This document shows, piece after piece, positions 1 through 64,000 of a DNA stretch of 64,000 nucleotides. Within the stretch, counting starts at the first letter, position 1. Each line of letters starts with the position of its first letter. The stretch spans positions 271,189 to 335,188 of the forward strand of contig OZ242318.1 of assembly GCA_965208105.1 (NCBI GenBank). Direction: 5' to 3'. The stretch comes from Candidatus Latescibacterota bacterium (GTDB taxonomy: Bacteria; Latescibacterota; UBA2968; UBA8231). A program made the position numbers and the translations under genes. The notes below the pieces were generated by a model. That model was not told the DNA's origin and searched no databases. It saw only the letters and a list, made by a program, of their open reading frames with translations.

Positions 1-415
1 GGGAGACCCCGGCCGTTTCAGCCGCCGCGCAGGCCCTGGCCAGCCCCTGGCACAGCCCCTCGAACAGCGCCCCGTCGTCGACCCCTTCTTCAGGATACTC
101 GGAGGGATGCCACACCAGCACCGGCTCCGGGTTGTCGCCGAAACGGCCGGCGAGGACCGCGGTCTTGCCGAGGCAGCGCACCAGCCGCGTAACCTCTTCC
201 CGGACCTCTCCCCGGGGGCCAACCAGGCCCGCGTGCAGGGTCATGGCCGCCAGGGAGACCTGGGCGGCCTCCAGCACCTGATCCACCTCGTCCGGGGCGG
301 GGTCGTCGGCCTCCCCGTCGAGTCCGGCGCCGAAGAACATCTGCACCGCCTCGAAGCCCTCTGCCCTCAGCTGCGCCGGCGGCAGCAGGTCTCCCTGCAT
401 CATTCCAAGTTTCAC
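1..415 (-). CDS. Sugar phosphate isomerase/epimerase-like (xylose-isomerase-like TIM barrel) protein, N-terminal part; the 3' end lies beyond the window edge
   Basis: Absent from the ORF track because there is no stop in the window. Reverse-strand frame from GTG 415-413 (AAGGAG 6 nt upstream) stays open to position 1: VKLGMMQGDLLPPAQLRAEGFEAVQMFFGAG...LHAGLVGPRGEVREEVTRLVRCLGKTAVLAGRFG..VLVWHP. The pattern resembles AP_endonuc_2-type TIM-barrel N-termini. Confidence 0.4.
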   Translation of the reverse strand, partial: MKLGMMQGDLLPPAQLRAEGFEAVQMFFGAGLDGEADDPAPDEVDQVLEAAQVSLAAMTLHAGLVGPRGEVREEVTRLVRCLGKTAVLAGRFGDNPEPVLVWHPSEYPEEGVDDGALFEGLCQGLARACAAAETAGVS

Positions 416-579
416 CTGTCGCTCCTTGTCGTTGGCCGCCCGCACACGCGGGAGCGAGCGGAGAGGGTGGAACTCCCGTGGGCAAATGGATAGGCATCCG
501 CTCCTGCCCTGTCAATGAGAGGGAGAATGGAGTAGATTTGCCCCTGCCGGAATTTTCCGCATTCCGAGGAGAGCCTGCC

Positions 580-833
580 GTGCTTTTCACCACCGCCCAG
601 ATCGAGTACTACAGAACCCGGGGCTACGTGTCCGGTCCGCGGGTCCTGTCCGCCGGGCAGGTGGAGGTGCTCAAAGAACGCATCGACGACATTCTCCGCG
701 GCGCGGCTATGCCATGCACCTCATGCCCGGCCACACCCGGCGCCTGGGCGACAACTGGAACGAGCGCATGGGCGATGTCGAAACCGTGGGTGTAGGCGAG
801 ATTGTCCGGGACCGGACTACCCGGAGCTGGTAG
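580..833 (+). pseudogene. Phytanoyl-CoA dioxygenase (PhyH) family remnant: N-terminal about 42 codons joined out of frame to about 40 C-terminal codons, catalytic core missing
   Basis: GTG 580 (GAGGAG upstream) gives LFTTAQIEYYRTRGYVSGPRVLSAGQVEVLKERIDDILRGAA, like the N-terminus of the intact paralog at 3938-4912. From about 705 the similarity continues only in another frame (YAMHLMPGHTRRLGDNWN..., TAG 831-833). No HxD...H core lies between the two pieces. Confidence 0.5.
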
Positions 834-927
834 CGGTGTGAAAGGCTTTTCCTGGGGGAAGAAGAGGTGGGGTGCCGCCTGCTGGGGCAGAAGGGCGACG
901 CCCGGCCTCCTTGCGGGACCGGGCAGG

Positions 928-1884
928 TCAGGGGGTCTGGGCCCCGTTGGTCTCCAGGTACAGCGAGAACAGGGAGTGGGAACAGGTCATGAAGAGCCTG
1001 TTCTTCTTGAGGCCCCCGAAGCAGAGGTTGGCGCAGGGGGCCGGCAGGTGGATCCTGCCGATCAGGGTCCCGTCGGGGGCGAAGCAGTGGACCCCGTCGA
1101 ATCCTTCCCCCGCCCATCCGGCCCCCGCCCACAGGTTGCCGTCAAGGTCGGTGCGGATTCCGTCGGCGATGCCAGGGTCCATGTCGGCGAAGAGGCGCCC
1201 GTTGGCGAGGCGGTTGCCCTCGACGTCGAAGACGAGGATGTGGGCGGGGTGCTCGGGTCCGTCGGAGCGTCCCGTGTCGACGATGTAGAGCAGAGACTCG
1301 TCCGGGCTGAAGCAGAGGCCGTTGGGGCGGCGGAGCTCTGCAGCGACCACGGTGGCCTGGCCGGACCCGGGATCGAGGCGGTAGACGTTGGGGTCGTTCT
1401 CGAACTCGGCGCGGCCTCCTTCGTAGTCCATCAGAATGCCGTAGCCTGGATCGGTGAACCAGACGGATCCGTCCGACTTGACCACGATGTCGTTGGGGGC
1501 GTTCAGGCGCCCGCCCTCGAAGCGGTCCATCAATACGGTGATCGAGCCGTCGTGCTCGGTGCGGGTGACTCTGCGGGTGCGGTGCTCACAGGAGACCAGG
1601 CGGCCCAAGCGGTCGCGGGTGTTGCCGTTGGTGTTGTGCGAGGGCCTGCGGAAGACGGATACCTCCCCGGTCTCCTCCTCCCACTTGAGAATGCGGTCGT
1701 TGGGCAGATCGCTGAACAGGAGGTAGCGGCCGTCGCCGAACCACACCGGGCCTTCGAGCCAGCGTCCGCCGGTCCACAGCATCTCGACGGCGGCGTTTCC
1801 CAGCTTGTACCTTGCGAAGCGCTCGTCGAGCACCTCGATGCGGCTGTCCGGATATCTCACGAGGTCCATTGTTCCATTTCCCAT
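928..1884 (-). CDS. SMP-30/gluconolactonase/LRE family protein
   Basis: ORF 928..1944; likely start is ATG 1884 (MGNGTMDLVRYPD). Motifs GPVWFGDGRYLLFSDLPNDRI, APNDIVVKSDGSVWFTDP, RPNGLCFSPDE and ADGIRTDLDGNLW are typical of the six-bladed lactonase fold. Confidence 0.85.
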   Translation of the reverse strand: MGNGTMDLVRYPDSRIEVLDERFARYKLGNAAVEMLWTGGRWLEGPVWFGDGRYLLFSDLPNDRILKWEEETGEVSVFRRPSHNTNGNTRDRLGRLVSCEHRTRRVTRTEHDGSITVLMDRFEGGRLNAPNDIVVKSDGSVWFTDPGYGILMDYEGGRAEFENDPNVYRLDPGSGQATVVAAELRRPNGLCFSPDESLLYIVDTGRSDGPEHPAHILVFDVEGNRLANGRLFADMDPGIADGIRTDLDGNLWAGAGWAGEGFDGVHCFAPDGTLIGRIHLPAPCANLCFGGLKKNRLFMTCSHSLFSLYLETNGAQTP

Positions 1885-2003
1885 TTTCAGGCCGGAGGTG
1901 CCGGATTGTCGATGAAAGTTCTGTTTTTCCCGGGACCAAAGCAAGGTCTTCTGGGCCTCTGTGGCGCGGGGGCGGCGACACGGCCCGGGGGAAGGGGAGG
2001 CGC

Positions 2004-2858
2004 TTGAGCTCGGAGGTCTGGTCCCTCGTGCTGATTTCGGCGGTGTGCCACGCCGGTTGGAATCTGTATGCCCGGAGGGTGGCGGGGCACCTGGGAATCC
2101 TGTGGCTGGCCAAGATCACCGCGATTCTGTTTCTGCTGCCCCTGGCCGGCTGGGCCCTTCTCTGGGACGGGGGGATGGCCATGTCCTGGCGCGGGATGGG
2201 GTACCTGGCGCTCACGGGAACCCTGCATTCCCTCTATTTCTACCTCCTGGGCCGCACCTACTCCAGGGGTGAGATTTCGGTGGTCTACCCGGTGGCGCGG
2301 GGGACCGGGGTGGGGTTGACGGGATTGGGGGCCTGGCTGGTACTGGGCGAAGCTGTTTCCTGGTTGGGCGGCATGGGAATAGCCCTGGTGTTCGCGGGAA
2401 TCTTCCTGATGGGGATTCCCGTCTTGCGCAACCGCCGCCAGGTGGAGGGGATGGGCACCGCCCTCGGAGTTGGGGTGACCATCCTGTGCTATTCGCTGAT
2501 CGACAAGAAGGGGGTGCAGGTGGTGCACCCTCTGGTATACATCACCGGGGCCTATTTGCTGTCCGCGGTCATACTTGCCCCGGTCGTGAGGCCGAGATCC
2601 TGGGGGCAGTTGGGGGAGTTGGCCCGAGGGGACCCGGCCGCGTTGCTGGTGATCGGCCTGGGGTCCTCGGTCACCTATCTGCTGGTTCTGTTCGCCTACC
2701 AGATGGGACCCGTGGGCTATATCGTCGCGGCCCGGGAGGCAGCCGTGGTGGTAGGTGTCGTGCTGGGTGTGGTGGTTCTCAAGGAGCCATTGTCCGCGGC
2801 CAAGGCGGGGGCCGTCGCGGCGATCGTGCTGGGTCTCCTTTGCATCAGAGCGGGATGA
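2004..2858 (+). CDS. DMT-superfamily (EamA-like) transporter
   Basis: C-terminal 285 codons of ORF 1812..2858. TTG 2004 is preceded by GGAGG (1996-2000). About ten hydrophobic helices in two EamA-like halves. Confidence 0.75.
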   Translation: MSSEVWSLVLISAVCHAGWNLYARRVAGHLGILWLAKITAILFLLPLAGWALLWDGGMAMSWRGMGYLALTGTLHSLYFYLLGRTYSRGEISVVYPVARGTGVGLTGLGAWLVLGEAVSWLGGMGIALVFAGIFLMGIPVLRNRRQVEGMGTALGVGVTILCYSLIDKKGVQVVHPLVYITGAYLLSAVILAPVVRPRSWGQLGELARGDPAALLVIGLGSSVTYLLVLFAYQMGPVGYIVAAREAAVVVGVVLGVVVLKEPLSAAKAGAVAAIVLGLLCIRAG

Positions 2859-2861
2859 GAC

Positions 2862-3344
2862 ATGGGCACATACTACCTGCATATGACCGATCGGGCGCAG
2901 CTGCGGCCGTCGCGTAAGGAGGTGGAGGGCTTCGAGGTGGCGCGGTGCCGGGTGCCCTGCGGGGCGCTGAACCGCTTCTTCTACCAGGAGGTGGGGAAGG
3001 GGTGGCGCTGGACCTTCCGCCTGCCGTGGACGGATGAGGAATGGCAGGCCTATGTGGAGCGGCCGGGCCTGGAGACCTGGATCGGCTACGAGAAGGGAAC
3101 CCCGGCGGGCTACTTCGAGCTGGCGCGGCAGGAGGAGGACCTGGTGGAGGTAGCCTCGTTCGGACTGCTGCCCCGCTTCATCGGCCGCGGCCTGGGCGGG
3201 CTGCTGCTGACCGCGGCCATGCAGCGGGCATGGGAAGAGGGAACCCGGCGGGTATGGCTGCACACCTGTTCGTGGGACCATCCCCACGCCCTGGCCAACT
3301 ACCAGGCGCGGGGCCTGGAGGTGTACGAGACCAAGGAGTGGTGA
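2862..3344 (+). CDS. GNAT family N-acetyltransferase
   Basis: 160 aa starting just after the DMT stop. FGLLPRFIGRGLGGLLLTAAMQRAWEEG...LHTCSWDHPHALANYQARGLEV fits the acetyl-CoA-binding R-x-x-G-x-G segment of the GNAT fold. Confidence 0.8.
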   Translation: MGTYYLHMTDRAQLRPSRKEVEGFEVARCRVPCGALNRFFYQEVGKGWRWTFRLPWTDEEWQAYVERPGLETWIGYEKGTPAGYFELARQEEDLVEVASFGLLPRFIGRGLGGLLLTAAMQRAWEEGTRRVWLHTCSWDHPHALANYQARGLEVYETKEW

Positions 3345-3362
3345 AGTCCGGGTGGAACGGAA

Positions 3363-3719
3363 TCAGAACTTGTGCAGGCCGATGCTGTTCCCGGATGGAT
3401 CCTGGAATATGCCGATGTGTCCCATGCCGCCGGGAACGGGCGTCGGTGGCACGATGGTTCTGCCTCCCAGGCTCTCGGCCTGGTCCAGGCACTTCCGGAT
3501 GTCGTCCACCTGAACGTAGAAGGTGACGTAGTTCGGCGGCATGTCCTCGGTGGTTTGCATGATCCCTCCGGGGACACCGCCCTCTTCCCCCTCCACGTAC
3601 CAGTAGGTGCCGGCGGGAGCATGCTGGGAGATCTGCCAGTCGAAAAGGTTGCTGTAGAACTCCCTCAGGGCCTCCCCGTCCCGTCCCGCGATTTCAAAAT
3701 ACACTACCGGTTTTCCCAT
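3363..3719 (-). CDS. VOC (glyoxalase/bleomycin-resistance) family protein
   Basis: Internal ATG 3719 of ORF 3363..3968, with GGAGGGA upstream. MGKPVVYFEIAGRDGEALREFYSNLFDWQI...GGMGHIGIFQDPSGNSIGLHKF is the classic single-domain VOC pattern. Confidence 0.8.
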   Translation of the reverse strand: MGKPVVYFEIAGRDGEALREFYSNLFDWQISQHAPAGTYWYVEGEEGGVPGGIMQTTEDMPPNYVTFYVQVDDIRKCLDQAESLGGRTIVPPTPVPGGMGHIGIFQDPSGNSIGLHKF

Positions 3720-3937
3720 AATTTCCCTCCTTGGATGGAAGTTATTCCTGTTTTTACAACGAGCATCGTGGTTCAATTCCAACCTCGAATGACGCCTCGA
3801 ATGACGTGCCGGGCCAGCGGCAGGCGAAAGCGCGGTCCGGCGGAACGGGCGGAGGTGGAGGCATATTATTTTACCACTGTATTGCTGTATTGATACAGTG
3901 AATCTGGGGAGGAGAATAGGATGGTTTGCGACCGCAA

Positions 3938-4912
3938 TCAGCTCTGGCGCTCGCCGAAAGGGGTCCATCCGCGTCCTGGCCGGCGCACGGTTGTGCGCTC
4001 GTAGCGGGAGCGGATTTCCTTGAACCGGGTGATGTCGGCGATCTCGCGTTGCGGGTTGTCGGGGTCCTTGATGACGAAGTCGCCTTCGGTAGGCAGGCAG
4101 GCCATGGTGACCGGGTCCCTCTCCGGATCGAATTCCTCGGGGTCCTCGTCGACGTTGTTGGGGACCCGGGCGTCCTGGTAGCGGAGGTCGACGCTCCAGC
4201 GCACGATGCCGGTGCGGTTCTCGAAGGAAGCGTGGGGGGTGAGGTTGGTCATGAAGAGCACCGAGCCGGCGCGCATGGGGCAGGCCACGGGCTCGAGGAC
4301 CGGCAGGTCTTCCGAGGCGATTTCCAGGTAGCCGCCCTGGCCGCCGGTGTAGTGGCGGTAGACGCCGCCGCGGTGGGCCCCGGGAATGACGTAGAGGCAG
4401 CCGTTGGCGATGGTGGCGTCCACCAGGGGGATCCAGCAGGTGACGATCAGGCTGCCGTCGCAGTGGGGCATGAAATAGCCCGAGTCCTGGTGCCAGGGCA
4501 CGGGGCCGCGCCAGTAACCCGGAGCCTTGGGGCGGATGCGGTACACGGACGAGCCGACGATGTTGGGGCCAACCAGGCTTTCGATGCAGGAGACCAGCGG
4601 CGGGTGGCGCAGAAAATCGAGGATGGCCTGTTCCTTGAAGCCGCCGCCTCCGCGTCCCATGATCGCCTGGGTCACGCGCTCACCCACCGAAGCGTCGGCT
4701 TTGAAGAGGCAGCCCAGGCGGGTCTCGAAGGGTTCAGCGGCGAAGGTTTCCGGGCCCAGCAACCCTTCCTGCTGCAGGGCGGCGCAGGTCCGGTCGATGA
4801 CCGCGGTGAGACCGTCCTTGAGGGGTTGGAGGTCGGGCCGGGAGTAGATCCCCTCCTTGACGAGGTAACCGCGGTGGTGGAACTGCTGGAGTTCGGCGGG
4901 GCTCATGCCCAT
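3938..4912 (-). CDS. Phytanoyl-CoA dioxygenase (PhyH) family Fe(II)/2-oxoglutarate oxygenase
   Basis: ORF 3938..5038; likely start is M43 (ATG 4912, MGMSPAELQQFHHRGYL). HxD in PWHQDSGYF, a distal His in NLTPHASFEN, and RWSVDLRY. Confidence 0.8.
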   Translation of the reverse strand: MGMSPAELQQFHHRGYLVKEGIYSRPDLQPLKDGLTAVIDRTCAALQQEGLLGPETFAAEPFETRLGCLFKADASVGERVTQAIMGRGGGGFKEQAILDFLRHPPLVSCIESLVGPNIVGSSVYRIRPKAPGYWRGPVPWHQDSGYFMPHCDGSLIVTCWIPLVDATIANGCLYVIPGAHRGGVYRHYTGGQGGYLEIASEDLPVLEPVACPMRAGSVLFMTNLTPHASFENRTGIVRWSVDLRYQDARVPNNVDEDPEEFDPERDPVTMACLPTEGDFVIKDPDNPQREIADITRFKEIRSRYERTTVRRPGRGWTPFGERQS

Positions 4913-5216
4913 GAAGTGCTCCGTCTGAAAGGGTGGCGGGCAACTTGAAACCTGGCCGGGGTCTCCGCTGCCGGTATGTTTTGCATCAAGAGGCCGCCTG
5001 GGGTCGCAGGGTGTTCCAGGGCGCTTGGTCACAGACATCTACGAGCTCCGTGGAGGCTATGAATTTCCAGTTCACTGCGCGGCGCATTCTCCCTTGTGCG
5101 GCTGTCGGTGCAGGTGGGGACTAAAAGGCATTCAATATGGTTCCGCTGTCAAGGGTAAGGGGGGGCAGGTGCAGGGGGAGGCCCCGGGAAATTGTTCTGG
5201 TCCATTCGGGAACAGG

Positions 5217-6557
5217 TTACGGCTCTGAAGCCCGCCGGATCCACAGGCGGATCTGCGCCGGGGTCGGCCGTCGTCCTTCCCCAGGAATGGCGCGGAGGCT
5301 TTCCCCTACTTGCGCGGGGGTTGATGCGGCCAGGTCCGCCAGCGACCGAATTCCCGCTCGGGCCAGCAGATTTCCGTATTCCACCCCGATGCCCTGGTGC
5401 AGGTAGAGCCCGGTCAGCCTGCGGGTGGAATGGACGGCCTCGGTGCCCAGTTCCGCTTGCATGCGGCGCCAGATTTCCGCCGCCCTGCCATCCTCCAGAT
5501 CGGTCAGGTAGACGATGCCTGCCTCCTGCAGAAAGCTGCGGGTGTCCGGGTCGAGGCCGCCCGCTGCAGCCAGCCGGGGCTTCACCGAGCCAACCGTCAA
5601 CTCCTGCACGTAGTGGTTGATGGCCAGGACGCTGGCCGCAGCCAGAAGGACCGGGGCGATGGCATTCCGGGCCCTGACCGGGCCGGGCTTCTGGTGCCGG
5701 TGCGCCCCCAATGGCGGCGCTAGGCGGTGCCACACAAGGAGGCGATAGACCAGGGCGCATTCCACCGCGAAGGGTGGAAAGCCCAGGAACCCGGCCACGG
5801 GCATCTCGAAGAGCTTCAGCTCCTCGAAGAAAGGCACGGTGTAGATCCACTTGACCAGGGCCCAGTAGTTGAAGAACTCCCACAGGATTCCGGCGATCAG
5901 CCCGGCCAGCAACTGGCGGGTCATGGGGCCGTAGTCGCCGCGTTCCAGTTGCCGCAGCAGGCCGTCGGGCAGGCGGCGGTGTTCCACCGGGGCAAGTAGC
6001 AGGATGATGGCGACCCAGGTGAGCGGAAAGAAGAACCGGGGCCACAAAAGCACCAGCGCCAGGCCCACCAGGCCTGCTGCCTGCAGGAGCTTCAGCCGGA
6101 CGCTGGTCAGGTGCCAGGGAGGGCCTCGCCAACCGCTGGCCACCCGGCGCAGACCCAGGTAGTGCTCCAGCCAAAGCAGGCCGGGCAGAACCGTGGCGAA
6201 GGAGAGAACGGCGTTGAGTGTCTGCACCACGGGGTTTTCGGGGACGAAGACGTAGTACCAGTTTTGCAGGCGGAAGTTGATCAGCTCGAAGCCGTACCAG
6301 AGCGCCGCCGACCAGAAGAGGACCAGCAGAAAGGCCGGGCCGCAGCGGGCGATGAGGGAGCGTCCTTCCCGCCGCTGGATGAGGCGGTCGAGGGTCCAGA
6401 TGATTCCGTACCAGGCGCACAGGTAGAACAGGGTGGTCGCCGGCTCCACCCTTCGCAGCATGAGGGCAAAGGCGGCGGCGATGAACAGGGGGCCCGCAAG
6501 GAGCAGCAGCGCCGATTGAAAGGGGCGCGGGTCCGGCGGTGCGGAAACGGAGGTCAT
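5217..6557 (-). CDS. Polytopic membrane protein with C-terminal DUF4332-like helix-hairpin-helix region
   Basis: Internal ATG 6557 of ORF 5217..6938 (MTSVSAPPDP). The 4-nt overlap (6554-6557) with the stop of the upstream gene suggests coupling. About 9 hydrophobic segments. The C-terminus (GIVYLTDLED...QGIGVEYGNLLARAGIRSLADLA) resembles tandem DUF4332/HhH. Confidence 0.6.
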   Translation of the reverse strand: MTSVSAPPDPRPFQSALLLLAGPLFIAAAFALMLRRVEPATTLFYLCAWYGIIWTLDRLIQRREGRSLIARCGPAFLLVLFWSAALWYGFELINFRLQNWYYVFVPENPVVQTLNAVLSFATVLPGLLWLEHYLGLRRVASGWRGPPWHLTSVRLKLLQAAGLVGLALVLLWPRFFFPLTWVAIILLLAPVEHRRLPDGLLRQLERGDYGPMTRQLLAGLIAGILWEFFNYWALVKWIYTVPFFEELKLFEMPVAGFLGFPPFAVECALVYRLLVWHRLAPPLGAHRHQKPGPVRARNAIAPVLLAAASVLAINHYVQELTVGSVKPRLAAAGGLDPDTRSFLQEAGIVYLTDLEDGRAAEIWRRMQAELGTEAVHSTRRLTGLYLHQGIGVEYGNLLARAGIRSLADLAASTPAQVGESLRAIPGEGRRPTPAQIRLWIRRASEP

Positions 6558-7453
6558 GGTGAGGGGTCCAGCTCCAGGACCGCGGCCAGGCTGTCGCCCT
6601 GGTGGACCCGGTTGAAGACCCGCAGGCAGAGGATCTGGCCGGCCTGGGTCGACCGCACTTCCTCGCGGCGCCGGCCCAGGTGATCGACAACCGTGCCGAT
6701 CACGTCCCCGTGTCGCACCCTTTCCATCAACTTCACCCGGGGCTCGAAGAAGCCGGCGCAGGGGGAGGGGTAGTTGAGCTGGATGTGGCCGGAGTTGTCG
6801 CGGCCGTCCTCCAACACGTACTCGATGCGCGACGGAGGCGGGGTGCGGTCGATCATCTTCAGCTCGGCCATGAGGTTCAGGCAGCCCTCGAAATAGGCCT
6901 CGACGCCCCGGGGGTCGCAGGTTCCGCCCCCCATCCACTCGGCGTAGATGGCCGGCACCCCGGCGTCGCGGGCCACCGAGAGGGAGCGTCCGTCGAGGCC
7001 GGCGGAGGTGCCCCAGACGATGGGCAGGTTCAGGGCCCGGGCCATGCGCCGCTGTACCTCGAGCACGGCCTTGTCGGGGTGCAGCATGTAGCCCGCGGTG
7101 GGGTAGAATTCCATGGCGATCCCGCCGCTGTGCAGGTCGACCAGGTAGTCGGCGTCCCGGATTTCCCGGCTGACAGCGTGGGCGGTGCGCTCGGTGATGG
7201 AGCCCTCGGCCCGCCCCGGGCAGGTGCGGGCAAGGTCGCGCCCGTCCCCGGCGCAGCGGCGGCCGCGCCAGTAGGCGGCCTCGTTGACCACCGGGATGGC
7301 GGTGAGACGGCCGCGCAAGTCCGCCGGGTCCAGGTGGTCCAGCAGTCGGCGGATGGCCGCCATGGACTCGAACTCGTCGCCGTGAACCCCGCCCAGGACC
7401 AGCAGGTTGGGTCCCTGGCGTTCCCCTTCAATAACTTCCTGCCGCAGGTTCAT
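6554..7453 (-). CDS. Succinylglutamate desuccinylase/aspartoacylase (AstE/AspA, M14-like) family protein
   Basis: Internal ATG 7453 of ORF 6554..7603 (MNLRQEVIEGE). Motifs LVLGGVHGDEFES and YLVDLHSGG are the Zn-ligand motifs of the family. Confidence 0.75.
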   Translation of the reverse strand: MNLRQEVIEGERQGPNLLVLGGVHGDEFESMAAIRRLLDHLDPADLRGRLTAIPVVNEAAYWRGRRCAGDGRDLARTCPGRAEGSITERTAHAVSREIRDADYLVDLHSGGIAMEFYPTAGYMLHPDKAVLEVQRRMARALNLPIVWGTSAGLDGRSLSVARDAGVPAIYAEWMGGGTCDPRGVEAYFEGCLNLMAELKMIDRTPPPSRIEYVLEDGRDNSGHIQLNYPSPCAGFFEPRVKLMERVRHGDVIGTVVDHLGRRREEVRSTQAGQILCLRVFNRVHQGDSLAAVLELDPSP

Positions 7454-7514
7454 GGTCGCAGTCACAGGCCGCGCTCCGGAATTTGTGGCCAATTGCCCGG
7501 GTTCACCAGGACAC

Positions 7515-7883
7515 TTAGGCGGCCAGGGGGACCAGCTTCGAAGCGCGGATGACGCGGTCCCTCGTGAGCAGCGGAAGGTTGTGCACGACGCTGGTGGCCG
7601 CAATTATCTCGTCCGCCGGATCGCTCTCAAAGTCGAGGCGGGTCGAAGCCCGCGCAACGGAGAGATCGATGGGCCACACGTGCAGGCGGTTCAAGGTGCG
7701 GATCACCTCACGGTCGTCGAGGTCCATCTCTATGCGGCCGAGTTGAGCGAGCTTGGACAATTCCCACAGGACAATGGCGGAGACGGACCACCTGTTCCGC
7801 GCCAACAGGTCCAGCTCGGACGGCCGCAGCTCACCAAGGACCGCGAGTACAAAAATGTGAGTATCAAGATTGATCATCTGCAT
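7515..7883 (-). CDS. vapC: Type II toxin-antitoxin system VapC-family PIN-domain toxin
   Basis: 122 aa, (MQ)MINLDTHIFVLAV...WELSKL...DPADEIIAATSVVHNLPLLTRD. Acidic PIN residues are present. Overlaps the upstream antitoxin ORF by 14-20 nt. Confidence 0.8.
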   Translation of the reverse strand: MQMINLDTHIFVLAVLGELRPSELDLLARNRWSVSAIVLWELSKLAQLGRIEMDLDDREVIRTLNRLHVWPIDLSVARASTRLDFESDPADEIIAATSVVHNLPLLTRDRVIRASKLVPLAA

Positions 7884-8088
7884 CCCAGCGGATTCCGGTG
7901 GAAAAAATATCGCCCTGAATCTCGATTTTGTTGCGCAGACTGCCGATCAGGTCGCCGCAATTCTGGTCATAGGGAACCACTCGCGCCACGGGCTTGCCGT
8001 GCTTGGTAACGATCAGGCCCTCGGGGTCGAGCTGGTCCAACAAAGCCAGGCACTGCTCCTTGAACTTCGCCGCTCCAATCGATTTCAT
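7864..8088 (-). CDS. Phd/YefM-type antitoxin
   Basis: 74 aa; MKSIGAAKFKEQCLALLDQLDPEGLIVTKHGKPVARVVPY is the canonical Phd/YefM N-terminal fold signature. Lies immediately 5' of vapC. Confidence 0.75.
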   Translation of the reverse strand: MKSIGAAKFKEQCLALLDQLDPEGLIVTKHGKPVARVVPYDQNCGDLIGSLRNKIEIQGDIFSTGIRWDADDQS

Positions 8089-8118
8089 ATCACTTCTCCA
8101 GCGGAATAACCAGGTTTC

Positions 8119-8148
8119 AGACTGGTCATAATATAAGACTGGTCATAA
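8119..8148 (-). promoter_or_regulatory. Two 13-bp direct repeats (AGACTGGTCATAA at 8119-8131 and 8136-8148); candidate operator/promoter of the phd-vapC operon
   Basis: Exact repeats with starts 17 bp apart, 31-60 bp upstream of the antitoxin start. On the coding strand they read TTATGACCAGTCT-TATA-TTATGACCAGTCT in an AT-rich patch. Confidence 0.45.
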
Positions 8149-8192
8149 AATTTGTCCATATTTCAGGCACGCCCAATTCATGGACGCATCCC

Positions 8193-9638
8193 TTATTTGT
8201 GACCTGCCAATCCGGCGTAAACCTTGCGTCCTTCCTGGAACAAGTGTAGGACTTCCTCCCGCTGGGTATCCCTGGTGAAGCGCCAGTTCCGGCGCACCGT
8301 ATCCATGGCGGCGTCGATGGAGCGCAGGAAGAATGCTGCGGACGCGGACGCCGTGCCTCCGGGAAGGCCGCTGCCGACATAGACCGGGCTGGTGTGGGCG
8401 TAGACCGGCTGGGCGAAGCTGTCCCGGGCTTCCCCGAAGGCGCGCGCCGCGACCCAGCCGTCGGATCCGATCTGCAGGTCGAAGGCCCATTCCCCCTCCC
8501 GCCTATTGTCGTCCAGCCGCTGGGTCTGCGCCACCCCTCCGTCGTGAATCAGCTCCACCCGGTTGAGGGGGTAGTGAGAGCGCCAGGTGATTATCCCCGG
8601 GACGGTGCGCGGGCGCCCACCGGGCGACGGCAATGATGCCCCGGGTGTTATCCCGTCGACCTCGAGAAACAGCGCCGGACCGTTGGTGATGAAGGTCCGT
8701 CCCGCCTGCAGGCCGCGCAGCCAGTTCTCGTAGGAAAATTCCCCATCGGTCTGCACGTAGACCCTGTTGTTGGCGCAGACGAACCAGTCCGTCCCGGTGG
8801 AGGCGGGCAGCCGGATGCCGCAGTTGAGCAGGTGGTACCATATTTCGTATTCGAGGTCTTTCCAGCAGGGGTCGAAGAGGTTGAAGGCGTCCAGCTTCCC
8901 CAGCGCCGCGGCCACGGGCGCTTCCATGCCCCAGCCGTTGTGGCACCACAGCACCAGGCCGCCCTGGCCCCTGGCATCGTCGCAGGCGTAGCAGATGGGG
9001 GGATAGTCGGAGTCGAAGTCGCTGACCAGCTCGCCGCGGCTGACCGGCTCCACCAGGTTGTTAATGCGCAGGAACATGACGTGCCCCGAGCCGCCGCCGT
9101 GCCGGGAGTTGTGGCGGTTTTCCTCGCCGCAGTCGACCTGGTGGTGGGCGGTGGAGAAGTCGGTCATGAACCCGGGGGGGTACTTGTTGCTGGCATAGGG
9201 CAGGTCGCGCCGCTGCAGGATGCTGATGACGGTCACGCTGAGGTCGTGGACCCTGGGGTCGAGGTGAAGGCGGTCGTCGGGGCGTGCCTCCTGCTCGTTG
9301 TAGTGCAGGTGGGTATTGCCCGGGTACCAGCCCTCCGAGGGCAGGTCGGCCCAGCGTTCGAGATGCAGGTCGACCTCGACCGTCCCTTTGGCGGGCATGG
9401 AGACGACCTTGCGCAGGGGCTCGTACTCGGTTCCGCGCTCCACCACGATGTCGGTCGAACCTCGGGGCACGTCCACGCTGAACTGCCCCGGAGAGTAGAA
9501 GAACGGGTCGCCCGGGCCGATCTTGAGAATGCTGTCGGCGGGGTGGACGAAGCGGCCGCCGCTGGTCAGGACGTGGACCTTGGCCTCGATCAGGGCGCCT
9601 GAAACCCCGTCTCGAATACTCCCTTTGAAAATACCCAT
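8193..9638 (-). CDS. Putative metallohydrolase (CehA/McbA / PHP-like) with N-terminal carboxypeptidase-regulatory-like domain
   Basis: 481-aa ORF. N-terminus GSIRDGVSGALIEAKVHVLTSGG resembles a CarboxypepD_reg beta-sandwich. GWYPGNTHLHYNE and CHNGWG are His-rich metal motifs. The family call is tentative. Confidence 0.45.
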   Translation of the reverse strand: MGIFKGSIRDGVSGALIEAKVHVLTSGGRFVHPADSILKIGPGDPFFYSPGQFSVDVPRGSTDIVVERGTEYEPLRKVVSMPAKGTVEVDLHLERWADLPSEGWYPGNTHLHYNEQEARPDDRLHLDPRVHDLSVTVISILQRRDLPYASNKYPPGFMTDFSTAHHQVDCGEENRHNSRHGGGSGHVMFLRINNLVEPVSRGELVSDFDSDYPPICYACDDARGQGGLVLWCHNGWGMEAPVAAALGKLDAFNLFDPCWKDLEYEIWYHLLNCGIRLPASTGTDWFVCANNRVYVQTDGEFSYENWLRGLQAGRTFITNGPALFLEVDGITPGASLPSPGGRPRTVPGIITWRSHYPLNRVELIHDGGVAQTQRLDDNRREGEWAFDLQIGSDGWVAARAFGEARDSFAQPVYAHTSPVYVGSGLPGGTASASAAFFLRSIDAAMDTVRRNWRFTRDTQREEVLHLFQEGRKVYAGLAGHK

Positions 9639-9897
9639 GGAATATTCCCTTCGAGTTTCTGTTCAGGGAGGGAGTGAAAATCCCTCCTCCGGGGGGAAGC
9701 GAAAGCGGCGATGCGCAGTCGAACCCGGCAGGGTTCAAGAAAAAAGGCACCGTCAGCGAATCATTGTCAAGGAGGAGAGCGCAGGAGCATGGGCCCTGCC
9801 GCGCTGGAACGTCCGCCGCCCCGGAGAGTCCTGAAGGTAAGGCCATCGTGGACGGGAACTGGTCATTCCCTACCTTCAGCCCGCAGGAGGACCGACC

Positions 9898-11370
9898 GTG
9901 CTCACCCCAGATTCGACCCCCGATGGAAAGACGGCCTCGATTCCGCTGCCGATCATCCTCGTCGCCGCGGCCATCTGCAGTCTGTCCGGGGCAGCCAACG
10001 GCCACCTGCACCCGCCGGTCTTCGCCCCCGCCGAAAATCCCGACAGCCTCAACGTGGAACGCGTCGGCGAGGTGGTCCTGCTCAGCCTTCCCGAGGCCGG
10101 CGACCCGCCCTACGGCACCGACTTTTACCTTGCAGGCGATCACGCCTTCATGGGGGACTTTCGCGGCATCGTCCACATCGTCGATATCTCCGACCCGGCC
10201 GCCATGCGCAAGGTAGGCGAGGTGCGCACCCCGGGTTCGGCGGTGGACATCAAGGTGGAAGGGGACCTGGCGGCCATCGGGGTGCAGAGTTTCACCGGCG
10301 AATTCGGGCTGCTGCTCCTCGACATCTCCGATCCGGCGAGTCCAGTCGAGCTCTCCCGGCTGGAGGAGAAAGGCTGGGGAGGGGTCCACAATCTCTTCAT
10401 CCAGGGCGAGCGCGTCTACCTGGCCCACTCCTATACTCCGGGCCTGACCATCGTGGACATATCCGAACCGGCCGAGCCCAGGGTCTCGGGCGTCTGGGGC
10501 AAGGAGGGCGATTGGAGCAACATAATCCACGATGTCTTCGTGCGCGGCCGTCTCGCCGTCCTCAGCGATATCGAGTCCGGCCTCGTCCTTCTCGACCTCG
10601 CCGACCCGGACGCGCCCGAACTGCTCGCCGAGCTGCCCTTCGCCGAGGGTCTCCACAGCGCCTGGGCCGAAGGGGACTACGTCTACTGCAACCAGGAATT
10701 CGGCGGCTGGGAGCGGCGCCTTCACGTGGTCGATATCTCCGACCTCCGGCGGCCCCGGCTGGTCCGTTCATTCGGCATCAGCCCGCCGCCGCAGGGGGAC
10801 ATCCTCGGACCGCACAACCCCTGGGTCCGCGACGGTCTGCTCTACTGGGCCTACTACGACGCCGGCCTGCGCGTCTTCGACCTGACGGACCCGGCGCGGC
10901 CGGTGGAGGCGGCCTACCACACCTATCCGGGGTCGGCCTGGAGCGCCCAGCCCCACGACGACGGGCTGGTCTACGTCGCCGACGGCACCGCGGGCATCCA
11001 GGCCTACAGGCTGGACCGGAAGGGCATCGCCGACCGCGCCGCGCTTGGGCGCGACACCTCGGTGGACGAAGCCAGGGCGGACCCCCGGCCAGCGGCTTTC
11101 AGGCTGGGTCAGAATTTCCCCAATCCCTTCAACCAGTCCACCTCTATCAGGGTCGAGCTTGAGACCGCCGCCCATGTGGAGCTGTCCGTTTTCAACCTGG
11201 CGGGGCGAAGGGTCGCCACCCTCGCCGGGGGGCCGCAGCTGCCGGGCAGCCATACCTTCACCTGGGACGGCCGCGACGACCTCGGGGCCGAGCTGGCCTC
11301 GGGGGCATACTTCTACCGGCTCAGGGCCGACGGGGAAGAGCGGACGCGCAAAATGGTCCTCCTGCGCTAA
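9898..11370 (+). CDS. Secreted LVIVD-repeat beta-propeller protein with T9SS-type/FlgD-Ig-like C-terminal sorting domain
   Basis: GTG 9898 with GGAGG 7 nt upstream, followed by a signal peptide. Repeats VHIVDISDPAAM, LLLLDISDPASPVEL, LTIVDISEPAEPRV, LVLLDLADPDAPEL, LHVVDISDLRRPRLV and LRVFDLTDPARPVE. C-terminus is LGQNFPNPFNQSTSIRVEL...GAYFYRLRADGEERTRKMVLLR. Confidence 0.8.
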   Translation: MLTPDSTPDGKTASIPLPIILVAAAICSLSGAANGHLHPPVFAPAENPDSLNVERVGEVVLLSLPEAGDPPYGTDFYLAGDHAFMGDFRGIVHIVDISDPAAMRKVGEVRTPGSAVDIKVEGDLAAIGVQSFTGEFGLLLLDISDPASPVELSRLEEKGWGGVHNLFIQGERVYLAHSYTPGLTIVDISEPAEPRVSGVWGKEGDWSNIIHDVFVRGRLAVLSDIESGLVLLDLADPDAPELLAELPFAEGLHSAWAEGDYVYCNQEFGGWERRLHVVDISDLRRPRLVRSFGISPPPQGDILGPHNPWVRDGLLYWAYYDAGLRVFDLTDPARPVEAAYHTYPGSAWSAQPHDDGLVYVADGTAGIQAYRLDRKGIADRAALGRDTSVDEARADPRPAAFRLGQNFPNPFNQSTSIRVELETAAHVELSVFNLAGRRVATLAGGPQLPGSHTFTWDGRDDLGAELASGAYFYRLRADGEERTRKMVLLR

Positions 11371-11515
11371 CAGCCCGTTGAAAAGTTGCTCTGCAGGCGA
11401 GGCCCCCGTACTCATGGACGGGACCATGTGCTGGACTTCCGCCTATGGGAGACTCGTCAGGGGGACCGCGGGGCTCGAAGGCGAGGTTGCCGAACCCGGC
11501 TGGCAAGGGGAGGAC

Positions 11516-12535
11516 CTATGCGAGATCGTCGAGCAGGACCAGCTTCCCGCCGGCTTCGGCGGAGGCGTTGGCCCCCAGAACGGCTGCCAGGCTGTTGAGG
11601 GAAGCCGGGTAGGGGCTGCGCGGCAGGGAGGCATCTCCGCTCCGCACCGCGTCGATGAAGGCCCGGGCCTGGGCATGGAAGGCATCCTCGGGCGGGGGAT
11701 CTTCGGGGGCTTCCCACACCACCTCGCCGTTCTCCCTGATCTGCCGCGGGCTCCAGTCGACGATGGAGTCGTCGCAGACCACGACGGTCCGGCGCAGGGA
11801 GCAGGGGACGTTGTTCATCACCCGGGCGACGCTGGCGTTGGCGGTCAGGCGCCTCCTGAAGCGGTAGTTGACGTTGTAGACCAGGGGCAGGTTCATGGGC
11901 TCGATGCGCTCGGCGGGCAGGGACTGGAGGTAGAAGGCCGAGACCGCCTCGATGTCGCCGAAAAAGTAGCGCAGCAGATCCACACCGTGGATGGTGTTCT
12001 CCACGAACGAGCCGCCGCAAAGCTCGTAGCGGCTGGTCCAGTAGCGCTGCGGCTTGCCGCTGTAGTATCTCTGGATCTGGGCGTGGCGCGGGGTGCGATG
12101 GCGCAGCAGGTCGCGGGCCGGGGCGGAAGCGGGCTCGTAGCGATGGACGAAGCCCACCTGGGACACGATGCCGGCTTCTGCCACCGCCGCGCCGAAGCGG
12201 GCGGCCTGGGCAAGGTCGAGGCTTTGTGGCTTCTCGACGAAGAGAGCGATGCCCTTGCCGGCGGCGATGAGCACCTCGTCGCTGTGCTCGGTGGGCGGGA
12301 TGGAGAGGTAAACCGCATCCAGCTCCTGCTCGTCGAACATCAGGTGGTGGTCGGTGTAGGTGGAGCGGGGCTTGTAAGCGGCGGCCTGCTGTCGGAGGGT
12401 CTCCTCGCTGCGGTCGCAGAAGGCCTGGAAGACCACCCTGCCTTCCTCGGCGAGGGCGGCCAGCGCAGGCAGGTGGGCCGACTTGGTGATCAAGCCGAGG
12501 CCGATACAGCCGACGCGGACGGGCTTCATCTGCAA
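11516..12535 (-). CDS. Gfo/Idh/MocA family oxidoreductase
   Basis: 339 aa. N-terminal Rossmann motif VRVGCIGLGLITKSAHLPAL and an EKP motif (LFVEKPQSL). Confidence 0.8.
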   Translation of the reverse strand: MQMKPVRVGCIGLGLITKSAHLPALAALAEEGRVVFQAFCDRSEETLRQQAAAYKPRSTYTDHHLMFDEQELDAVYLSIPPTEHSDEVLIAAGKGIALFVEKPQSLDLAQAARFGAAVAEAGIVSQVGFVHRYEPASAPARDLLRHRTPRHAQIQRYYSGKPQRYWTSRYELCGGSFVENTIHGVDLLRYFFGDIEAVSAFYLQSLPAERIEPMNLPLVYNVNYRFRRRLTANASVARVMNNVPCSLRRTVVVCDDSIVDWSPRQIRENGEVVWEAPEDPPPEDAFHAQARAFIDAVRSGDASLPRSPYPASLNSLAAVLGANASAEAGGKLVLLDDLA

Positions 12536-12575
12536 TTCCTTCCAGGGAAAAAATGAACGGCCTTGTCGGCCCTTC

Positions 12576-13604
12576 TCACTCCAGGTCCAGGACCACCTCG
12601 CGCCCCGTGCGCGCCGATTCCTCGGTCGCTTCCAGAACCTTGAGCACCTTCAAGCCGTGGTCCTGGGGCACTGGGGTGTCCTCGTCGCCGCGCTCGATGG
12701 ACTGGACGAAGGCGGTGAACTGGTCGAGCAGGCTGTTGCGCGCCGGCACCTCCCGGCGGCGCCAGGTGCCCTCGCCGGTGTCGGCGATGAACAGGGCCGG
12801 AGGTTCGCCGCCGCCGAGGGGAAGGCGAAAGCGCGCCATCCCCCTGCCAAAGAACCAGTCGCCGCCGTACTCGGTGGCTCCGCGCTCCCAGGCGATGCGG
12901 CTCACGGCGGCAACCACGCCGCTCTTCCAGCGGATGAAGTACATGCCGGTGTCGTCGCAGTTTATTACGGGATGCTCGGACCTGGGGTAGGTGAACTGTC
13001 CCTGCTGCGCCGACACGGTGGCCACGTCGCAGCCGATGATCCACAGCAGGCGGTCGATCTGGTGGGTGCCGTCCATCTGGCCCATGCCGCCGCCTCTTTC
13101 GCGGTCCAGCATCCACGGGGGTCGGCCGTAGGGTCCGTAGGACTTGTGCCAGACGTCGTAGGCCATGATCACCGGCCCCAGCTCGCCGCGGTCCACGACC
13201 TCCTTCATCGCCTTCACCGCGGGGTAGTAGCGCTGGGTGTGGGCGGTCATGAGCTTCACCCCGTTGCGGCGCGCCGCCGCCAGCATCTCCTCCGCCTGCC
13301 AGGCCCAGACCGCGATGGGCTTCTCCATGTAGATGTGCTTGCCCGCCGCCGCCGCGTCGAGGGCCGCCTGGTAGTGGAGCCAGTGGGGCAGGGCACCGAT
13401 CACCACGTGGACGTCATCGCGCCCGAGGGTGTGGCGATAGTCGGCGACCAAGTCCACGTCGGGATGGCGCTCCCGCCAGGTGGCGGCGGCCTCCTCGTTG
13501 GGCTCGGCCACCACCTTGATCTCGGCGCCTGGGGTTTTTCTGACCACCTCGATGTAGCTGCCGCCGATGCGGCCGGTGCCGAGCACCGCGACTCCGTATG
13601 GCAC
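12576..13604 (-). CDS. Gfo/Idh/MocA family oxidoreductase
   Basis: 342 aa. VAVLGTGRIGGSYIEVV Rossmann motif and IYMEKPIAV. Confidence 0.8.
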   Translation of the reverse strand: MPYGVAVLGTGRIGGSYIEVVRKTPGAEIKVVAEPNEEAAATWRERHPDVDLVADYRHTLGRDDVHVVIGALPHWLHYQAALDAAAAGKHIYMEKPIAVWAWQAEEMLAAARRNGVKLMTAHTQRYYPAVKAMKEVVDRGELGPVIMAYDVWHKSYGPYGRPPWMLDRERGGGMGQMDGTHQIDRLLWIIGCDVATVSAQQGQFTYPRSEHPVINCDDTGMYFIRWKSGVVAAVSRIAWERGATEYGGDWFFGRGMARFRLPLGGGEPPALFIADTGEGTWRRREVPARNSLLDQFTAFVQSIERGDEDTPVPQDHGLKVLKVLEATEESARTGREVVLDLE

Positions 13605-13795
13605 GGGGGAACCTGCTTTCTATCCCGTAGGCGAACCCGTAGGATAGGTTGCCATGCGGTCTGTTGTCAAGGAAGGTACGGGCCCCAGCGCAACTTCGTC
13701 TCCCGCAGCGAGCTTCGCCTGCAATTGACCAGCCATACAGGGGAGCATTTCCTTGAAAGGTGGAGTTGCGAGGGGAAACGGAAGAGAGAACCTCT

Positions 13796-14228
13796 ATGGC
13801 GAAAACACGACGAAAACGGAAAAAATCCGCAGCAAAGAAGGAACCGAGAGGCGGCGACGGGGCCGCTGACTACCGCTCGGAGCTGTGGCGCATGGCCGAT
13901 GCTCTGCGCGGCAGCATGGACGCGGCAATCGAGGGGCGCATCGAGCGCGGCGGCGAAAACTCCGGCTAGTATGCCGACGTTCCCGGATTCTGCAAGAGTG
14001 CGACTCTGGAAGAGATCCGCAAGCACGGCCACGTCCTCACCCCCGGGCGCTACGTCGGCGCGGAACCTCAGGAGGACGACGGTGAACCCTTCGCGGAGAA
14101 GATGGCCCGCCTCTCCAAGCAGTGGCGCGAGCAGCAGGCCGAGGCGAAAAGACTGGACGCGGCAATCGAGGCGAATCTGGAGAAGTTGGAGTTTCTTCCA
14201 GGCCGGCCGTCATGCAAAGACGTTTGAC
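13796..14228 (+). pseudogene. hsdM: Internally deleted type I R-M methyltransferase (hsdM) remnant
   Basis: ATG 13796 gives ...YRSELWRMADALRGSMDAA (the canonical HsdM N-terminus), then a stop at 13967. From about 13970 another frame reads [75 protein letters not shown] (the canonical HsdM C-terminus, stop 14226-14228). The whole catalytic domain is absent. Confidence 0.7.
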
Positions 14229-14260
14229 GTCAATCGTCATTATTTCTACATTTTCCACCC

Positions 14261-14542
14261 ATGATACTCAGCTATGGGGACAGGCGAACCGAGCGCTTTG
14301 CCTCAGGAGAGTTCGTAGCCGCGTTTCAAGGATTCGAGCGGTAGGCTGCCAAGCGGCTGGCAATCCTGAACGCAGCACCTACGCTGGATACCTTGAGAGC
14401 ACTACCAGGCAATCGCCTGGAAGCCCTCAGGGGCAAGAGGGCGGGGCAGTACTCCATCCGCATCAACCGGCAGTGGCGCATCTGCTTTGCCTGGCCCGAC
14501 GGTCCGGGGCCAACTGGTGTCGAGATCGTAGACTACCATTAA
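14261..14542 (+). pseudogene. higB: HigB-like (RelE/ParE superfamily) toxin interrupted by an in-frame TAG at codon 28
   Basis: MILSYGDRRTERFASGEFVAAFQGFER*AAKRLAILNAAPTLDTLRALPGNRLEALRGKRAGQYSIRINRQWRICFAWPDGPGPTGVEIVDYH. TAG is at 14342-14344. The remainder is colinear with the HigB 'killer protein' consensus (..RLE.LkG.r.GqySiRin.qwRicF....veivDYH). Confidence 0.7.
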
Positions 14543-14562
14543 CCAAGAGGAGGGACGCTGGC

Positions 14563-14853
14563 ATGTTCAAACGGGTCGTTCATCCCGGTGAGGTTCTGAG
14601 AGACGAGTTGACCGAGTTCGGCATAACCCCGACAGCGTTCGCCCGCCAGATTGACGTACCGCCCAATCGTATCAGCCAGATCATCGCAGGCAAGCGCTCC
14701 GTGACCGGGGATACCGCGTTGCGGTTCGGGCACTGGTTCGGCGTCGAGCCGCAATTCTGGATGAACCTACAGACGCAGTTCGATCTCGCCACAGCCGAGC
14801 AGCGGTCCGGCGCCGCCGTGCGAGAACTTCCCACATCCGCCGCGGGCGGGTAG
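14563..14853 (+). CDS. higA: HigA-family antitoxin (XRE-type HTH)
   Basis: ATG 14563 with GAGGAGGGA upstream. MFKRVVHPGEVLRDELTEFGITPTAFARQIDVPPNRISQIIAGKRSVTGDTALRFGHWFGVEPQFWMNLQTQFDL is the canonical HigA sequence. Confidence 0.85.
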   Translation: MFKRVVHPGEVLRDELTEFGITPTAFARQIDVPPNRISQIIAGKRSVTGDTALRFGHWFGVEPQFWMNLQTQFDLATAEQRSGAAVRELPTSAAGG

Positions 14854-14926
14854 CGCGTGGTCGCAAGGACTGATCTGAAGCTGGGGTCCGGAGATCGCAT
14901 GGCCAGGATGGCGGCCCTGCGCCGGG

Positions 14927-15044
14927 AAGATGCAGCAGCTTGCAGCGCAGTTACGGCAGCAGCAGGCCGATGCGAAAACTGGATGAGGCGATTGCAGAGA
15001 ATCTTTTTGCACTCACAGAGCAGGAATACCGAGAATTGGAATAG
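14927..15044 (+). pseudogene. Second, frameshifted hsdM C-terminal remnant
   Basis: KMQQLAAQLRQQQADAK, then a frame change to (K)LDEAIAENLFALTEQEYRELE* (TAG 15042-15044). Same region of HsdM as the remnant at 14090-14228 but divergent in sequence. Confidence 0.45.
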
Positions 15045-15165
15045 CCGAGGATGACAAACCATTCACCCAGTTGGCGATTGATGACCGCAGCCTCAGCAAA
15101 TACGAGAACCCACCGCTCCGGGCTCTCGACTCTACGCCTAACCTGGCAATCACCCATACCTATCC

Positions 15166-15495
15166 TTGCCTGAATTCATCACTTTCAAACGTTGGGCGCT
15201 TAGAGAAGGGCGACAAGAGTCGGAACTGGTCAACCTCGTCCATGAAGAGATCATTCCCCACTTCCAGAAACTGCCCGGCTGCCTCAAGCTTGGACTGCTG
15301 CATATTGCGGGTACTCGGGCTTACCTTGCTCTCCAACATTGGAAAGACCACAACACTTGGCATACAACTATCGAGTCCGACTATTACGAATCTTGGTTTG
15401 AAGCGTATAAGCCAACGCTTGAACGCTGGGATGAGCTCATGATCTTCGAAGAAGAATGGCAAAGTGAAAATTTATTGGACACAGGGAGCGGCTAG
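15166..15495 (+). CDS. Small ABM/dimeric alpha-beta-barrel-like protein (hypothetical)
   Basis: 109-aa ORF (TTG start, no clear RBS) in the AT-richer islet. FITFKRWALREGRQESELVNLVHEEIIPHFQKLPGCLKLGLLHIAGTRAYLALQHWKDHNTW fits the ABM-domain beta-alpha-beta pattern. It may be 5'-truncated. Confidence 0.45.
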   Translation: MPEFITFKRWALREGRQESELVNLVHEEIIPHFQKLPGCLKLGLLHIAGTRAYLALQHWKDHNTWHTTIESDYYESWFEAYKPTLERWDELMIFEEEWQSENLLDTGSG

Positions 15496-15510
15496 CAATA
15501 CGATATAGCT

Positions 15511-16278
15511 TTGCGGAGCTGTGGCCCCTTCGGCTGCGGCAATCTGCTTTCCAGGTTCGGCAACCGGAATAACATTAAAGGATTTGATGGGCCGGAAATC
15601 CCTCTTGCGTTCACAGATAAGAAGGGGACCGTATTGAATAGGGATGCCGAGGTCAAGCGGGTGCGATGGGTAATCGAGCGATTGGTTCATGACGGATCTA
15701 TCGTTGCGGCCTCTGACGGCACCCAGCATAATATTTTTCCTGTTGCGGTGAGTTCCAAGGAGTGCGAGTCACTCCGGGACTGGGTATCTCGAGAAAACGC
15801 GACACGAACCATCGAGGTCGGCCTGGGGTACGGAATGTCTGCACTACACATTTGTGAAGGCCTGCTTCTGAACGGCGACACGGCCGCCAGGCATGTTGTG
15901 CTCGATCCCAGTCAGTCGGGGCGATTTGGCGACTGCGGGTTGCAGGTTCTCGAGAAGGCGGGTGTTAGACACCTCGTGGAACACCACGCCGAGGAGTCCC
16001 AGATTGTGCTTCCACGGTTTTTGGAGGAAGGTCGGAGCTTCGATCTCGGGTTTGTCGACGGCAACCACCGCTTCGATAGAGTCTTCCTGGATCTGTACTA
16101 CCTTGGGCATCTCGTACGCAAGAGTGGAATAATCATCCTGGACGACTACATCTGGCCCGGAATTAAACGGGCTGTGTCATTCTTCCTGACCAATTTGAAC
16201 TGGAAGATCGAGGAAACGAACGAGGAGGGTCACCAGGCGGTTCTACGAACCGCTGAAGAGGACGACGATCGAGAATGA
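15511..16278 (+). CDS. Class I SAM-dependent methyltransferase (Methyltransf_24 / O-MT family-3-like)
   Basis: 255-aa ORF. TIEVGLGYGMSALHI (motif I), VVLDP, FDLGFVDGNHRFD and IIILDDY. The start is uncertain: TTG 15511, or TTG 15634 preceded by AAGAAGGGG. Confidence 0.7.
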   Translation: MRSCGPFGCGNLLSRFGNRNNIKGFDGPEIPLAFTDKKGTVLNRDAEVKRVRWVIERLVHDGSIVAASDGTQHNIFPVAVSSKECESLRDWVSRENATRTIEVGLGYGMSALHICEGLLLNGDTAARHVVLDPSQSGRFGDCGLQVLEKAGVRHLVEHHAEESQIVLPRFLEEGRSFDLGFVDGNHRFDRVFLDLYYLGHLVRKSGIIILDDYIWPGIKRAVSFFLTNLNWKIEETNEEGHQAVLRTAEEDDDRE

Positions 16279-16459
16279 AAATACTTCGTTGAATTTTAAC
16301 AGGTGAGCCAGTCAGCGCAGTGTCACGTCATATAACAGCCCGGTATTGCGCTGGGCAGCATGCGCCGCTTGGCCCTATCGGGCTACCCTCCTTTTCGCTC
16401 TGGGTTCGCAAACCCTTAAACGTATTGCGCAAATTCTACTTCGATGAGGCAGAGGCAGC

Positions 16460-17374
16460 ATGAAGCTCACGGTCGCAACATGTCAATTCCCGGTTTCGAG
16501 CGACATCCGGAGCAACGCTAAGCATATCAGAAGACAGGTACGCGAAGCAAAAGACAAGGGTGCACACGTCGTTCAGTTTCCCGAGACATGTCTTTCAGGC
16601 TATGTAGGCGTTCACTTTTCGTCATACGACGATTTTGATTGGACGACTCTTTCCGAATGCACCGAGATGTTGCTGGAGGAGTATCGCGAGCAACAGATAT
16701 GGGGCATACTGGGCTCTACCCACCGTTTGACCGGACGGCACAAGCCTCACAATTCACTCTACATAATCAACGATCAAGGCAAGCTGGTCGATCGATACGA
16801 CAAGATGTTCTGCGCGGGAAAGACAAGTCAAAGCGGGGAACTGGCACACTTCAGCCCGGGAGATCACTTCACCACGTTCACGATAAAGGGGGTCAAGTGT
16901 GGCACACTCATTTGTCACGAATACCGCTACCCAGAGCTCTACAGGGAGTATAAACGACGGAAAGTCGACCTGGTCTTCCACTCTTATCACGCCGGTAACG
17001 TGACCCCTGAAAGGGGCCGGGTGTACAGGAAGCAGATCGGTGAGGAGTTTCTAAAGTTCAATGTGGGGGAGTCCCATGCTGCAATCACCATGCCCTCCAC
17101 TATGATTGCCGCCGCCGCACAGAACCATGTTTGGATCAGCTGCAGCAATACGTCGGCCCGGGAGAGTTGTTTTGCGAGCTTCATTATTCGGCCGGACGCA
17201 GCCATTGTTGGTCGGTTGCGTCGCAATCTGGCGGGCGTTCTGATTACGGAGGTTGATACTGGCAAGTCGTATTATGACTCAACCAAGGCGTGGCGAAAGC
17301 GTGCGATGAACGGCCTTTTTCACAGCGGGACTCTCGTGACAGACCCACGATCGAGGGATCGCAAAGGAATTTGA
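16460..17374 (+). CDS. Carbon-nitrogen hydrolase (nitrilase superfamily) protein
   Basis: 304 aa. The Glu-Lys-Cys triad contexts are readable: VVQFPETCLSGY, RYDKMFC, GTLICHEYRYPE. Confidence 0.8.
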   Translation: MKLTVATCQFPVSSDIRSNAKHIRRQVREAKDKGAHVVQFPETCLSGYVGVHFSSYDDFDWTTLSECTEMLLEEYREQQIWGILGSTHRLTGRHKPHNSLYIINDQGKLVDRYDKMFCAGKTSQSGELAHFSPGDHFTTFTIKGVKCGTLICHEYRYPELYREYKRRKVDLVFHSYHAGNVTPERGRVYRKQIGEEFLKFNVGESHAAITMPSTMIAAAAQNHVWISCSNTSARESCFASFIIRPDAAIVGRLRRNLAGVLITEVDTGKSYYDSTKAWRKRAMNGLFHSGTLVTDPRSRDRKGI

Positions 17375-17564
17375 AGTCGCTGAGGAAAAAACAGCGCATA
17401 CCAGGTCCGCGTCCGGCTTCAGGCTTGCTCCCTTCGCGCAAATGCTACGCGGTTCGGGCACGGGGGAAACGTTAAGCGCTCGTTCGGATTAGTCTACCAG
17501 ACGAGATGTAATCGAGGCAGTACGGATCGAAAGCCCGTGGCTTGGTCCGCGAGCAATGGTAAGG

Positions 17565-17945
17565 TTAGACACTTCCTATTACACGTCCCTGCCCGGCTTC
17601 GGTCGGATATCCATCCCTCTTCCACCAGTCCAGACCTCCCATCAGCTCCTTAACCCGAAATCCTAACCGGGCCATATTCAACGCCCCCTTGGTCGATGCA
17701 TTGCAGCCGATGCCGTCGCAGTAGGTGACGTAAAGCGCCTCTCGGTCCAAATGGGCGGTCGCTTCTTCGCTCATGGTGCGGTGGGGGATATTGACCGCAC
17801 CGGGTATATGCTCCTGCGCAAATGCTTCGGGAGACCTCGCATCGATTACCACCACGTTTTCCCCTTTCTCGATGGCTTCGTTGAGATCCCACGAGTCCGT
17901 TTCATAGCTCAGTTTATCCTGGTAGTGTCGGGTTTGCTCGTTCAT
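17565..17945 (-). CDS. Rhodanese-like domain protein
   Basis: 126 aa. VVIDARSPEAFAQEHIPGAVNIP...LYVTYCDGIGCNASTKGA...GGLDWWKRDGYP; the active-site Cys loop is present. Confidence 0.8.
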   Translation of the reverse strand: MNEQTRHYQDKLSYETDSWDLNEAIEKGENVVVIDARSPEAFAQEHIPGAVNIPHRTMSEEATAHLDREALYVTYCDGIGCNASTKGALNMARLGFRVKELMGGLDWWKRDGYPTEAGQGRVIGSV

Positions 17946-18073
17946 TCTTTTTCCTCTGTTGTCTAGTAAACTTCATTGGATATGATTTTGGCCTGACCGG
18001 TGCCGTGAAGGAAAATATCGTTCAGGCGGATTCTGTCGACTCGCCGCCTTCAGCCGAGAGCCATCTGCAGACC

Positions 18074-19633
18074 TCACCCGCCCGGATGCGCCCAGTCCGG
18101 CAGCACTCCCGGTTCGATCCCGAAGAGCAGCGGGCCCATGGCGCGGAAGACCAGGGTGATCACCACCGCGCCCACAATGTTGAGGACGATGCCGACCCGC
18201 GCCATCTCCGAGATTTTGACGCGGTCGCTGCCGAATACCACCGCGTTGGGGGGCGTGGCCACCGGCATCATGAAGGCGCAGGAGGCCGACAGGGTGGCCG
18301 GGATCATCAGCAGCAGGGGGTGAACCCCGGTGGACACGGCGACGGCGGCGAAGATGGGCAGCACCATCTCGGTGGTTGCCGTGTTCGAGGTGAGTTCGGT
18401 GAGAAAGGTGATCGCCAGGCAGATGAGGAGGACGAGGAGGACGGGCGGCACCGCGCCCAGCCCGTCGAACCCTTCGCCGATGAAGCGGGCAAGTCCCGTG
18501 GTCCGGAATCCGTGGGCCAGGGCGAATCCTCCACCGAAGAGCAGCACGATGTTCCACGGCAGCCGGCGCACCACGTCGGGCCCCATCACCGTCCTGGATT
18601 GGGCGCCTGGAGACCGGGCGGGAATCAGGAAGAGGATGGCGGCCATGGCGATGGCCACGGTTCCGTCGTCGATCAGGTGGCCGAAGGGAAGGAGGGTGGA
18701 CCAGCCGGGGATGGTGAGTCCGCCGATGGCGATGGGCGCGCGAAAGACCCAGAGCACCGCGGTCAGGCCGAAAACCGCGAGGACCGCTTTTTCCTCGAAG
18801 CCGATGGCGCCGAGCTTGCGCATCTCCGACTCCACCACGCTCCGGTCGACGGCGACCCCGCTGGATATGCGGAAGAAGACCTGGGTGATCAGGGCCCAGG
18901 CGCAGGCGAGCAGCAGAGCCGAGATGGGAGCGGCCATGACGAACCAAACCCCGAAGGACAGGGGCGGCGCTTCGGGGAAGGTGATCTGGAAGATGCGCTC
19001 CAGGGAGAGGTTGGGCGGAGTGCCCACCAGGGTGGCGATGCCCCCGGCCGAGCAGGCGTAGGCGATCCCCAGCATGACGGCCACCGAGAACGGCCGGGTG
19101 TGCTCTCTGCCGAACTGCTCCTCCATCCTCAAAATCACCGCCAGGCCCACCGGAATCATCATGATCGCAGTGGCGGTGTTGGAGATCCACATGGAGAGCA
19201 GGGCGGAGGCGAGCATGAACCCCAGCACGATGCGCGCCGGCCCCCCGCCCACGGCGCGGATGACCCAGAGGGCGATGCGGCGGTGGACGTTCCACTTCTC
19301 CATGGTCAGGGCGATCATGAAGCCGCCCAGGAAGAGGACGATGGTGCTGTTGAAATAGATGGGAGCGGTGGACCCGGTGCGCTCGATGCCCAGCAGCGGA
19401 AAGAGGAACAGGGGGAGCAGGGCGGTGGCGAAGAGGGGAATGGCGTCGGTGATCCACCAGGCGGCCATGAGCACGGCAAGGGCCGCCATGCGGGTGACCT
19501 CCGGCCTGCCCGGCTCCAGGTCGAGAATCAGGGTAAGCGCGAACAGGATGGGTCCGAGCCACAGGCCGATGCGCTGGCCCCGCGACCGGGGCTCCGCGGA
19601 AGTCGGCGGTGGATGATTGGGTGTAGTGGTCAT
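18074..19633 (-). CDS. SLC13/DASS family anion:sodium symporter
   Basis: 519 aa, polytopic. Duplicated SNTATA / SNTATT hairpin motifs (WISNTATAIMMIPV, LTSNTATTEMVLPI) are typical of DASS transporters. Confidence 0.85.
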   Translation of the reverse strand: MTTTPNHPPPTSAEPRSRGQRIGLWLGPILFALTLILDLEPGRPEVTRMAALAVLMAAWWITDAIPLFATALLPLFLFPLLGIERTGSTAPIYFNSTIVLFLGGFMIALTMEKWNVHRRIALWVIRAVGGGPARIVLGFMLASALLSMWISNTATAIMMIPVGLAVILRMEEQFGREHTRPFSVAVMLGIAYACSAGGIATLVGTPPNLSLERIFQITFPEAPPLSFGVWFVMAAPISALLLACAWALITQVFFRISSGVAVDRSVVESEMRKLGAIGFEEKAVLAVFGLTAVLWVFRAPIAIGGLTIPGWSTLLPFGHLIDDGTVAIAMAAILFLIPARSPGAQSRTVMGPDVVRRLPWNIVLLFGGGFALAHGFRTTGLARFIGEGFDGLGAVPPVLLVLLICLAITFLTELTSNTATTEMVLPIFAAVAVSTGVHPLLLMIPATLSASCAFMMPVATPPNAVVFGSDRVKISEMARVGIVLNIVGAVVITLVFRAMGPLLFGIEPGVLPDWAHPGG

Positions 19634-19708
19634 TGGGTTTGTCGACTTCTCTCTGGACTGAAATTACGGCCTAGGCCACCCCACGATCTTCCAGGAAAAG
19701 AAGAGGAC

Positions 19709-20734
19709 TCATCGGACCAGGTGTCCGAAGCGGTTCCAACGGACGGAAAATCCATCCTGGACCGAAAGATACACGATCCCCGCCTTGGCGCGCAGGGAGG
19801 AGCGTGGAACCGGACCGTGAGTGCGGCTGTCGGAACTGCTGTCCCGGTTATCGCCTAGAAGGAAATAGTGGCCCCGTGGGACTTCGATCGGGTCCGCAAT
19901 GTCCATCCAGGCATGTCGAGGCCCTCGGTAGACGCCCGGATCACCTGGCAAAGGCTTCCCGTCGATGTATAGGACGGTGTCGCGCAAGGAGATCTGTTCC
20001 TCCGGCAGCGCCATGATCCGCTGCGCCAGCATCTTCCCCGGTTCCTTCGGGTGTTCGTAAACGACAATGTCTCCTCGGCTCGGCTCGAAGGTACGGGCCC
20101 ATCGCCTATCGGTTGTGATGTTGTCACCTTTCAGCAGGGCAGGCTCCATGGAAGTGGACGGAATTTTGAAACTCTCGATGTGGTTCTTGATCTGATGGTG
20201 CATTTTTTCGATGACCACGAACTCGAACCAGGCCGTGAATGCCAGGACGGCCAGGGCGATGGGCAACTCGAATCGCAACTGAGGTCTGATACGAGTGGCG
20301 CAGGTTCCGCTGATCAGGTCGTGAAGGCCTCGCTTTCCTTGCGTGAACGGGATTAGAAGAAATGATATCCCAAGTACCAAAAAGTCGGCGAGGGTGCGAA
20401 GCAGACTTCGGCCAAAGGAAACAGGCCGCAGCTTCCGGTCCACCACGGCCAGACCGAAAAGGCTCTTACCCGGCGACTGCCGGCCTTGAGCATTGAGATA
20501 CGCCAGACCTGAGATGTTGGCGGCCAAGCTCCCCGGGAACCACACAAACAGGAAAAGCTGCAGAAGCGCTTCCGTGCTCAACCTCGCGCCGAGGTGAAGG
20601 AACAGTAGCAGGAGAGCGGAAGTTGTGAAGGTCAATCCCAACGAGTCGACCAGGGCACTGGCGAGGCGAACCCAGAAACCTGGAGGATTTTCTGGCACCA
20701 TAACCTGATCCTGGCCACACCCACGTACGATCAT
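19709..20734 (-). CDS. Fusion protein: N-terminal RDD-family membrane domain plus C-terminal signal-peptidase-I-like (S26) domain with a divergent box D
   Basis: 341 aa. RDD: PPGFWVRLASALVDSL...GRQSPGKSLFGLAVVDRKLRPVSFGRSLLRTLADFL...KRGLHDLISGT. S26: IPSTSMEPALLKGD (box B Ser), RGDIVVYEHP (box C), GDNRDSSSDSR (box E). Box D reads LAQRIMALPEE instead of xxKRxxGxPGD. Start ATG 20734 lies 8 nt after the hsdM stop (alternative start ATG 20701). Confidence 0.7.
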   Translation of the reverse strand: MIVRGCGQDQVMVPENPPGFWVRLASALVDSLGLTFTTSALLLLFLHLGARLSTEALLQLFLFVWFPGSLAANISGLAYLNAQGRQSPGKSLFGLAVVDRKLRPVSFGRSLLRTLADFLVLGISFLLIPFTQGKRGLHDLISGTCATRIRPQLRFELPIALAVLAFTAWFEFVVIEKMHHQIKNHIESFKIPSTSMEPALLKGDNITTDRRWARTFEPSRGDIVVYEHPKEPGKMLAQRIMALPEEQISLRDTVLYIDGKPLPGDPGVYRGPRHAWMDIADPIEVPRGHYFLLGDNRDSSSDSRTHGPVPRSSLRAKAGIVYLSVQDGFSVRWNRFGHLVR

Positions 20735-20742
20735 AAGGCGTA

Positions 20743-22230
20743 TTACTGTGTGCTCAGGTCGGCGAGTACCTCGCGGAAGCTGTTGAGACCTGCCTCCAGG
20801 TTCTCGATGATCTCTTCGGCGAGCTCGTCGGGCTCAGGAAGGTTGTCCAGGTCTGTCAGGCTTTCGTCCTTGAGCCAGAAGATGTCGAGACTGGTCTTGT
20901 CGCGTGCGCTGATCTCCTCGTAGCTGTAGCTGCGCCAACGGTCTTCCGGTGCGTCGTTTTCGTCCCAAGTCGCCTTGCGCTGATGCCGGTTCTGCGGGTT
21001 ATAGCAGTTGATGAAGTCCGACAGGTTCTCGAAGCGCATCGGGTTCTTCTTCAGCGTATGGTGAATATTAGTGCGGTAGTCGTAGTACCAGACCTGCTTC
21101 GTCCAGGGGTTCGGGCTGGCTTCGTGGTTGTCGAAGAAGATCACATTGGCCTTGACCCCTTGCGCGTAGAACACGCCGGTCGGCAAGCGCAGGATGGTGT
21201 GCAGGTCGGTGTTGTCCAGCAGCTTTTTGCGGATTGTCTCACCGGCACCACCTTCGAACAGCACGTTGTCGGGAACGACGACGGCAGCGCGGCCAGTGGT
21301 TTTGAGCATCGTGTGGATGTGCTGCACGAAATTGAGTTGTTTGTTCGAGGTCGTCGCCCAGAAGTCCTGCCGGTTGTAGGTGAGGTCGTCTTTCTCCTGT
21401 TCGCCCTCCTCGTTCGTGAAGCTCATTGAGCTTTTCTTGCCGAAAGGCGGATTTGCGAGCACATAATCAAAGCGCTCGCCGGCATCGGCCACGAGCGAAT
21501 CGTTTGGCGATATGGATACGCCGCCGTCGATCTCGCCAATGTTGTGCAGGAACATGTTCATCAGGCACAGACGGCGTGTATTGGCGACGATCTCGTTGCC
21601 GTGAAACGCCTCGTGCTTCAGGAACGCCTTCTGATTTCTGTCCAGGTTGAAGTTGTGCGGGTTGGTGATGAAGTCGTAGGCGGCGAGAAAGAAACCGCCT
21701 GTACCGCAGGCCGGGTCGGCGATGAGCGTGCCCGGTTCGGGGCGGACGCATTCGACCATAGCGCGGATGAGGGCGCGCGGAGTGAAATACTGGCCTGCGC
21801 CTGACTTGGTATCTTCGGCGTTCTTTTCAAGAAGTCCTTCGTAAATATCTCCTTTTACATCGGCACCCATGGTCACCCATTCGGTGTCGTCTACCATGTT
21901 GATGAGGCGGAACAGCCTTGCCGGGTCCTGGATCTTGTTCTGGGCCTTGGTAAAGATCTGGCCTAACATGTCCGTCTTAGTGCCATGCTCGCGAAGCAAG
22001 GTGACGTAGTGGTTTTCGAGCTCCGCACCGTTCTTTGATTTCAGGCTCTGCCAGTTGAATTCGGCTGGGATGCCGACATCGCGGTTGTACGGCGGTTTGG
22101 CGTATTCATCGGCCATCTTGAGGAAGATCAAATAGGTGAGTTGCTCCAGGTAGTCGCCATAGCTCACCCCGTCATCTCGCAGGGTGGTGCAGAAGCTCCA
22201 GACTTTGGAGACGATGGGAGCGGTGTTCAT
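20743..22230 (-). CDS. hsdM: Type I restriction-modification system DNA methyltransferase subunit M
   Basis: 495 aa. N-terminal HsdM_N (VWSFCTTLRDDGVSYGDYLEQLTYLIFLKMADE), motif I DPACGTGGF, motif IV LANPPFG. Confidence 0.95.
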   Translation of the reverse strand: MNTAPIVSKVWSFCTTLRDDGVSYGDYLEQLTYLIFLKMADEYAKPPYNRDVGIPAEFNWQSLKSKNGAELENHYVTLLREHGTKTDMLGQIFTKAQNKIQDPARLFRLINMVDDTEWVTMGADVKGDIYEGLLEKNAEDTKSGAGQYFTPRALIRAMVECVRPEPGTLIADPACGTGGFFLAAYDFITNPHNFNLDRNQKAFLKHEAFHGNEIVANTRRLCLMNMFLHNIGEIDGGVSISPNDSLVADAGERFDYVLANPPFGKKSSMSFTNEEGEQEKDDLTYNRQDFWATTSNKQLNFVQHIHTMLKTTGRAAVVVPDNVLFEGGAGETIRKKLLDNTDLHTILRLPTGVFYAQGVKANVIFFDNHEASPNPWTKQVWYYDYRTNIHHTLKKNPMRFENLSDFINCYNPQNRHQRKATWDENDAPEDRWRSYSYEEISARDKTSLDIFWLKDESLTDLDNLPEPDELAEEIIENLEAGLNSFREVLADLSTQ

Positions 22231-23834
22231 GTGGGGGCATCTCTTGTCTTGAGTCGCACAGCCAAAGCCTCGCCGCCGGCAGTTCGGCGATAGCGCTGGT
22301 GGCGACTTTGTGGTTTGTCAGGGAGGGTCATTTCGATCAGACCAGCCTTGAGGGCGGGGCCAAGGTATGCTTCCACGAAGTGAGGCCGGTTACTTATGCC
22401 CAGGATGTCCTGTAGCTGAGGACGGTTCATTTCCCCCGTGAGGATTGAGATCAGGCGTTCAACATGTTCTGTGACATGTATGGTCTCATGTACGGTATCT
22501 TGTTGGGTGTCCTGACTTTTCTCCTTATTTTCCAATGACTTATCTTGTTCGGTCTCATGTTCGGTCGCGGCAAGAAAAGCCCGTTCATGTACTGGCAATC
22601 GCACCAGAAACCAAGTTCGGTTCTCATCGCTTTCGAAGATGGGTTCCGGTGAGCCGTTCTGCAGCATGGCCCGGAAGATCTTCGGCACCCCGGTTGAGCG
22701 CGCCTCGGCGAGGTCGAGTTCTTTCAGAAACTCGCCAATTCGCCGGTTCCGGTAGCGCCTGCTCACGGCCTGCCCCTTCTTGAAGTCATCCATACGGATG
22801 GAGCGGTCCGCACCGGGATAACTCAAGACCAGCAACTCTTCGCGGGTGATCCGAACTTCAACCGGCTCCCGCTCCTCGTATGAGCGATGGTAGATGGCGT
22901 TTACCAAGACCTCTTCGATAGCGCCGATGGGGAAATTCCAGAATCGCTCGGCCTCCGGCATGTGGGGATACTTGACGACGGTCTCCTTCAGGTAGTTCCG
23001 CTCAATGTAACTGATGGCCTCGCCGAGAATGATGGACAACGGCCCGCGGAACTCCTTCTCCTCGAACTGATCGCCGCCCGGCCCATCGGGAAACCACACA
23101 ACATCGATCTGGGTGGCCGGAAAAAACCTGTCTGGCCGCTCGTTGAAGAACAGCAGACCGACGTTCTTCGGGAACATCGCCTCGGGCGGGCCGCCGACGA
23201 TGTTCAGGCGCTTGCCCAAGTCCTCGACGGACAGGCCCTCTGCTTCCGATGCCAGTTCGCTGCCGATTTCCACGAGAAACTCACGGATCAGCCGGTGGGA
23301 CAGGTCATCAAGCGAAGCAGTCTGGCGATAGCGGTCGTCAAAAGGTACTGTGGCCGCCAGGCTGAGCAGCTCACGCTCGTCCTGACCCTTGGCGCGAACC
23401 GTGCTGCTGTGTCTGCGAATGAAGTAGGCCCAATCGTTGCGCTCCGCACTCAGACTCACTTTGGCTTTGTAGGGACGGGTTTCGCCGCCGGGCACCCAGA
23501 GGACGAGGATGGTCCGGCCATCGACGTTGTAGGCAGCGGTGAGGGGATGGTAATGCGGCTGTATGGCGGCATGCCCCAGATTGAGCAGTTCCTTCTGTAT
23601 CGCATCGACAGCATCGGGTCTGATGCCCTTGGGCGGCAAAATTGGGCGGCCATTTTGTTCCTGGACGCCTAAGACCACGTAACCGCCGCCTAGATTGTGG
23701 AAGTCGTTGGCGAAGGCGCAGATGGTGTGCAGCACGCTCTGCGGATTCCAGCCAGCCTTGTACTCGATGCGTTCTCCTTCGATGGGGCGCTGGCGCAGCA
23801 GGTGGTCGATGTTGATGGGAAGTTTGCCGGTCAT
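22227..23834 (-). CDS. AlbA_2 (Schlafen-like 'divergent AAA') plus HATPase_c_4 plus C-terminal wHTH protein embedded in the R-M operon
   Basis: 535 aa. EGERIEYKAGWNPQSVLHTICAFANDFHNLGGGYVVLGVQE (AlbA_2 signature) and EEVLVNAIYHRSYEEREPVEVRITREELLVLSYPG (HATPase_c_4 signature). ATGA overlaps with hsdS (23831-23834) and hsdM (22227-22230). Confidence 0.8.
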   Translation of the reverse strand: MTGKLPINIDHLLRQRPIEGERIEYKAGWNPQSVLHTICAFANDFHNLGGGYVVLGVQEQNGRPILPPKGIRPDAVDAIQKELLNLGHAAIQPHYHPLTAAYNVDGRTILVLWVPGGETRPYKAKVSLSAERNDWAYFIRRHSSTVRAKGQDERELLSLAATVPFDDRYRQTASLDDLSHRLIREFLVEIGSELASEAEGLSVEDLGKRLNIVGGPPEAMFPKNVGLLFFNERPDRFFPATQIDVVWFPDGPGGDQFEEKEFRGPLSIILGEAISYIERNYLKETVVKYPHMPEAERFWNFPIGAIEEVLVNAIYHRSYEEREPVEVRITREELLVLSYPGADRSIRMDDFKKGQAVSRRYRNRRIGEFLKELDLAEARSTGVPKIFRAMLQNGSPEPIFESDENRTWFLVRLPVHERAFLAATEHETEQDKSLENKEKSQDTQQDTVHETIHVTEHVERLISILTGEMNRPQLQDILGISNRPHFVEAYLGPALKAGLIEMTLPDKPQSRHQRYRRTAGGEALAVRLKTRDAPT

Positions 23835-25414
23835 GCTGTTGCTGTCGTGCGTCTGCGTTTTGCCCGCGTGTTGCTTTGAGACCGTGCAGCTTTTTCGGCT
23901 TTGATACGGTCAAGGAGGCTGGATGCAGGCTCGTCATCCGGGTCTTGCGGGACGAGCTTGCCGGAGAAGGCTTTTTTGAGGATGGATTGGCGGAGTGTCT
24001 CCGCCTGATTCAAGGCCGAATCGATCTCTCGCTCCTGCTGCTCGATCACCGCGAATCGCTCCTCCAACAGTCGGACAATTTCTTGCTGTTCGGCCAGAGA
24101 ACAGAGTGGGAGCGCGATCTGAGCGAACTTGAATGCACCTAAGTGGTTGATTCCCACGCCGCCTGCAACTTGAGCAAATTTCCCGCTCACATAGAAGAAG
24201 CGATACAACCAAAACAGATAAACCGCATAGTCACGACAATATGGTTGATGTCTGATAACGGTGTTTTGAAAGCAGCAATTCGGGATCTGATCGTCCCAAA
24301 TCGCTGGCTTTCCGACTTGCGCTGCGCTGCCGGATGCTTCGGACAGAACCAAATCACCCTTTTCCAGACGGTATGCGTTTAGGTCGTGAGGAAGGAAGTC
24401 CATGTCGAGAACGTCGTCCAAATCCAAACCCTGTTCCGTAATGTTCGCAGCTCGGATGTACTTCGTGGGATAATCCTTAGACCTGTTCTTTGGAGAACGT
24501 TGTCGACCGAGTTGGACGATTCCTATAGACTCGGCGGTCAACCATAGCCAACCACTCGGCAGTGATTCTAGGTGAGCGATCTCGTCTTCTGCTATCGTTG
24601 AGACTGGCTTGGGCATTCTTGACCGTGCCGGCCCCTTGCCTGACCTACCGCTTTCCTCCCATTCCTTGACGGTGGCCTTCCACTCCTGAAGTTGCTGTCT
24701 GTAACGCGCTTCCCGCTCTTGCTTGATGCGAGCAAGTAATTGTCCGGGCGTCTCAAGCTTGTCTTTGTTCTCTTCGCGCCACTGGTCCGTGAGTTTGCCT
24801 TCGAAGGCGTGCTTGAGTACGGCTTGGCGATAGACGTTGAGCTGCGCGCGTGCGGTCTTCAGGCTCTCGACACCTTTGTCCAGTTCGGAAAACAGTTCCT
24901 CGATCTTGGCGGCGATGCGCCGCTGTTCGGCTATGGGAGCAAGAGGTATCGGAAGGTCGCCGAAGGCTCTACCAGATAGCTCCAAAAACGTCGTACCACT
25001 CGCACGTTTGCGCGCGTAGTCTCGTGAGGCCATCAAGTAGTAGTAGACATACTCATTGAAAATACCAGATGCAGGAATGAGGCTCTTGAAACCCTGGTTT
25101 GTGGCTAGCGGCTCCGAGCTGATGACGACGTAGCCGATTGGTGCGCGCGTGGAGAAGTGTACGCTACCGGCTGGCATCACCTTCGCCGAGCTATTCGAGA
25201 GGCCAATCTTGGAAATGCTCTTTGTCCCCCTCTTGATGGTCTTTGCCGAGAACCCCGTCAAGTCGGCTGGTGAAATCCAATTGATCTCATTTTTCCAATA
25301 TGTCGGTTCTTTGGTTGACGGGGTTCCACCTGCGACGATGTCGCCGAGTGCTGATAGCTTGGTCCACACCCAGCTATTAGGTAGTGCCCATCGCGATTCT
25401 GGCTCACGACTCAC
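23831..25414 (-). CDS. hsdS: Type I restriction-modification system specificity subunit S (two TRDs)
   Basis: 527 aa. LPNSWVWTKLSALGDIVAGGTP... and LPSGWLWLTAESIG... start two target-recognition domains. Conserved helices are PLAPIAEQRRIAAKIEELFSELD and PLCSLAEQQEIVRLLEERFAVIE. Confidence 0.9.
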   Translation of the reverse strand: MSREPESRWALPNSWVWTKLSALGDIVAGGTPSTKEPTYWKNEINWISPADLTGFSAKTIKRGTKSISKIGLSNSSAKVMPAGSVHFSTRAPIGYVVISSEPLATNQGFKSLIPASGIFNEYVYYYLMASRDYARKRASGTTFLELSGRAFGDLPIPLAPIAEQRRIAAKIEELFSELDKGVESLKTARAQLNVYRQAVLKHAFEGKLTDQWREENKDKLETPGQLLARIKQEREARYRQQLQEWKATVKEWEESGRSGKGPARSRMPKPVSTIAEDEIAHLESLPSGWLWLTAESIGIVQLGRQRSPKNRSKDYPTKYIRAANITEQGLDLDDVLDMDFLPHDLNAYRLEKGDLVLSEASGSAAQVGKPAIWDDQIPNCCFQNTVIRHQPYCRDYAVYLFWLYRFFYVSGKFAQVAGGVGINHLGAFKFAQIALPLCSLAEQQEIVRLLEERFAVIEQQEREIDSALNQAETLRQSILKKAFSGKLVPQDPDDEPASSLLDRIKAEKAARSQSNTRAKRRRTTATA

Positions 25415-28185
25415 GCCGCTAACGCCTCATTCAATTCGTCAATCACATCATACATCCGGTCGCCAAAGAGATTGTACATCTGCCCAAGGCCGCCCCTGCC
25501 ATCGAACGGAGCCATGTCCAGGTCGTCGCGGTCCAGATGAAACGAGGTGATGATGTGGTCACGGATCATGCGTAGCCAGCCCATCTGCTCCTCGTTGAAC
25601 TTCTCTCCGCTACCGCTGTGGTGCGCCATAATCCAATTCTGAAAATTGCGGCGCACGGTTTCCGAATAGGGAGACAGTGTCGCGTCGATACCGCAAACCC
25701 GGCGGATCAACGCCACGAGCGCGATCAGTTCACTATCCGGTTGGCTGCCTTTGTATTCATCAAGCAAGGAGTATGCCTGCCAGACCCGCAAAGGGGCTAG
25801 TCGAGGCTGGTCGCTCTTGAGCTTGTCGAAAACCTCGCGGATCATCTCGAAGGTCAGCTCTCTGCGCCTATGCGGTTGGGCGTAGAAGATGGTCAGGGCT
25901 TCGATCTCGTCTCGATTCGCTTCCAAATACTGGCGGAAGTCCTGTACCATGGCTTCGGCGTTCTCGTGCGCGTCGCCTTCCCATTCAGCGCGCTCCACGG
26001 TGTCCAGGCTGTCATGGTCGATGGTCTGTTCCTTGTCGCGACGAATCGAGTCGATCAGCTCAATCAACTCGCCGTTGAAAACGCTGGCAGCGTCACGGAC
26101 CAGCTGCTCCTGAGCCGTTTCGCGTGCCGCCGATGACGGCTCGGCCTCGTCGGGCACCGGCTCGGTCTCGCGGGCCTTCGCTTCGATTTGGTCTGGGTCG
26201 ATGGCCTCCAGCAGATTGCCGACGATAGCGGTGAGTTCGATGCCGCCAGCCTTTTGGCGGATTTGTTCCTGCTCAGCGTGGTCGAGTTGTCGGTTGAGCC
26301 TGGCAAGGCGGCCGGCAAGTGAGCTCACGGTGTCTTCGTCGTGCGCGCCCATCATCACGCCCGTGAGGAGATCCTTGAGTGGCACAGAGGGCTTGGTGAT
26401 GAGTGGCTGGCTGGCGGTCTTGAGTGATTTCGTCACGCCGACGGCATCCACGATCACATAGTGGGTCTTTCCGCTGACAGCGGAAGGGGAGACTTTCTTG
26501 AGGTCGTCATGGTCCAGTGTCCGGGTGCCGCGTCCCTTCATCTGCTCGAAGTAGTTGAGGCTCCTCACGTCGCGCATGAAGAGCAGGCATTCAAGCGGCT
26601 TGACGTCGGTACCCGTGGCGATCATATCCACCGTCACAGCGATACGCGGGTAGTAGTCGTTTCTGAACTGGGCGAGGACGGACGCCGGGGCTTCTTCGGT
26701 TCTGTAGGTGACCTTTTTGCAGAACTCGTTGCCTTCGGCGAATTCCTCGCGCACGGTCTGGATGATGTCGTCGGCGTGGCTGTCGGTCTTTGCAAAAATC
26801 AGTGTCTTCGGAACTTCGCTGCGGCCTGGGAATATCTCGGGCAGTTTGTCGTGGAACGTGCGGACGACCGTGCGGATCTGGTCGGGGTTGACGACGGCGC
26901 GGTCGAGTTCCCGGGCATCATAGGTAGAGTCTTCTTCCTGGATCTCCCAGCGCTTTCGGCGGGTCAGGCGCTCGCGCTTTTCGACCTGCTGGCCGGTTTC
27001 GAGCCAGCCTCCGTGCTGCGTCCGTTCCGTATCGATGACGTAGATCTCGTTGCCGACATTGACGCCGTCAGCGACAGCTTGCTCATGGGGGTACTCGCTG
27101 ACGACGTTCTTCTTGAAGAATCCGTAGGTGCGTTTGTCCGGTGTGGCTGTCAGGCCGACGAGATAGGCGTCGAAATATTCGAGGACTTGACACCAGAGGT
27201 TGTAAATCGATCTGTGGCACTCGTCGATGACGATAAAATCGAAAAACTCGGGAGGGATTTTTTCGTTATAGACAACCGGCACTGGATATTTGAGCTTAAC
27301 CATTTCCTCCGGGTTGATCTCTTCGGCAGATTCGTCCAACTCCTCGCCCTTAAGGATCGAATACATACGCTGGATGGTGCTGATGCAGACTTGGATGTCC
27401 TGCGCGACGAAGGAGGATTGGAGACGCTGGACGTTGTAGAGTTCGGTGAATTTCCGGTTGTCGTCACCGGGTACGTAGGCCATGAATTCCTGCTCCGCCT
27501 GTTCCCCCAGATGCTTTGTGTCTACAAGAAAGAGGATTCGCTTGGCGCTGGCGTGTTTGAGCAGCCGGTAGATCGAGGTGACGGCGGTGTAGGTCTTGCC
27601 CGAGCCAGTGGCCATCTGAATGAGGGCGCGCGGGCGGTCATCTTTGAAAGATGCCTCCAACCTCTCAATGGCGCTGACCTGGCAGGACCTCAGCCCTGCA
27701 GGGTCTAAATCCGGAAGCTCTTGGAGCCTCTCACGAAGGGAACCCGGCTGGGTATGCCAGTCCTGGATCGTCTTTGGCCGAGGGTAGTTGAACACTTCCC
27801 GGGAGCGGGGCCTTGGATCGCGTCCGTCGGTGAAGCGCGTGAGCACACCAGTACTTTCATAGACGAATGGCAGGGGGTCTTTATTGTTCACCCACTTGAG
27901 CTCGGCAGCGGCATAGGCGGCGGATTGCTCCTCGGCAGTCGTGATTTTATGACCCCACTCCTCCGGCTTGGCCTCGACAATACCGACAGGTTTCTTGTCG
28001 ACAAAGAGAACGTAGTCGGCTGGTCCAACATCCGTCTGATACTCGCGAACGGCGATCCCGAGGCCAGCGTTGAGGTCGATCTTTTTCTTGTCCTGAACTA
28101 TCCAGCCAGCATGGGACAACGACTGATCGATCTCGTCTCGCGCCGCCTGTTCCGGGGTTTGATTGATTTTCGTAATTTTGCTCAT
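25411..28185 (-). CDS. hsdR: Type I restriction endonuclease subunit R (EcoEI-like C-terminus)
   Basis: 924 aa. N-terminal nuclease D...EAK (ADYVLFVDKKPVGIVEAKPE), helicase motif I MATGSGKT, DECH box (VIDECHRS), TATP, and a long helical C-terminal domain. Confidence 0.95.
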   Translation of the reverse strand: MSKITKINQTPEQAARDEIDQSLSHAGWIVQDKKKIDLNAGLGIAVREYQTDVGPADYVLFVDKKPVGIVEAKPEEWGHKITTAEEQSAAYAAAELKWVNNKDPLPFVYESTGVLTRFTDGRDPRPRSREVFNYPRPKTIQDWHTQPGSLRERLQELPDLDPAGLRSCQVSAIERLEASFKDDRPRALIQMATGSGKTYTAVTSIYRLLKHASAKRILFLVDTKHLGEQAEQEFMAYVPGDDNRKFTELYNVQRLQSSFVAQDIQVCISTIQRMYSILKGEELDESAEEINPEEMVKLKYPVPVVYNEKIPPEFFDFIVIDECHRSIYNLWCQVLEYFDAYLVGLTATPDKRTYGFFKKNVVSEYPHEQAVADGVNVGNEIYVIDTERTQHGGWLETGQQVEKRERLTRRKRWEIQEEDSTYDARELDRAVVNPDQIRTVVRTFHDKLPEIFPGRSEVPKTLIFAKTDSHADDIIQTVREEFAEGNEFCKKVTYRTEEAPASVLAQFRNDYYPRIAVTVDMIATGTDVKPLECLLFMRDVRSLNYFEQMKGRGTRTLDHDDLKKVSPSAVSGKTHYVIVDAVGVTKSLKTASQPLITKPSVPLKDLLTGVMMGAHDEDTVSSLAGRLARLNRQLDHAEQEQIRQKAGGIELTAIVGNLLEAIDPDQIEAKARETEPVPDEAEPSSAARETAQEQLVRDAASVFNGELIELIDSIRRDKEQTIDHDSLDTVERAEWEGDAHENAEAMVQDFRQYLEANRDEIEALTIFYAQPHRRRELTFEMIREVFDKLKSDQPRLAPLRVWQAYSLLDEYKGSQPDSELIALVALIRRVCGIDATLSPYSETVRRNFQNWIMAHHSGSGEKFNEEQMGWLRMIRDHIITSFHLDRDDLDMAPFDGRGGLGQMYNLFGDRMYDVIDELNEALAA

Positions 28186-28462
28186 CTACCCTTCAAGTTT
28201 GGTCCGGAATGCCCAGGAGAGCTATCAGCATGGGACTCTCAATGCATGTGAGGGATTAGTTCATTGAGCGCTTGGGAGGCAGTATATCCAAGTACATGCT
28301 ATTGGAACAATTAGGCACCATTCCGAGAACATTGTCAAGGGTCCTGATGCAGGTGAAAGGTCGGTAGAATACCCGAGGAATCGATGATCGATTTTGCTTT
28401 TTGAAATCCTCACCTATTCTCTTATTTTCAATGGAATTTTGCTAGATTCGGAGGAAGGGGAC

Positions 28463-28858
28463 ATGAGCCCAGAAAAACTATTCGAAGCCGCCTTCCCCTA
28501 TGGCGAGGACATCTTCGCCTTGCCGGTGGAGGACCTGGACCAGGCCGCGAAGTGGTACGGCGCCGCATTTGGAATGGCCGAGGTGGAAAGGCGCGACGAC
28601 CCCGTGCCGACTGTGGTTCTCGAGCGCGACGGGGTGCGGGTCGGATTTGCGATCAACGGCGGCGACGCCGGCCAGGAAGGCGCGGCCATTCTGGTGAACG
28701 ACATCCACCGGGCCCGGCAGGAGCTGGAAGCCAGCGGCGTCGAAACGGGCAACTGGCGCGTCGACGAGCGCGACGGCGAGAAATTCCAGGTTTTCTTCGT
28801 CGTCGCCCCTGACGGGCTTTGCTACTACTTCCATCAGCCCCTCGAAAACGCCGGCTAG
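28463..28858 (+). CDS. VOC (glyoxalase/bleomycin-resistance) family protein
   Basis: Internal ATG 28463 of ORF 28394..28858, with GGAGGAAGGGG upstream. FALPVEDLDQAAKWYGAAFGM...FFVVAPDGLCYYF. Confidence 0.7.
   Translation: MSPEKLFEAAFPYGEDIFALPVEDLDQAAKWYGAAFGMAEVERRDDPVPTVVLERDGVRVGFAINGGDAGQEGAAILVNDIHRARQELEASGVETGNWRVDERDGEKFQVFFVVAPDGLCYYFHQPLENAG
28833..28858 (+). repeat. Direct repeat copy 1 (ATCAGCCCCTCGAAAACGCCGGCTAG), the 3' end of the VOC gene
   Basis: 25 of 26 nt are identical to 30386-30411. Confidence 0.9.
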
Positions 28859-28893
28859 GAGCAGCTCATGGTTCGAACCATCGGGCTCCGCAC

Positions 28894-30207
28894 TCATGAT
28901 TCCATTACCAGCCGGAACCCGGGGATGGCGAACTGGAAGGTCAGGGGCCAGAAGTTGCGGTAGCTGATGCGGATGTGGTCCTTGGGCGTCGCCCAGCTCC
29001 CCCCTTTGAGGACCATCTTGTTGCTCATGAACTTGCCGTTGTACTCGGCGATGGCGCCGTCGTAGGGCCGAAACCCGGGGTAGGGCAGGTAGGAGCTGTT
29101 GGTCCATTCCCAGACGTTGCCAATCATGTGCTTGAGCCCTCCTTCCTGAGGCGTCATCGCCGGCCGGTACGCCTCCCCGTCCAGAAGCACCGCTTCATTC
29201 TTGCGCACCTGCGCCATGGCGTCGGTGCGCCGGGCGGCGTGCTCCCATTCCGCCTCGGTGGGCAGGCGCACGATCCTGTCCCCGCCGCGGCTTTTCCAGT
29301 TGGCGTAGGCCGCGGCCTCAAAGTAGCTCAGGTGAGAGACCGGCTCGTGGGGATCCGTCTCCTGCCAGCCGTGCAGGGTGAACTGCTGCCACATGCCGTC
29401 GATCTGTTGCCAGTATAGGGGAGCCCGGGGGAAAATCTCTCTATCCGCCAGCCGGAGCACCGGCCGCATGGAGCCGTCATCCCAGGCCTCGGAGAGCCAC
29501 CAGGCGAAGTTCTCGTAACCGCCGTCGGCGATGAACTCCAGAAACTCACCGTTGGTCACCGGGCGGTTCATCATGGCAAAGGAATGGATGTATTGGCGGT
29601 GCACCCCGTACTCGTTGTCGAAGCCGAACCCACCTTCCAAGTTGCCCACCTCTGCAATGGTCTCTTCGAAGGGGATCCACTGGAGGGGGATCTCCACCGA
29701 GCCCGGGGCACGGGACTCGCCGCTGATGCGGTCGCCTTCTGTGCGGCGCTCGAATCTGTTGCGCAGAACCTCGGTGTAGAACAGCTCCTGGTGCTGCTGC
29801 TCGTGGTTGATCCCCAACTCCACCAGCCGGTCGAACTCTTCGCCGTGGTCGCCGTCGAGGAGGAGGTCCATCACCTCGTCCACGTCGGACCGGTACTTCA
29901 ATATGCCCCGAAGAGGGGCCTCGTGGACGAGCACCGCGCCGCGGCAGGCTTGGCGCACGTGACGGCCAGCCCCCTTGTAGTAGGAGTTGAAGTGATACCA
30001 CAGCTTGCCGTCCCGCCCGAGGGACCCGGCGTACCTGCCGAGGATGACGGCGTCGAAGAACCAGTTGGTGTGCCCAAGGTTCCAGGCCGGCGGGCTCACC
30101 TCCTGCACGGCCTGGTGGTAAAATTCCTCCTCGCTCAGCAGCGCCACCATTTCAAGAGAGTGGTTGCGCACCCTGTGATACCTCTCGCGTAGAGAATCAA
30201 CAGACAC
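28894..30207 (-). CDS. egtB: EgtB-like sulfoxide synthase (DinB_2 plus FGE-sulfatase domains)
   Basis: ORF 28894..30225; likely start is GTG 30207, behind AAGGAGGA. PPAWNLGHTNWFFD, GINHEQQHQELF (DinB-type His ligands), and a C-terminal GNVWEWTNS...GGSWATP FGE-type fold. No egtD-like gene is present in the window. Confidence 0.7.
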   Translation of the reverse strand: MSVDSLRERYHRVRNHSLEMVALLSEEEFYHQAVQEVSPPAWNLGHTNWFFDAVILGRYAGSLGRDGKLWYHFNSYYKGAGRHVRQACRGAVLVHEAPLRGILKYRSDVDEVMDLLLDGDHGEEFDRLVELGINHEQQHQELFYTEVLRNRFERRTEGDRISGESRAPGSVEIPLQWIPFEETIAEVGNLEGGFGFDNEYGVHRQYIHSFAMMNRPVTNGEFLEFIADGGYENFAWWLSEAWDDGSMRPVLRLADREIFPRAPLYWQQIDGMWQQFTLHGWQETDPHEPVSHLSYFEAAAYANWKSRGGDRIVRLPTEAEWEHAARRTDAMAQVRKNEAVLLDGEAYRPAMTPQEGGLKHMIGNVWEWTNSSYLPYPGFRPYDGAIAEYNGKFMSNKMVLKGGSWATPKDHIRISYRNFWPLTFQFAIPGFRLVMES

Positions 30208-30385
30208 ATCTCCTCCTTTACCCAAAGGTTTGCTAAGGCACGCCTTTTTGGGCCCGCCGTCAAGGGTAGGAGCTGCGGGTGTCAGGGGAGCCCCGGGATG
30301 ATACTGGGCAGGGCCTGCGGTGGTACTTGCCGTGGGAGTATCCGGCGGATTGGCCAGGGTAGGGAATCAAGGGGGTATTGGCCGG

Positions 30386-30411
30386 ATCAGCCCCTCGAAA
30401 ACGCCGACTAG
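30386..30411 (+). repeat. Direct repeat copy 2 (ATCAGCCCCTCGAAAACGCCGACTAG), abutting the IS630 left end
   Basis: 25 of 26 nt are identical to 28833-28858. The upstream frame is not VOC-like. Confidence 0.9.
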
Positions 30412-31566
30412 TGCGCTGTTAAAGAGTGGGCATTGAATTTTGTATTTTGGCGAGCTTGGCATCGTCCTGGTTTCGATTTCTCCATACGAGGTATTCCTGC
30501 ATGCGCTGGCCGATGTCTCGATGGTCCCTTGGGTCGCTGTTCTTGATGACGAAGTAGTGGGCGGCCGTCATGTGGCATTCGAGACGGTTCATCCAGGAGG
30601 CGTTGGTAGCGGTGAAGACGAGGGAGACTCGATGCTGCCGACACCATTGCCGAATCTTTCGGGTCGCGTGCGTCGACAAATTGTCCAGAACGAGGTAGAT
30701 GCGTTGGGCCTTGCGGTAGCGGTGCCGGATGGCCTTGAGGAAAGTGAGCACCTCCGAGGCGTGCTTCTTTCGCTTGTGATGCATCCACAGGACGTCCTCG
30801 TGGACGTTGTAGGCGCCGAAGAAATAGCTGACCCCGGCGTGCCGGGTGTAGGTGGCTCGGTGCCGCACCGGGTGCTTCTGCGGCGCCCAGGAGGAGCCGG
30901 CATGGGGCTTGATCTGCACGGGCCCCATTTCGTCGAAGCAGACTACGACCGAGTCCTTCGGCGCACGCCGGTAGAGGCGGTCGATGCGTTTTTTTTCGAG
31001 GAGAAATCCGGATCCTTCGACTCCTTCCAGGTGCGGGTACGTTGGTAGGTGACCTTATGCCGGTCCAAGACCTTGGCGATGGTCACGTGCGAGACCTTGG
31101 GGATCATCTTGCGCCCGACCAGACAGTCGGTCAGCTTGCGCAGCGACCACTGGTTGAAGGGTTGGCCGAAAGCCCGAGGGGGCATCTTGGCGATCTCCAC
31201 CACCACGGACTCGTCTTCGGGCGTCAGCGCTGGGGTGCGCCCCGGGTGGGCTCGCGTGCGAAGCGACGCCAGCCCTTCCTCGTTGTATCGTCGGACCAGG
31301 GAGCGGATGTATTCCTCGTGCAGATGCAGCGTCGCCGACAGCTCCTGGACCCGCATACCCTGGGCACTGAGGGAGATCAATTGCCCTCGTCGCATCTGTA
31401 CGGCATTGCGTGGCCGCTTCAGCCATCGGCCCAGTTCTTTCGATTCGGCCGCATCCGGTGTTCGAGCATGGAGGCACATGGCAGGACCCTCCCAGAAAAA
31501 TGGACATAGGTCCCCATGATACCAACATGTACGAAAAAGTACAAGCCTGAATCCTTAACAGAGCAC
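30411..31566 (-). mobile_element. IS630-family insertion sequence with TA target duplication in a CTAG site
   Basis: Terminal inverted repeats GTGCGCTGTTAAAGA (30411-) and the reverse complement of the right end GTGCTCTGTTAAGGA (13 of 15 match). TA at 30409-30410 and at 31567-31568. The reconstructed empty site is ...GCCGAC-TA-GGGGTC.... Length and the two-ORF DDE transposase fit IS630. Confidence 0.85.
30419..31479 (-). CDS. IS630-family DDE transposase in two frames (HTH OrfA 30943-31479, DDE OrfB 30419-about 30990), joined by -1 slippage at an A8 run
   Basis: OrfA reads ...RTWKESKDPDF. On the coding strand, A AAA AAC lies within A8 (T8 at 30989-30996 on +). The -1 frame continues LLEKKRIDRLYRRAPKDSVVVCFDEMGPVQIKP...LVLDNLSTH...WMNRLE (D, D, E). 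Confidence 0.75.
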
Positions 31567-31572
31567 TAGGGG

Positions 31573-32208
31573 TCATTTCTTCAAAAACACATACCGCTCC
31601 AGCCGGGCCAGCTCCTTGTCGTCGACGTATTTCCCGATTTCCCGCCGCCAGTGATTCATGCTTTTATAGGGCCTGTATTCCTCGAACTCGTGGGCCATGC
31701 GATTTCCCACCCCCGGGATGGTGAGGATGTCCTCCTCGCTGGCGCTGTTGAGCTCGAGGGGTACGAAGACGTACTGCTCCAGCCGGGATAGCTCTTCATC
31801 GTCGACGTATTTCCCGATTTCCCGCCGCCAGTGATTCATGCTTTTATAGGGCCTGTATTCCTCGAACTCGTGGGCCATGCGCCTGCCCACGCCGGGAACG
31901 AGCTTCATTTCTTTTGTGCTTGAGCTGTTGAGGTTTATGGGCAGAAAGAGATGGGTATAGAGCTCAGACCTCTGCGAGTCCGCGAGGGCCGAATCCAGGT
32001 AGGCGTCGAATTCCGCCATTCTCAGAAACGGCCGCAGCTCTTTCATCCCTTCCACCAGCGTCGAGTCCAGTTGCTCCAGGGCCAGCAGTTGCTCGACTGC
32101 GGCCAGGTTGGGATTGAGGACGGTTTCGTTTTTTCCCACCTGACCGCGGGCGCCGCTGTTGCAAAAGCATATCACAGCCACCAGGGTTAGAATGACTCGT
32201 TCCATCAT
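31573..32208 (-). CDS. Secreted protein with duplicated helix-hairpin-helix (ComEA-like) modules
   Basis: 211 aa with a signal peptide (MMERVILTLVAVICFCNSGARG). Two 60-aa units each contain (V/I)PGVG(R/N)RMAHEFEEYRPYKSMNHWRREIGKYVDD. Confidence 0.6.
   Translation of the reverse strand: MMERVILTLVAVICFCNSGARGQVGKNETVLNPNLAAVEQLLALEQLDSTLVEGMKELRPFLRMAEFDAYLDSALADSQRSELYTHLFLPINLNSSSTKEMKLVPGVGRRMAHEFEEYRPYKSMNHWRREIGKYVDDEELSRLEQYVFVPLELNSASEEDILTIPGVGNRMAHEFEEYRPYKSMNHWRREIGKYVDDKELARLERYVFLKK
31619..31881 (-). repeat. Intragenic 180-bp-period duplication with a perfectly identical core of at least 81 bp (31621-31701 = 31801-31881)
   Basis: Read directly. The flanking parts of the two units are diverged at both the nucleotide and the protein level. 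Confidence 0.95.
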
Positions 32209-32218
32209 TTGTTTCTCC

Positions 32219-32668
32219 TTATGTGGGCCTCCGGTTCAGGGCCGGGTGCCTGTAGGTGTAGAGCAACCCGACCAGGCCCAACTGGAGCAGGGCTCCGGGC
32301 GCCAGCGCCGGCAGCGCGCCTGCCAAGGCCCCGGAGAGCAGTTCCAGGCCGGCCAGGGTGGGGTACAACTCCAGCTCGAACTCCATGTTTGCGCGCAAAT
32401 GAAACCAGCAGCCCAGCAACCCGGCCGCGACGAAGGCGAGCATGGTGAGGCGGAACAGGCGCAGAAGGATCGACCCCTGGAAGATCAGCCGCGCCGCCGA
32501 CAGGACCAGTCCGCAACCCAGAAGCACCAGGGGCACCAGTTGCCGCCATTCTTCGAAATGCCCGAGCAGGAGCAACTCGGCACCCAGACCCACAGATCCC
32601 AGGAGGAAGACCAGCAGGAGCCCCCGGCGCAGGATGATGGCTCCGCCGTCTCTTTCCCATTCGACCAT
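32219..32668 (-). CDS. Small integral membrane protein (hypothetical, 4 TM)
   Basis: Internal ATG 32668 of ORF 32219..32698 (GAGGTGGA upstream). Four hydrophobic helices. Lies 54 bp downstream of hmuV. Confidence 0.5.
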   Translation of the reverse strand: MVEWERDGGAIILRRGLLLVFLLGSVGLGAELLLLGHFEEWRQLVPLVLLGCGLVLSAARLIFQGSILLRLFRLTMLAFVAAGLLGCWFHLRANMEFELELYPTLAGLELLSGALAGALPALAPGALLQLGLVGLLYTYRHPALNRRPT

Positions 32669-32722
32669 ATTTCCACCTCTACCGCCTCGTGCCAACATAC
32701 CCTGGATGGCTGGCGGCGATTG

Positions 32723-33517
32723 TCAAAGAAAGCACGTCAACGCGGGAACGACCAGGGGCCGGGGGCCATGGGGGTGGGGGATGACCGTTACGGGAATGTC
32801 GTAAACAGCCTCGATAACCTCGGCCTGCAGCACCTGCTCAGGCGGCCCCGAGGCCACCTCCCGGCCCTCCTTCAGAAGCAGGATGCGGTCGGCGTATTGG
32901 GCGGCCAGGTTGAGGTCGTGCAGTACCACCAGCACGCCGACCTGGCGCTCGGCGAACCCCCGCGCCACGCTCAGGGCCTGGTGCTGGTGGGCAAGGTCCA
33001 GGCTGGAGGTGGGTTCGTCGAGCAACAGATAGCGCGGCAGTTCGTCCATCGCCTCCCAGATCTGCGCGAGCACCCTTCCCAGGTGGACCCGCTGGCTCTC
33101 TCCCCCCGACAGGGTCGGGTAGAGGCGGTCCTCCAGGTGGCCGACCCCCGCCTCCTCCAGGGCGGCCCGGGCGATGGCCAGGTCCCGCCGGGTTTCAGGG
33201 CCGCGCAGATGGGGGCTGCGGCCCATGAGCGCCACCTCCAGCACCCGGAAGGGAAAGCTCAGGCTGGACTGCTGCGGCAGGACCGCGCGGACCCGGGCGC
33301 TGGCCTTCCTGTCCCAGGATGACAGCGGGCGTCCTCCCATGGACACCGTTCCCCGGGTGGGGGACAGGTCCCCGCACAGGACCTTGAGGAGGGTGGATTT
33401 GCCGGCGCCGTTGGGTCCCAGCACCGCCAGGACCTCGTTTGGCCGCACCTGGACTGACATCTCGGCCAGCAGGGTATTGCCCTCCACCACCACCTGGAGG
33501 TTGGAGCCGGCCAGCAT
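32723..33517 (-). CDS. hmuV: Haem/iron-chelate ABC transporter ATP-binding protein
   Basis: C-terminal 264 codons of ORF 32723..34498, from ATG 33517. Walker A GPNGAGKST, signature LSGGESQR, Walker B LLLDEPTSSLD. A TGATG overlap with the permease stop. Confidence 0.9.
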   Translation of the reverse strand: MLAGSNLQVVVEGNTLLAEMSVQVRPNEVLAVLGPNGAGKSTLLKVLCGDLSPTRGTVSMGGRPLSSWDRKASARVRAVLPQQSSLSFPFRVLEVALMGRSPHLRGPETRRDLAIARAALEEAGVGHLEDRLYPTLSGGESQRVHLGRVLAQIWEAMDELPRYLLLDEPTSSLDLAHQHQALSVARGFAERQVGVLVVLHDLNLAAQYADRILLLKEGREVASGPPEQVLQAEVIEAVYDIPVTVIPHPHGPRPLVVPALTCFL

Positions 33518-34632
33518 CAGAAGCTCCCCAGGCGCCGCCCGCGCTGCAGCAGGTAGATGAAGAAGGGGCCGCCGATGACGGCGGTTACGATGCCGATGGG
33601 AAGCTCGGCCGGAGCTACCAGGGTGCGGGCGATGAGATCGGCCCCCAGCAGGAGGCTGGCGCCGAGGAGGGCGGCTCCGGGGAGCAGCAGGCGGTGGTCC
33701 GGACCCAGGGTAAGGCGCAGCAGGTGGGGGACCACCAGGCCGACGAAGCCGATGATTCCGGCAACGGCCACCGCCGCACCCACCGACAGGGCGACGAGGA
33801 CCACCACCGCGCGCTTGAGGCGGTCGACGTTGCAGCCGAGGTGTCCGGCTTCGGCCTCCCCCAGCAGCAGCGCGTTGAGGTGCCGGGCGCAGCGCAGCAG
33901 CCCAAGGGTCGCGAGCCCGATGAGGGGAGCTGCCGCGGCCACGGCCGGCCAGGTCGCCCCGCCCAGACTGCCCATGCTCCAGAAGGTCAGGTTGCGCAGC
34001 TGGGCGTCGTCGGCCACGAAGGTGAATATCCCGGTGACGGCCCCGGCCACGGCGTTGATGGCGATGCCGGCCAGCAGCATGGTGGACACCGACACGCTGC
34101 CGTGCACCAGGGACAGGCGGTAGACCAGCAGGGTGGTGGACGCCCCGCCGCCGAAAGCGGCGATGGACAGGGCGAAGGGCCCCATGGACCGGGTGGCGAA
34201 ATCGAGTGCGGTAGACCCGAGGACAATGGTCGCCACCGCGGCCACGGCGGCGCCGCTGGAGACCCCCACGAGGCCCGGGTCGGCCAGGGGATTGCGGAAG
34301 AGGCCCTGCATGGCGCCCCCGGCCACCGCCAGACCCGCCCCGATCAACACCCCCAGCAGGACCCGCGGCAGGCGAATGCTGAGCAATATGGCCTCGTGGC
34401 GAGGCTCGAATGCCCACGGCAGGTTGAGGTCGAATTTGTGTCCGAGTACCGCCAGTACCTGCCCGGGTGCAATGGAGACGGCACCGGTACCCAGGCATGC
34501 CAGGCTCAGGATCCCCAGCAGGAGCGCCAGCAGGGACAGGCCCAGGGTTCCCTTTTCACGCGCTGATATCCCGGGCAAGGTCAAGCGGCCCACCTGTGGC
34601 CGCAGAGGGCGGGATGCTTCAATCGGGGGCAT
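33517..34632 (-). CDS. hmuU: FecCD-family haem/iron-chelate ABC permease
   Basis: 371 aa. ...LLSIRLPRVLLGVLIGAGLAVAGGAMQGLFRNPLADPGLVGVSSGA... is the typical FecCD/BtuC core. The start may be internal. Confidence 0.9.
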   Translation of the reverse strand: MPPIEASRPLRPQVGRLTLPGISAREKGTLGLSLLALLLGILSLACLGTGAVSIAPGQVLAVLGHKFDLNLPWAFEPRHEAILLSIRLPRVLLGVLIGAGLAVAGGAMQGLFRNPLADPGLVGVSSGAAVAAVATIVLGSTALDFATRSMGPFALSIAAFGGGASTTLLVYRLSLVHGSVSVSTMLLAGIAINAVAGAVTGIFTFVADDAQLRNLTFWSMGSLGGATWPAVAAAAPLIGLATLGLLRCARHLNALLLGEAEAGHLGCNVDRLKRAVVVLVALSVGAAVAVAGIIGFVGLVVPHLLRLTLGPDHRLLLPGAALLGASLLLGADLIARTLVAPAELPIGIVTAVIGGPFFIYLLQRGRRLGSF

Positions 34633-35593
34633 TGCCCTGAGGTTTTCCAGAAACCTGGTGCTGTCCTTCCCGGGCTTCCCCGAGGCTCAACGGGTTCGCA
34701 TCGCTGGAATCCGCGGAGTTCGGAAATCCGTATAGCGCCCTGTTGAGTTTCGCCACGGCCTTGCCCAGTCGGGGGCCGAATCCCAGCAGCAGGAGCCCGT
34801 CCATGGATGCCACCCGGCTCTGCTTCCCCGCAGGGGTCAGGGCCAGCCCGGGCAACCGCCACAGCCCGTGAGCGCCGCCGACGCTCGCCAGGCCGCTGTC
34901 CATGAGCAGGATGACGTCGGGCGCCGCGGCCACCGCCGCTTCCGATGTGAGCGGTTTGTAGCCGCTGTAGCCCCGGACGGCATTGGCGCCGCCGGCCAGG
35001 CCGATCATGGTGTCGGCTCCCGTGTCGCGGCCGGCCACCATCAGGGTGCCCTGGCCGCGAGCGTAGAGAAAGAGGGCCCTGGCTTTGGTCCCGGTGCGGG
35101 GAATGGATGATTCCACCCTGGCCAGGTCTTCCTTGAGATTGCGGACCAGCGCCGCGCCTGTTTTCCGGGCGCCCAGGTGACGCGCGATTCCCTCGATCAT
35201 GTCGACGGCGCCGTCCACCGTGGCCTCGTGGGGCATGACGAGCAATCTCACCCCGGCGCTCTCGATTTGCCGGAGAGCCTCGGGGGGCCCTACCTCGGTG
35301 GTGGCGATGATCAGGGTGGGGCTCAGGGACAGCACGCCTTCCGCAGAGAGGCGGCGGTGGTAGGCGACCTTGGGCAGCCGCTCGGCCGCAGCGGGAAATG
35401 AGCTGGAGGCATCCACTCCCACGACGCGCTCGCCGGCGCCAAGGGCGAAGACGATCTCGGTGATGGTCCCGCCGAGGGTGACGATGCGCTCGCTCCCTCC
35501 GGGACCCTCCTCGGCATGGCCGGCGGTCGGGAGGTTGAGGCTCGTCTGCCCCAGGAAGGTCATCAATGCGAGGAACCGGATAGGCATTTTCAT
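34619..35593 (-). CDS. hmuT: Haem ABC transporter periplasmic substrate-binding protein (cluster A/8 SBP)
   Basis: 324 aa with a signal peptide. RIVTLGGTITEIVFALGAGERVVGVD and PDVILLMD match the ChuT/HmuT pattern. Confidence 0.8.
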   Translation of the reverse strand: MKMPIRFLALMTFLGQTSLNLPTAGHAEEGPGGSERIVTLGGTITEIVFALGAGERVVGVDASSSFPAAAERLPKVAYHRRLSAEGVLSLSPTLIIATTEVGPPEALRQIESAGVRLLVMPHEATVDGAVDMIEGIARHLGARKTGAALVRNLKEDLARVESSIPRTGTKARALFLYARGQGTLMVAGRDTGADTMIGLAGGANAVRGYSGYKPLTSEAAVAAAPDVILLMDSGLASVGGAHGLWRLPGLALTPAGKQSRVASMDGLLLLGFGPRLGKAVAKLNRALYGFPNSADSSDANPLSLGEAREGQHQVSGKPQGNAPD

Positions 35594-36651
35594 GGTTGGC
35601 GAACTCCTTCGAGGGCTGCCAGGGCGGCATTCCAGGCCTCGACCGTGGCCTGGCCCTGCTTGCGCCGGGCGAAGAGCAGGGCGATGGTTTCTCCCTGGAG
35701 GTCGAACAACTCCAGGCTGACCACCGTTCCATGGCGCGTGGGTTTCTGCACAACCCAGGCCGAATCCACCCGGTCCTCCCTGATGTGCAGGTTGAATCCT
35801 CCGTCCAGGACGTTGAGCCAGGGGCCGCTGGCCTTGACCTTGCAGATGGGGCCCGAATGGATCTGGATGACTCCAGGGCTGGAGACGAACACCATGATGG
35901 CCAATCGTTTACGGGATGCCACCTGCAGTACCTGGTTAAGACTGGTGGAGACCACCCTGCGGGCCAGAGAGTCGTCGGCCAGGCGCAGGGCCTGAACCCG
36001 CCCCACCTGGAACCGGGCGAGAAGCCGGTGGAACTCGTGGGTGTCCTCGAGGCCGCGCCAGGCTGCCTGCAGTCCCTGCAGATCGATGGCGCCGTCCTCC
36101 CTGTCTGCAACCAATGGAGGGCGCGGACAGACGCATTGCACCGGCGACTGGTCCGCGGCGGCGAACTCGCCGGTCAGCCCCTCGTATGCCTTGCGGTCGC
36201 TCTCTGCGATCAGGTAGACCTTGTGGACCGCCGTGCCGTGTCGGTCGAAGAATTGAAAGCTTGACAGGGTGGATCGGCGGCCTTCCTGCTCCACCGCAAA
36301 GCCCAGGTGCCAGTGGTCCATGAACAGGCGCAGGTCGATGCCTTCATCCAGTACCAGCCCCATCCGGCCTTGAAAATGCACTTCGCGGAAGCGGCCGTGT
36401 TTTTCGTGCACCGCGTGGTCATTGCGGGTCAGGGCCATGACCGGACCCAGCTCTTCGAGACGCTGGACGAAATGTGGCCAGTCGGCCTCCAGGCGGACCG
36501 CGGTTTCCCCGCAGGAGGATGCCACCAGCTCGGCTTCGCTCACCCCGAGTTGCTCGGCCGCGTCGCGGATGCGCACTCCGGGGTGGTCGCGGCGATAGGA
36601 TTTCCAGAGCTGTTTGAAGTCGCCTCTTCCGGCGGGCGCTGTGGTAGTCAT
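35590..36651 (-). CDS. hemS: Haemin-degrading/transport protein HemS/ChuS/HmuS family
   Basis: Internal ATG 36651 (GGAGAAGAC upstream) of ORF 35590..36756. Two-lobed duplicated fold. RIRDAAEQLGVSEAELVAS...ALTRNDHAVHEK... is typical of ChuS/HemS. Confidence 0.8.
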   Translation of the reverse strand: MTTTAPAGRGDFKQLWKSYRRDHPGVRIRDAAEQLGVSEAELVASSCGETAVRLEADWPHFVQRLEELGPVMALTRNDHAVHEKHGRFREVHFQGRMGLVLDEGIDLRLFMDHWHLGFAVEQEGRRSTLSSFQFFDRHGTAVHKVYLIAESDRKAYEGLTGEFAAADQSPVQCVCPRPPLVADREDGAIDLQGLQAAWRGLEDTHEFHRLLARFQVGRVQALRLADDSLARRVVSTSLNQVLQVASRKRLAIMVFVSSPGVIQIHSGPICKVKASGPWLNVLDGGFNLHIREDRVDSAWVVQKPTRHGTVVSLELFDLQGETIALLFARRKQGQATVEAWNAALAALEGVRQP

Positions 36652-36662
36652 GTCTTCTCCCT

Positions 36663-37076
36663 TCAGTTGAGGTTCCCGTGCATGCCAGACAGGGGACTGG
36701 AATGGGCGAACTGAAAACCTGGAAAGACCTTTACGCTGGGTCCGGGCGCCCGGCACATGGAATCAGGTACCGGGCTCGCCCCTTCCCGTTCCGCCATCTT
36801 TTCGACAGTCTCCGCCGCTTCGGCCATGGCCTCAGCCAGGGGAGCCAGGGCTCCCGCTCCCAGGCACATGACCGTGGTGTGCCAGGCCAGGGACAGGTGG
36901 GAACAGGACCAGATCCCGGCCTTTACCAGGTTCTGAGCCTGCTGAATCTCCCGGTTCAGGTCGCAGAACTCGCTGGGCAGCAGACCGATGTTGACGTTGT
37001 GGCAGATCAAATGGATGCCGCCGTGCTCGCAGCGGTAGATGGTTGCCAGCGGGGGGTTGCTGACGATGGGTTTCAT
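36663..37076 (-). CDS. Hypothetical Cys/His-rich protein inside the haem operon
   Basis: 137-aa ORF that fills the gap exactly between the HmuY-like gene and hemS (11 nt to the hemS start). YRCEHGGIHLICHNVNIGLLPSEFCDL... I recognise no family. Confidence 0.5.
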   Translation of the reverse strand: MKPIVSNPPLATIYRCEHGGIHLICHNVNIGLLPSEFCDLNREIQQAQNLVKAGIWSCSHLSLAWHTTVMCLGAGALAPLAEAMAEAAETVEKMAEREGASPVPDSMCRAPGPSVKVFPGFQFAHSSPLSGMHGNLN

Positions 37077-37096
37077 GAGAACTCTCCTGTGGTTGT

Positions 37097-38230
37097 TCAG
37101 TTGGATTCGCGGAACCTATCCTTGAGCCGACCCCAACTTGAGAACTGCACCGCGGTCGCCTCCGATGCTCCCAGGCCCCGCCAGCGGAAGGTGACGAATC
37201 CGGATACGGGGGAGCCCTCTACCTCCAGGTAGTAGCTGAGGATCTGCATCTTGTAGAAGGCCTCACCGGTGTCGATGATGTAAACGTGGTTTCGGGTCGA
37301 CAGCAGGTGGGTTTCGCTGTCGTAGCTGTACCACTCGCCGCTGTCGCTGCTGAAGGCGGAACCGGCCTTGTCGGCAAAATAGCCGAATCCCATGGCCCTG
37401 GTGATTTCCTCGAAGCTCTGGCCGGCCTGGTAAGCGGGAAAGGCTCCGCCCTGGCCGGGGCCGCTGATGCCGCCGTTCATGCGGATGACGTAGCCGGTGA
37501 AGTGGAGGTCCCAGTCCAGTGAGGTCGCCGGGTCGGAGGGGGACACCGGTTCTCCTGCGACCAGGTTGAAGTAGACCTCCTGGTCGCCGCTGACGTCCAC
37601 GGTTGCGCTGCGGGAATCTCCCTCGAGATTCTCCCCGTCGCCCACCACCCAGCGGAAGGAGATGCGTCCGGCATCGCTGCGTCCGGCATCGCTGCGTCCG
37701 GCCCCTTCCATCCCGTCGACAACGAACTTGGCGAAGCTCCCGTCTGCTGTGCGCAGCTCGTATGCATTGCCCGGCACATCCAGGCTGTGGGTGGCCGGAT
37801 TGTAGGAGTACCATTCGCCGATGGCGTAGGCCGGTCCGTCGGTTATGAAGGCGTCGGAGCCGGGAATGTGGGCATTTGTCACCGCGTCGAAGCCATCTGT
37901 CGCCGCCATGTCCTCGGCGCCGTTGAAGTCGAAGCCCTTGACCTGGCCGGGGCCGCTGATGCCGCCGTTGAGCCTGATCTCGCTGCGCTTGAAGGCGATG
38001 TGCCACTCGCTGGAGGAGGCCGCCTCCGCGTCGGTGATGGGGACCACGTCCCCGCGCTCGAAGCTGAAGTAGGTGAAGTCGTGGGCTTCGGCGGCGAAGG
38101 CCCCTCCGGCGGTGGCGTCGATCACCGTGTGAAAGTCGCCGTTGTCGAGCTGGGTGGTGGACCCGCCCTGGACCGGGGCGCCGAGCCCCGGCAGCAGGAC
38201 GAGCAGGATGATGAAGCTGATTGGATGCAT
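37097..38230 (-). CDS. Tandem HmuY-like haem-binding lipoprotein/hemophore
   Basis: 377 aa with a signal peptide. Two copies of the HmuY hallmark: EWHIAFKRSEIRLNGGISGPGQVKG and DWDLHFTGYVIRMNGGISGPGQGGA, each followed by GEWYSY. A 15-bp tandem repeat at 37664-37702 encodes (AGRSD)2. Confidence 0.7.
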   Translation of the reverse strand: MHPISFIILLVLLPGLGAPVQGGSTTQLDNGDFHTVIDATAGGAFAAEAHDFTYFSFERGDVVPITDAEAASSSEWHIAFKRSEIRLNGGISGPGQVKGFDFNGAEDMAATDGFDAVTNAHIPGSDAFITDGPAYAIGEWYSYNPATHSLDVPGNAYELRTADGSFAKFVVDGMEGAGRSDAGRSDAGRISFRWVVGDGENLEGDSRSATVDVSGDQEVYFNLVAGEPVSPSDPATSLDWDLHFTGYVIRMNGGISGPGQGGAFPAYQAGQSFEEITRAMGFGYFADKAGSAFSSDSGEWYSYDSETHLLSTRNHVYIIDTGEAFYKMQILSYYLEVEGSPVSGFVTFRWRGLGASEATAVQFSSWGRLKDRFRESN

Positions 38231-38262
38231 GGTGCGTTCCTCCTTGAATAGTGGGTGATGGA

Positions 38263-38652
38263 CTAGTGAGCCGAGGCTCCTTCGAGAATCCAGGTCCGCA
38301 CCAGCCCTATCTCCTCCTCAGGCATGGGAAGTGCGAGATAGGGCATGCGGTAGCCCACGATGCGCGGGTCGTTCTCGAGTTTCCACATCAGGTAGCTGAC
38401 ATCCGGTTTGAAAGGCTCCACGATCATCAGGTCCGGCCGCTGGACGCTCCTCCGGGAGACCAGTTGCTGGTGCGAGCTGTCCGCCGTGAGGTTCAGGAAG
38501 CCCGTGCCTTCCGTGGAGCTGCGGTGGCAGCGCACGCAGCGCTTGTCGAGGAGCGTCTGGATGTCTTCGGCATAGGCCACGGTTCGCGGGGTGACCCGCG
38601 CAACCGGATGGCCGTCGTCACAACCGCTTAAACACATCCACAGGATCATCAT
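38263..38652 (-). CDS. Small lipoprotein with a single CxxCH motif (PSCyt1/planctomycete cytochrome-c-like domain)
   Basis: Internal ATGATG 38652 of ORF 38263..38928. Lipobox MCLSGC. IQTLLDKRCVRCHRSS...FLNL...VEPFKPDVSYLMWKL...MP...EEEIGLVRTWILEGA. Confidence 0.65.
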   Translation of the reverse strand: MMILWMCLSGCDDGHPVARVTPRTVAYAEDIQTLLDKRCVRCHRSSTEGTGFLNLTADSSHQQLVSRRSVQRPDLMIVEPFKPDVSYLMWKLENDPRIVGYRMPYLALPMPEEEIGLVRTWILEGASAH

Positions 38653-38669
38653 GGCTGCCCCTTTTCCTT

Positions 38670-41009
38670 TCACAGCTCCACCCGCAGGCCGCCCCTGAGG
38701 ACCCGGCCCCGCGGCGAGCGCAGGTCTCCCTGGCGCTCCGGGTCCCTCCGGTTGTCGAAGAGGTTCTCGAAGCCCAGCCTGAGGGTGAAGGGGCCCGGGA
38801 GAGGCTGCTCCGCATTGAGGTCCCATTCGCTGGCCGCCGGTGAGCGCAGGGTGGCCTCGGCGTCGGCCCACACCGCGCTGTCCCGGCTCAGCTTGATCTC
38901 CAACCGTCCCTTTGAGGGGGTCGTCCATCTCGCCCGGAGGCGCAGCGCGTGGCGCGGCCTCCCAGGCAGATCGATCCGGGCTTCCTGATCCCGTGCCCGC
39001 AGATGGGTGTATCCGCCGTTCAGCGAGAGGCCGTTCCGAATCCGGTAATTCATGCCGAGCTCGAAACCCCGGGTAGAGGCTCGTCCCACGTTGTCGTAGG
39101 CATAGATGGCCACCGAGCCGGAGCTTTGCTCGGGGTCGAACACGGTCTGGATCAGGTTGCGCAAACGGTTGTGGAAGAAATTGAGGCGCAGGCCGAGGTC
39201 CTTGACCGGCTCTAGCTCGCCGCCGAGGTTGATCCCGCGGCTCCGTTCAGGTTTCAGCGAGGGTGTCCCAAGCACCTTGTAGCCCAGGTTGCTGTGGTCG
39301 AATACGAAATGGAGCTCCTTCAGGGAAGGGGCGCGGTAGCCCTCGCCGTAGGATGCCCGCACCTTCAGGCGGGTGGCAATCTGGTGGGAGAAGGAGATCT
39401 TCGGGGTCAAATGAGACCCGAAGCGGGAGTGCCTTTGATAGCGGGCGCCTCCCACGATCCCGGTTCTTTCGCCCACTTGCCAGTCGTCCTGGACGTAGGC
39501 CTCCCAGACTTCCACCTGCGATGGCGGCACCTCGACCGAGCGCCGTTGCCCTCCCCGGGGAAGGGTGCGTTCGAGAGCCACCTCCAGGTTCTCGCGGCTG
39601 TGCTCCAGCCCCCCGGTGAGCAGGTGCCGGTGCCGCATCGGGCCGGCGGCCCGCAGGTGGTACCTGGTGAGGACGTTGGCGGTTGTCCGCTCCCGCGCTT
39701 CCCGGCTGCCCATCAGCTCCTCCCGGCTGAGCTTGTCGAACCAGGTGCGGTGGACCTGGGCGCTGGCGCTGCTTCCTTCAGCCGACTGCCAGTCCGCCCT
39801 TGTGCCCAGTTCCAACCGCTGCAACTGATCCGGGTAGCGCCAGACGTAGGTCTTGTCGAGCGGGGGAAAGTAGCGGCTGGACACCCCCTCCTCGTCCTCG
39901 GAGAGCCATCGCCCCGAGGCTTGCAGCGACAGCCGGGGCCTTACCTGCCAGCGCAGTTGGCCCTGGGTGAACCGGTTGGTGTAGGCGTCGAGATCGGTGT
40001 CGGGATCCTGCGGGGAACGGTCGAGGGCCTCCCTGGCGGTCCTCGAGGCCATGAGGGAGGCGGAGATGTTGGAGCGGGCAAGGGAGGCGAGGCCTTCGAA
40101 GGAGGTCATTCCCCCGGACCCGGCGCTGAAGCGGAGGTCTCCACCCCGATTCCGCCTGGGTGAGCGAGTGAGGATATGGACCACCCCGCCCATGGCCTCG
40201 CTGCCGTAGAGGGCGGAATGGGGTCCCTTCACCACTTCGACCCGCTCCACCTGGCAGATCGGCAACTGGGCCAGGTCGATAACACCGCCAGGGCCTCCGA
40301 TCACGCGCTCGCCGTCCACGAGGATCAAGATGCGATTGGGACCGATTCCCTGGATCATGACGCCGGAAGGGGACCCCAGGTAGCCATAGAGTGCGGATTG
40401 CACGTTGATACCCGCGACGTCCTCCAGCAGCCCCGCCACGTTCTCCGTCCCCGACAGGTCGATGTCCTCCCGCCGGACCACGGCCACGGGCACGGTCAGC
40501 TTCGCCGCCGACTTGGGCAGGCCGGTGGCAGTGACCAGGGTGGCGGCCTGGTCCAGGGGCAGGACCTGGAGTGAGATGTCAAGCCGAACCCTTTGCCCTT
40601 CAACAAGTTCCACCTTCCGGGTCCAGGGGCGGTAGCCGATTCTTCTGACCACGAACCGGTAGCTGCCCGGAGGAAGCTGCATCTGAAAGCGGCCGCTCGC
40701 GTCGGCAATGGCCGGTGCTTCTCCGCCCTCTGCCGCTATGCTGGCATGGGAAACCGGCCGCCTGGAGTCGGCGTCCAGTATGGTGCCCTCGACCTCGGCG
40801 GCGGCGAGTTCGAGGACCGGCAGGCAGATTCCACCCAGCAGGAGTCCCAGAACCCATCCTAACCGTGCCGGAGGAGGACTACCGCCTGAACCCGGGGGCC
40901 ACGGGAGAACCCTCACCAGGAATTTCCGGCTGCGATCCGGGCGATTTTTTTTCAGGACAGACTTTTTGACTGCGAGGACACCATCCATTATGTTTTCCAA
41001 GGAGGACAA
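38670..41009 (-). CDS. TonB-dependent outer-membrane receptor with N-terminal CarboxypepD_reg domain
   Basis: 779-aa ORF; the start is uncertain (GTG 40916 is also possible). VEGTILDADSRRPVSHASI...GSYRFVVRRIGYRP, plug motifs IEVVKGPHSALYGSEAMGGVVHILT, and a C-terminal beta-barrel ending ...LRGGLRVEL. Confidence 0.85.
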   Translation of the reverse strand: MSSLENIMDGVLAVKKSVLKKNRPDRSRKFLVRVLPWPPGSGGSPPPARLGWVLGLLLGGICLPVLELAAAEVEGTILDADSRRPVSHASIAAEGGEAPAIADASGRFQMQLPPGSYRFVVRRIGYRPWTRKVELVEGQRVRLDISLQVLPLDQAATLVTATGLPKSAAKLTVPVAVVRREDIDLSGTENVAGLLEDVAGINVQSALYGYLGSPSGVMIQGIGPNRILILVDGERVIGGPGGVIDLAQLPICQVERVEVVKGPHSALYGSEAMGGVVHILTRSPRRNRGGDLRFSAGSGGMTSFEGLASLARSNISASLMASRTAREALDRSPQDPDTDLDAYTNRFTQGQLRWQVRPRLSLQASGRWLSEDEEGVSSRYFPPLDKTYVWRYPDQLQRLELGTRADWQSAEGSSASAQVHRTWFDKLSREELMGSREARERTTANVLTRYHLRAAGPMRHRHLLTGGLEHSRENLEVALERTLPRGGQRRSVEVPPSQVEVWEAYVQDDWQVGERTGIVGGARYQRHSRFGSHLTPKISFSHQIATRLKVRASYGEGYRAPSLKELHFVFDHSNLGYKVLGTPSLKPERSRGINLGGELEPVKDLGLRLNFFHNRLRNLIQTVFDPEQSSGSVAIYAYDNVGRASTRGFELGMNYRIRNGLSLNGGYTHLRARDQEARIDLPGRPRHALRLRARWTTPSKGRLEIKLSRDSAVWADAEATLRSPAASEWDLNAEQPLPGPFTLRLGFENLFDNRRDPERQGDLRSPRGRVLRGGLRVEL

Positions 41010-41074
41010 AAAAGCGCGGATATACCCGGCCGGTTCTCTCCGGTTCGGAGCATATCGGTGCCTGGTTCTCGACA

Positions 41075-41122
41075 GGCTATTGGCGGAGTGCTGGCAGGCG
41101 CAGCCAATAGCCTTTTTTATTT
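41075..41122. terminator. Perfect 10-bp-stem hairpin (GGCTATTGGC-18 nt-GCCAATAGCC) followed on the + strand by TTTTTTATTT
   Basis: Read directly. Lies between the stop of the di-haem gene (41170) and the TonB-receptor start. The T-tract is on the + strand, although both neighbours are on the - strand. Confidence 0.5.
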
Positions 41123-41169
41123 CGATTCAGCTCGGTCCAGCTTTTACTGCTATTCTCCTCTGATCTCCA

Positions 41170-42564
41170 TCACAGGGACTGCAAAAAGGCGACGAGGGCG
41201 TCCCGGTCGCTCTCGTCGAGCCCTCCCACGAACTCCCTCGCTGCCTCGGCCTCGCCGCCGTGGAGCATGACGGCCTCCATCAGGGTACGGGCGCGGCCGT
41301 CGTGCAGGTAGGCCGGAATTCCGTTGACCGTCTCCGTAAGGCCGATGCCCCACAGTGGGGGGGTGCGCCATTCGCTGCCGTCGGCCTCGAAGTCCGGCCG
41401 GCCGTCGGCAAGCTCTTCCCCCATGTCGTGGAGCAGCAGGTCGGTGTAGGGATGAATGGTCTGCATGGACAAAGCGGCGATTTCATGGCTCCCGGTTTGC
41501 AGGGTGGGGAGATGACAGCCCGAGCATCCGGCTTTTGCGAAGAGCTTTTCGCCGCGCCGAACCTGGGGATCGTCGATGTTGCGGCGGGCGGGCACCGCCA
41601 GGGTCTGGATGTAGAAGGTGGTCACCTCCAGGATTTTGGGCCCGATCTCGGGATCGTCCTGGCGGCCGTCCGCCTGAACCTGGCCGGCTGTCGATTCGAA
41701 GGGGAAGTAAGGGCTGGTTACCCCCATGTCCTGGTGGTAGGCCGAGGCCACCTGCTGCAGCAGGTCCGGGTTGTTGGCCTTGAGGCCGAAGCGGCCCAGC
41801 TCGGTGCGTCCGCTGCGAAAGTTGTAGACCATGTTGGGGCGTCCGGAGATGCCGTCCCCGTCCCAGTCTCCAGGGTCGGCCAGGGCGAGGATGTCCCCTT
41901 CGGGGACCGCTTCGAGCAGGCCGCGGCCAAAGACCGGAGGAGCCATTCGCGGCGAGGTCAGGACCCCGGCCGGAAGGGCCTGGTAGGCATCGTAGATATG
42001 GTATTGGGGAACGCGTACCGCGTAGGCCTGGCCGTCGTCGAAATGACGTATTTCCTCGTGGTACAAGACCTCGATTCGCGCCTCCGGCTGTACTCCGAAG
42101 ACAGCGCGGTCCCCGATCTGCTCCCCGAAGCCCGGCACCGGACGCGGTGCCCCGGGGACCTCCGGATTGAGGCCGGGCAGGCTGACCCGCATGAGCATGG
42201 AGCCGAGGAATGGGGAAGTGTCGCCGAAACCATCGCGCCCGCGGCCGTCGCGCGCGTGGCACCCCACGCACGAGGTCTGGTTGAATACCGGACCCAGTCC
42301 GTGACCCACCTCGGCCGGTGCGGTGACGAAGATCTGCTCGAAAGCGGCGTCACCGGCCAGGAAGCGGTCCATTTCCTCTCCGTTCAAAGAAGGAATCGGG
42401 TTTTCGAAGGCCAGACTGCTGGCGTCGAATACGGTGGCGTCCCCGCCGGAAAGCAGGCGGTTCTCGCCCACTTCATCGGGCTCCACTCCCGAGCCGCCGT
42501 CGCCGCAGCCGGTGGGGAAGGCGGCGAGGAGCGCATAGATCAGCCATCTGCGGATAGGGGCCAT
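41170..42564 (-). CDS. Di-haem cytochrome c oxidoreductase/peroxidase-like lipoprotein (DUF1111 family)
   Basis: ORF 41170..42588; likely ATG 42564 (MAPIRRWLIYALLAAFPTGC lipobox). Two CxxCH motifs (CVGCH, CSGCH). Confidence 0.8.
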   Translation of the reverse strand: MAPIRRWLIYALLAAFPTGCGDGGSGVEPDEVGENRLLSGGDATVFDASSLAFENPIPSLNGEEMDRFLAGDAAFEQIFVTAPAEVGHGLGPVFNQTSCVGCHARDGRGRDGFGDTSPFLGSMLMRVSLPGLNPEVPGAPRPVPGFGEQIGDRAVFGVQPEARIEVLYHEEIRHFDDGQAYAVRVPQYHIYDAYQALPAGVLTSPRMAPPVFGRGLLEAVPEGDILALADPGDWDGDGISGRPNMVYNFRSGRTELGRFGLKANNPDLLQQVASAYHQDMGVTSPYFPFESTAGQVQADGRQDDPEIGPKILEVTTFYIQTLAVPARRNIDDPQVRRGEKLFAKAGCSGCHLPTLQTGSHEIAALSMQTIHPYTDLLLHDMGEELADGRPDFEADGSEWRTPPLWGIGLTETVNGIPAYLHDGRARTLMEAVMLHGGEAEAAREFVGGLDESDRDALVAFLQSL

Positions 42565-42590
42565 CTTCCGTGTTCCGCCGGCCAACAAAT

Positions 42591-43667
42591 TCAGTCGGCC
42601 AGGACCAGGGGCAGAATTGCCTCCTCCAGGGTCTGCTGTACGGTGGCAACGGCCGCCTGCGCCTTTTCCACCTGGCCGCGGTCGGAGAATATGGCTTCGC
42701 GGAAGGGCGGGGCGATGCTGCCGATCTCGTCGATCGCCGCCTGGATTTCATCCTTCAGGCGTTGGTCCAGGGCGGCGTTGCGCTCGCCGATGAACTCGTC
42801 CAGGCCGCGGCCGTCCTCCCGGTAGTTACCGGTGTAGACGTTGCTCACGCTGCGCAGGTTGTTCTGGAAATCGACGATGGAGTTGAAGCTGAACTGGGAT
42901 TCCACCAGGCGCGGGTCCTCTTCGGTCAGGGGATCGGCGATCTTGCCGTTGGCCACTTCGTCGCAGATGCCGATCATGCCGCCGACCATCTCCTGCACGG
43001 CCGCCTGGGCCGAGGGATAGACCGGGCTCCCCTTGCCCGCGTCGGTGACCTTCTGGCCGAAATTGCCCCCTGAAGGTATCCAGCTTTCGTACAATGCTCT
43101 GGTTGTTTCCTTGAGGTCCTCGGTGGTGGCTACGAGGTAGTCGAACTCCCGCGCCGTGAGGTCGGCTGCGGACTTGCCTCCTCCTTCGCCGAAAAGGAGG
43201 TATTCGATGGTGTGAAAGCCCTTGAGGGTGCCGTCGAGCCCGCCCACGTAGGCGGCGGTCAGCTCGTTGCCGCTGGCAAGGACACCGTCGAGGTCGGTGC
43301 GGTTCACCGGCCAACTGTCCAGCGCCGGGTCGTAGCCGTTGAAATCCACGGGACCGAAGAGAAAGCCCTCGCTGGCCTCCCAGGGAACGCGGGCGGCCAC
43401 CCAGCGGGTGCGGGCGGTGGTCAGGTTCTCAGCGCTGGGATCCTCCCGCAGGGCTCCCACGGCGGCCAGGAGGTCGCCGGCGCGCTTGTCCAGGTCGGCG
43501 TAGGTGGCGATGACCACCTTGTTGGTGAAGTCGTCGAGGACGGGCCCGAAATCGAAGGCCGCGGGTTCAGCCGTCGGTGGGGTGCTGTCGTCGTCGCCGC
43601 AGCCGGCGACCAGGATCAGACCGGACAGGACAAGCCAGAGGCGTGAAAGAGGGACGATGGCGTTCAT
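42591..43667 (-). CDS. Imelysin-like (Peptidase_M75 / IrpA-type) lipoprotein
   Basis: 358 aa, lipobox LVAGC. GFHTIEYLLFG (HxxE motif) and WEASEGFLFGPV are typical imelysin segments. Confidence 0.8.
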   Translation of the reverse strand: MNAIVPLSRLWLVLSGLILVAGCGDDDSTPPTAEPAAFDFGPVLDDFTNKVVIATYADLDKRAGDLLAAVGALREDPSAENLTTARTRWVAARVPWEASEGFLFGPVDFNGYDPALDSWPVNRTDLDGVLASGNELTAAYVGGLDGTLKGFHTIEYLLFGEGGGKSAADLTAREFDYLVATTEDLKETTRALYESWIPSGGNFGQKVTDAGKGSPVYPSAQAAVQEMVGGMIGICDEVANGKIADPLTEEDPRLVESQFSFNSIVDFQNNLRSVSNVYTGNYREDGRGLDEFIGERNAALDQRLKDEIQAAIDEIGSIAPPFREAIFSDRGQVEKAQAAVATVQQTLEEAILPLVLAD

Positions 43668-43683
43668 GCTTGACTCCTTTTCG

Positions 43684-45021
43684 TTAAAATTGGAATCCCA
43701 GACCCAGGCCGAGGGTGTTTTCCGGGTTGAAGCGGGCGGCGCCCAGCCGCCGCATGGCGTAGTCGGCCTTGAGAATCAGGGCGTTTTGAAGGTTGTAGTT
43801 GACGCCGATGGTATAGACACGGCGCTGGAATCGAGGATTGTCGAAGGTTTCAGCCGGCACCGAGGCCATGCTGTCGTAGGCGTCCAGGCGCAGGAAAACA
43901 TCCAGACCCCGCTGGGGGGCAGGCCTCAGCAAGGGCAGCAGGTCATAGCCAATTTCGAGGAAGGCGGCGTAAGCTCCCCGGGCTACCGGTGAGCGCAGGA
44001 CGTCCAGGTTGTTCGACAGGGTGCGGTTGCGGGCGCTGACCACCGCGGCGTTTTGAAGGTGTCCGTAGAGGTAGAGTCCTCGCGCCCGCAGCCCCCCGAG
44101 GGTCAGCGTTCCGTGCACGTCGACGATGGTGACGTGGGCGTCGACTCCCTCCATGTCGGGCTTGGGACGGTTGTCGGCGCTGTCGCCGCGATAGGCTGAA
44201 ATCCCCAGTTGGCCCAGGGAAGCGATTTCGTAGTCCAGGCGCCCGACCCAGGCCAGATTGGTGGCCTGCACGGTCTCGAAGCGCTTCTGGTGGCCGCCCG
44301 CGACCCAGTGCTGGGAGCTGAAACCGGTGGCGTCCAGGCCGTTGACAAGCTGCAGCTGGTAGCGCCAAGCTCCATAGGCACCGGAGACCTCGGCCCCGGT
44401 TTCATGCCACAGGGCGGGGATGATCGTGGTTTCAGCTTCGGAGCGGCGGGTGCTGAAGAATGAAGAGGGAAGGTAGTTATGGCTCAATTGGCCGACGGCG
44501 ACGTAGAAATGCCCCAGCCGCAGGCGGAAAGCATCGGTGAAGGTGCGCTTGACGGCCAGTTCCTCGACCACGACCTCCCCCCCTTTTTCGATTTCCTGCT
44601 CGAACTCGCCGAACTCCTCGAACTCCAGCTCCAGGGCGGCGCCGCTGCCGCCGTGCTCGAATTCCACCTCGGCCTCGAGTTCGGTGCGGTCGAGCAGCTC
44701 CACCTCCAGCTCAAGGGCGAGGCGGGTGATGTCCATGGTGGCGCGGCTGTCGGGTGATGAGCCTTTCGGACCGCTTTTCTGATCGGGGCCGTAATCGTAA
44801 TGAGAATAATGAAGTTCCCCGTAGCCTTCGAGATGAACCCGGGGATATTCTGATGCCTGGGAGCGGAAATAAGTTGATGCGATGAGGAAAACTACAAGAA
44901 GTAACAAACAGCGGCTCAGTCGGTTATAACATGTATGACACAAATTGCATATGGCAATCCTTAGACAAGTATACAAAACATTAATTTGCTTAGCAATACT
45001 TTTGTTTGGTTTACCAAACAT
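43684..45021 (-). CDS. Outer-membrane beta-barrel porin (porin O/P-like)
   Basis: C-terminal part of the chimeric ORF 43684..46491. Start is ATG 45021 or TTG 44943 (signal peptide ...LLLLVVFLIASTYFRSQA). Alternating amphipathic strands with a C-terminal ...LGLGLGFQF. Confidence 0.6.
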   Translation of the reverse strand: MFGKPNKSIAKQINVLYTCLRIAICNLCHTCYNRLSRCLLLLVVFLIASTYFRSQASEYPRVHLEGYGELHYSHYDYGPDQKSGPKGSSPDSRATMDITRLALELEVELLDRTELEAEVEFEHGGSGAALELEFEEFGEFEQEIEKGGEVVVEELAVKRTFTDAFRLRLGHFYVAVGQLSHNYLPSSFFSTRRSEAETTIIPALWHETGAEVSGAYGAWRYQLQLVNGLDATGFSSQHWVAGGHQKRFETVQATNLAWVGRLDYEIASLGQLGISAYRGDSADNRPKPDMEGVDAHVTIVDVHGTLTLGGLRARGLYLYGHLQNAAVVSARNRTLSNNLDVLRSPVARGAYAAFLEIGYDLLPLLRPAPQRGLDVFLRLDAYDSMASVPAETFDNPRFQRRVYTIGVNYNLQNALILKADYAMRRLGAARFNPENTLGLGLGFQF

Positions 45022-45134
45022 GTCGAATGATTTGGCCTTCTCTCGAGGGTATGGCCCTGTCCTTGTGTTGTCTGGTGAAAGGGAGGCAGATGAGCTTTCC
45101 CGCGGCAGGGTGCGGGGCGGGTTCCCTCGTCCGG

Positions 45135-46322
45135 TCAGGGGACCCCGTGTCCGGCGGCGAATTCCGCCGCGTCGTCGACGCTGCAAAGCGGCCTTCCGCC
45201 GAGGGCCAGCTCGAAGCGGCGGCCCTCCAGGCGCGAGCTGAGTTCGGCTGCGTTGGCCACCAGCAGTGTCTTCCACCCTACCTCGGGTCCGAGGTCGAAG
45301 GGGGTGCCTCCGCGGACTTGCCGCGCGAATGCGTCCAGCTCCGCCGCGTAGGCAGTGGCGTAGCGCGGGTAGAAGTCGGGGTGCCGCGGCTCCGGCCTGC
45401 GCATTGGAAACTTGCGTTGGGCTTCCAGGGTGCCGCGGGGCAGGGGACTGCGGCCGGTGCCGCGCCACAGCCTGGCGCCGACCTCGCCGAAATCGCCGCT
45501 GAACTCGCCCACGTCGATGCGGCCTTCGCTGCCGATCAGCTTGAACCCGTTGTCGTAACCGGTGGCGTTGATCCGCGAGCCCCAGAGATGGGCGACGGAG
45601 TGGTCCGCCCAGGTGCAGAAGACGTGGACGATGTTGGCCCCTTCCCGGGCCCGGTCTTCGTAGTGCGGGGCCATGAAACGCAGGGCCTGCACGTAGCGGG
45701 GCAGCTCGAAGGACCTGAAGCTCATGGCTTCGAAGACCAGGTGGATGGCCATATCCGCGGTGATGCCACAGCTCTGGTAGTCCGGCGGCGTGGGATTCTT
45801 GTCCTGGAGCACGTGGTGGCTCTGTTGCAGGAGGCCGATACTGCCTTTCGCCACCCACTCCCCGGCGGCCTGCGCCGGCGGATCGTAGTAGCGCTGCAGC
45901 GCCACCTGCACCAGGTGGGGGCCGTCCGCGCCCAGTTCCTTGACGTATTGCACGGCTTCGGCCACGGAATGGGCCATGGGCTTCTCCACCATCACGGGAA
46001 TGCCCCGGCTGGTGAAGGCCCCGCTGTCGGCGGCGTGGTCCTCGGTGCGCGACGCTACCACCACCCCGTCCAGCGGGAGAGCGGCGGCCATTTCCCCGGG
46101 GTCCTCGAACCGGGCGGGCCGAGGTGCGGGCCCTGGGCCCATCTCCTCGTTCACCGCCGCAAAGGCCGCCGAGCGCACCGAATCGAGGCGGTCCCCCAGC
46201 GCCACCAGTTCTATCGTGCCTTCCCGGACCATGCGCAACAGGTTCTCCAGGTGCACCCGGCCCATGCGGCCGACACCGAAGATTCCCATTCGCAGTGGTT
46301 CCATCTCTCCCTTGCGGGACAC
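45135..46322 (-). CDS. Gfo/Idh/MocA family oxidoreductase
   Basis: 395 aa. LRMGIFGVGRMGRVHLENL Rossmann motif and VMVEKPMAH. Confidence 0.75.
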   Translation of the reverse strand: MSRKGEMEPLRMGIFGVGRMGRVHLENLLRMVREGTIELVALGDRLDSVRSAAFAAVNEEMGPGPAPRPARFEDPGEMAAALPLDGVVVASRTEDHAADSGAFTSRGIPVMVEKPMAHSVAEAVQYVKELGADGPHLVQVALQRYYDPPAQAAGEWVAKGSIGLLQQSHHVLQDKNPTPPDYQSCGITADMAIHLVFEAMSFRSFELPRYVQALRFMAPHYEDRAREGANIVHVFCTWADHSVAHLWGSRINATGYDNGFKLIGSEGRIDVGEFSGDFGEVGARLWRGTGRSPLPRGTLEAQRKFPMRRPEPRHPDFYPRYATAYAAELDAFARQVRGGTPFDLGPEVGWKTLLVANAAELSSRLEGRRFELALGGRPLCSVDDAAEFAAGHGVP

Positions 46323-46613
46323 TCTTTCCTCCGGTTTTCAGTGCCGATGCGGTCGGGGACGCGCCGCCCCCGGTGGCTGCCTGCCTGACAAACCTACCAC
46401 ATCCGCGCTGCCCCGCCAGGCAGCCGCACTGCCCATCCTCCGCGTCCGCGTCGAGGCTTGCGGCTGGCGCCCATTTGAGTGTTGCCTGCATCCGGCATTT
46501 ATATTTTCTTCTCGGCTGCCTGGCACCCCGGGCGCCGAGGAGATGCGGCTACCCCGGATCCGGTCTCCCGGGCAGCCCCCGCCCATCAATCTCTAGTAAG
46601 GAGGACAGCGCCG

Positions 46614-47303
46614 ATGAACCTGGTTTTCGTAGGATGCGAGTACGCCGGCAAGTCGACCATCGCGGCCAGAGTCATGGAGTGGGCCGAGGAGACCCTGGGA
46701 GGAACGAGCCATTTCCACGATCACATGAGTGTTCCCTCGAGCGAGCTGACCCCCGAAGCCCAGGATTCCCTGGCGCAGGTGCATCCCCAGGTCCTGGAAA
46801 TGTTCCAGCGCTACATGATCGACTACCACGTCTCCGAGGGCTTTTACGGCAACGAGGACCACAACCTGATGGGGCTGGTAATAGAGGAGGCGGTGTACGC
46901 GCCGCTGTACTACGGCTATGGAGGCCGGGACAGCGCGGCGCCGGAGCGCAGCCCGGAGGGACAGCGCACCAAGATGGCGCGGATGATCGAGGCCACCATG
47001 CTGGAGCGGGGTCCGGGGACCGTGCAGGTGCTGTTCAAGGCGGCGCCGGAGGTGATCAAGGCGCGGATGGCGGCTGCGCCGCACCGGCACCAGCTGGTGC
47101 GGGAGGAGGACGTGGAGCAGGTGCTCGAGCGCTTCGAGGAGGAGTTCGCGGCCTCCCTGATCCAGCGCCGGTTCGTGCTGGATACCACGGCGGCGACGGA
47201 GGAGGAGACCATGGCGGAGTTCGTGGCCAGGTACGAGCCCTTTCACACCGAAGCCGACCGCGAACGCATGCGCCGCCGCAGGGAGGCTGCAGGGCAGGGG
47301 TGA
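46614..47303 (+). CDS. P-loop NTPase/kinase-like protein (hypothetical)
   Basis: ATG 46614 behind TAAGGAGGA. Walker A GCEYAGKST at the N-terminus. 229 aa. Confidence 0.55.
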   Translation: MNLVFVGCEYAGKSTIAARVMEWAEETLGGTSHFHDHMSVPSSELTPEAQDSLAQVHPQVLEMFQRYMIDYHVSEGFYGNEDHNLMGLVIEEAVYAPLYYGYGGRDSAAPERSPEGQRTKMARMIEATMLERGPGTVQVLFKAAPEVIKARMAAAPHRHQLVREEDVEQVLERFEEEFAASLIQRRFVLDTTAATEEETMAEFVARYEPFHTEADRERMRRRREAAGQG

Positions 47304-47484
47304 TCAGAGCGCCCCGGTCTCTGTCTTCCCGCCCCCTTCCCGCTGCCTGCAACGGCCTGTCGGCCCAATCCGTAGAGGCGAACACCGGAGATTCGGATTC
47401 TCCGCCGGGTCCACTACTCCCTGGATATGAAGAGGGCTGCCCGATCTGCCGGGCAACCCAGGGAAAATCACAACGCCGGAGCAG

Positions 47485-48771
47485 ATGATGAATTTCAAGT
47501 TGTTCGACGTGGATGCGCACGCCCCCGATGCGCAGGACGTTGCGGTGGTCGAACCCTGGCGCCACATCGTCGTCGACCCCGACCACGCCGCCGCCTGGAT
47601 GGTGGCCGGAGACGTGGACGGCGACGGGGAGATGGAGATAGTGGGTGCCCGCAATCGCCGCGACACGGACGGTCACTTCGTCACCGCGGTGAGCGCCCAC
47701 AAACTCGACGGAACCCGCCTGTGGAGCTGGGGAACGCCGGGAGCGGGACATCCCGAGCTTGGCTACGACGTCGCCTGCCAGCTCTATGACTGGGACGGAG
47801 ACGGCAATCTGGAGGTCGTATTCGCCACCGCGGATCATCTCGTCGAGCTCGACGGCGCGACCGGCGAGGAGAGGGGGCGCTTCCCCATCCCCCCCGGGGC
47901 ATTCGACTGCGTCGTCTTCGCCAACCTCAGCGGCGGCGAGCACCCCGCCGAGGTGCTGGTGAAGACCCGCTACCGCCAGATCTGGGCTTTCGACCGGCAG
48001 GGAAAGGAGCTGTGGACCATCAAGGACCCGGTGCGCCACCGCACCGCGCACCAGCCCTTTCCGGTGGATATCGACGGAGACGGGCGCGACGAGCTGGTGG
48101 CCGGCTATGTCCTGCTGAATCCCACCGGAACGGTGCGCTGGCAGATGCGCGGACTGGGACTGGAGTACCTCACCGAGGACGGCGGCCATCTCGACTGCGC
48201 CCGCGTACTGCGCCGGGGAGATACCCCTGCCGACACCTACCTGGCCGTCACCGGCTGCGGCCACAACTTCATGGCCGCGGTGGACGGCGAAGGCGAGGCG
48301 GTCTGGAATCTGGACGGCCCCCACTTCGAATCCATCGACATCGGCAATGTCTGCCCGGACGTTCCCGGCGCGCAGATCGTCGTGGACCTGGCCCACGTGG
48401 AGTGCGATGACGAGCCCCTCTGGGTAGTCCACGAAAACGGCGAGGTGCTGGGGCAGATCATGACCCGCGGCAGCAGATTTCACTTCCTCGTCGACTGGGA
48501 CGGTTCGGGAGTCGAGTCAATTCTGATCGGGCACATTGCCGCCCTCTTCGACGGCAGCGGCCGCAAGGTGGCGCGCTTCCAGACCCCCGCCTCCTGGCCC
48601 TCTAACAAGTCCATATGCCACTGCGGCGACATGACCGGAGACGGCGTCCCCGATGTCGTCCTGAGCAACCCCACCGGCTCGGAGATATGCGTATACCGCA
48701 ACGAGAAGGGCGGGCCGCCGCCCTCCCCGCCCGTTCGCCATTTCAGCCGGGTCAACTACACCCTCTACTGA
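47485..48771 (+). CDS. FG-GAP/VCBS-like repeat beta-propeller protein (no signal peptide seen)
   Basis: 428 aa. Repeated Ca-binding-type motifs: GDVDGDGEMEIV, YDWDGDGNLEVV, VDIDGDGRDELV, VDWDGSGVESIL, GDMTGDGVPDVV. Confidence 0.65.
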   Translation: MMNFKLFDVDAHAPDAQDVAVVEPWRHIVVDPDHAAAWMVAGDVDGDGEMEIVGARNRRDTDGHFVTAVSAHKLDGTRLWSWGTPGAGHPELGYDVACQLYDWDGDGNLEVVFATADHLVELDGATGEERGRFPIPPGAFDCVVFANLSGGEHPAEVLVKTRYRQIWAFDRQGKELWTIKDPVRHRTAHQPFPVDIDGDGRDELVAGYVLLNPTGTVRWQMRGLGLEYLTEDGGHLDCARVLRRGDTPADTYLAVTGCGHNFMAAVDGEGEAVWNLDGPHFESIDIGNVCPDVPGAQIVVDLAHVECDDEPLWVVHENGEVLGQIMTRGSRFHFLVDWDGSGVESILIGHIAALFDGSGRKVARFQTPASWPSNKSICHCGDMTGDGVPDVVLSNPTGSEICVYRNEKGGPPPSPPVRHFSRVNYTLY

Positions 48772-48810
48772 GCGCGGGACCGTTTCGGCGGCCAAGCAAA
48801 GGAGAACGCG

Positions 48811-49092
48811 ATGAAGGACAGGGAGCAAGGCGCCCGATGCGACATCTGCGGCGAAGAATCCGAAGAAGAGGTCCCCATCACATTCTACCCGGTGAAACAC
48901 GAAGACCGGCCGGCCGATCTGTATCGGGCCCTGGTCCGCTTTGAGAAGGTCGACTACGGGGAGGAGGGACTCGTCCGCCTGGGAGATGCGCGCATCTGCC
49001 TGCGCTGCTTTCTCATGCGCTGCATCGACAAGTTGCCGCGCAACGAGGCGCGGCTGACCTACCGGGACGGGCACCACGCCTACGAGGAATGA
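48811..49092 (+). CDS. Small zinc-ribbon-like protein (CxxC...CxxC), hypothetical
   Basis: 93 aa, AAGGAG 7 nt upstream. CDICGEE ... CLRCFLMRC. Confidence 0.5.
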   Translation: MKDREQGARCDICGEESEEEVPITFYPVKHEDRPADLYRALVRFEKVDYGEEGLVRLGDARICLRCFLMRCIDKLPRNEARLTYRDGHHAYEE

Positions 49093-49137
49093 GCGGGCGG
49101 GGCGGGTTTTCGGCAATTGACATAAAGGAGAAGAGAG

Positions 49138-49980
49138 ATGAGCCGGTTGCGACTGGTGGAGGAGGACCTGCGCTTCAAGTTTTACTTCGACGGACAGTTC
49201 TGCCTGGCCTACAACAAGGGGCATTTGAATCTGGGAGACTTCTACCTGTCGCGGCCCAATTTCTTTCCGGTCTATTCCCCCAGCGGCCGGCAGGTAACCA
49301 CCAATTGCGCCTACCGCTACAACCACCACAAGTCCATCTTCATCGGCCACGCCAAGGTCAACGGCATAAACTTCTTCCACGACAACAATCACACCCGCGG
49401 CGATTTGGGAGACATCGAACTGGTGCAGGCCGAGGGTGAAACCGGCGGTTCCAGCATCCGGCTGCGCACCGAGAACAGGTGGGTCGCCAAGCAGGGGACC
49501 CACGTCCTGCAGGAACAGCGGGATATTTCATGGACCCCCGGGCAGCGCGTCCACGTCCTCGACATTTCCAGCTCCCTCGTTCCCCAGGTGGATGAAGTCG
49601 TTTTCGACCAGGACAGCCACTCCTACATCGGGGTGCGGGTCGCCGACACGATGGATGTGGAGGACGGCGGCCGCCTGCTCAACTCCAGGGGCCAGGCAGA
49701 CGAGGAGGAGACCATGGGAGAGTGCGCCGACTGGCTGGACTACAGCGGGACCGTGGCCGGCCGTTCGGTGGGCGTTACTCTCATGGCCCATCCCTCCAAT
49801 CCTCCCTCACCTTTCTTCACCCGCGACTACGGCACCATGCTCTCGAATTTCACCTTGCTGGAGCCCTATGTGCTAAAAGGGGACGAGACCCTGGTGCAGC
49901 GTTTCCGCCTCCTCGTGCACGAGGGCGCCGCCGATGCCGGAGAGATCGGCCGCTACCATGCCCGTTTCGCAGATTCCTGA
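49138..49980 (+). CDS. PmoA-like/DUF6807-type protein
   Basis: 280 aa behind AAGGAG. YRYNHHKSIFIGHAKVNGINFFHDNN and ADWLDYSGTVAGRSVGVTLMAHPSNP resemble the family usually annotated 'PmoA family protein', which is commonly found beside Gfo/Idh/MocA genes. Confidence 0.55.
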   Translation: MSRLRLVEEDLRFKFYFDGQFCLAYNKGHLNLGDFYLSRPNFFPVYSPSGRQVTTNCAYRYNHHKSIFIGHAKVNGINFFHDNNHTRGDLGDIELVQAEGETGGSSIRLRTENRWVAKQGTHVLQEQRDISWTPGQRVHVLDISSSLVPQVDEVVFDQDSHSYIGVRVADTMDVEDGGRLLNSRGQADEEETMGECADWLDYSGTVAGRSVGVTLMAHPSNPPSPFFTRDYGTMLSNFTLLEPYVLKGDETLVQRFRLLVHEGAADAGEIGRYHARFADS

Positions 49981-50064
49981 AGGTCGTTGCGGTCATGGAC
50001 CGGTCCTTTCGCCATTGCCTGGGTTGCCGGCCATCTCGCAAAGCAGGGAAGGAAGAAAATTGAA

Positions 50065-50799
50065 ATGCCCGAAAAACCGCTGAAGCAGAAGATGCGCGCC
50101 GGCGAGACGGTGGTGGGGGTGGTCATACCCTGCGCCATCGACCGCGTGGGTTTCCAGCGGATTATGGACCGGGGTCCGTACGAATTCGTCTCCGTCGACA
50201 GCCAGCATTCGGCGCTGAGTGAAAACGGTCTGGTGGACCTGTGCGCCCTGGCCGGCGAGTTCGGCATTCCCGTCCAGTTTCGCATCAAGCACACCCGCAA
50301 TACCTACCTGATCGGCAATTATCTGGACCTGGGTCCGGCGGGCGTGGAGGTTCCCCAGGTCGAGATGGAGGGGACCGTCGACGAGGCCATCGAGTACTTC
50401 TACTATCCGCCGGCAGGCGTGCGCAGCGTGGGCGGCGGCGCCCGCTTGAGGGTGGGGGAATTCGCCGATCCATTCGACTATGCCGAGTGGTGGAACGGCC
50501 ATGGCCTCCTGTGGATGCAGCTGGAGTCGGTACAGGCGGTGGAAAAGGTGTTCTGTCTGGCCAAGGAGGGCGTCGATTGCGTATCTTTCGGCCCGACCGA
50601 CCTGAGCTTCGATTTGAGGAACCATCCTCACCCGCGTCTCGAGACCGTGGATGATTGCGTGCGCAGCGTGGTGAGTACCCTGGAAGATGTTCCGGTGGCG
50701 GTCTGCTTCCGTACCTACAGCCCCGACCGCAGGCAGCGATACCTGGACATGGGGGTAGGGGTCATCCTCGAGCATCACCAGCATCTCGGGCTGCCGTGA
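50065..50799 (+). CDS. HpcH/HpaI aldolase/citrate-lyase family protein
   Basis: Internal ATG 50065 of ORF 49987..50799. EFVSVDSQHSALSE, VQFRIKHT, LWMQLESVQAVEKV and CVSFGPTDLS fit the TIM-barrel class II aldolase pattern. Confidence 0.7.
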   Translation: MPEKPLKQKMRAGETVVGVVIPCAIDRVGFQRIMDRGPYEFVSVDSQHSALSENGLVDLCALAGEFGIPVQFRIKHTRNTYLIGNYLDLGPAGVEVPQVEMEGTVDEAIEYFYYPPAGVRSVGGGARLRVGEFADPFDYAEWWNGHGLLWMQLESVQAVEKVFCLAKEGVDCVSFGPTDLSFDLRNHPHPRLETVDDCVRSVVSTLEDVPVAVCFRTYSPDRRQRYLDMGVGVILEHHQHLGLP

Positions 50800-50926
50800 C
50801 TGGGGCCGCCGTCCCGGCGCCTAGACCTGCAGCCTGCCTGGCTCTTCCGGCCGCGGGCAGCCATGCCGGCGATAGTTCCCGGGGTCATTGCCGGGGAGGA
50901 GTTGATCAATCAGGGAGGAGCTGATC

Positions 50927-51568
50927 ATGAGGAGAGTGATTGCATCGGTCCTTGGGCCGGCTCTGTTCGGCCTCGTCGTCTGCGCCGGACAGCCCGCCCG
51001 GGCGGACTTGTCCGTCTTCGTGGGCAGGGTCAGTTTCGACGACGATGCCCACCTCGAGGGCGGCCCGGGGCTGGGGGCGCGCATGGGAAAGTCGGGGCGC
51101 CTCTGGGGAGGGGAAACCGCGCTGCTGATCGCCCGCCCTGAGCGCCGGCTCGATGGCACGAAGGAGACGGCCACCGCATTGTTCTACGAGGGCCGCTTCG
51201 CGGTCAACATTCCCGCCGGCCGCTTCATCCCCTTTCTCGGGTTGGGTTTGGGCGCCGTTACGGTGACCTCGACCACTGTTCCCGAAGGCGGCGACGATGC
51301 AAGGGTCGAGGCCCTGAAGGCCATAGCGGACCTGCAGACCAATAGTTCCCTGAGCTATGGGGGAGGGATCAAATACGCCCTCAACGAGTACCTGGAACTG
51401 AGGGCGGACCTCCGGCAGTACCTGGTCTTTTCGGTGCGCGGGCTGGCCGCCCGCGAGTTGCAGCGCCGGGCCGAGGCGCGGGCGGGAGTGGATTTGCCCG
51501 ACGAGCTCACCGAGGACAGCACCGTCCAGTACGGTGAGCTGAGCCTGGGACTCGGATTCAGATTCTGA
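50927..51568 (+). CDS. Outer-membrane beta-barrel protein (OmpA-like 8-strand type)
   Basis: 213 aa, GGAGG upstream, signal peptide ...CAGQPARA, C-terminal ...GELSLGLGFRF. Confidence 0.6.
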   Translation: MRRVIASVLGPALFGLVVCAGQPARADLSVFVGRVSFDDDAHLEGGPGLGARMGKSGRLWGGETALLIARPERRLDGTKETATALFYEGRFAVNIPAGRFIPFLGLGLGAVTVTSTTVPEGGDDARVEALKAIADLQTNSSLSYGGGIKYALNEYLELRADLRQYLVFSVRGLAARELQRRAEARAGVDLPDELTEDSTVQYGELSLGLGFRF

Positions 51569-51578
51569 TGTGGGGGCG

Positions 51579-52859
51579 ATGAATTTCTTTCGCTGGCGCG
51601 GCAGGCGGTCGGACCTCCAGCAGGGGCGAACCGCATTCCAGTTTACCGAGGCGGTCTCGGAGGAGGAGCTCTTCGACGCCGCAACCGTACTGCTGGACCT
51701 GGAGGAGAGCGGAGACCTCGAGGAGGTCCTCGGGGTGCTCGACAGTTGCCTGGAGAAAATCCAGCAGCAGGGCAAGGAAGCGAAGGTGCACCGGCTCGTC
51801 GCCAGGGTCGAGGAGGAGTTCCAGCAGAGGCCGGTGGGACCCCACCAACTCGCCCAGCTGGCCGCGGTGTACCAGCGTCTCGAGGAGGGGGACAGGTCCT
51901 CCTGCCTTCATCGCGCCCTCGGCTTGTCGGTGGAAGCATTGCGCCGCTACCGGGAGGCAGGCGCGCGCCGGGGGGCAGCGATCGTCCTCAACAACTTGGG
52001 GGTTGTCTACAACGAACTGGGAGCTTCCAGTCCCCAGTTTTTTCAAAAGGCCATACCCGCTCTTGAGGAAGCTCTGCGGTTCTACCAGGAGGAGAACGAG
52101 GCCGACTGCCAGCTTTCCATCTACATGTCTCTGGGGGATGCCTATGCCGGGCTCGAGGAACCCGGGCCGGACCACCTCGAGCTTGCGCTGGAGTACTACG
52201 ACCGGGTCTGGAGTCTGTCCGGGCAGTCCGGGGCCAGACTCGAGCAGGCCGCGGCCATGGGACGCCTGGGTGAGGTTCAACTTCAACTCGGGGCCTATTT
52301 CGGAGATGAGGCCCTGGCCAAGGCGGAGAACCATTTTCGCGAATCCTTGAACATCTACGTCGAGGAGCAGAAGCCCTCGGACTGCGCCTACTACCAGACC
52401 TGCCTGGCAGAGGTCTACCTGGCTCTCTCCAAGTCCGACAAGGAGTACCTGATCCAGGCCCTGCACGCCTACGAGGGGGCGCTGGAGTTCTACGAGAAGG
52501 CATCCGACAGAGTCCATGTGGCCGATACCTGCATGGAGATGGCCCGCCTGCATCAGGACCTCAGGGACAGGGATCAGGGAGGGCATCTCTCTTCAGCCGT
52601 GGAGCTCTACTTCAAGGCCATGAGGATCAACCAGGATCTGGGCCGCGACGCCGAGCGGGGAGTCGCTCTGCAGGAGCTTGCCCTCATCTATCTGGATGCG
52701 GGCGCCGGCAGCGCCTCGGCTGACGTCGCCCAGGCCATGCGCTGCCTCGAGTCGGCGGCCGAGGCCTTCGAGGAGGCCGACCTGAAGGACGAGTACAGGA
52801 CGGTGGTTGAGCAGTTGGAGCAGGTCAGGCGGTTCTTCGCCCCTCCGCCTCCGTCCTGA
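51579..52859 (+). CDS. TPR-repeat protein
   Basis: About 426 aa. Repeated A-x-x-Y-x-x-A-L/helical hairpins (ALEYYDRV, AENHFRESLNIY, ALHAYEGALEFY, AVELYFKAMRI). Confidence 0.6.
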   Translation: MNFFRWRGRRSDLQQGRTAFQFTEAVSEEELFDAATVLLDLEESGDLEEVLGVLDSCLEKIQQQGKEAKVHRLVARVEEEFQQRPVGPHQLAQLAAVYQRLEEGDRSSCLHRALGLSVEALRRYREAGARRGAAIVLNNLGVVYNELGASSPQFFQKAIPALEEALRFYQEENEADCQLSIYMSLGDAYAGLEEPGPDHLELALEYYDRVWSLSGQSGARLEQAAAMGRLGEVQLQLGAYFGDEALAKAENHFRESLNIYVEEQKPSDCAYYQTCLAEVYLALSKSDKEYLIQALHAYEGALEFYEKASDRVHVADTCMEMARLHQDLRDRDQGGHLSSAVELYFKAMRINQDLGRDAERGVALQELALIYLDAGAGSASADVAQAMRCLESAAEAFEEADLKDEYRTVVEQLEQVRRFFAPPPPS

Positions 52860-52901
52860 TCCTGCATTCCTGCAGCCGAAATCAAGGAGGACAAACCCGG
52901 G

Positions 52902-53546
52902 ATGCCCGCCGGCAGGGAGGTTCGTTCAGGTGAGTTGCCGCCGGCCTCGAACGGGAGCAGGGCGGACCGCCGCGGCAGGGAGATCGTCGTTGTTTCCGGA
53001 CTGCCCCGGTGCGGAACCTCCATGATGATGAGGATGCTGGAAGCCGGCGGCCACCCGGTGCTCACGGACCACCTGAGGGGGCCGGACGCGGACAACCCGG
53101 GCGGCTACTACGAGTTCGAGCCGGTCAAGAAAATCGGTGAGAGTGCAGACTGGCTGGGACGGGCCTCCGGCCAGGCGGTCAAGATCATCTCCAGGCTGCT
53201 ATTCCAGCTGCCGGCGGGGTTCCACTACAGGGTCATCTTCATGCGGAGAAGCATGGACGAGGTCCTGGCTTCCCAGCGCTGCATGCTTGCCAGGAGGGGA
53301 CAGCCGGTTCGCCCCGAGGAGGACGAGGCCATGGGGCGGTTGTTCCGCCGGCATCTGGAGGAAGTGGAACGCTGGTTGCGAGTCCAGGAGGGTATCGAGA
53401 CCCTCCGGGTCAGCTACAACGAGACTCTGAAATTTCCACTTGAGCAGGCTCGAAGGGTAAATGGATTCCTCGGCGGCCGGCTCGATCCGGCAAGGATGGC
53501 CGCCGTGGTCGACATGACCCTTTACCGCCAGCGCAGCAAACCATGA
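52902..53546 (+). CDS. Sulfotransferase family protein
   Basis: 214 aa. The PAPS 5'-phosphosulfate-binding loop VVSGLPRCGTSMMMRML, and RVIFMRRSMDEVLAS. Confidence 0.65.
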   Translation: MPAGREVRSGELPPASNGSRADRRGREIVVVSGLPRCGTSMMMRMLEAGGHPVLTDHLRGPDADNPGGYYEFEPVKKIGESADWLGRASGQAVKIISRLLFQLPAGFHYRVIFMRRSMDEVLASQRCMLARRGQPVRPEEDEAMGRLFRRHLEEVERWLRVQEGIETLRVSYNETLKFPLEQARRVNGFLGGRLDPARMAAVVDMTLYRQRSKP

Positions 53547-54202
53547 GGAGACATGCCATGAATGGGCTGAGGGCTGTATTCTGCGCCTTCCTGCTGGCTG
53601 GCTGCAGCCAGAACTACAGCGAGAAACGAGGGGAGGAAGCGCTGCGGGAAAGGGGATTGCAGGTACCGGAGGCTGCCAAGGGCGAGACGGCGCCCGCCCA
53701 GTCCCCCGGCGGCGAGTCGGCAGAGCGCCATAGTCTGGGCGGGATCACCGCGGTGGCGCCCGAGGGCTGGAAGCGGATGGCACCCGCCAGCAGCATGCGT
53801 GCGGCGGAGTACCACCTCGAAGATGGCGGGAATGGTGGAAATGCGGTGGTGGCGGTGTTCTACTTCGGTCGCAACCAGGGAGGGTCGGTGGAGGCGAATA
53901 TCGAACGCTGGTACGGGCAATTCCTCCAACCCGACGGCAGCGCCACCACAGATCGAGCCCGGCGCTGGGAACGCCAGGTGGGGGGTATGAAGGTGACTCT
54001 GGTGGATATAAGCGGGACCTTCAGCGGGGGTATGGGACCCATGGGGGCGTCCGCTGAGGCCAAACCCGGGCACCGCATGCTCGGGGCCATTCTGGAATCC
54101 GCCATCGGTCCTTTCTTCTTCAAGCTGACCGGCCCTGATGAGATCGTGGAACGGTGGGAAGGCAGCTTCGAGCAGTTCATCGGAAGTATCGAGGCGGAGT
54201 AG
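53543..54202 (+). CDS. Lipoprotein, hypothetical
   Basis: 219 aa, lipobox FLLAGC. ATGA overlap with the sulfotransferase stop. Confidence 0.5.
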   Translation: MRRHAMNGLRAVFCAFLLAGCSQNYSEKRGEEALRERGLQVPEAAKGETAPAQSPGGESAERHSLGGITAVAPEGWKRMAPASSMRAAEYHLEDGGNGGNAVVAVFYFGRNQGGSVEANIERWYGQFLQPDGSATTDRARRWERQVGGMKVTLVDISGTFSGGMGPMGASAEAKPGHRMLGAILESAIGPFFFKLTGPDEIVERWEGSFEQFIGSIEAE

Positions 54203-54276
54203 GCGGAGCGGCAACTTTCGGAGAGGGAAGTGCTGTCCATGCCAATCATTGCCGTTGCCTCGGAGGAGACGGGCCC

Positions 54277-55119
54277 ATGTACATGCAACTCGAAGACGAA
54301 TTCGGCGATATCGTCGGCAAGGCCAGGAGGGGACAGGAGCTCGAGCCGGCGGCCCTTGCCCGGCAGGCCGGGTTGACCCCCGAGGATTTGCGCCGCATCG
54401 AGAACTACGAGTGGACGCCGGAGGATCCCGTGGTCGAAAACCTGGCGCAGGGTCTCGGGCTGCATCCGGGAAAGCTCAAGGTCAGTGCTGCCAGGCGCTA
54501 TTTTCCCCTTTATCCTGCGGGACATCCTCTCGACGAAATGGTGGTGGAGATGATGGTCCTGGGCGAGGATTTCCTGGTGAACGGCTATGTGGTCGGCTGC
54601 AGGAAAACGGGAAAAGGCGCTGTCATCGACCCGGGATTCGATGCGGAGAAGATTCTGAGGACGGTGGAAGCCACGGGTCTGGAGATCGAGCAGGTACTGC
54701 TTACCCACGGGCACGGAGATCACGTCGGCGCGCTGTCGGAAATCTGCCAGGCCATGGAGGCCCCGGCATTCATCCACGCCGCCGATGTTTCCCTTCTGGG
54801 ACCCGGGAGGACCAAAATCGAAGGGGAGATCGTCGAGGGAAGGATTATCGCCATCGGCCACCAGTCCTTCCTTCCCCTGGCTACTCCAGGCCATACGCCG
54901 GGAGGAATCACCCTCGTCAACGACCAGGTTGCTTTCGTCGGGGATGCGCTCTTCGCCGGGTCGCTGGGGGGCACCCGCAGGCGCTCCGACTACGACCTCC
55001 AGCGCAAGGCGGTGGAAACCGGGATTCTTGATCTTCAGGATCGGGTTGTTCTCTTCCCGGGACACGGGCCGGCGACTACGGTTGGCGAAGAGAAGGCCAA
55101 CAACCCGTTTTTCGCCTGA
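54277..55119 (+). CDS. MBL-fold metallo-hydrolase (glyoxalase II-like) with N-terminal HTH-like extension
   Basis: ATG 54277 behind GGAGGAG. LLTHGHGDHVGAL (HxHxDH), TPGHTPG, GHGP. Confidence 0.8.
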   Translation: MYMQLEDEFGDIVGKARRGQELEPAALARQAGLTPEDLRRIENYEWTPEDPVVENLAQGLGLHPGKLKVSAARRYFPLYPAGHPLDEMVVEMMVLGEDFLVNGYVVGCRKTGKGAVIDPGFDAEKILRTVEATGLEIEQVLLTHGHGDHVGALSEICQAMEAPAFIHAADVSLLGPGRTKIEGEIVEGRIIAIGHQSFLPLATPGHTPGGITLVNDQVAFVGDALFAGSLGGTRRRSDYDLQRKAVETGILDLQDRVVLFPGHGPATTVGEEKANNPFFA

Positions 55120-55980
55120 TCATCGGACGAGCCGGTCGTTCAGGGTCCAGTCGTAGTCGTTGAAGGAAATGGCCACGTCGGGGTTCTGACGCAGGTATGC
55201 CGTCTGCTCGGCCTTCAGGTAGGGCATCAGGTAGTCGATAAGGGTGGGATCGGCCGGAGGGTCAGCGCGGTCCGCTGGAAACCACTCGACGAAGTCGGAG
55301 CCGAACCACAGCATGATTTTGGACAGGTGGAGCAGACCCTTGCCGGCATCGATGCGGACCTGCCGTGGATCGCCGGCAAATCTCTGCAGCGCTGCATCGA
55401 GTCTGAGGTCGAGGTCTTCTCCGCGAAAGGCCCTGTCCTCCAGGGGCGGACAACTGACCGCGGCGCAGTTGACGGCAAAGTGGATGCGCGGCTCCCTGTA
55501 GCGCTGGCGGATTATGCCGTGCTCCAACTCGTCCAGGGTGAGGCTGTCGCCGCCAGCCTGAAAGTACAATCTGGAAAAGAATCCGCTCTCTTCCCCGATG
55601 TCCATGACCGTCGCCACCGGATATTCGTCGATCACTCCCTTCAGTACAAAGGCATTGTAGGCGTTGATCCAATAGGCCAGTTCGTGCCGCGGCGCCGGAA
55701 AGCGGTCCGGATGACTTCGCGGGCTGAAACTGCCCAGGCTGTCGATGTAGGCGTCCAGTGAATCCCTGTTGGCCTTGAGACCGGTATAGTCCACCCGGCC
55801 ATCGCGGTCCACGTAGGCGCGCAGGACCCCGTCGAAGAGTTCGTGGGAGAATGGCGCGGCCGCCTGGGCCCCGCCGGCGATAACGGCGGGGAGGCCGACA
55901 CACAGCAGGTGGAGTGATATTAGCGGTATGGTTGCCAGGCGAACCTTTCCCCTGGGGGATTGAGCCTCGGTGGGTTTCAT
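55120..55980 (-). CDS. DUF547 domain-containing protein
   Basis: 286 aa with a signal/anchor. AYWINAYNAFVLKGVIDEYP, IHFAVNCAAVSCPPL. Confidence 0.7.
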   Translation of the reverse strand: MKPTEAQSPRGKVRLATIPLISLHLLCVGLPAVIAGGAQAAAPFSHELFDGVLRAYVDRDGRVDYTGLKANRDSLDAYIDSLGSFSPRSHPDRFPAPRHELAYWINAYNAFVLKGVIDEYPVATVMDIGEESGFFSRLYFQAGGDSLTLDELEHGIIRQRYREPRIHFAVNCAAVSCPPLEDRAFRGEDLDLRLDAALQRFAGDPRQVRIDAGKGLLHLSKIMLWFGSDFVEWFPADRADPPADPTLIDYLMPYLKAEQTAYLRQNPDVAISFNDYDWTLNDRLVR

Positions 55981-56189
55981 TTTCTGCTCTGCAACAGGTC
56001 TCCGGGGCCGGCCTTGGACTAGTTTGAACTCGGACCGGCCTGGATGCGGCGGACGCCAAACCGGTGGCGGCCCCTTCTACTCTTGCCGACCGGGACCTCA
56101 CAACACCTGCCGGGGACCGCGGGCCCATCCGGTCATTCGCTATCAAGATAAACGGGGAGCGCCGGGATTCAAGTCCCGAAGGAGAAAGT

Positions 56190-58505
56190 GTGGATCGGTC
56201 GATTATTCTCAAAGAGGTGACAGAGGGTCCGCTCGAGGGGGTGGACCTGGAAATTCCTCTGGGGCGCCTGGTGTGCTTCGTGGGGCGCCAGGGATCGGGC
56301 TGCCGGACCCTGGCTGTGGACGTTCTCTACCCCGAGAGCCGGCGGCGCTACATGCTGACCCTTTCACCTTTCGAACGCGAAAGTCTGGGTGGTCCCGGAG
56401 GGGTTGTGGTGGAAGGTGTGAGCGGACTGCCGCCTGCCCTGTTCTACGACGGCCTGGGGAGGCGCCCCAGGGAGACGGTGGCTGCCTACCTCCAGGTGGA
56501 CCAGGCATTGGCACAGTTGTTGCATCAACGGGGCGAGGTGGCATGCCTCGAATGCGGTGGAGTGTGCCGCTCCTACAGTGTGGAAGAGGCGGCAGAAGAG
56601 GTCCTCCGGGTGCTGAAGGAGGAACGGGCCCTTTTGCTGGCGCCCTTGTCCCGGGGGGAGGAAACTCCCTGGCCCTCCGTCCTCGTGGAGCTTCAAAAGG
56701 CCGGATTTCTGCGCATCCGCCGCGGGGGAAAGGTGATGAGGCTGGATGAAGGAGGGATTCCAGGGGGCGCCATCCCGGATGAGGCCAGGCTCGAGGTGGT
56801 CATAGACCGGCTTGTCGGGGGGGCAGGCAGGAAAAGCAGGATCATCGAGGCAATCCACAACGCCCGCGCCATCTCCGGGGGACGGACCCTGCTGGTGGGC
56901 TCGGATACGGGCAAGGAGACAGTGCTGAACCAGCAGTTGACCTGCGGCCGATGCGGGACCTCCTGCGGGGACCTGGTTGCCGAAGATTTCTCAGGCTCCG
57001 GAAAGGGGCGCGGGACCCTGGCTCGCCAGGTCTCGATCAATGGCCTTGGCCTCGGGGACCTGGAGCATATGGACCTCGGCAGTATGGCGCGGTTTCTGCG
57101 CCGGATCGACGATCCCGGCAGCAGGGTGGCCGCGGCCATCACCTCCCTGGAGGAGGGATGCAGCCTGGGCCTGGAATACCTCGCGCTGTCGCGCAGCACG
57201 AGGCAGCTTTCCACCGGAGAGTGGCAGCGCCTCCTCCTGGCCAACTGCTTGGGCAGTCGGATGACGGGAATCCTCTACATTTTCTCAGCCCCGACCGCCG
57301 GGCTCACCGGACGCGACATCCTTCTCTGCATCCAGGGACTGCGTCGGCTCGTGGACCGGGGGAACACCGTGGTTGCCGTCGACCATGCGCCGTCCTTGCT
57401 GATGGAGGCGGACGCAGTCATCGCCTTCGAGGAAGGCCGGGCGAGGAGGTCGAGAGGATCGGGTCTGAAGCGCATGTCCGGGTCACCCATCCGGGAAAAG
57501 CCTGGCCGGGCTGGACCTGAAATATGGATCCGCGGCGGCGCTTTCAGGAACCTGGCTTCCATCGACCTCCACCTGCCGCTGCAGCGTCTGGTCGGGGTTA
57601 CGGGGCCTTCGGGGTCGGGAAAGACCACCCTGCTCGACGAGGTGGTGGCCCCGCTCCTGCGCGGAAGGACCGTCCGCGCAGGAGCGGGGAACAAGCGCAT
57701 CGTGCTCCAGGGGGCGGACCTGGTACGCAGGGTTACGCAGATCTCGGGACAACGGACCGGCAAGGGCAAACTCCTGCTGGAAGAGCTGCAACTATTCGGC
57801 TATCTCGGTAAACTCTTTGCCGCCACCCCGGCGGCGCGCCAGCGCAACTGTCCCCCCGAGTGGTTTCTGCTGGACAGGCCCGGGGGGCGCTGCACTGCCT
57901 GTGAGGGCAGAGGTGTTCTGCGCTACGATCTGCACTTCCTGGAGGATGTCTCTCTACCCTGTCCCTCCTGCGGGGGCCGCCGCTACCGCCCGGAGATGCT
58001 GGAAATCACCCGGAATGGCCTGAATATTGCCGATGTCCTGGATTTGTCTGTCGAGCAGGGGAGGCGCCATTTCCACCGCGATGGTCCGACCGCGTCGAGG
58101 TTGGCGGCCGCGCAATCCTGCGGATTGGGTAGTTGCCTCCTGGGGAGATCCAGTGCCCAACTGGAGCGGGGGGAGTTTCTGCGCCTGCAATTGTCCGTTG
58201 AGCTGGCCCGGGCATCTCCCTCGGAGCTGATCCTTCTGGACCACCCGGCAGGTGGGGATCACCCCGGCGATCTGGAGCAGACTGTTCGGGCCCTGGATGC
58301 AGTCGTAGCCAGGGGAGCATCCGTCCTGATGGAAGAGAACCGCCATGAGCTACTGGCTGAGGCCGATTGGCTGATCGCCATGGAAAGGGAAAGTGGAGAG
58401 CGAGGCATGGGACGAATCGTCGCCGCGGGAACCCCGGAGGATCTGATGGCCGGGCAGGAGGTTGTCCCATCCCCGAGGCGGTCCTCGCGGGGCGATGGGG
58501 AATAG
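56190..58505 (+). CDS. UvrA-like tandem-ABC protein with degenerate nucleotide-binding motifs
   Basis: GTG 56190 (GGAGAAA upstream) within ORF 56064..58505. Colinear with UvrA: PESRRRYMLTLSPFERESLGG, Zn modules CLECGG / CGRCGTSC / CTACEGRG...CPSCGG. However, NBD1 Walker A is GRQGSGCRT, NBD1 Walker B is LYIFSAPTAGL and NBD2 Walker B is LILLDHPAGG. NBD2 Walker A GPSGSGKTT is intact. Confidence 0.7.
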   Translation: MDRSIILKEVTEGPLEGVDLEIPLGRLVCFVGRQGSGCRTLAVDVLYPESRRRYMLTLSPFERESLGGPGGVVVEGVSGLPPALFYDGLGRRPRETVAAYLQVDQALAQLLHQRGEVACLECGGVCRSYSVEEAAEEVLRVLKEERALLLAPLSRGEETPWPSVLVELQKAGFLRIRRGGKVMRLDEGGIPGGAIPDEARLEVVIDRLVGGAGRKSRIIEAIHNARAISGGRTLLVGSDTGKETVLNQQLTCGRCGTSCGDLVAEDFSGSGKGRGTLARQVSINGLGLGDLEHMDLGSMARFLRRIDDPGSRVAAAITSLEEGCSLGLEYLALSRSTRQLSTGEWQRLLLANCLGSRMTGILYIFSAPTAGLTGRDILLCIQGLRRLVDRGNTVVAVDHAPSLLMEADAVIAFEEGRARRSRGSGLKRMSGSPIREKPGRAGPEIWIRGGAFRNLASIDLHLPLQRLVGVTGPSGSGKTTLLDEVVAPLLRGRTVRAGAGNKRIVLQGADLVRRVTQISGQRTGKGKLLLEELQLFGYLGKLFAATPAARQRNCPPEWFLLDRPGGRCTACEGRGVLRYDLHFLEDVSLPCPSCGGRRYRPEMLEITRNGLNIADVLDLSVEQGRRHFHRDGPTASRLAAAQSCGLGSCLLGRSSAQLERGEFLRLQLSVELARASPSELILLDHPAGGDHPGDLEQTVRALDAVVARGASVLMEENRHELLAEADWLIAMERESGERGMGRIVAAGTPEDLMAGQEVVPSPRRSSRGDGE

Positions 58506-58602
58506 CCGCCGGGTCAGGGTTGACGAAGTTCACTATAAGTATTTATTTTCTAATGTATATGGAATTGTGCAGCGCCGTTGCGGAAAGGCCGCCAGGAAGC
58601 CC

Positions 58603-59070
58603 ATGGGCATTGAACAGGATCTGCGAAGGCAAAAGGTTTCCCGGCTCGAGCTGAGTGGTTTTGTCACCGTAAAGGTATGGACGCCTGTATTTGAAGTTTT
58701 GCGTCTGATGCGCGAGGAACATGTAAATGCCGTGCTGGTTGAAGGCGATGAGGGGTTGGCCGGCATTTTCACCGAGCGCGACGTGCTCCTCAAGGTGGCT
58801 GACGACCCTTCGATGTGGAAATTGCCCGTCGGCCGGGTGATGACCCCATCCCCCCAGACGGTTTCTCCAGACACGCCGATAATTGAAGCCTTGCGGCTTA
58901 TGAATGCAGGCCACTACCGCAATCTTCCAGTCATGGACGGAGCGGGCAAAATCGTCGGCAATCTCTCCCAATACGTGGTCGTCCACTTTCTGACCGATCG
59001 CTTCCCGCTGGAAATCTACAATCTTCCCCCCGACCCCGAACTTATCCCTCAAACAAAGGAAGGGGCCTGA
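58603..59070 (+). CDS. CBS-domain pair protein
   Basis: Internal ATG 58603 of ORF 58462..59070. ...NAVLVEGDEGLAGIFTERDVLLKV... and ...HYRNLPVMDGAGKIVGNLS.... Confidence 0.75.
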   Translation: MGIEQDLRRQKVSRLELSGFVTVKVWTPVFEVLRLMREEHVNAVLVEGDEGLAGIFTERDVLLKVADDPSMWKLPVGRVMTPSPQTVSPDTPIIEALRLMNAGHYRNLPVMDGAGKIVGNLSQYVVVHFLTDRFPLEIYNLPPDPELIPQTKEGA

Positions 59071-59110
59071 TCTTGCGCCTGGCTCCTTGCCCTCAGGAGA
59101 ACCGGATTTA

Positions 59111-61012
59111 ATGGCCGCCCTCACGGCCTCATCGCCAGCAGCGAACAGAGCTGAAGACCGAGATCCATCCAGGCAGTCTGCACCCGCGAAAGTCGAAGAA
59201 CGAGAGTCCGTGGTCATCCTGTTTTCCGGAGACTCCGGCGATGGCATGCAGCTGACCGGGGACCAGTTCACCAACACTTCTGCCGTTTTTGGCAATGATG
59301 TCAGCACCTCTCCGGATTTTCCCGCCGAGATTCGCGCCCCCGCCGGTACCATTCCCGGATTGAGTGAAATCCAGGTCCATTTTTCTTCCCAGGACCTGTT
59401 CACCGCAGGCGACGCCCCGGGGGTTCTGGTGGCGATGAACCCGGCCGCCATCAAGGCCAACCTCCACGAACTGGAGCCAGGCGGAATAATCATAGCCAAC
59501 AGCGACGCCTTCAGCCGCAGCAATCTCCGCAAGGCCGGTTACGAGGAAAATCCCCTGGAGAACGATGCGCTCAAGGGCTACGAAGTCTACAAGGTGGCTC
59601 TGACCAAGCTGACCCGCGCTTCCCTCGAGGGGGCAGAGGGACTGAGCAATCAGCAGAAGGATTTGTGCAAGAATGCTTTTGCCCTGGGCTTGACATTCTG
59701 GATATTCGACCGCCCGCTCGAAACCACGCTCAAGTTCTACAGCGAGAAATTCGCTCAGCGTCCGAAGGTGGTCGAGGCCAACACCAAAGCTCTCAAGGCC
59801 GGCTATTACTACGGCGAAACCTCGGAGATCTTCCAGCGCCGGTTCCAGGTTGCCAGGCGCGAGGCCGTGGCGCCCGGAGTCTATCGCCGCATCAGCGGCA
59901 ACGAGGCGCTGGCATTGGGTCTCGTAACGGCAGCGCGCAAGGCGGGCAAGCCGCTGTTCTACGGCAGCTACCCCATTACCCCGGCCTCCGCGGTCCTGGA
60001 GGAATTGGCCACCCTGAAAAGCTACGACGTTCGCACCTTTCAGGCCGAGGATGAGATCGCCGCCATCGGCTCTGTCATCGGAGCGGCCTTTGGCGGAGCC
60101 CTGGCGGCGACCGCCAGCAGCGGACCGGGCGTCGTCCTCAAGAGCGAGGGGATCAACCTGGCCGTCGTCCTCGAATTGCCCCTGGTGGTCATCGACATCC
60201 AGCGCGGCGGTCCCAGCACCGGCCTGCCGACCAAAACCGAGCAGACCGATTTGTTGGAGGTGCTCTATGGCCGCAACGGCGAAAGCCCCATTCCCGTCCT
60301 GGCCCCAGCTACTTCAGCCGAGTGCTTCGACATGGCCGTCCAGGCCTTTCGCATTGCGGTGCGCTACATGACCCCCGTTTTTCTGCTTGCCGACGGCTAC
60401 CTCGCCAACCATTCCGAGCCGTGGAAGATCCCCGATCCAGATGAAATCGAGCCCATCGAGGTCGATCATCGGCGCGACCCCGAGGGCTTCCAACCTTACG
60501 TTCGGGACCCCGAGACCTTGTCGCGGCCCTGGGTCATTCCCGGAACCCCCGGTCTCGAGCATCGCATCGGCGGCCTGGGAAAGCAGGACGTGAGCGGCAA
60601 TGTCTCCTATGCGCCAGAAGACCACGAAGAGATCGTGCGGATCCGGGCGAAGAAGGTCGAGGGGATAGGGGAATTCATCCCCGATGTCGAAGTATCAGGT
60701 CCGGATCACGGCGATTTGCTGGTCGTCGGCTGGGGTGGCACCTTCGGCGCCATTCACGCAGCGGTGAGACAGGCGCAGCAGGAAGGAAGATCGGTCGCCA
60801 GCGCGCATTTGCGCTACCTGAATCCCTTTCCAAAAAATCTGGGCGAGGTGCTGAGTCGTTACGAGAAGATCCTGGTAGCGGAGTTGAATCTGGGGCAGCT
60901 CGCTCTCCTGTTGAAAGGACATTTCCTGGTTCCCGTAACCTCGCTCAACAAAGTCCAGGGCCAGCCCTTTCAAATCCGGGAGATCGCGGACAAGATCCGG
61001 GAGATGCTGTAA
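59111..61012 (+). CDS. korA: 2-oxoacid:ferredoxin (acceptor) oxidoreductase subunit alpha (fused gamma plus alpha domains)
   Basis: VVILFSGDSGDGMQLTGDQFT...DFPAEIRAPAGT (gamma domain), then GSYPITPAS, FQAEDEIAAIG, DIQRGGPSTGLPTKTEQTDL. Confidence 0.9.
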   Translation: MAALTASSPAANRAEDRDPSRQSAPAKVEERESVVILFSGDSGDGMQLTGDQFTNTSAVFGNDVSTSPDFPAEIRAPAGTIPGLSEIQVHFSSQDLFTAGDAPGVLVAMNPAAIKANLHELEPGGIIIANSDAFSRSNLRKAGYEENPLENDALKGYEVYKVALTKLTRASLEGAEGLSNQQKDLCKNAFALGLTFWIFDRPLETTLKFYSEKFAQRPKVVEANTKALKAGYYYGETSEIFQRRFQVARREAVAPGVYRRISGNEALALGLVTAARKAGKPLFYGSYPITPASAVLEELATLKSYDVRTFQAEDEIAAIGSVIGAAFGGALAATASSGPGVVLKSEGINLAVVLELPLVVIDIQRGGPSTGLPTKTEQTDLLEVLYGRNGESPIPVLAPATSAECFDMAVQAFRIAVRYMTPVFLLADGYLANHSEPWKIPDPDEIEPIEVDHRRDPEGFQPYVRDPETLSRPWVIPGTPGLEHRIGGLGKQDVSGNVSYAPEDHEEIVRIRAKKVEGIGEFIPDVEVSGPDHGDLLVVGWGGTFGAIHAAVRQAQQEGRSVASAHLRYLNPFPKNLGEVLSRYEKILVAELNLGQLALLLKGHFLVPVTSLNKVQGQPFQIREIADKIREML

Positions 61013-61034
61013 CCAACGAGCAAGGAGACCTGCG

Positions 61035-62060
61035 GTGGCCGAAGCGATAGGTGAATACAATCTGACCCGGAAGGATTTCGTTTCCGACCAGGAGGTCCGC
61101 TGGTGCCCGGGGTGTGGAGATTATGCCATTCTCGCCCAGATGCAGAAGGTGCTTCCCGAGATCGGAGTCCCCCGCGAGAAAATCGTTTTTGTCTCGGGGA
61201 TCGGCTGCTCGAGCCGCTTCCCCTATTACATGAACACCTACGGCATTCACACGATTCACGGCCGGGCACCGACCATTGCCACCGGGCTCAAAACCATCAA
61301 TCCCGATTTGAGCGTTTGGGTCATTACCGGCGACGGAGACGGCCTGTCCATAGGAGGCAACCACCTGCTGCACTGCCTGCGCCGCAATGTCGACGTGAAA
61401 ATCATTCTGTTCAACAACCGCATATACGGCCTCACCAAGGGGCAATATTCTCCCACCTCACTGCCGGGCCATCGCACCAGGTCCACGCCCATGGGGTCCT
61501 TGGACTATCCCCTCAAGCCCGTGTCCGTCGCCCTTGGGGCGGAGGCTACCTTCGTCGCCCGCACCCAGGACACCAATACCCACCACCTGAGCACCGTGTT
61601 GAAGCGGGCCGCGACCCACAGGGGAACGGCGTTCGTGGAAATCTACCAGAATTGCGTCGTCTACAACCCCACCGCCTGGGACCATACCACCAACCCGGAT
61701 GTGAGAGACGACAATATCGTTTTCCTCGAGGACGGCAAACCTCTGGTGTTCGGCAAGGAAAGCGACAAGGGGATCCGCTTCAATGGTCTGGAACCGGAGG
61801 TCGTGTCGCTGGGCAATGGAACCAGCGAGGAAGATCTGATCGTCCACAGGGAGGATCTCGAGAACGACAGCTACGCCTACATGATCAGCCGCATGGAATT
61901 TCCCCGGTTTCCCCTGGTTTTCGGGGTCTTGCGGGCGGTCGAGAGGCCTGCTTATACGGACATGGTCAACGAACAGGTCAGGCAGGCACAGGACCGGCTG
62001 GGAGAGGGTGATCTCGAGGTCCTGTTCCACAGCGGCGATACATGGGAGATCGAGGGGTGA
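61035..62060 (+). CDS. korB: 2-oxoacid:ferredoxin oxidoreductase subunit beta (TPP-binding)
   Basis: 341 aa. WCPGCGDYAIL, GIGCSSRFPYY, GDGDGLSIGGNH, NNRIYGLTKGQ. Confidence 0.9.
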   Translation: MAEAIGEYNLTRKDFVSDQEVRWCPGCGDYAILAQMQKVLPEIGVPREKIVFVSGIGCSSRFPYYMNTYGIHTIHGRAPTIATGLKTINPDLSVWVITGDGDGLSIGGNHLLHCLRRNVDVKIILFNNRIYGLTKGQYSPTSLPGHRTRSTPMGSLDYPLKPVSVALGAEATFVARTQDTNTHHLSTVLKRAATHRGTAFVEIYQNCVVYNPTAWDHTTNPDVRDDNIVFLEDGKPLVFGKESDKGIRFNGLEPEVVSLGNGTSEEDLIVHREDLENDSYAYMISRMEFPRFPLVFGVLRAVERPAYTDMVNEQVRQAQDRLGEGDLEVLFHSGDTWEIEG

Positions 62061-62112
62061 AGGTTCTCGCCGGCGGCATTCTGGTTCGATATTGCAGGGG
62101 ACGGGGACCCCG

Positions 62113-62634
62113 GTGAATTGTCCTGCCTGTGGTTACGACAATTTCTCCGGAGTGGATATCTGCGAGGATTGCGGCCAGAGCCTCGTTCAGGACTACCTCT
62201 CCGATTCGGAGGAGGGGTGGCACAGGATTTTTGCCGAGCCGCTATCCGTTCTCAATCCCAGGAAACCGGTGTGTGTGACCAGGGACGCGACCGTCGCCGA
62301 AGTCATCACCCTGCTCAAGGGCAAGAACGTCGGATTCGTCCTTGTGGTCGGAGATGAAGGGAAGCTCGTGGGGATTTTCACCGAGCGCGACGTGCTCTAC
62401 CGGGTGGCCGGCCTCATCGAAAACCTGAAGGACATTCTGGTGGAGAGTTTGATGACGCCGAGGCCGACCAGCCTCAAAGCCTCGATGCCCATATCGCACG
62501 CGCTGCACTTGATGGGCCTGCATGGATTTCGCCACGTTCCCCTTGTCGATGAAGACGACCGGCCCCTCAGCTCCATCGCCTTCCGGGACATTGTCCAGTT
62601 CATAGAAAAGAACTTCTCTTCACAGACTGCCTGA
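62113..62634 (+). CDS. CBS-domain pair protein with N-terminal zinc ribbon
   Basis: GTG 62113 within ORF 62008..62634. VNCPACGYDNFSGVDICEDCG, then ...VGDEGKLVGIFTERDVLYRV... and ...GFRHVPLVDEDDRPLSSIAFRD. Confidence 0.7.
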   Translation: MNCPACGYDNFSGVDICEDCGQSLVQDYLSDSEEGWHRIFAEPLSVLNPRKPVCVTRDATVAEVITLLKGKNVGFVLVVGDEGKLVGIFTERDVLYRVAGLIENLKDILVESLMTPRPTSLKASMPISHALHLMGLHGFRHVPLVDEDDRPLSSIAFRDIVQFIEKNFSSQTA

Positions 62635-62717
62635 TCGGACGATCCCTTGGGGACCTGTGCCGTGAGGGCCGGCCCGAAGACTTCTGTCAGCATCCTTCTG
62701 GAAAGGTAGGCTGCTTC

Positions 62718-63206
62718 ATGCTCTCTGGAATGACGTCCACACGGATCGGGTTTCTCGCAATGATGATAGCTGTCTTTGCGCGGGAGCCCGTCGAAGCCAG
62801 GATCGAGAGCGGCGATCTGAACATGCATCGAGCTGTTCTGGAGGGGGAGTGGCTGCAGTTGAAACTCGGGATGATGGGGTTGCGGTTGAGCTACCCGGCC
62901 TATCGCATAAATCTGGAGTTGGACGATAAAAACACCATTGTGTTCACCTTCCTCAGCAGCAGTGGACTATCCGAGCATCTCGTCAAGGTGGGGCCGGTCG
63001 AAGCCGAACAGATGCTCAAGTACCATGCGGAAGGAATCCGCCATCAGGTCGAGCAGCTTGTCAAGAATGAATTCCCCAACCTGTGGACCAGCTATGATCC
63101 CGAGAGTGATTTCAAAGGGGAATTCCTGGTTCCGGCCGAGGATCTCGAGACCGGACCGCGGCAACTGGCATACTGGAAAAACGACAGGCTCTACTGGAGT
63201 CCCTAG
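62718..63206 (+). CDS. Hypothetical secreted protein
   Basis: 162-aa ORF with an N-terminal hydrophobic segment. No family recognised. Confidence 0.4.
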   Translation: MLSGMTSTRIGFLAMMIAVFAREPVEARIESGDLNMHRAVLEGEWLQLKLGMMGLRLSYPAYRINLELDDKNTIVFTFLSSSGLSEHLVKVGPVEAEQMLKYHAEGIRHQVEQLVKNEFPNLWTSYDPESDFKGEFLVPAEDLETGPRQLAYWKNDRLYWSP

Positions 63207-63390
63207 TGCCCCTTCCCGGAGATAGGTTGACGAAATAAGGCCGTCGAGGCGGCCGGCTCACAAGGCGCCTGGGCGAGTCGTACCAGTAGTGTACGGCGAG
63301 TGAAGGCAACGCCGTGAGCGGGGATGGATCGGCGGAATAATGGCGACAAATTTCTGCGAGGGGGCAGGCACCAGTGGTTGAGGGGGCGGT

Positions 63391-63618
63391 TCACTCGGGG
63401 TCGCGGGACGAGGAATCCCTGTTCAAAGATTCGTTGAGGTGGATGAGTTTGTCGATGGCCGATTCCTCGGTGGTCACCAACCATCCCCTGACCATTTTCC
63501 CCAGGACCAGGATTTCCTTCGGCACCGCCTCTACAACCTTTGAATACCGAGTGTGGCGCTCGCGGTTGATGCAGAAAAAGGTGTGCCGTCGGGTCGTTCC
63601 CTTTTCGACCATATCCAT
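63391..63618 (-). CDS. Small hypothetical protein downstream of hemE
   Basis: 75-aa ORF 12 nt after the hemE stop. No family recognised. Confidence 0.35.
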   Translation of the reverse strand: MDMVEKGTTRRHTFFCINRERHTRYSKVVEAVPKEILVLGKMVRGWLVTTEESAIDKLIHLNESLNRDSSSRDPE

Positions 63619-63630
63619 GGCTTGCCTCCT

Positions 63631-64000
63631 TCAGGTGTTGTCCGCTCTGTACTCGTGCACAGTATCGACGAGCAATCGAACGTGGTCAAGAGGTGTTTCG
63701 GGCAGAATTCCATGGCCCAGATTGAAAATGTGGGCAATGCCTTCGGTGCTTCGCAGGATTTTCCTCGCTTCGGAAATGATGGCTTCGGGAGTACTCAGAA
63801 GAACGGAGGGGTCGAGGTTGCCCTGAAGCGGAACCCGGTCTCCGAAAAGCCTGGAGGCATCTGCGAGGTCCGTGCGCCAATCAAGGGCCAGTACATCGGC
63901 ACCGACCTTTGGCAGCAATGGGAGCAGGTGAGTTGCTCCTAGAGCAAAGTAGATCCGCGGTGTTTGCAAGCCCTCAAGTGCGGAAAAAATGCGCTGCAGG
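63631..64000 (-). CDS. hemE: Uroporphyrinogen decarboxylase, C-terminal part (5' end outside the window)
   Basis: ...DVLALDWRTDLADA...LQGNLDPSVLLSTPEAIISEARKIL...HIFNLGHGILPETP. The frame stays open to the window end. Confidence 0.85.
   Translation of the reverse strand, partial: LQRIFSALEGLQTPRIYFALGATHLLPLLPKVGADVLALDWRTDLADASRLFGDRVPLQGNLDPSVLLSTPEAIISEARKILRSTEGIAHIFNLGHGILPETPLDHVRLLVDTVHEYRADNT

Follow-up and report, generated by a model that had tools for sequence, protein, structure and literature searches.

The locus under study is composed of two units and not of one: a type I restriction-modification (R-M) cassette at 20743-28185, and a fifth gene at 19709-20734 of the window (the whole 64,000 nucleotide stretch of DNA analysed). 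The region is probably a mobile cassette of four genes inserted beside a resident gene unrelated to it. The cassette itself is a mobile type I R-M of the ordinary sort, and the Schlafen-type defence gene embedded in it is of a known kind. The five co-directional minus-strand ORFs of the first-pass annotation are all found exactly where it had placed them, as follows.

25411..28185, minus strand: hsdR, type I restriction subunit, 924 aa, first cassette gene (Pfam, PADLOC)
23831..25414, minus strand: hsdS, specificity subunit, 527 aa (Pfam, PADLOC, junction)
22227..23834, minus strand: embedded Schlafen(AlbA_2)-GHKL ATPase(HATPase_c_4)-wHTH(Fic-like_C) gene, 535 aa (Pfam, motifs, PADLOC)
20743..22230, minus strand: hsdM, N6-adenine methyltransferase, 495 aa, final cassette gene (Pfam, PADLOC)
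19709..20734, minus strand: RDD::signal peptidase I gene, 341 aa, resident, outside the cassette (Pfam, TIGR02227, contexts of relatives)

The Pfam domains that had been named for the five proteins are all present with scores above the gathering cut-offs, and the minus-strand junctions read GTGA, ATGA and ATGA as reported.

The type I R-M cassette and its cargo slot

In type I R-M systems the HsdM2-HsdS1 complex modifies host DNA by methylation at a bipartite site; when two HsdR subunits join it, the complex becomes able to translocate and to cleave DNA lacking this modification. The system in the window is intact, in the order hsdR-hsdS-slot-hsdM. HsdR carries ResIII (4.8e-40), EcoEI_R_C (5.9e-38), HSDR_N and Helicase_C in Pfam and REase_I (1.1e-46) in PADLOC, and matches the NCBIfam type I endonuclease models with scores under their cut-offs. 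HsdS has Methylase_S in two stretches and matches Specificity_I over residues 6-522 (1.2e-98), while HsdM has N6_Mtase (3.4e-73) and HsdM_N in Pfam and MTase_I (3.3e-197) in PADLOC. The GTG start of hsdS overlaps the hsdR stop (GTGA), and the embedded gene has ATGA overlaps at both its 5' and 3' ends. As the identical three overlaps are present in an unrelated metagenomic contig (L093), they are not due to chance. A candidate cassette promoter can be read from the sequence.

28333..28338, minus strand: TTGACA hexamer, 148 nt ahead of the hsdR start codon (ATG), with CCTAAT 17 nt further on

This hexamer stayed below threshold in a consensus scan whose sites occur only at chance rate.

The earlier description of a mobile defence block hosting an accessory gene, after the manner of PrrC in EcoprrI, holds for the four genes, which are coupled and horizontally acquired. 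The block was also described as AT-rich, and its GC is indeed 0.54-0.58 against about 0.63-0.68 in the flanks; the low GC of the fifth gene is, however, no island signature, since its orthologue lies slightly under the local GC in six of the seven relatives fetched.

For comparison, 80 metagenomic loci encoding a homologue of the embedded protein were fetched. The cassette gene order recurs in about 15 of them, as R-S-(0-3 extra genes)-Schlafen-M, the identity to the window proteins being 76-98% for HsdM and 64-82% for HsdR. In these related cassettes hsdM is usually the terminal gene, the ORF after it being on the opposite strand in seven loci. The remaining 65 loci have flanks with BrxC/DUF6079, HsdR, methyltransferases, AbiEi and BrxL. 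Cargo of the slot in metagenomic cassettes includes ApeA-HEPN, AAA_21 plus HNH, EVE plus GNAT, a KAP NTPase, SIR2 plus HerA, Fic and Zeta, and among plasmids that encode the same HsdM lineage the slot holds DUF262 in Gemmobacter and is empty in Vibrio. The hsdS-hsdM slot of this R-M lineage is thus a site of interchangeable defence cargo, which in the window is the Schlafen(AlbA_2)-GHKL ATPase-wHTH protein.

The embedded Schlafen-type protein

The embedded protein has three Pfam domains: AlbA_2 (residues 19-148), HATPase_c_4 (325-407) and a wHTH of the Fic-like_C type (PF21247; 456-517); its residues 33-427 match the PADLOC pAgo model PDLC02394. Across 114 homologues four groups of motifs, E18-x4-E23-Y-K25, C38-A-F-A-N-D43, G48-G-G-Y51 and E306-E307-x3-N311, show either no variation or a conservation of 90% or more. 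In the window copy both nuclease motifs, E-x4-E-x-K and SAFAN, are retained along with the GHKL E-x3-N, in agreement with those described for RzAgo and bacterial Schlafens (bioRxiv 10.64898/2026.05.29.728809; 10.1101/2025.07.24.666596). At the third acidic position of the active site (57/58) conservation within the family is not strict, and E58 stands opposite SLFN11 D252 in a weak alignment (E-value 0.6). Two AlphaFold models were of low quality (pLDDT 43 and 53). The dN/dS of the gene against the sister strain L081 (about 95-96% identical) is 0.146. Its domains and motifs place the gene in the prokaryotic Schlafen-GHKL ATPase-HTH class ("Schlatpase", pSlfn-HisKinase-HTH).

The proposed novelty of a combination of a Schlafen-like protein and an S26-like membrane protein with hsdRMS is not supported, as proteins of this class embedded in R-M and BREX have been published repeatedly (Payne 2024, supplement FAM_00002; PMC13462974; PMC12839542; bioRxiv 10.64898/2026.05.29.728809; bioRxiv 10.1101/2025.07.24.666596). 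Work of 2024-2026 predicts the class to be an abortive-infection tRNase, and published surveys give its activation mechanism as unknown (PMC13462974). No experimental test of a stand-alone Schlafen-GHKL-wHTH protein in a type I R-M was found in the literature on this class.

By analogy with the SLFN-pAgo RzAgo, the one characterised protein with the module, and with other bacterial and mammalian Schlafens, we infer tRNase activity and ATP-driven assembly for the embedded protein. Oligomerisation would yield the active Schlafen nuclease, which would cut tRNAs and so halt translation, providing a second, abortive-infection layer once a phage has passed restriction. Possible triggers could be DNA ends or single-stranded DNA, a protein of the phage, or an R-M complex that has been disabled.

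The last of these triggers is central to a reading in which the protein is a guard of the PrrC kind, wired to and silenced by the R-M complex and freed when a phage anti-restriction protein disables HsdM or HsdS. EcoprrI provides the precedent, translational coupling links the Schlafen gene to hsdM in the window, the stop of the former overlapping the start of the latter in 7/10 related cassettes too, and the protein diverges in step with HsdM and HsdR, their identities to the window copies declining together (Spearman 0.86 and 0.95). However, the same HsdM lineage also occurs with DUF262 or an empty slot, the same Schlafen subfamily (53-65% identical) is found by itself as well as in BREX loci and other methyltransferase loci, and L081, where hsdS and hsdR are gone and hsdM is broken, still has an intact Schlafen gene. 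Because the slot varies, the subfamily lives elsewhere or alone and L081 keeps the gene without hsdS and hsdR, the Schlafen is seen as an autonomous module, and we consider such a guard unlikely.

It is also rather improbable that the protein regulates the R-M operon by binding DNA, in the manner of a C-protein or BrxR, and is no nuclease effector. The C-terminal wHTH would suit this function, COG2865 in eggNOG puts the family in category K (transcription) under the old label of transcriptional regulator, and Ryazansky et al. treated the Schlafen/AlbA_2 domain as DNA-binding. A pure regulator would, however, have no need of the (near-)invariant E-x4-E-x-K, SAFAN box and GHKL catalytic E/N, and the homologous module of RzAgo is a demonstrated, ATPase-dependent tRNase (bioRxiv 10.64898/2026.05.29.728809). 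Furthermore the gene sits inside the operon and not at its 5' end, and it is also found solitary on plasmids with nothing obvious to regulate nearby.

The RDD-signal peptidase gene and the flanks of the cassette

The features around the cassette are the following.

18074..19633, minus strand: Na_sulph_symp/CitMHS transporter, conserved downstream partner of the RDD::S26 gene (Pfam)
23844..28889, no strand: segment missing from L081, spanning hsdS, hsdR, the intergenic stretch upstream of them and a glyoxalase-like ORF in divergent orientation (blastn, L081 against the window)
28394-28858, plus strand: the divergent glyoxalase-like ORF (Pfam Glyoxalase, 1.3e-07)
28894..30225, minus strand: FGE-sulfatase/DinB_2 gene, resident, on the other side of the cassette (Pfam)
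30419..31479, minus strand: IS630-like transposase, DDE_3 and HTH_32 ORFs (Pfam, blastn gap)

The fifth protein carries RDD and Peptidase_S26 (Pfam) and scores 111 bits against TIGR02227, whose cut-off is 47. The S-M-E-P box of the catalytic Ser is present, as is the GDNR..S.DSR box, while the catalytic Lys is replaced by Gln (codon 20024-20026), the residue being K in 22/22 relatives (alignment A1). The gap of 8 nt previously given between the hsdM stop and this gene is correct for the first ATG, but a start at Met12 (ATG at 20701) is more likely, on account of an AGGA upstream and an N-terminus matching that of a 96%-identical relative (P0001), and makes the gap 41 nt. The RDD::signal-peptidase family is small, with about 30 clusters.

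The RDD::S26 gene is a resident chromosomal gene which travels with the Na/sulfate-type transporter and is independent of the cassette. The transporter is its neighbour in L081, L083, L085 and L087 as in the window, with 84-86% nucleotide identity to distant relatives. The fifth protein is a membrane signal-peptidase-I paralogue, RDD-anchored and belonging with the downstream DASS-type transporter, and the position of its gene after hsdM reflects nothing more than where the cassette inserted. Read-through transcription from hsdM is plausible and, if it occurs, is a by-product of the insertion site.

That the five genes form one defence system, with AlbA_2/wHTH as infection sensor and RDD::S26 as membrane effector, is highly improbable and largely refuted by neighbourhood counts. 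In its favour, the genes are co-directional and 8-41 nt apart, no terminator-like site was found between hsdM and the fifth gene, and L081 has the arrangement Schlafen-hsdM(remnant)-RDD::S26 as well. This arrangement is, however, shared by common descent with the window and is not independent evidence. None of the 80 Schlafen loci encodes an RDD::S26 relative, six of the seven RDD::S26 relatives have no R-M gene upstream, the conserved partner being the downstream transporter, the operon ends at hsdM in related cassettes, no PADLOC model matches the fifth protein, and the catalytic Lys is missing from the window copy.

On the other side of the cassette the FGE-sulfatase/DinB_2 gene has 92% nucleotide identity to L081, in which the Schlafen gene comes immediately after it. 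The IS630-like transposase is the only mobile element seen, and 30306-31567 around it is missing from L081. The decayed R-M remnants and TA modules mentioned in the first-pass annotation were absent from the ORFs scanned at 14.5-17.9, 28.4-34.5 and 53.9-63.8 kb. In L081 the orthologous locus is adjoined by a second type I R-M with PIN, HicAB and TIR genes, a region with no homology to the window. Ten further ORFs from a crude caller (3-9, 36-37 and 43-50 kb) gave zero Pfam matches of any kind, which does not clear these parts of the window of R-M remnants or TA modules.

Comparison with known systems

For the fifth gene only, the likeness is to bacterial signal peptidase I (LepB, family S26), its S26 domain scoring above the TIGR02227 cut-off; in distinction to LepB, an RDD membrane domain replaces the usual N-terminal anchor and the general-base Lys is Gln in the window protein.

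Autonomous cargo between hsd genes ("guilt by embedding") is found, as here, in TgvAB of Vibrio VPI-2, DarTG2 of EPEC and RloF of Campylobacter, whose chemistry is type IV restriction and ADP-ribosylation, whereas that of the window protein is predicted to be tRNA cleavage. PrrC of the EcoprrI type I R-M is likewise an RNA-targeting suicide effector between hsd genes serving as a back-up layer, which resembles the predicted window effector. Its fold is unrelated, being an ABC-type ATPase with a HEPN-like nuclease, and no PrrC model matched here in PADLOC. PrrC has been named as almost exclusively type-I-embedded. The Schlafen gene is also found without R-M, and nothing here points to its silencing by the R-M complex.

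The Schlafen plus GHKL module is common to the window protein and RzAgo of Runella zeae, where it is an ATP-assembled tRNase causing abortive infection (bioRxiv 10.64898/2026.05.29.728809); the window protein lacks the Argonaute core, and hence the guide-based sensor, and carries a wHTH instead. With the Schlatpase class (pSlfn-HisKinase-HTH, or Schlafen-minimal histidine kinase-wHTH) the window protein shares an identical three-domain architecture, the E-x4-(D/E)-x-K, SAFAN and GHKL E-x3-N motifs, and the habit of placement inside R-M and BREX operons, the difference being in the C-terminal HTH, which is Fic-like_C in the window and HTH_24 in the Acinetobacter members of Payne's tables.

The four-gene cassette and its counterpart in a sister strain

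The ORF map bears out the five co-directional minus-strand open reading frames described in the first-pass annotation, and searches of Pfam, PADLOC and NCBIfam agree with the domains assigned there to the five proteins.

Genes of the five-gene block
25411-28185, minus strand: hsdR; ResIII, Helicase_C and HSDR_N above the Pfam cut-offs, and EcoEI_R_C; PADLOC REase_I, 1.1e-46
23831-25414, minus strand: hsdS; Methylase_S in two stretches; PADLOC Specificity_I over residues 6-522
22227-23834, minus strand: embedded gene, 535 aa; AlbA_2 (19-148), HATPase_c_4 (325-407), Fic-like_C (456-517)
20743-22230, minus strand: hsdM; N6_Mtase 247 bits, HsdM_N 45 bits; PADLOC MTase_I 654 bits over the full length
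19709-20734, minus strand: fifth gene, 341 aa; RDD (17-143), Peptidase_S26 (185-322); above the NCBIfam signal peptidase I cut-off

The three subunits of a type I restriction-modification (R-M) system are present: HsdR with an SF2 helicase motor and an N-terminal nuclease region, HsdM as an N6-adenine methyltransferase with the HsdM N-terminal domain (both by Pfam and PADLOC), and HsdS with two target-recognition domains (Methylase_S twice; PADLOC Specificity_I). The scores that bear on placing HsdR in the EcoAI/EcoEI subfamily (type IB) are 131 bits for EcoEI_R_C, 201 against a cut-off of 550 for the NCBIfam EcoAI/FtnUII model and 387 against 729 for PRK11448. The 4-nt start/stop overlaps of the first-pass annotation are read as GTGA, ATGA and ATGA at the three junctions of the cassette, and the AT-richness noted for the block corresponds to a GC content of 0.54-0.58 against 0.63-0.68 in the surroundings. 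Of the five-gene operon that had been proposed, the four-gene cassette stands, while the fifth gene is a neighbour.

A search for direct repeats and tRNA genes found neither at the cassette borders, and no integrase was recognised by Pfam among the adjoining ORFs, so that the borders are unmarked. The decayed R-M remnants and toxin-antitoxin (TA) modules said to lie nearby did not turn up in the window flanks scanned; a second type I system, described below, does lie beside the corresponding locus of a sister strain (L081). Ten further ORFs taken elsewhere in the window gave no Pfam match and are probably wrong frames due to crude ORF calling in GC-rich DNA.

The gene order in the window is resident genes up to an FGE-sulfatase gene (28894-30225), the cassette, the RDD::S26 gene and a Na_sulph_symp/CitMHS transporter gene. 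Two segments compare the cassette with its remnant.

Decay of the cassette
21369-28889: window
7338-9959: sister strain, L081

Window positions 23844-28889, with hsdS, hsdR, the region upstream of them and a glyoxalase-like ORF in divergent orientation, are absent from the sister strain, and its hsdM has a 460-bp internal deletion. The embedded Schlafen gene is full-length there (535 aa), with a dN/dS between the two strains of 0.146, similar to that of the flanking core genes (0.17-0.24). The sister-strain locus captures an R-M system in decay whose embedded gene persists under purifying selection, and the pair illustrates the course of decay in such cassettes: hsdS and hsdR gone, hsdM broken, the Schlafen gene intact.

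Other differences between the two strains lie outside the cassette. An IS630-like insertion (30306-31567), with DDE_3 and HTH_32 ORFs at 30419-31479 over which the transposase is split, is present in the window and not in the sister strain. Homology stops at 18034, which marks as strain-variable a second low-GC stretch (about 14500-18033; GC 0.52-0.55) with Methyltransf_24/O-methyltransferase, CN_hydrolase and rhodanese genes and several ORFs without matches. On the far side of the transporter, L081 has at its positions 13517-20993 a second type I R-M system (hsdR of another family and an hsdS), interleaved with PIN, DUF433/DUF5615, HicAB and TIR_2 genes; this is a true defence island, which the window lacks.

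The embedded protein, its cargo slot and its possible role

The embedded 535-aa protein scores 48.7 bits with AlbA_2 (cut-off 25.3), 36.1 bits with HATPase_c_4 (cut-off 26) and 80.9 bits with Fic-like_C, all in Pfam; by profile match its C-terminus resembles the C-terminal domain of the Fic protein 4rgl (E = 8.6e-13). Across 114 homologues the Schlafen motifs E18-G-E-R-I-E23-Y-K25 and C38-A-F-A-N-D43 are invariant or at least 90% conserved; G48-G-G-Y51 and E306-E307-x3-N311 are conserved as well. The GHKL residues E307 and N311, invariant and four residues apart, would be the counterparts of E314 and N318 of RzAgo, the SLFN-pAgo of Runella zeae, to judge from motif and spacing rather than from a direct alignment. 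An Ex4(E/D)xK motif and a SAFAN "Schlafen box" are published for bacterial Schlafens (bioRxiv 10.64898/2026.05.29.728809; bioRxiv 10.1101/2025.07.24.666596), and the motifs of the embedded protein agree with these and with the four acidic AlbA_2 residues described in Avs9. The protein has the hallmarks of a "Schlatpase", namely AlbA_2 with E-x4-(D/E)-x-K and the SAFAN box, a GHKL ATPase and a C-terminal HTH, and members of its family lie inside or beside defence systems among the 80 loci compared below. The PADLOC pAgo model PDLC02394 aligns with residues 33-427, a stretch corresponding to the Schlafen+GHKL module in SLFN-pAgos, and in a weak profile alignment (E = 0.6) E58 lies opposite D252 of human SLFN11.

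The large, well-conserved family numbers 4,824 matches, the best 120 of which are 65-96% identical to the window protein; the organisms named among the matches listed are Bryobacterales and Gammaproteobacteria. NCBI labels members as "putative DNA binding domain-containing", "RNA-binding domain-containing" or "ATP-binding" proteins. Relatives in the PDB are only uncharacterised structural-genomics entries (2kyy, 3lmm and, for the wHTH, 4rgl). AlphaFold2 gave a mean pLDDT of 43 with 18 sequences and 53 with 114, confident in the wHTH only. No PrrC, ABC or HEPN model in Pfam, PADLOC or NCBIfam matches the protein, where a PrrC-type anticodon nuclease would have an ABC-type ATPase N-domain and a HEPN-like nuclease C-domain. 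Between GHKL and wHTH, short imperfect tandem repeats (TGTxxGGTCTCATGT..., 22477-22565) encode a low-complexity Thr/Glu/Gln/Asp linker, whose length differs between homologues of 520-631 aa.

The surroundings of the gene were compared in 80 metagenomic loci that a search with the embedded protein retrieved (53-83% identity to it). The cassette recurs as a mobile unit: in about 15 of the 80 the order is hsdR-hsdS-(0-3 extra genes)-Schlafen-hsdM, with HsdM 76-98% and HsdR 64-82% identical to those of the window. Downstream sequence of 300 nt or more is available for 73 loci, and in 12 of them this hsdM directly follows the Schlafen gene; the Schlafen stop and the hsdM start overlap in 7 of 10 cassettes. 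The operon ends with hsdM in the related cassettes; in seven loci the ORF that follows has the opposite orientation. Where genes are added between hsdS and the Schlafen gene, they are known defence modules: ApeA-HEPN, AAA_21+HNH, EVE+GNAT, a KAP NTPase and SIR2+HerA+AAA. In L145 Fic and Zeta genes sit between the Schlafen gene and hsdM.

Positions of extra cargo in related metagenomic cassettes
8573-9895: L090
4943-7347: L101
7545-9014: L107
774-4940: L110
7762-9897 and 11570-13273: L145

By this cargo the related cassettes are a hot spot for embedding. The Fic protein of L145 (11570-12634), adjoining the Schlafen gene, bears the same Fic-like_C wHTH as the window protein (22281-22466), so that two unrelated embedded effectors have one C-terminal module in common. 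Fic-like_C as a docking domain specific to type I systems is unsupported, since the same C-terminus aligns in BREX and stand-alone homologues.

HsdM proteins of this lineage (64-79% identical) are also found on plasmids. A Gemmobacter plasmid has hsdR-hsdS-DUF262-hsdM, a Vibrio plasmid hsdS-hsdM with nothing embedded, a Pusillibacter plasmid hypothetical genes in the slot, and a Methylomonas plasmid an orphan hsdM, all of the same HsdM lineage. From the variable contents in metagenomic and plasmid loci it follows that the scaffold is hsdR-hsdS-[slot]-hsdM and the Schlafen gene one of several interchangeable cargos; this type I scaffold is a clean example of interchangeable defence cargo. The other 65 of the 80 loci lack this R-M family, and defence genes are enriched among the nearest neighbours there: BrxC/DUF6079 (7), HsdR of other families (6), N6_N4 and N6 methyltransferases (7), HsdS (3), AbiEi (3) and BrxL (2). 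Plasmid Schlafen-GHKL-wHTH genes also stand alone, or before a SNF2 gene and a large N6 methylase gene.

The best supported reading is that of a type I R-M system with an autonomous Schlafen effector. [quoted passage not shown] Only architecture, motifs and context are shown here; the activity and its trigger are inferred.

An unlikely alternative is that the embedded protein guards the type I complex and is tied to it, as a PrrC/EcoprrI analogue with a Schlafen fold, and is not an independent passenger. The overlap of the Schlafen stop with the hsdM start would then fix the stoichiometry with the methyltransferase, the protein would stay silent as long as M2S1/R2M2S1 is intact, and it would be released for tRNA cleavage once the complex is put out of action by an anti-restriction protein of a phage, or once HsdR makes DNA ends. 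Translational coupling with hsdM and the co-divergence of the Schlafen protein with the R-M proteins favour such a guard. Against it, the slot is interchangeable, the gene also occurs in BREX and stand-alone contexts, and it is intact in the sister strain, which has neither hsdR nor hsdS. That the catalytic residues are conserved and that the gene also occurs by itself speaks against a role as a regulator.

The RDD::S26 gene beside the cassette

A single defence system made of R-M, Schlafen and RDD::S26 genes, the fifth component being a proposal of the first-pass annotation, is essentially refuted: a check of co-occurrence found no recurrent association, with an RDD::S26 relative in 0 of the 80 loci carrying the embedded protein, and R-M genes in one of seven RDD::S26 contexts, namely the sister strain, whose RDD::S26 is 96% identical.

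The seven contexts were obtained by exact-protein look-ups; a profile search of contigs with the RDD::S26 alignment gave nothing but ordinary signal peptidases, which match at residues 185-340. No R-M gene precedes RDD::S26 in six of the seven relatives (62-69% identical); the gene found upstream there is hypothetical or codes for a PhyH hydroxylase or a small-molecule methyltransferase. A Schlafen gene with an hsdM remnant precedes RDD::S26 in the sister strain only, an arrangement shared by descent with the window. The downstream Na_sulph_symp/CitMHS transporter is common to the window and four of the seven relatives, and DNA matches of distant relatives to the window cover only RDD::S26 (72-77%) and the transporter (84-86%). 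This pairing (window 18074-20734; the relatives' loci L083, L085 and L087) is a case of conserved synteny. The fifth gene is a resident gene, outside the defence system.

The fusion family is small (about 30 clusters, 60-96% identity); one member is labelled Gemmatimonadota, and the family is apparently found in Gemmatimonadota-like genomes. The window protein scores 105 bits with Peptidase_S26 and 111 bits with TIGR02227 (cut-off 47), and no PADLOC model matches it. Its catalytic serine is present (S194 in S-M-E-P, at least 90% conserved). Box D reads A-Q237-R-I-M-A-L-P-E-E, where the general-base lysine of signal peptidase I is expected (K-R-x-x-G-L-P-G-D/E); the codon is CAG (20024-20026), against AAG in the sister strain, and the lysine is kept in 22 of 22 aligned relatives. 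The window copy may be catalytically dead, or the changed base may stem from an error in sequencing.

Met12 (ATG 20701), which leaves a gap of 41 nt to the hsdM stop, is the probable start of the gene, as judged from an upstream AGGA and the match to a relative's N-terminus. Its low GC was rejected as an island signature, as the orthologue is slightly below local GC in six of the seven relatives fetched. No terminator-like site was found between hsdM and the fifth gene in a scan of 17.8-29.2 kb, in which counts of promoter and terminator sites are at the level of shuffled controls and so uninformative for operon boundaries. Read-through from hsdM into the fifth gene is plausible and, if it occurs, would be a consequence of where the cassette landed.

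Relation to known systems

The discovery value of the locus is little, since the embedded class and its link with R-M and BREX are published and the proposed fifth component lies outside the system. Compact four-gene cassettes (the window and the metagenomic locus L093) would be convenient objects for testing the trigger of a stand-alone Schlafen-GHKL-wHTH protein.

The first-pass annotation knew of no described system that joins a Schlafen-like AlbA_2 protein and an S26-like membrane protein to hsdRMS. The operon consists of four genes with a neighbour, and the combination is not novel. AlbA_2/HATPase_c_4/HTH proteins (COG2865) are FAM_00002 among the families embedded in BREX, DISARM and R-M systems (Payne et al. 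2024). The pSlfn-HisKinase-HTH architecture makes up 19.2% of 5,930 bacterial Schlafens, and other Schlafen architectures are phage-triggered tRNases (Taboada et al. 2025, bioRxiv 10.1101/2025.07.24.666596). Clusters of Schlafen, ATPase and DNA-binding domains are tightly linked with BREX, R-M and type I CRISPR (Weickert et al. 2026, PMC13462974), and a 2026 BREX survey counts at least 1,017 taxa with Schlafen-minimal histidine kinase-wHTH proteins, which it calls "backup suicidal effectors" (PMC12839542). Type I R-M systems with embedded defence genes are well documented for TgvAB, DarTG2, RloF and PrrC. The Schlafen+GHKL pair has been named "Schlatpase" and accounts for 58.6% of 103,533 prokaryotic Schlafen proteins; the same SLFN-pAgo preprint shows that RzAgo cleaves tRNA and that ATP drives its tetramerisation, and it mentions a stand-alone Schlatpase encoded within a type I R-M operon (bioRxiv 10.64898/2026.05.29.728809).
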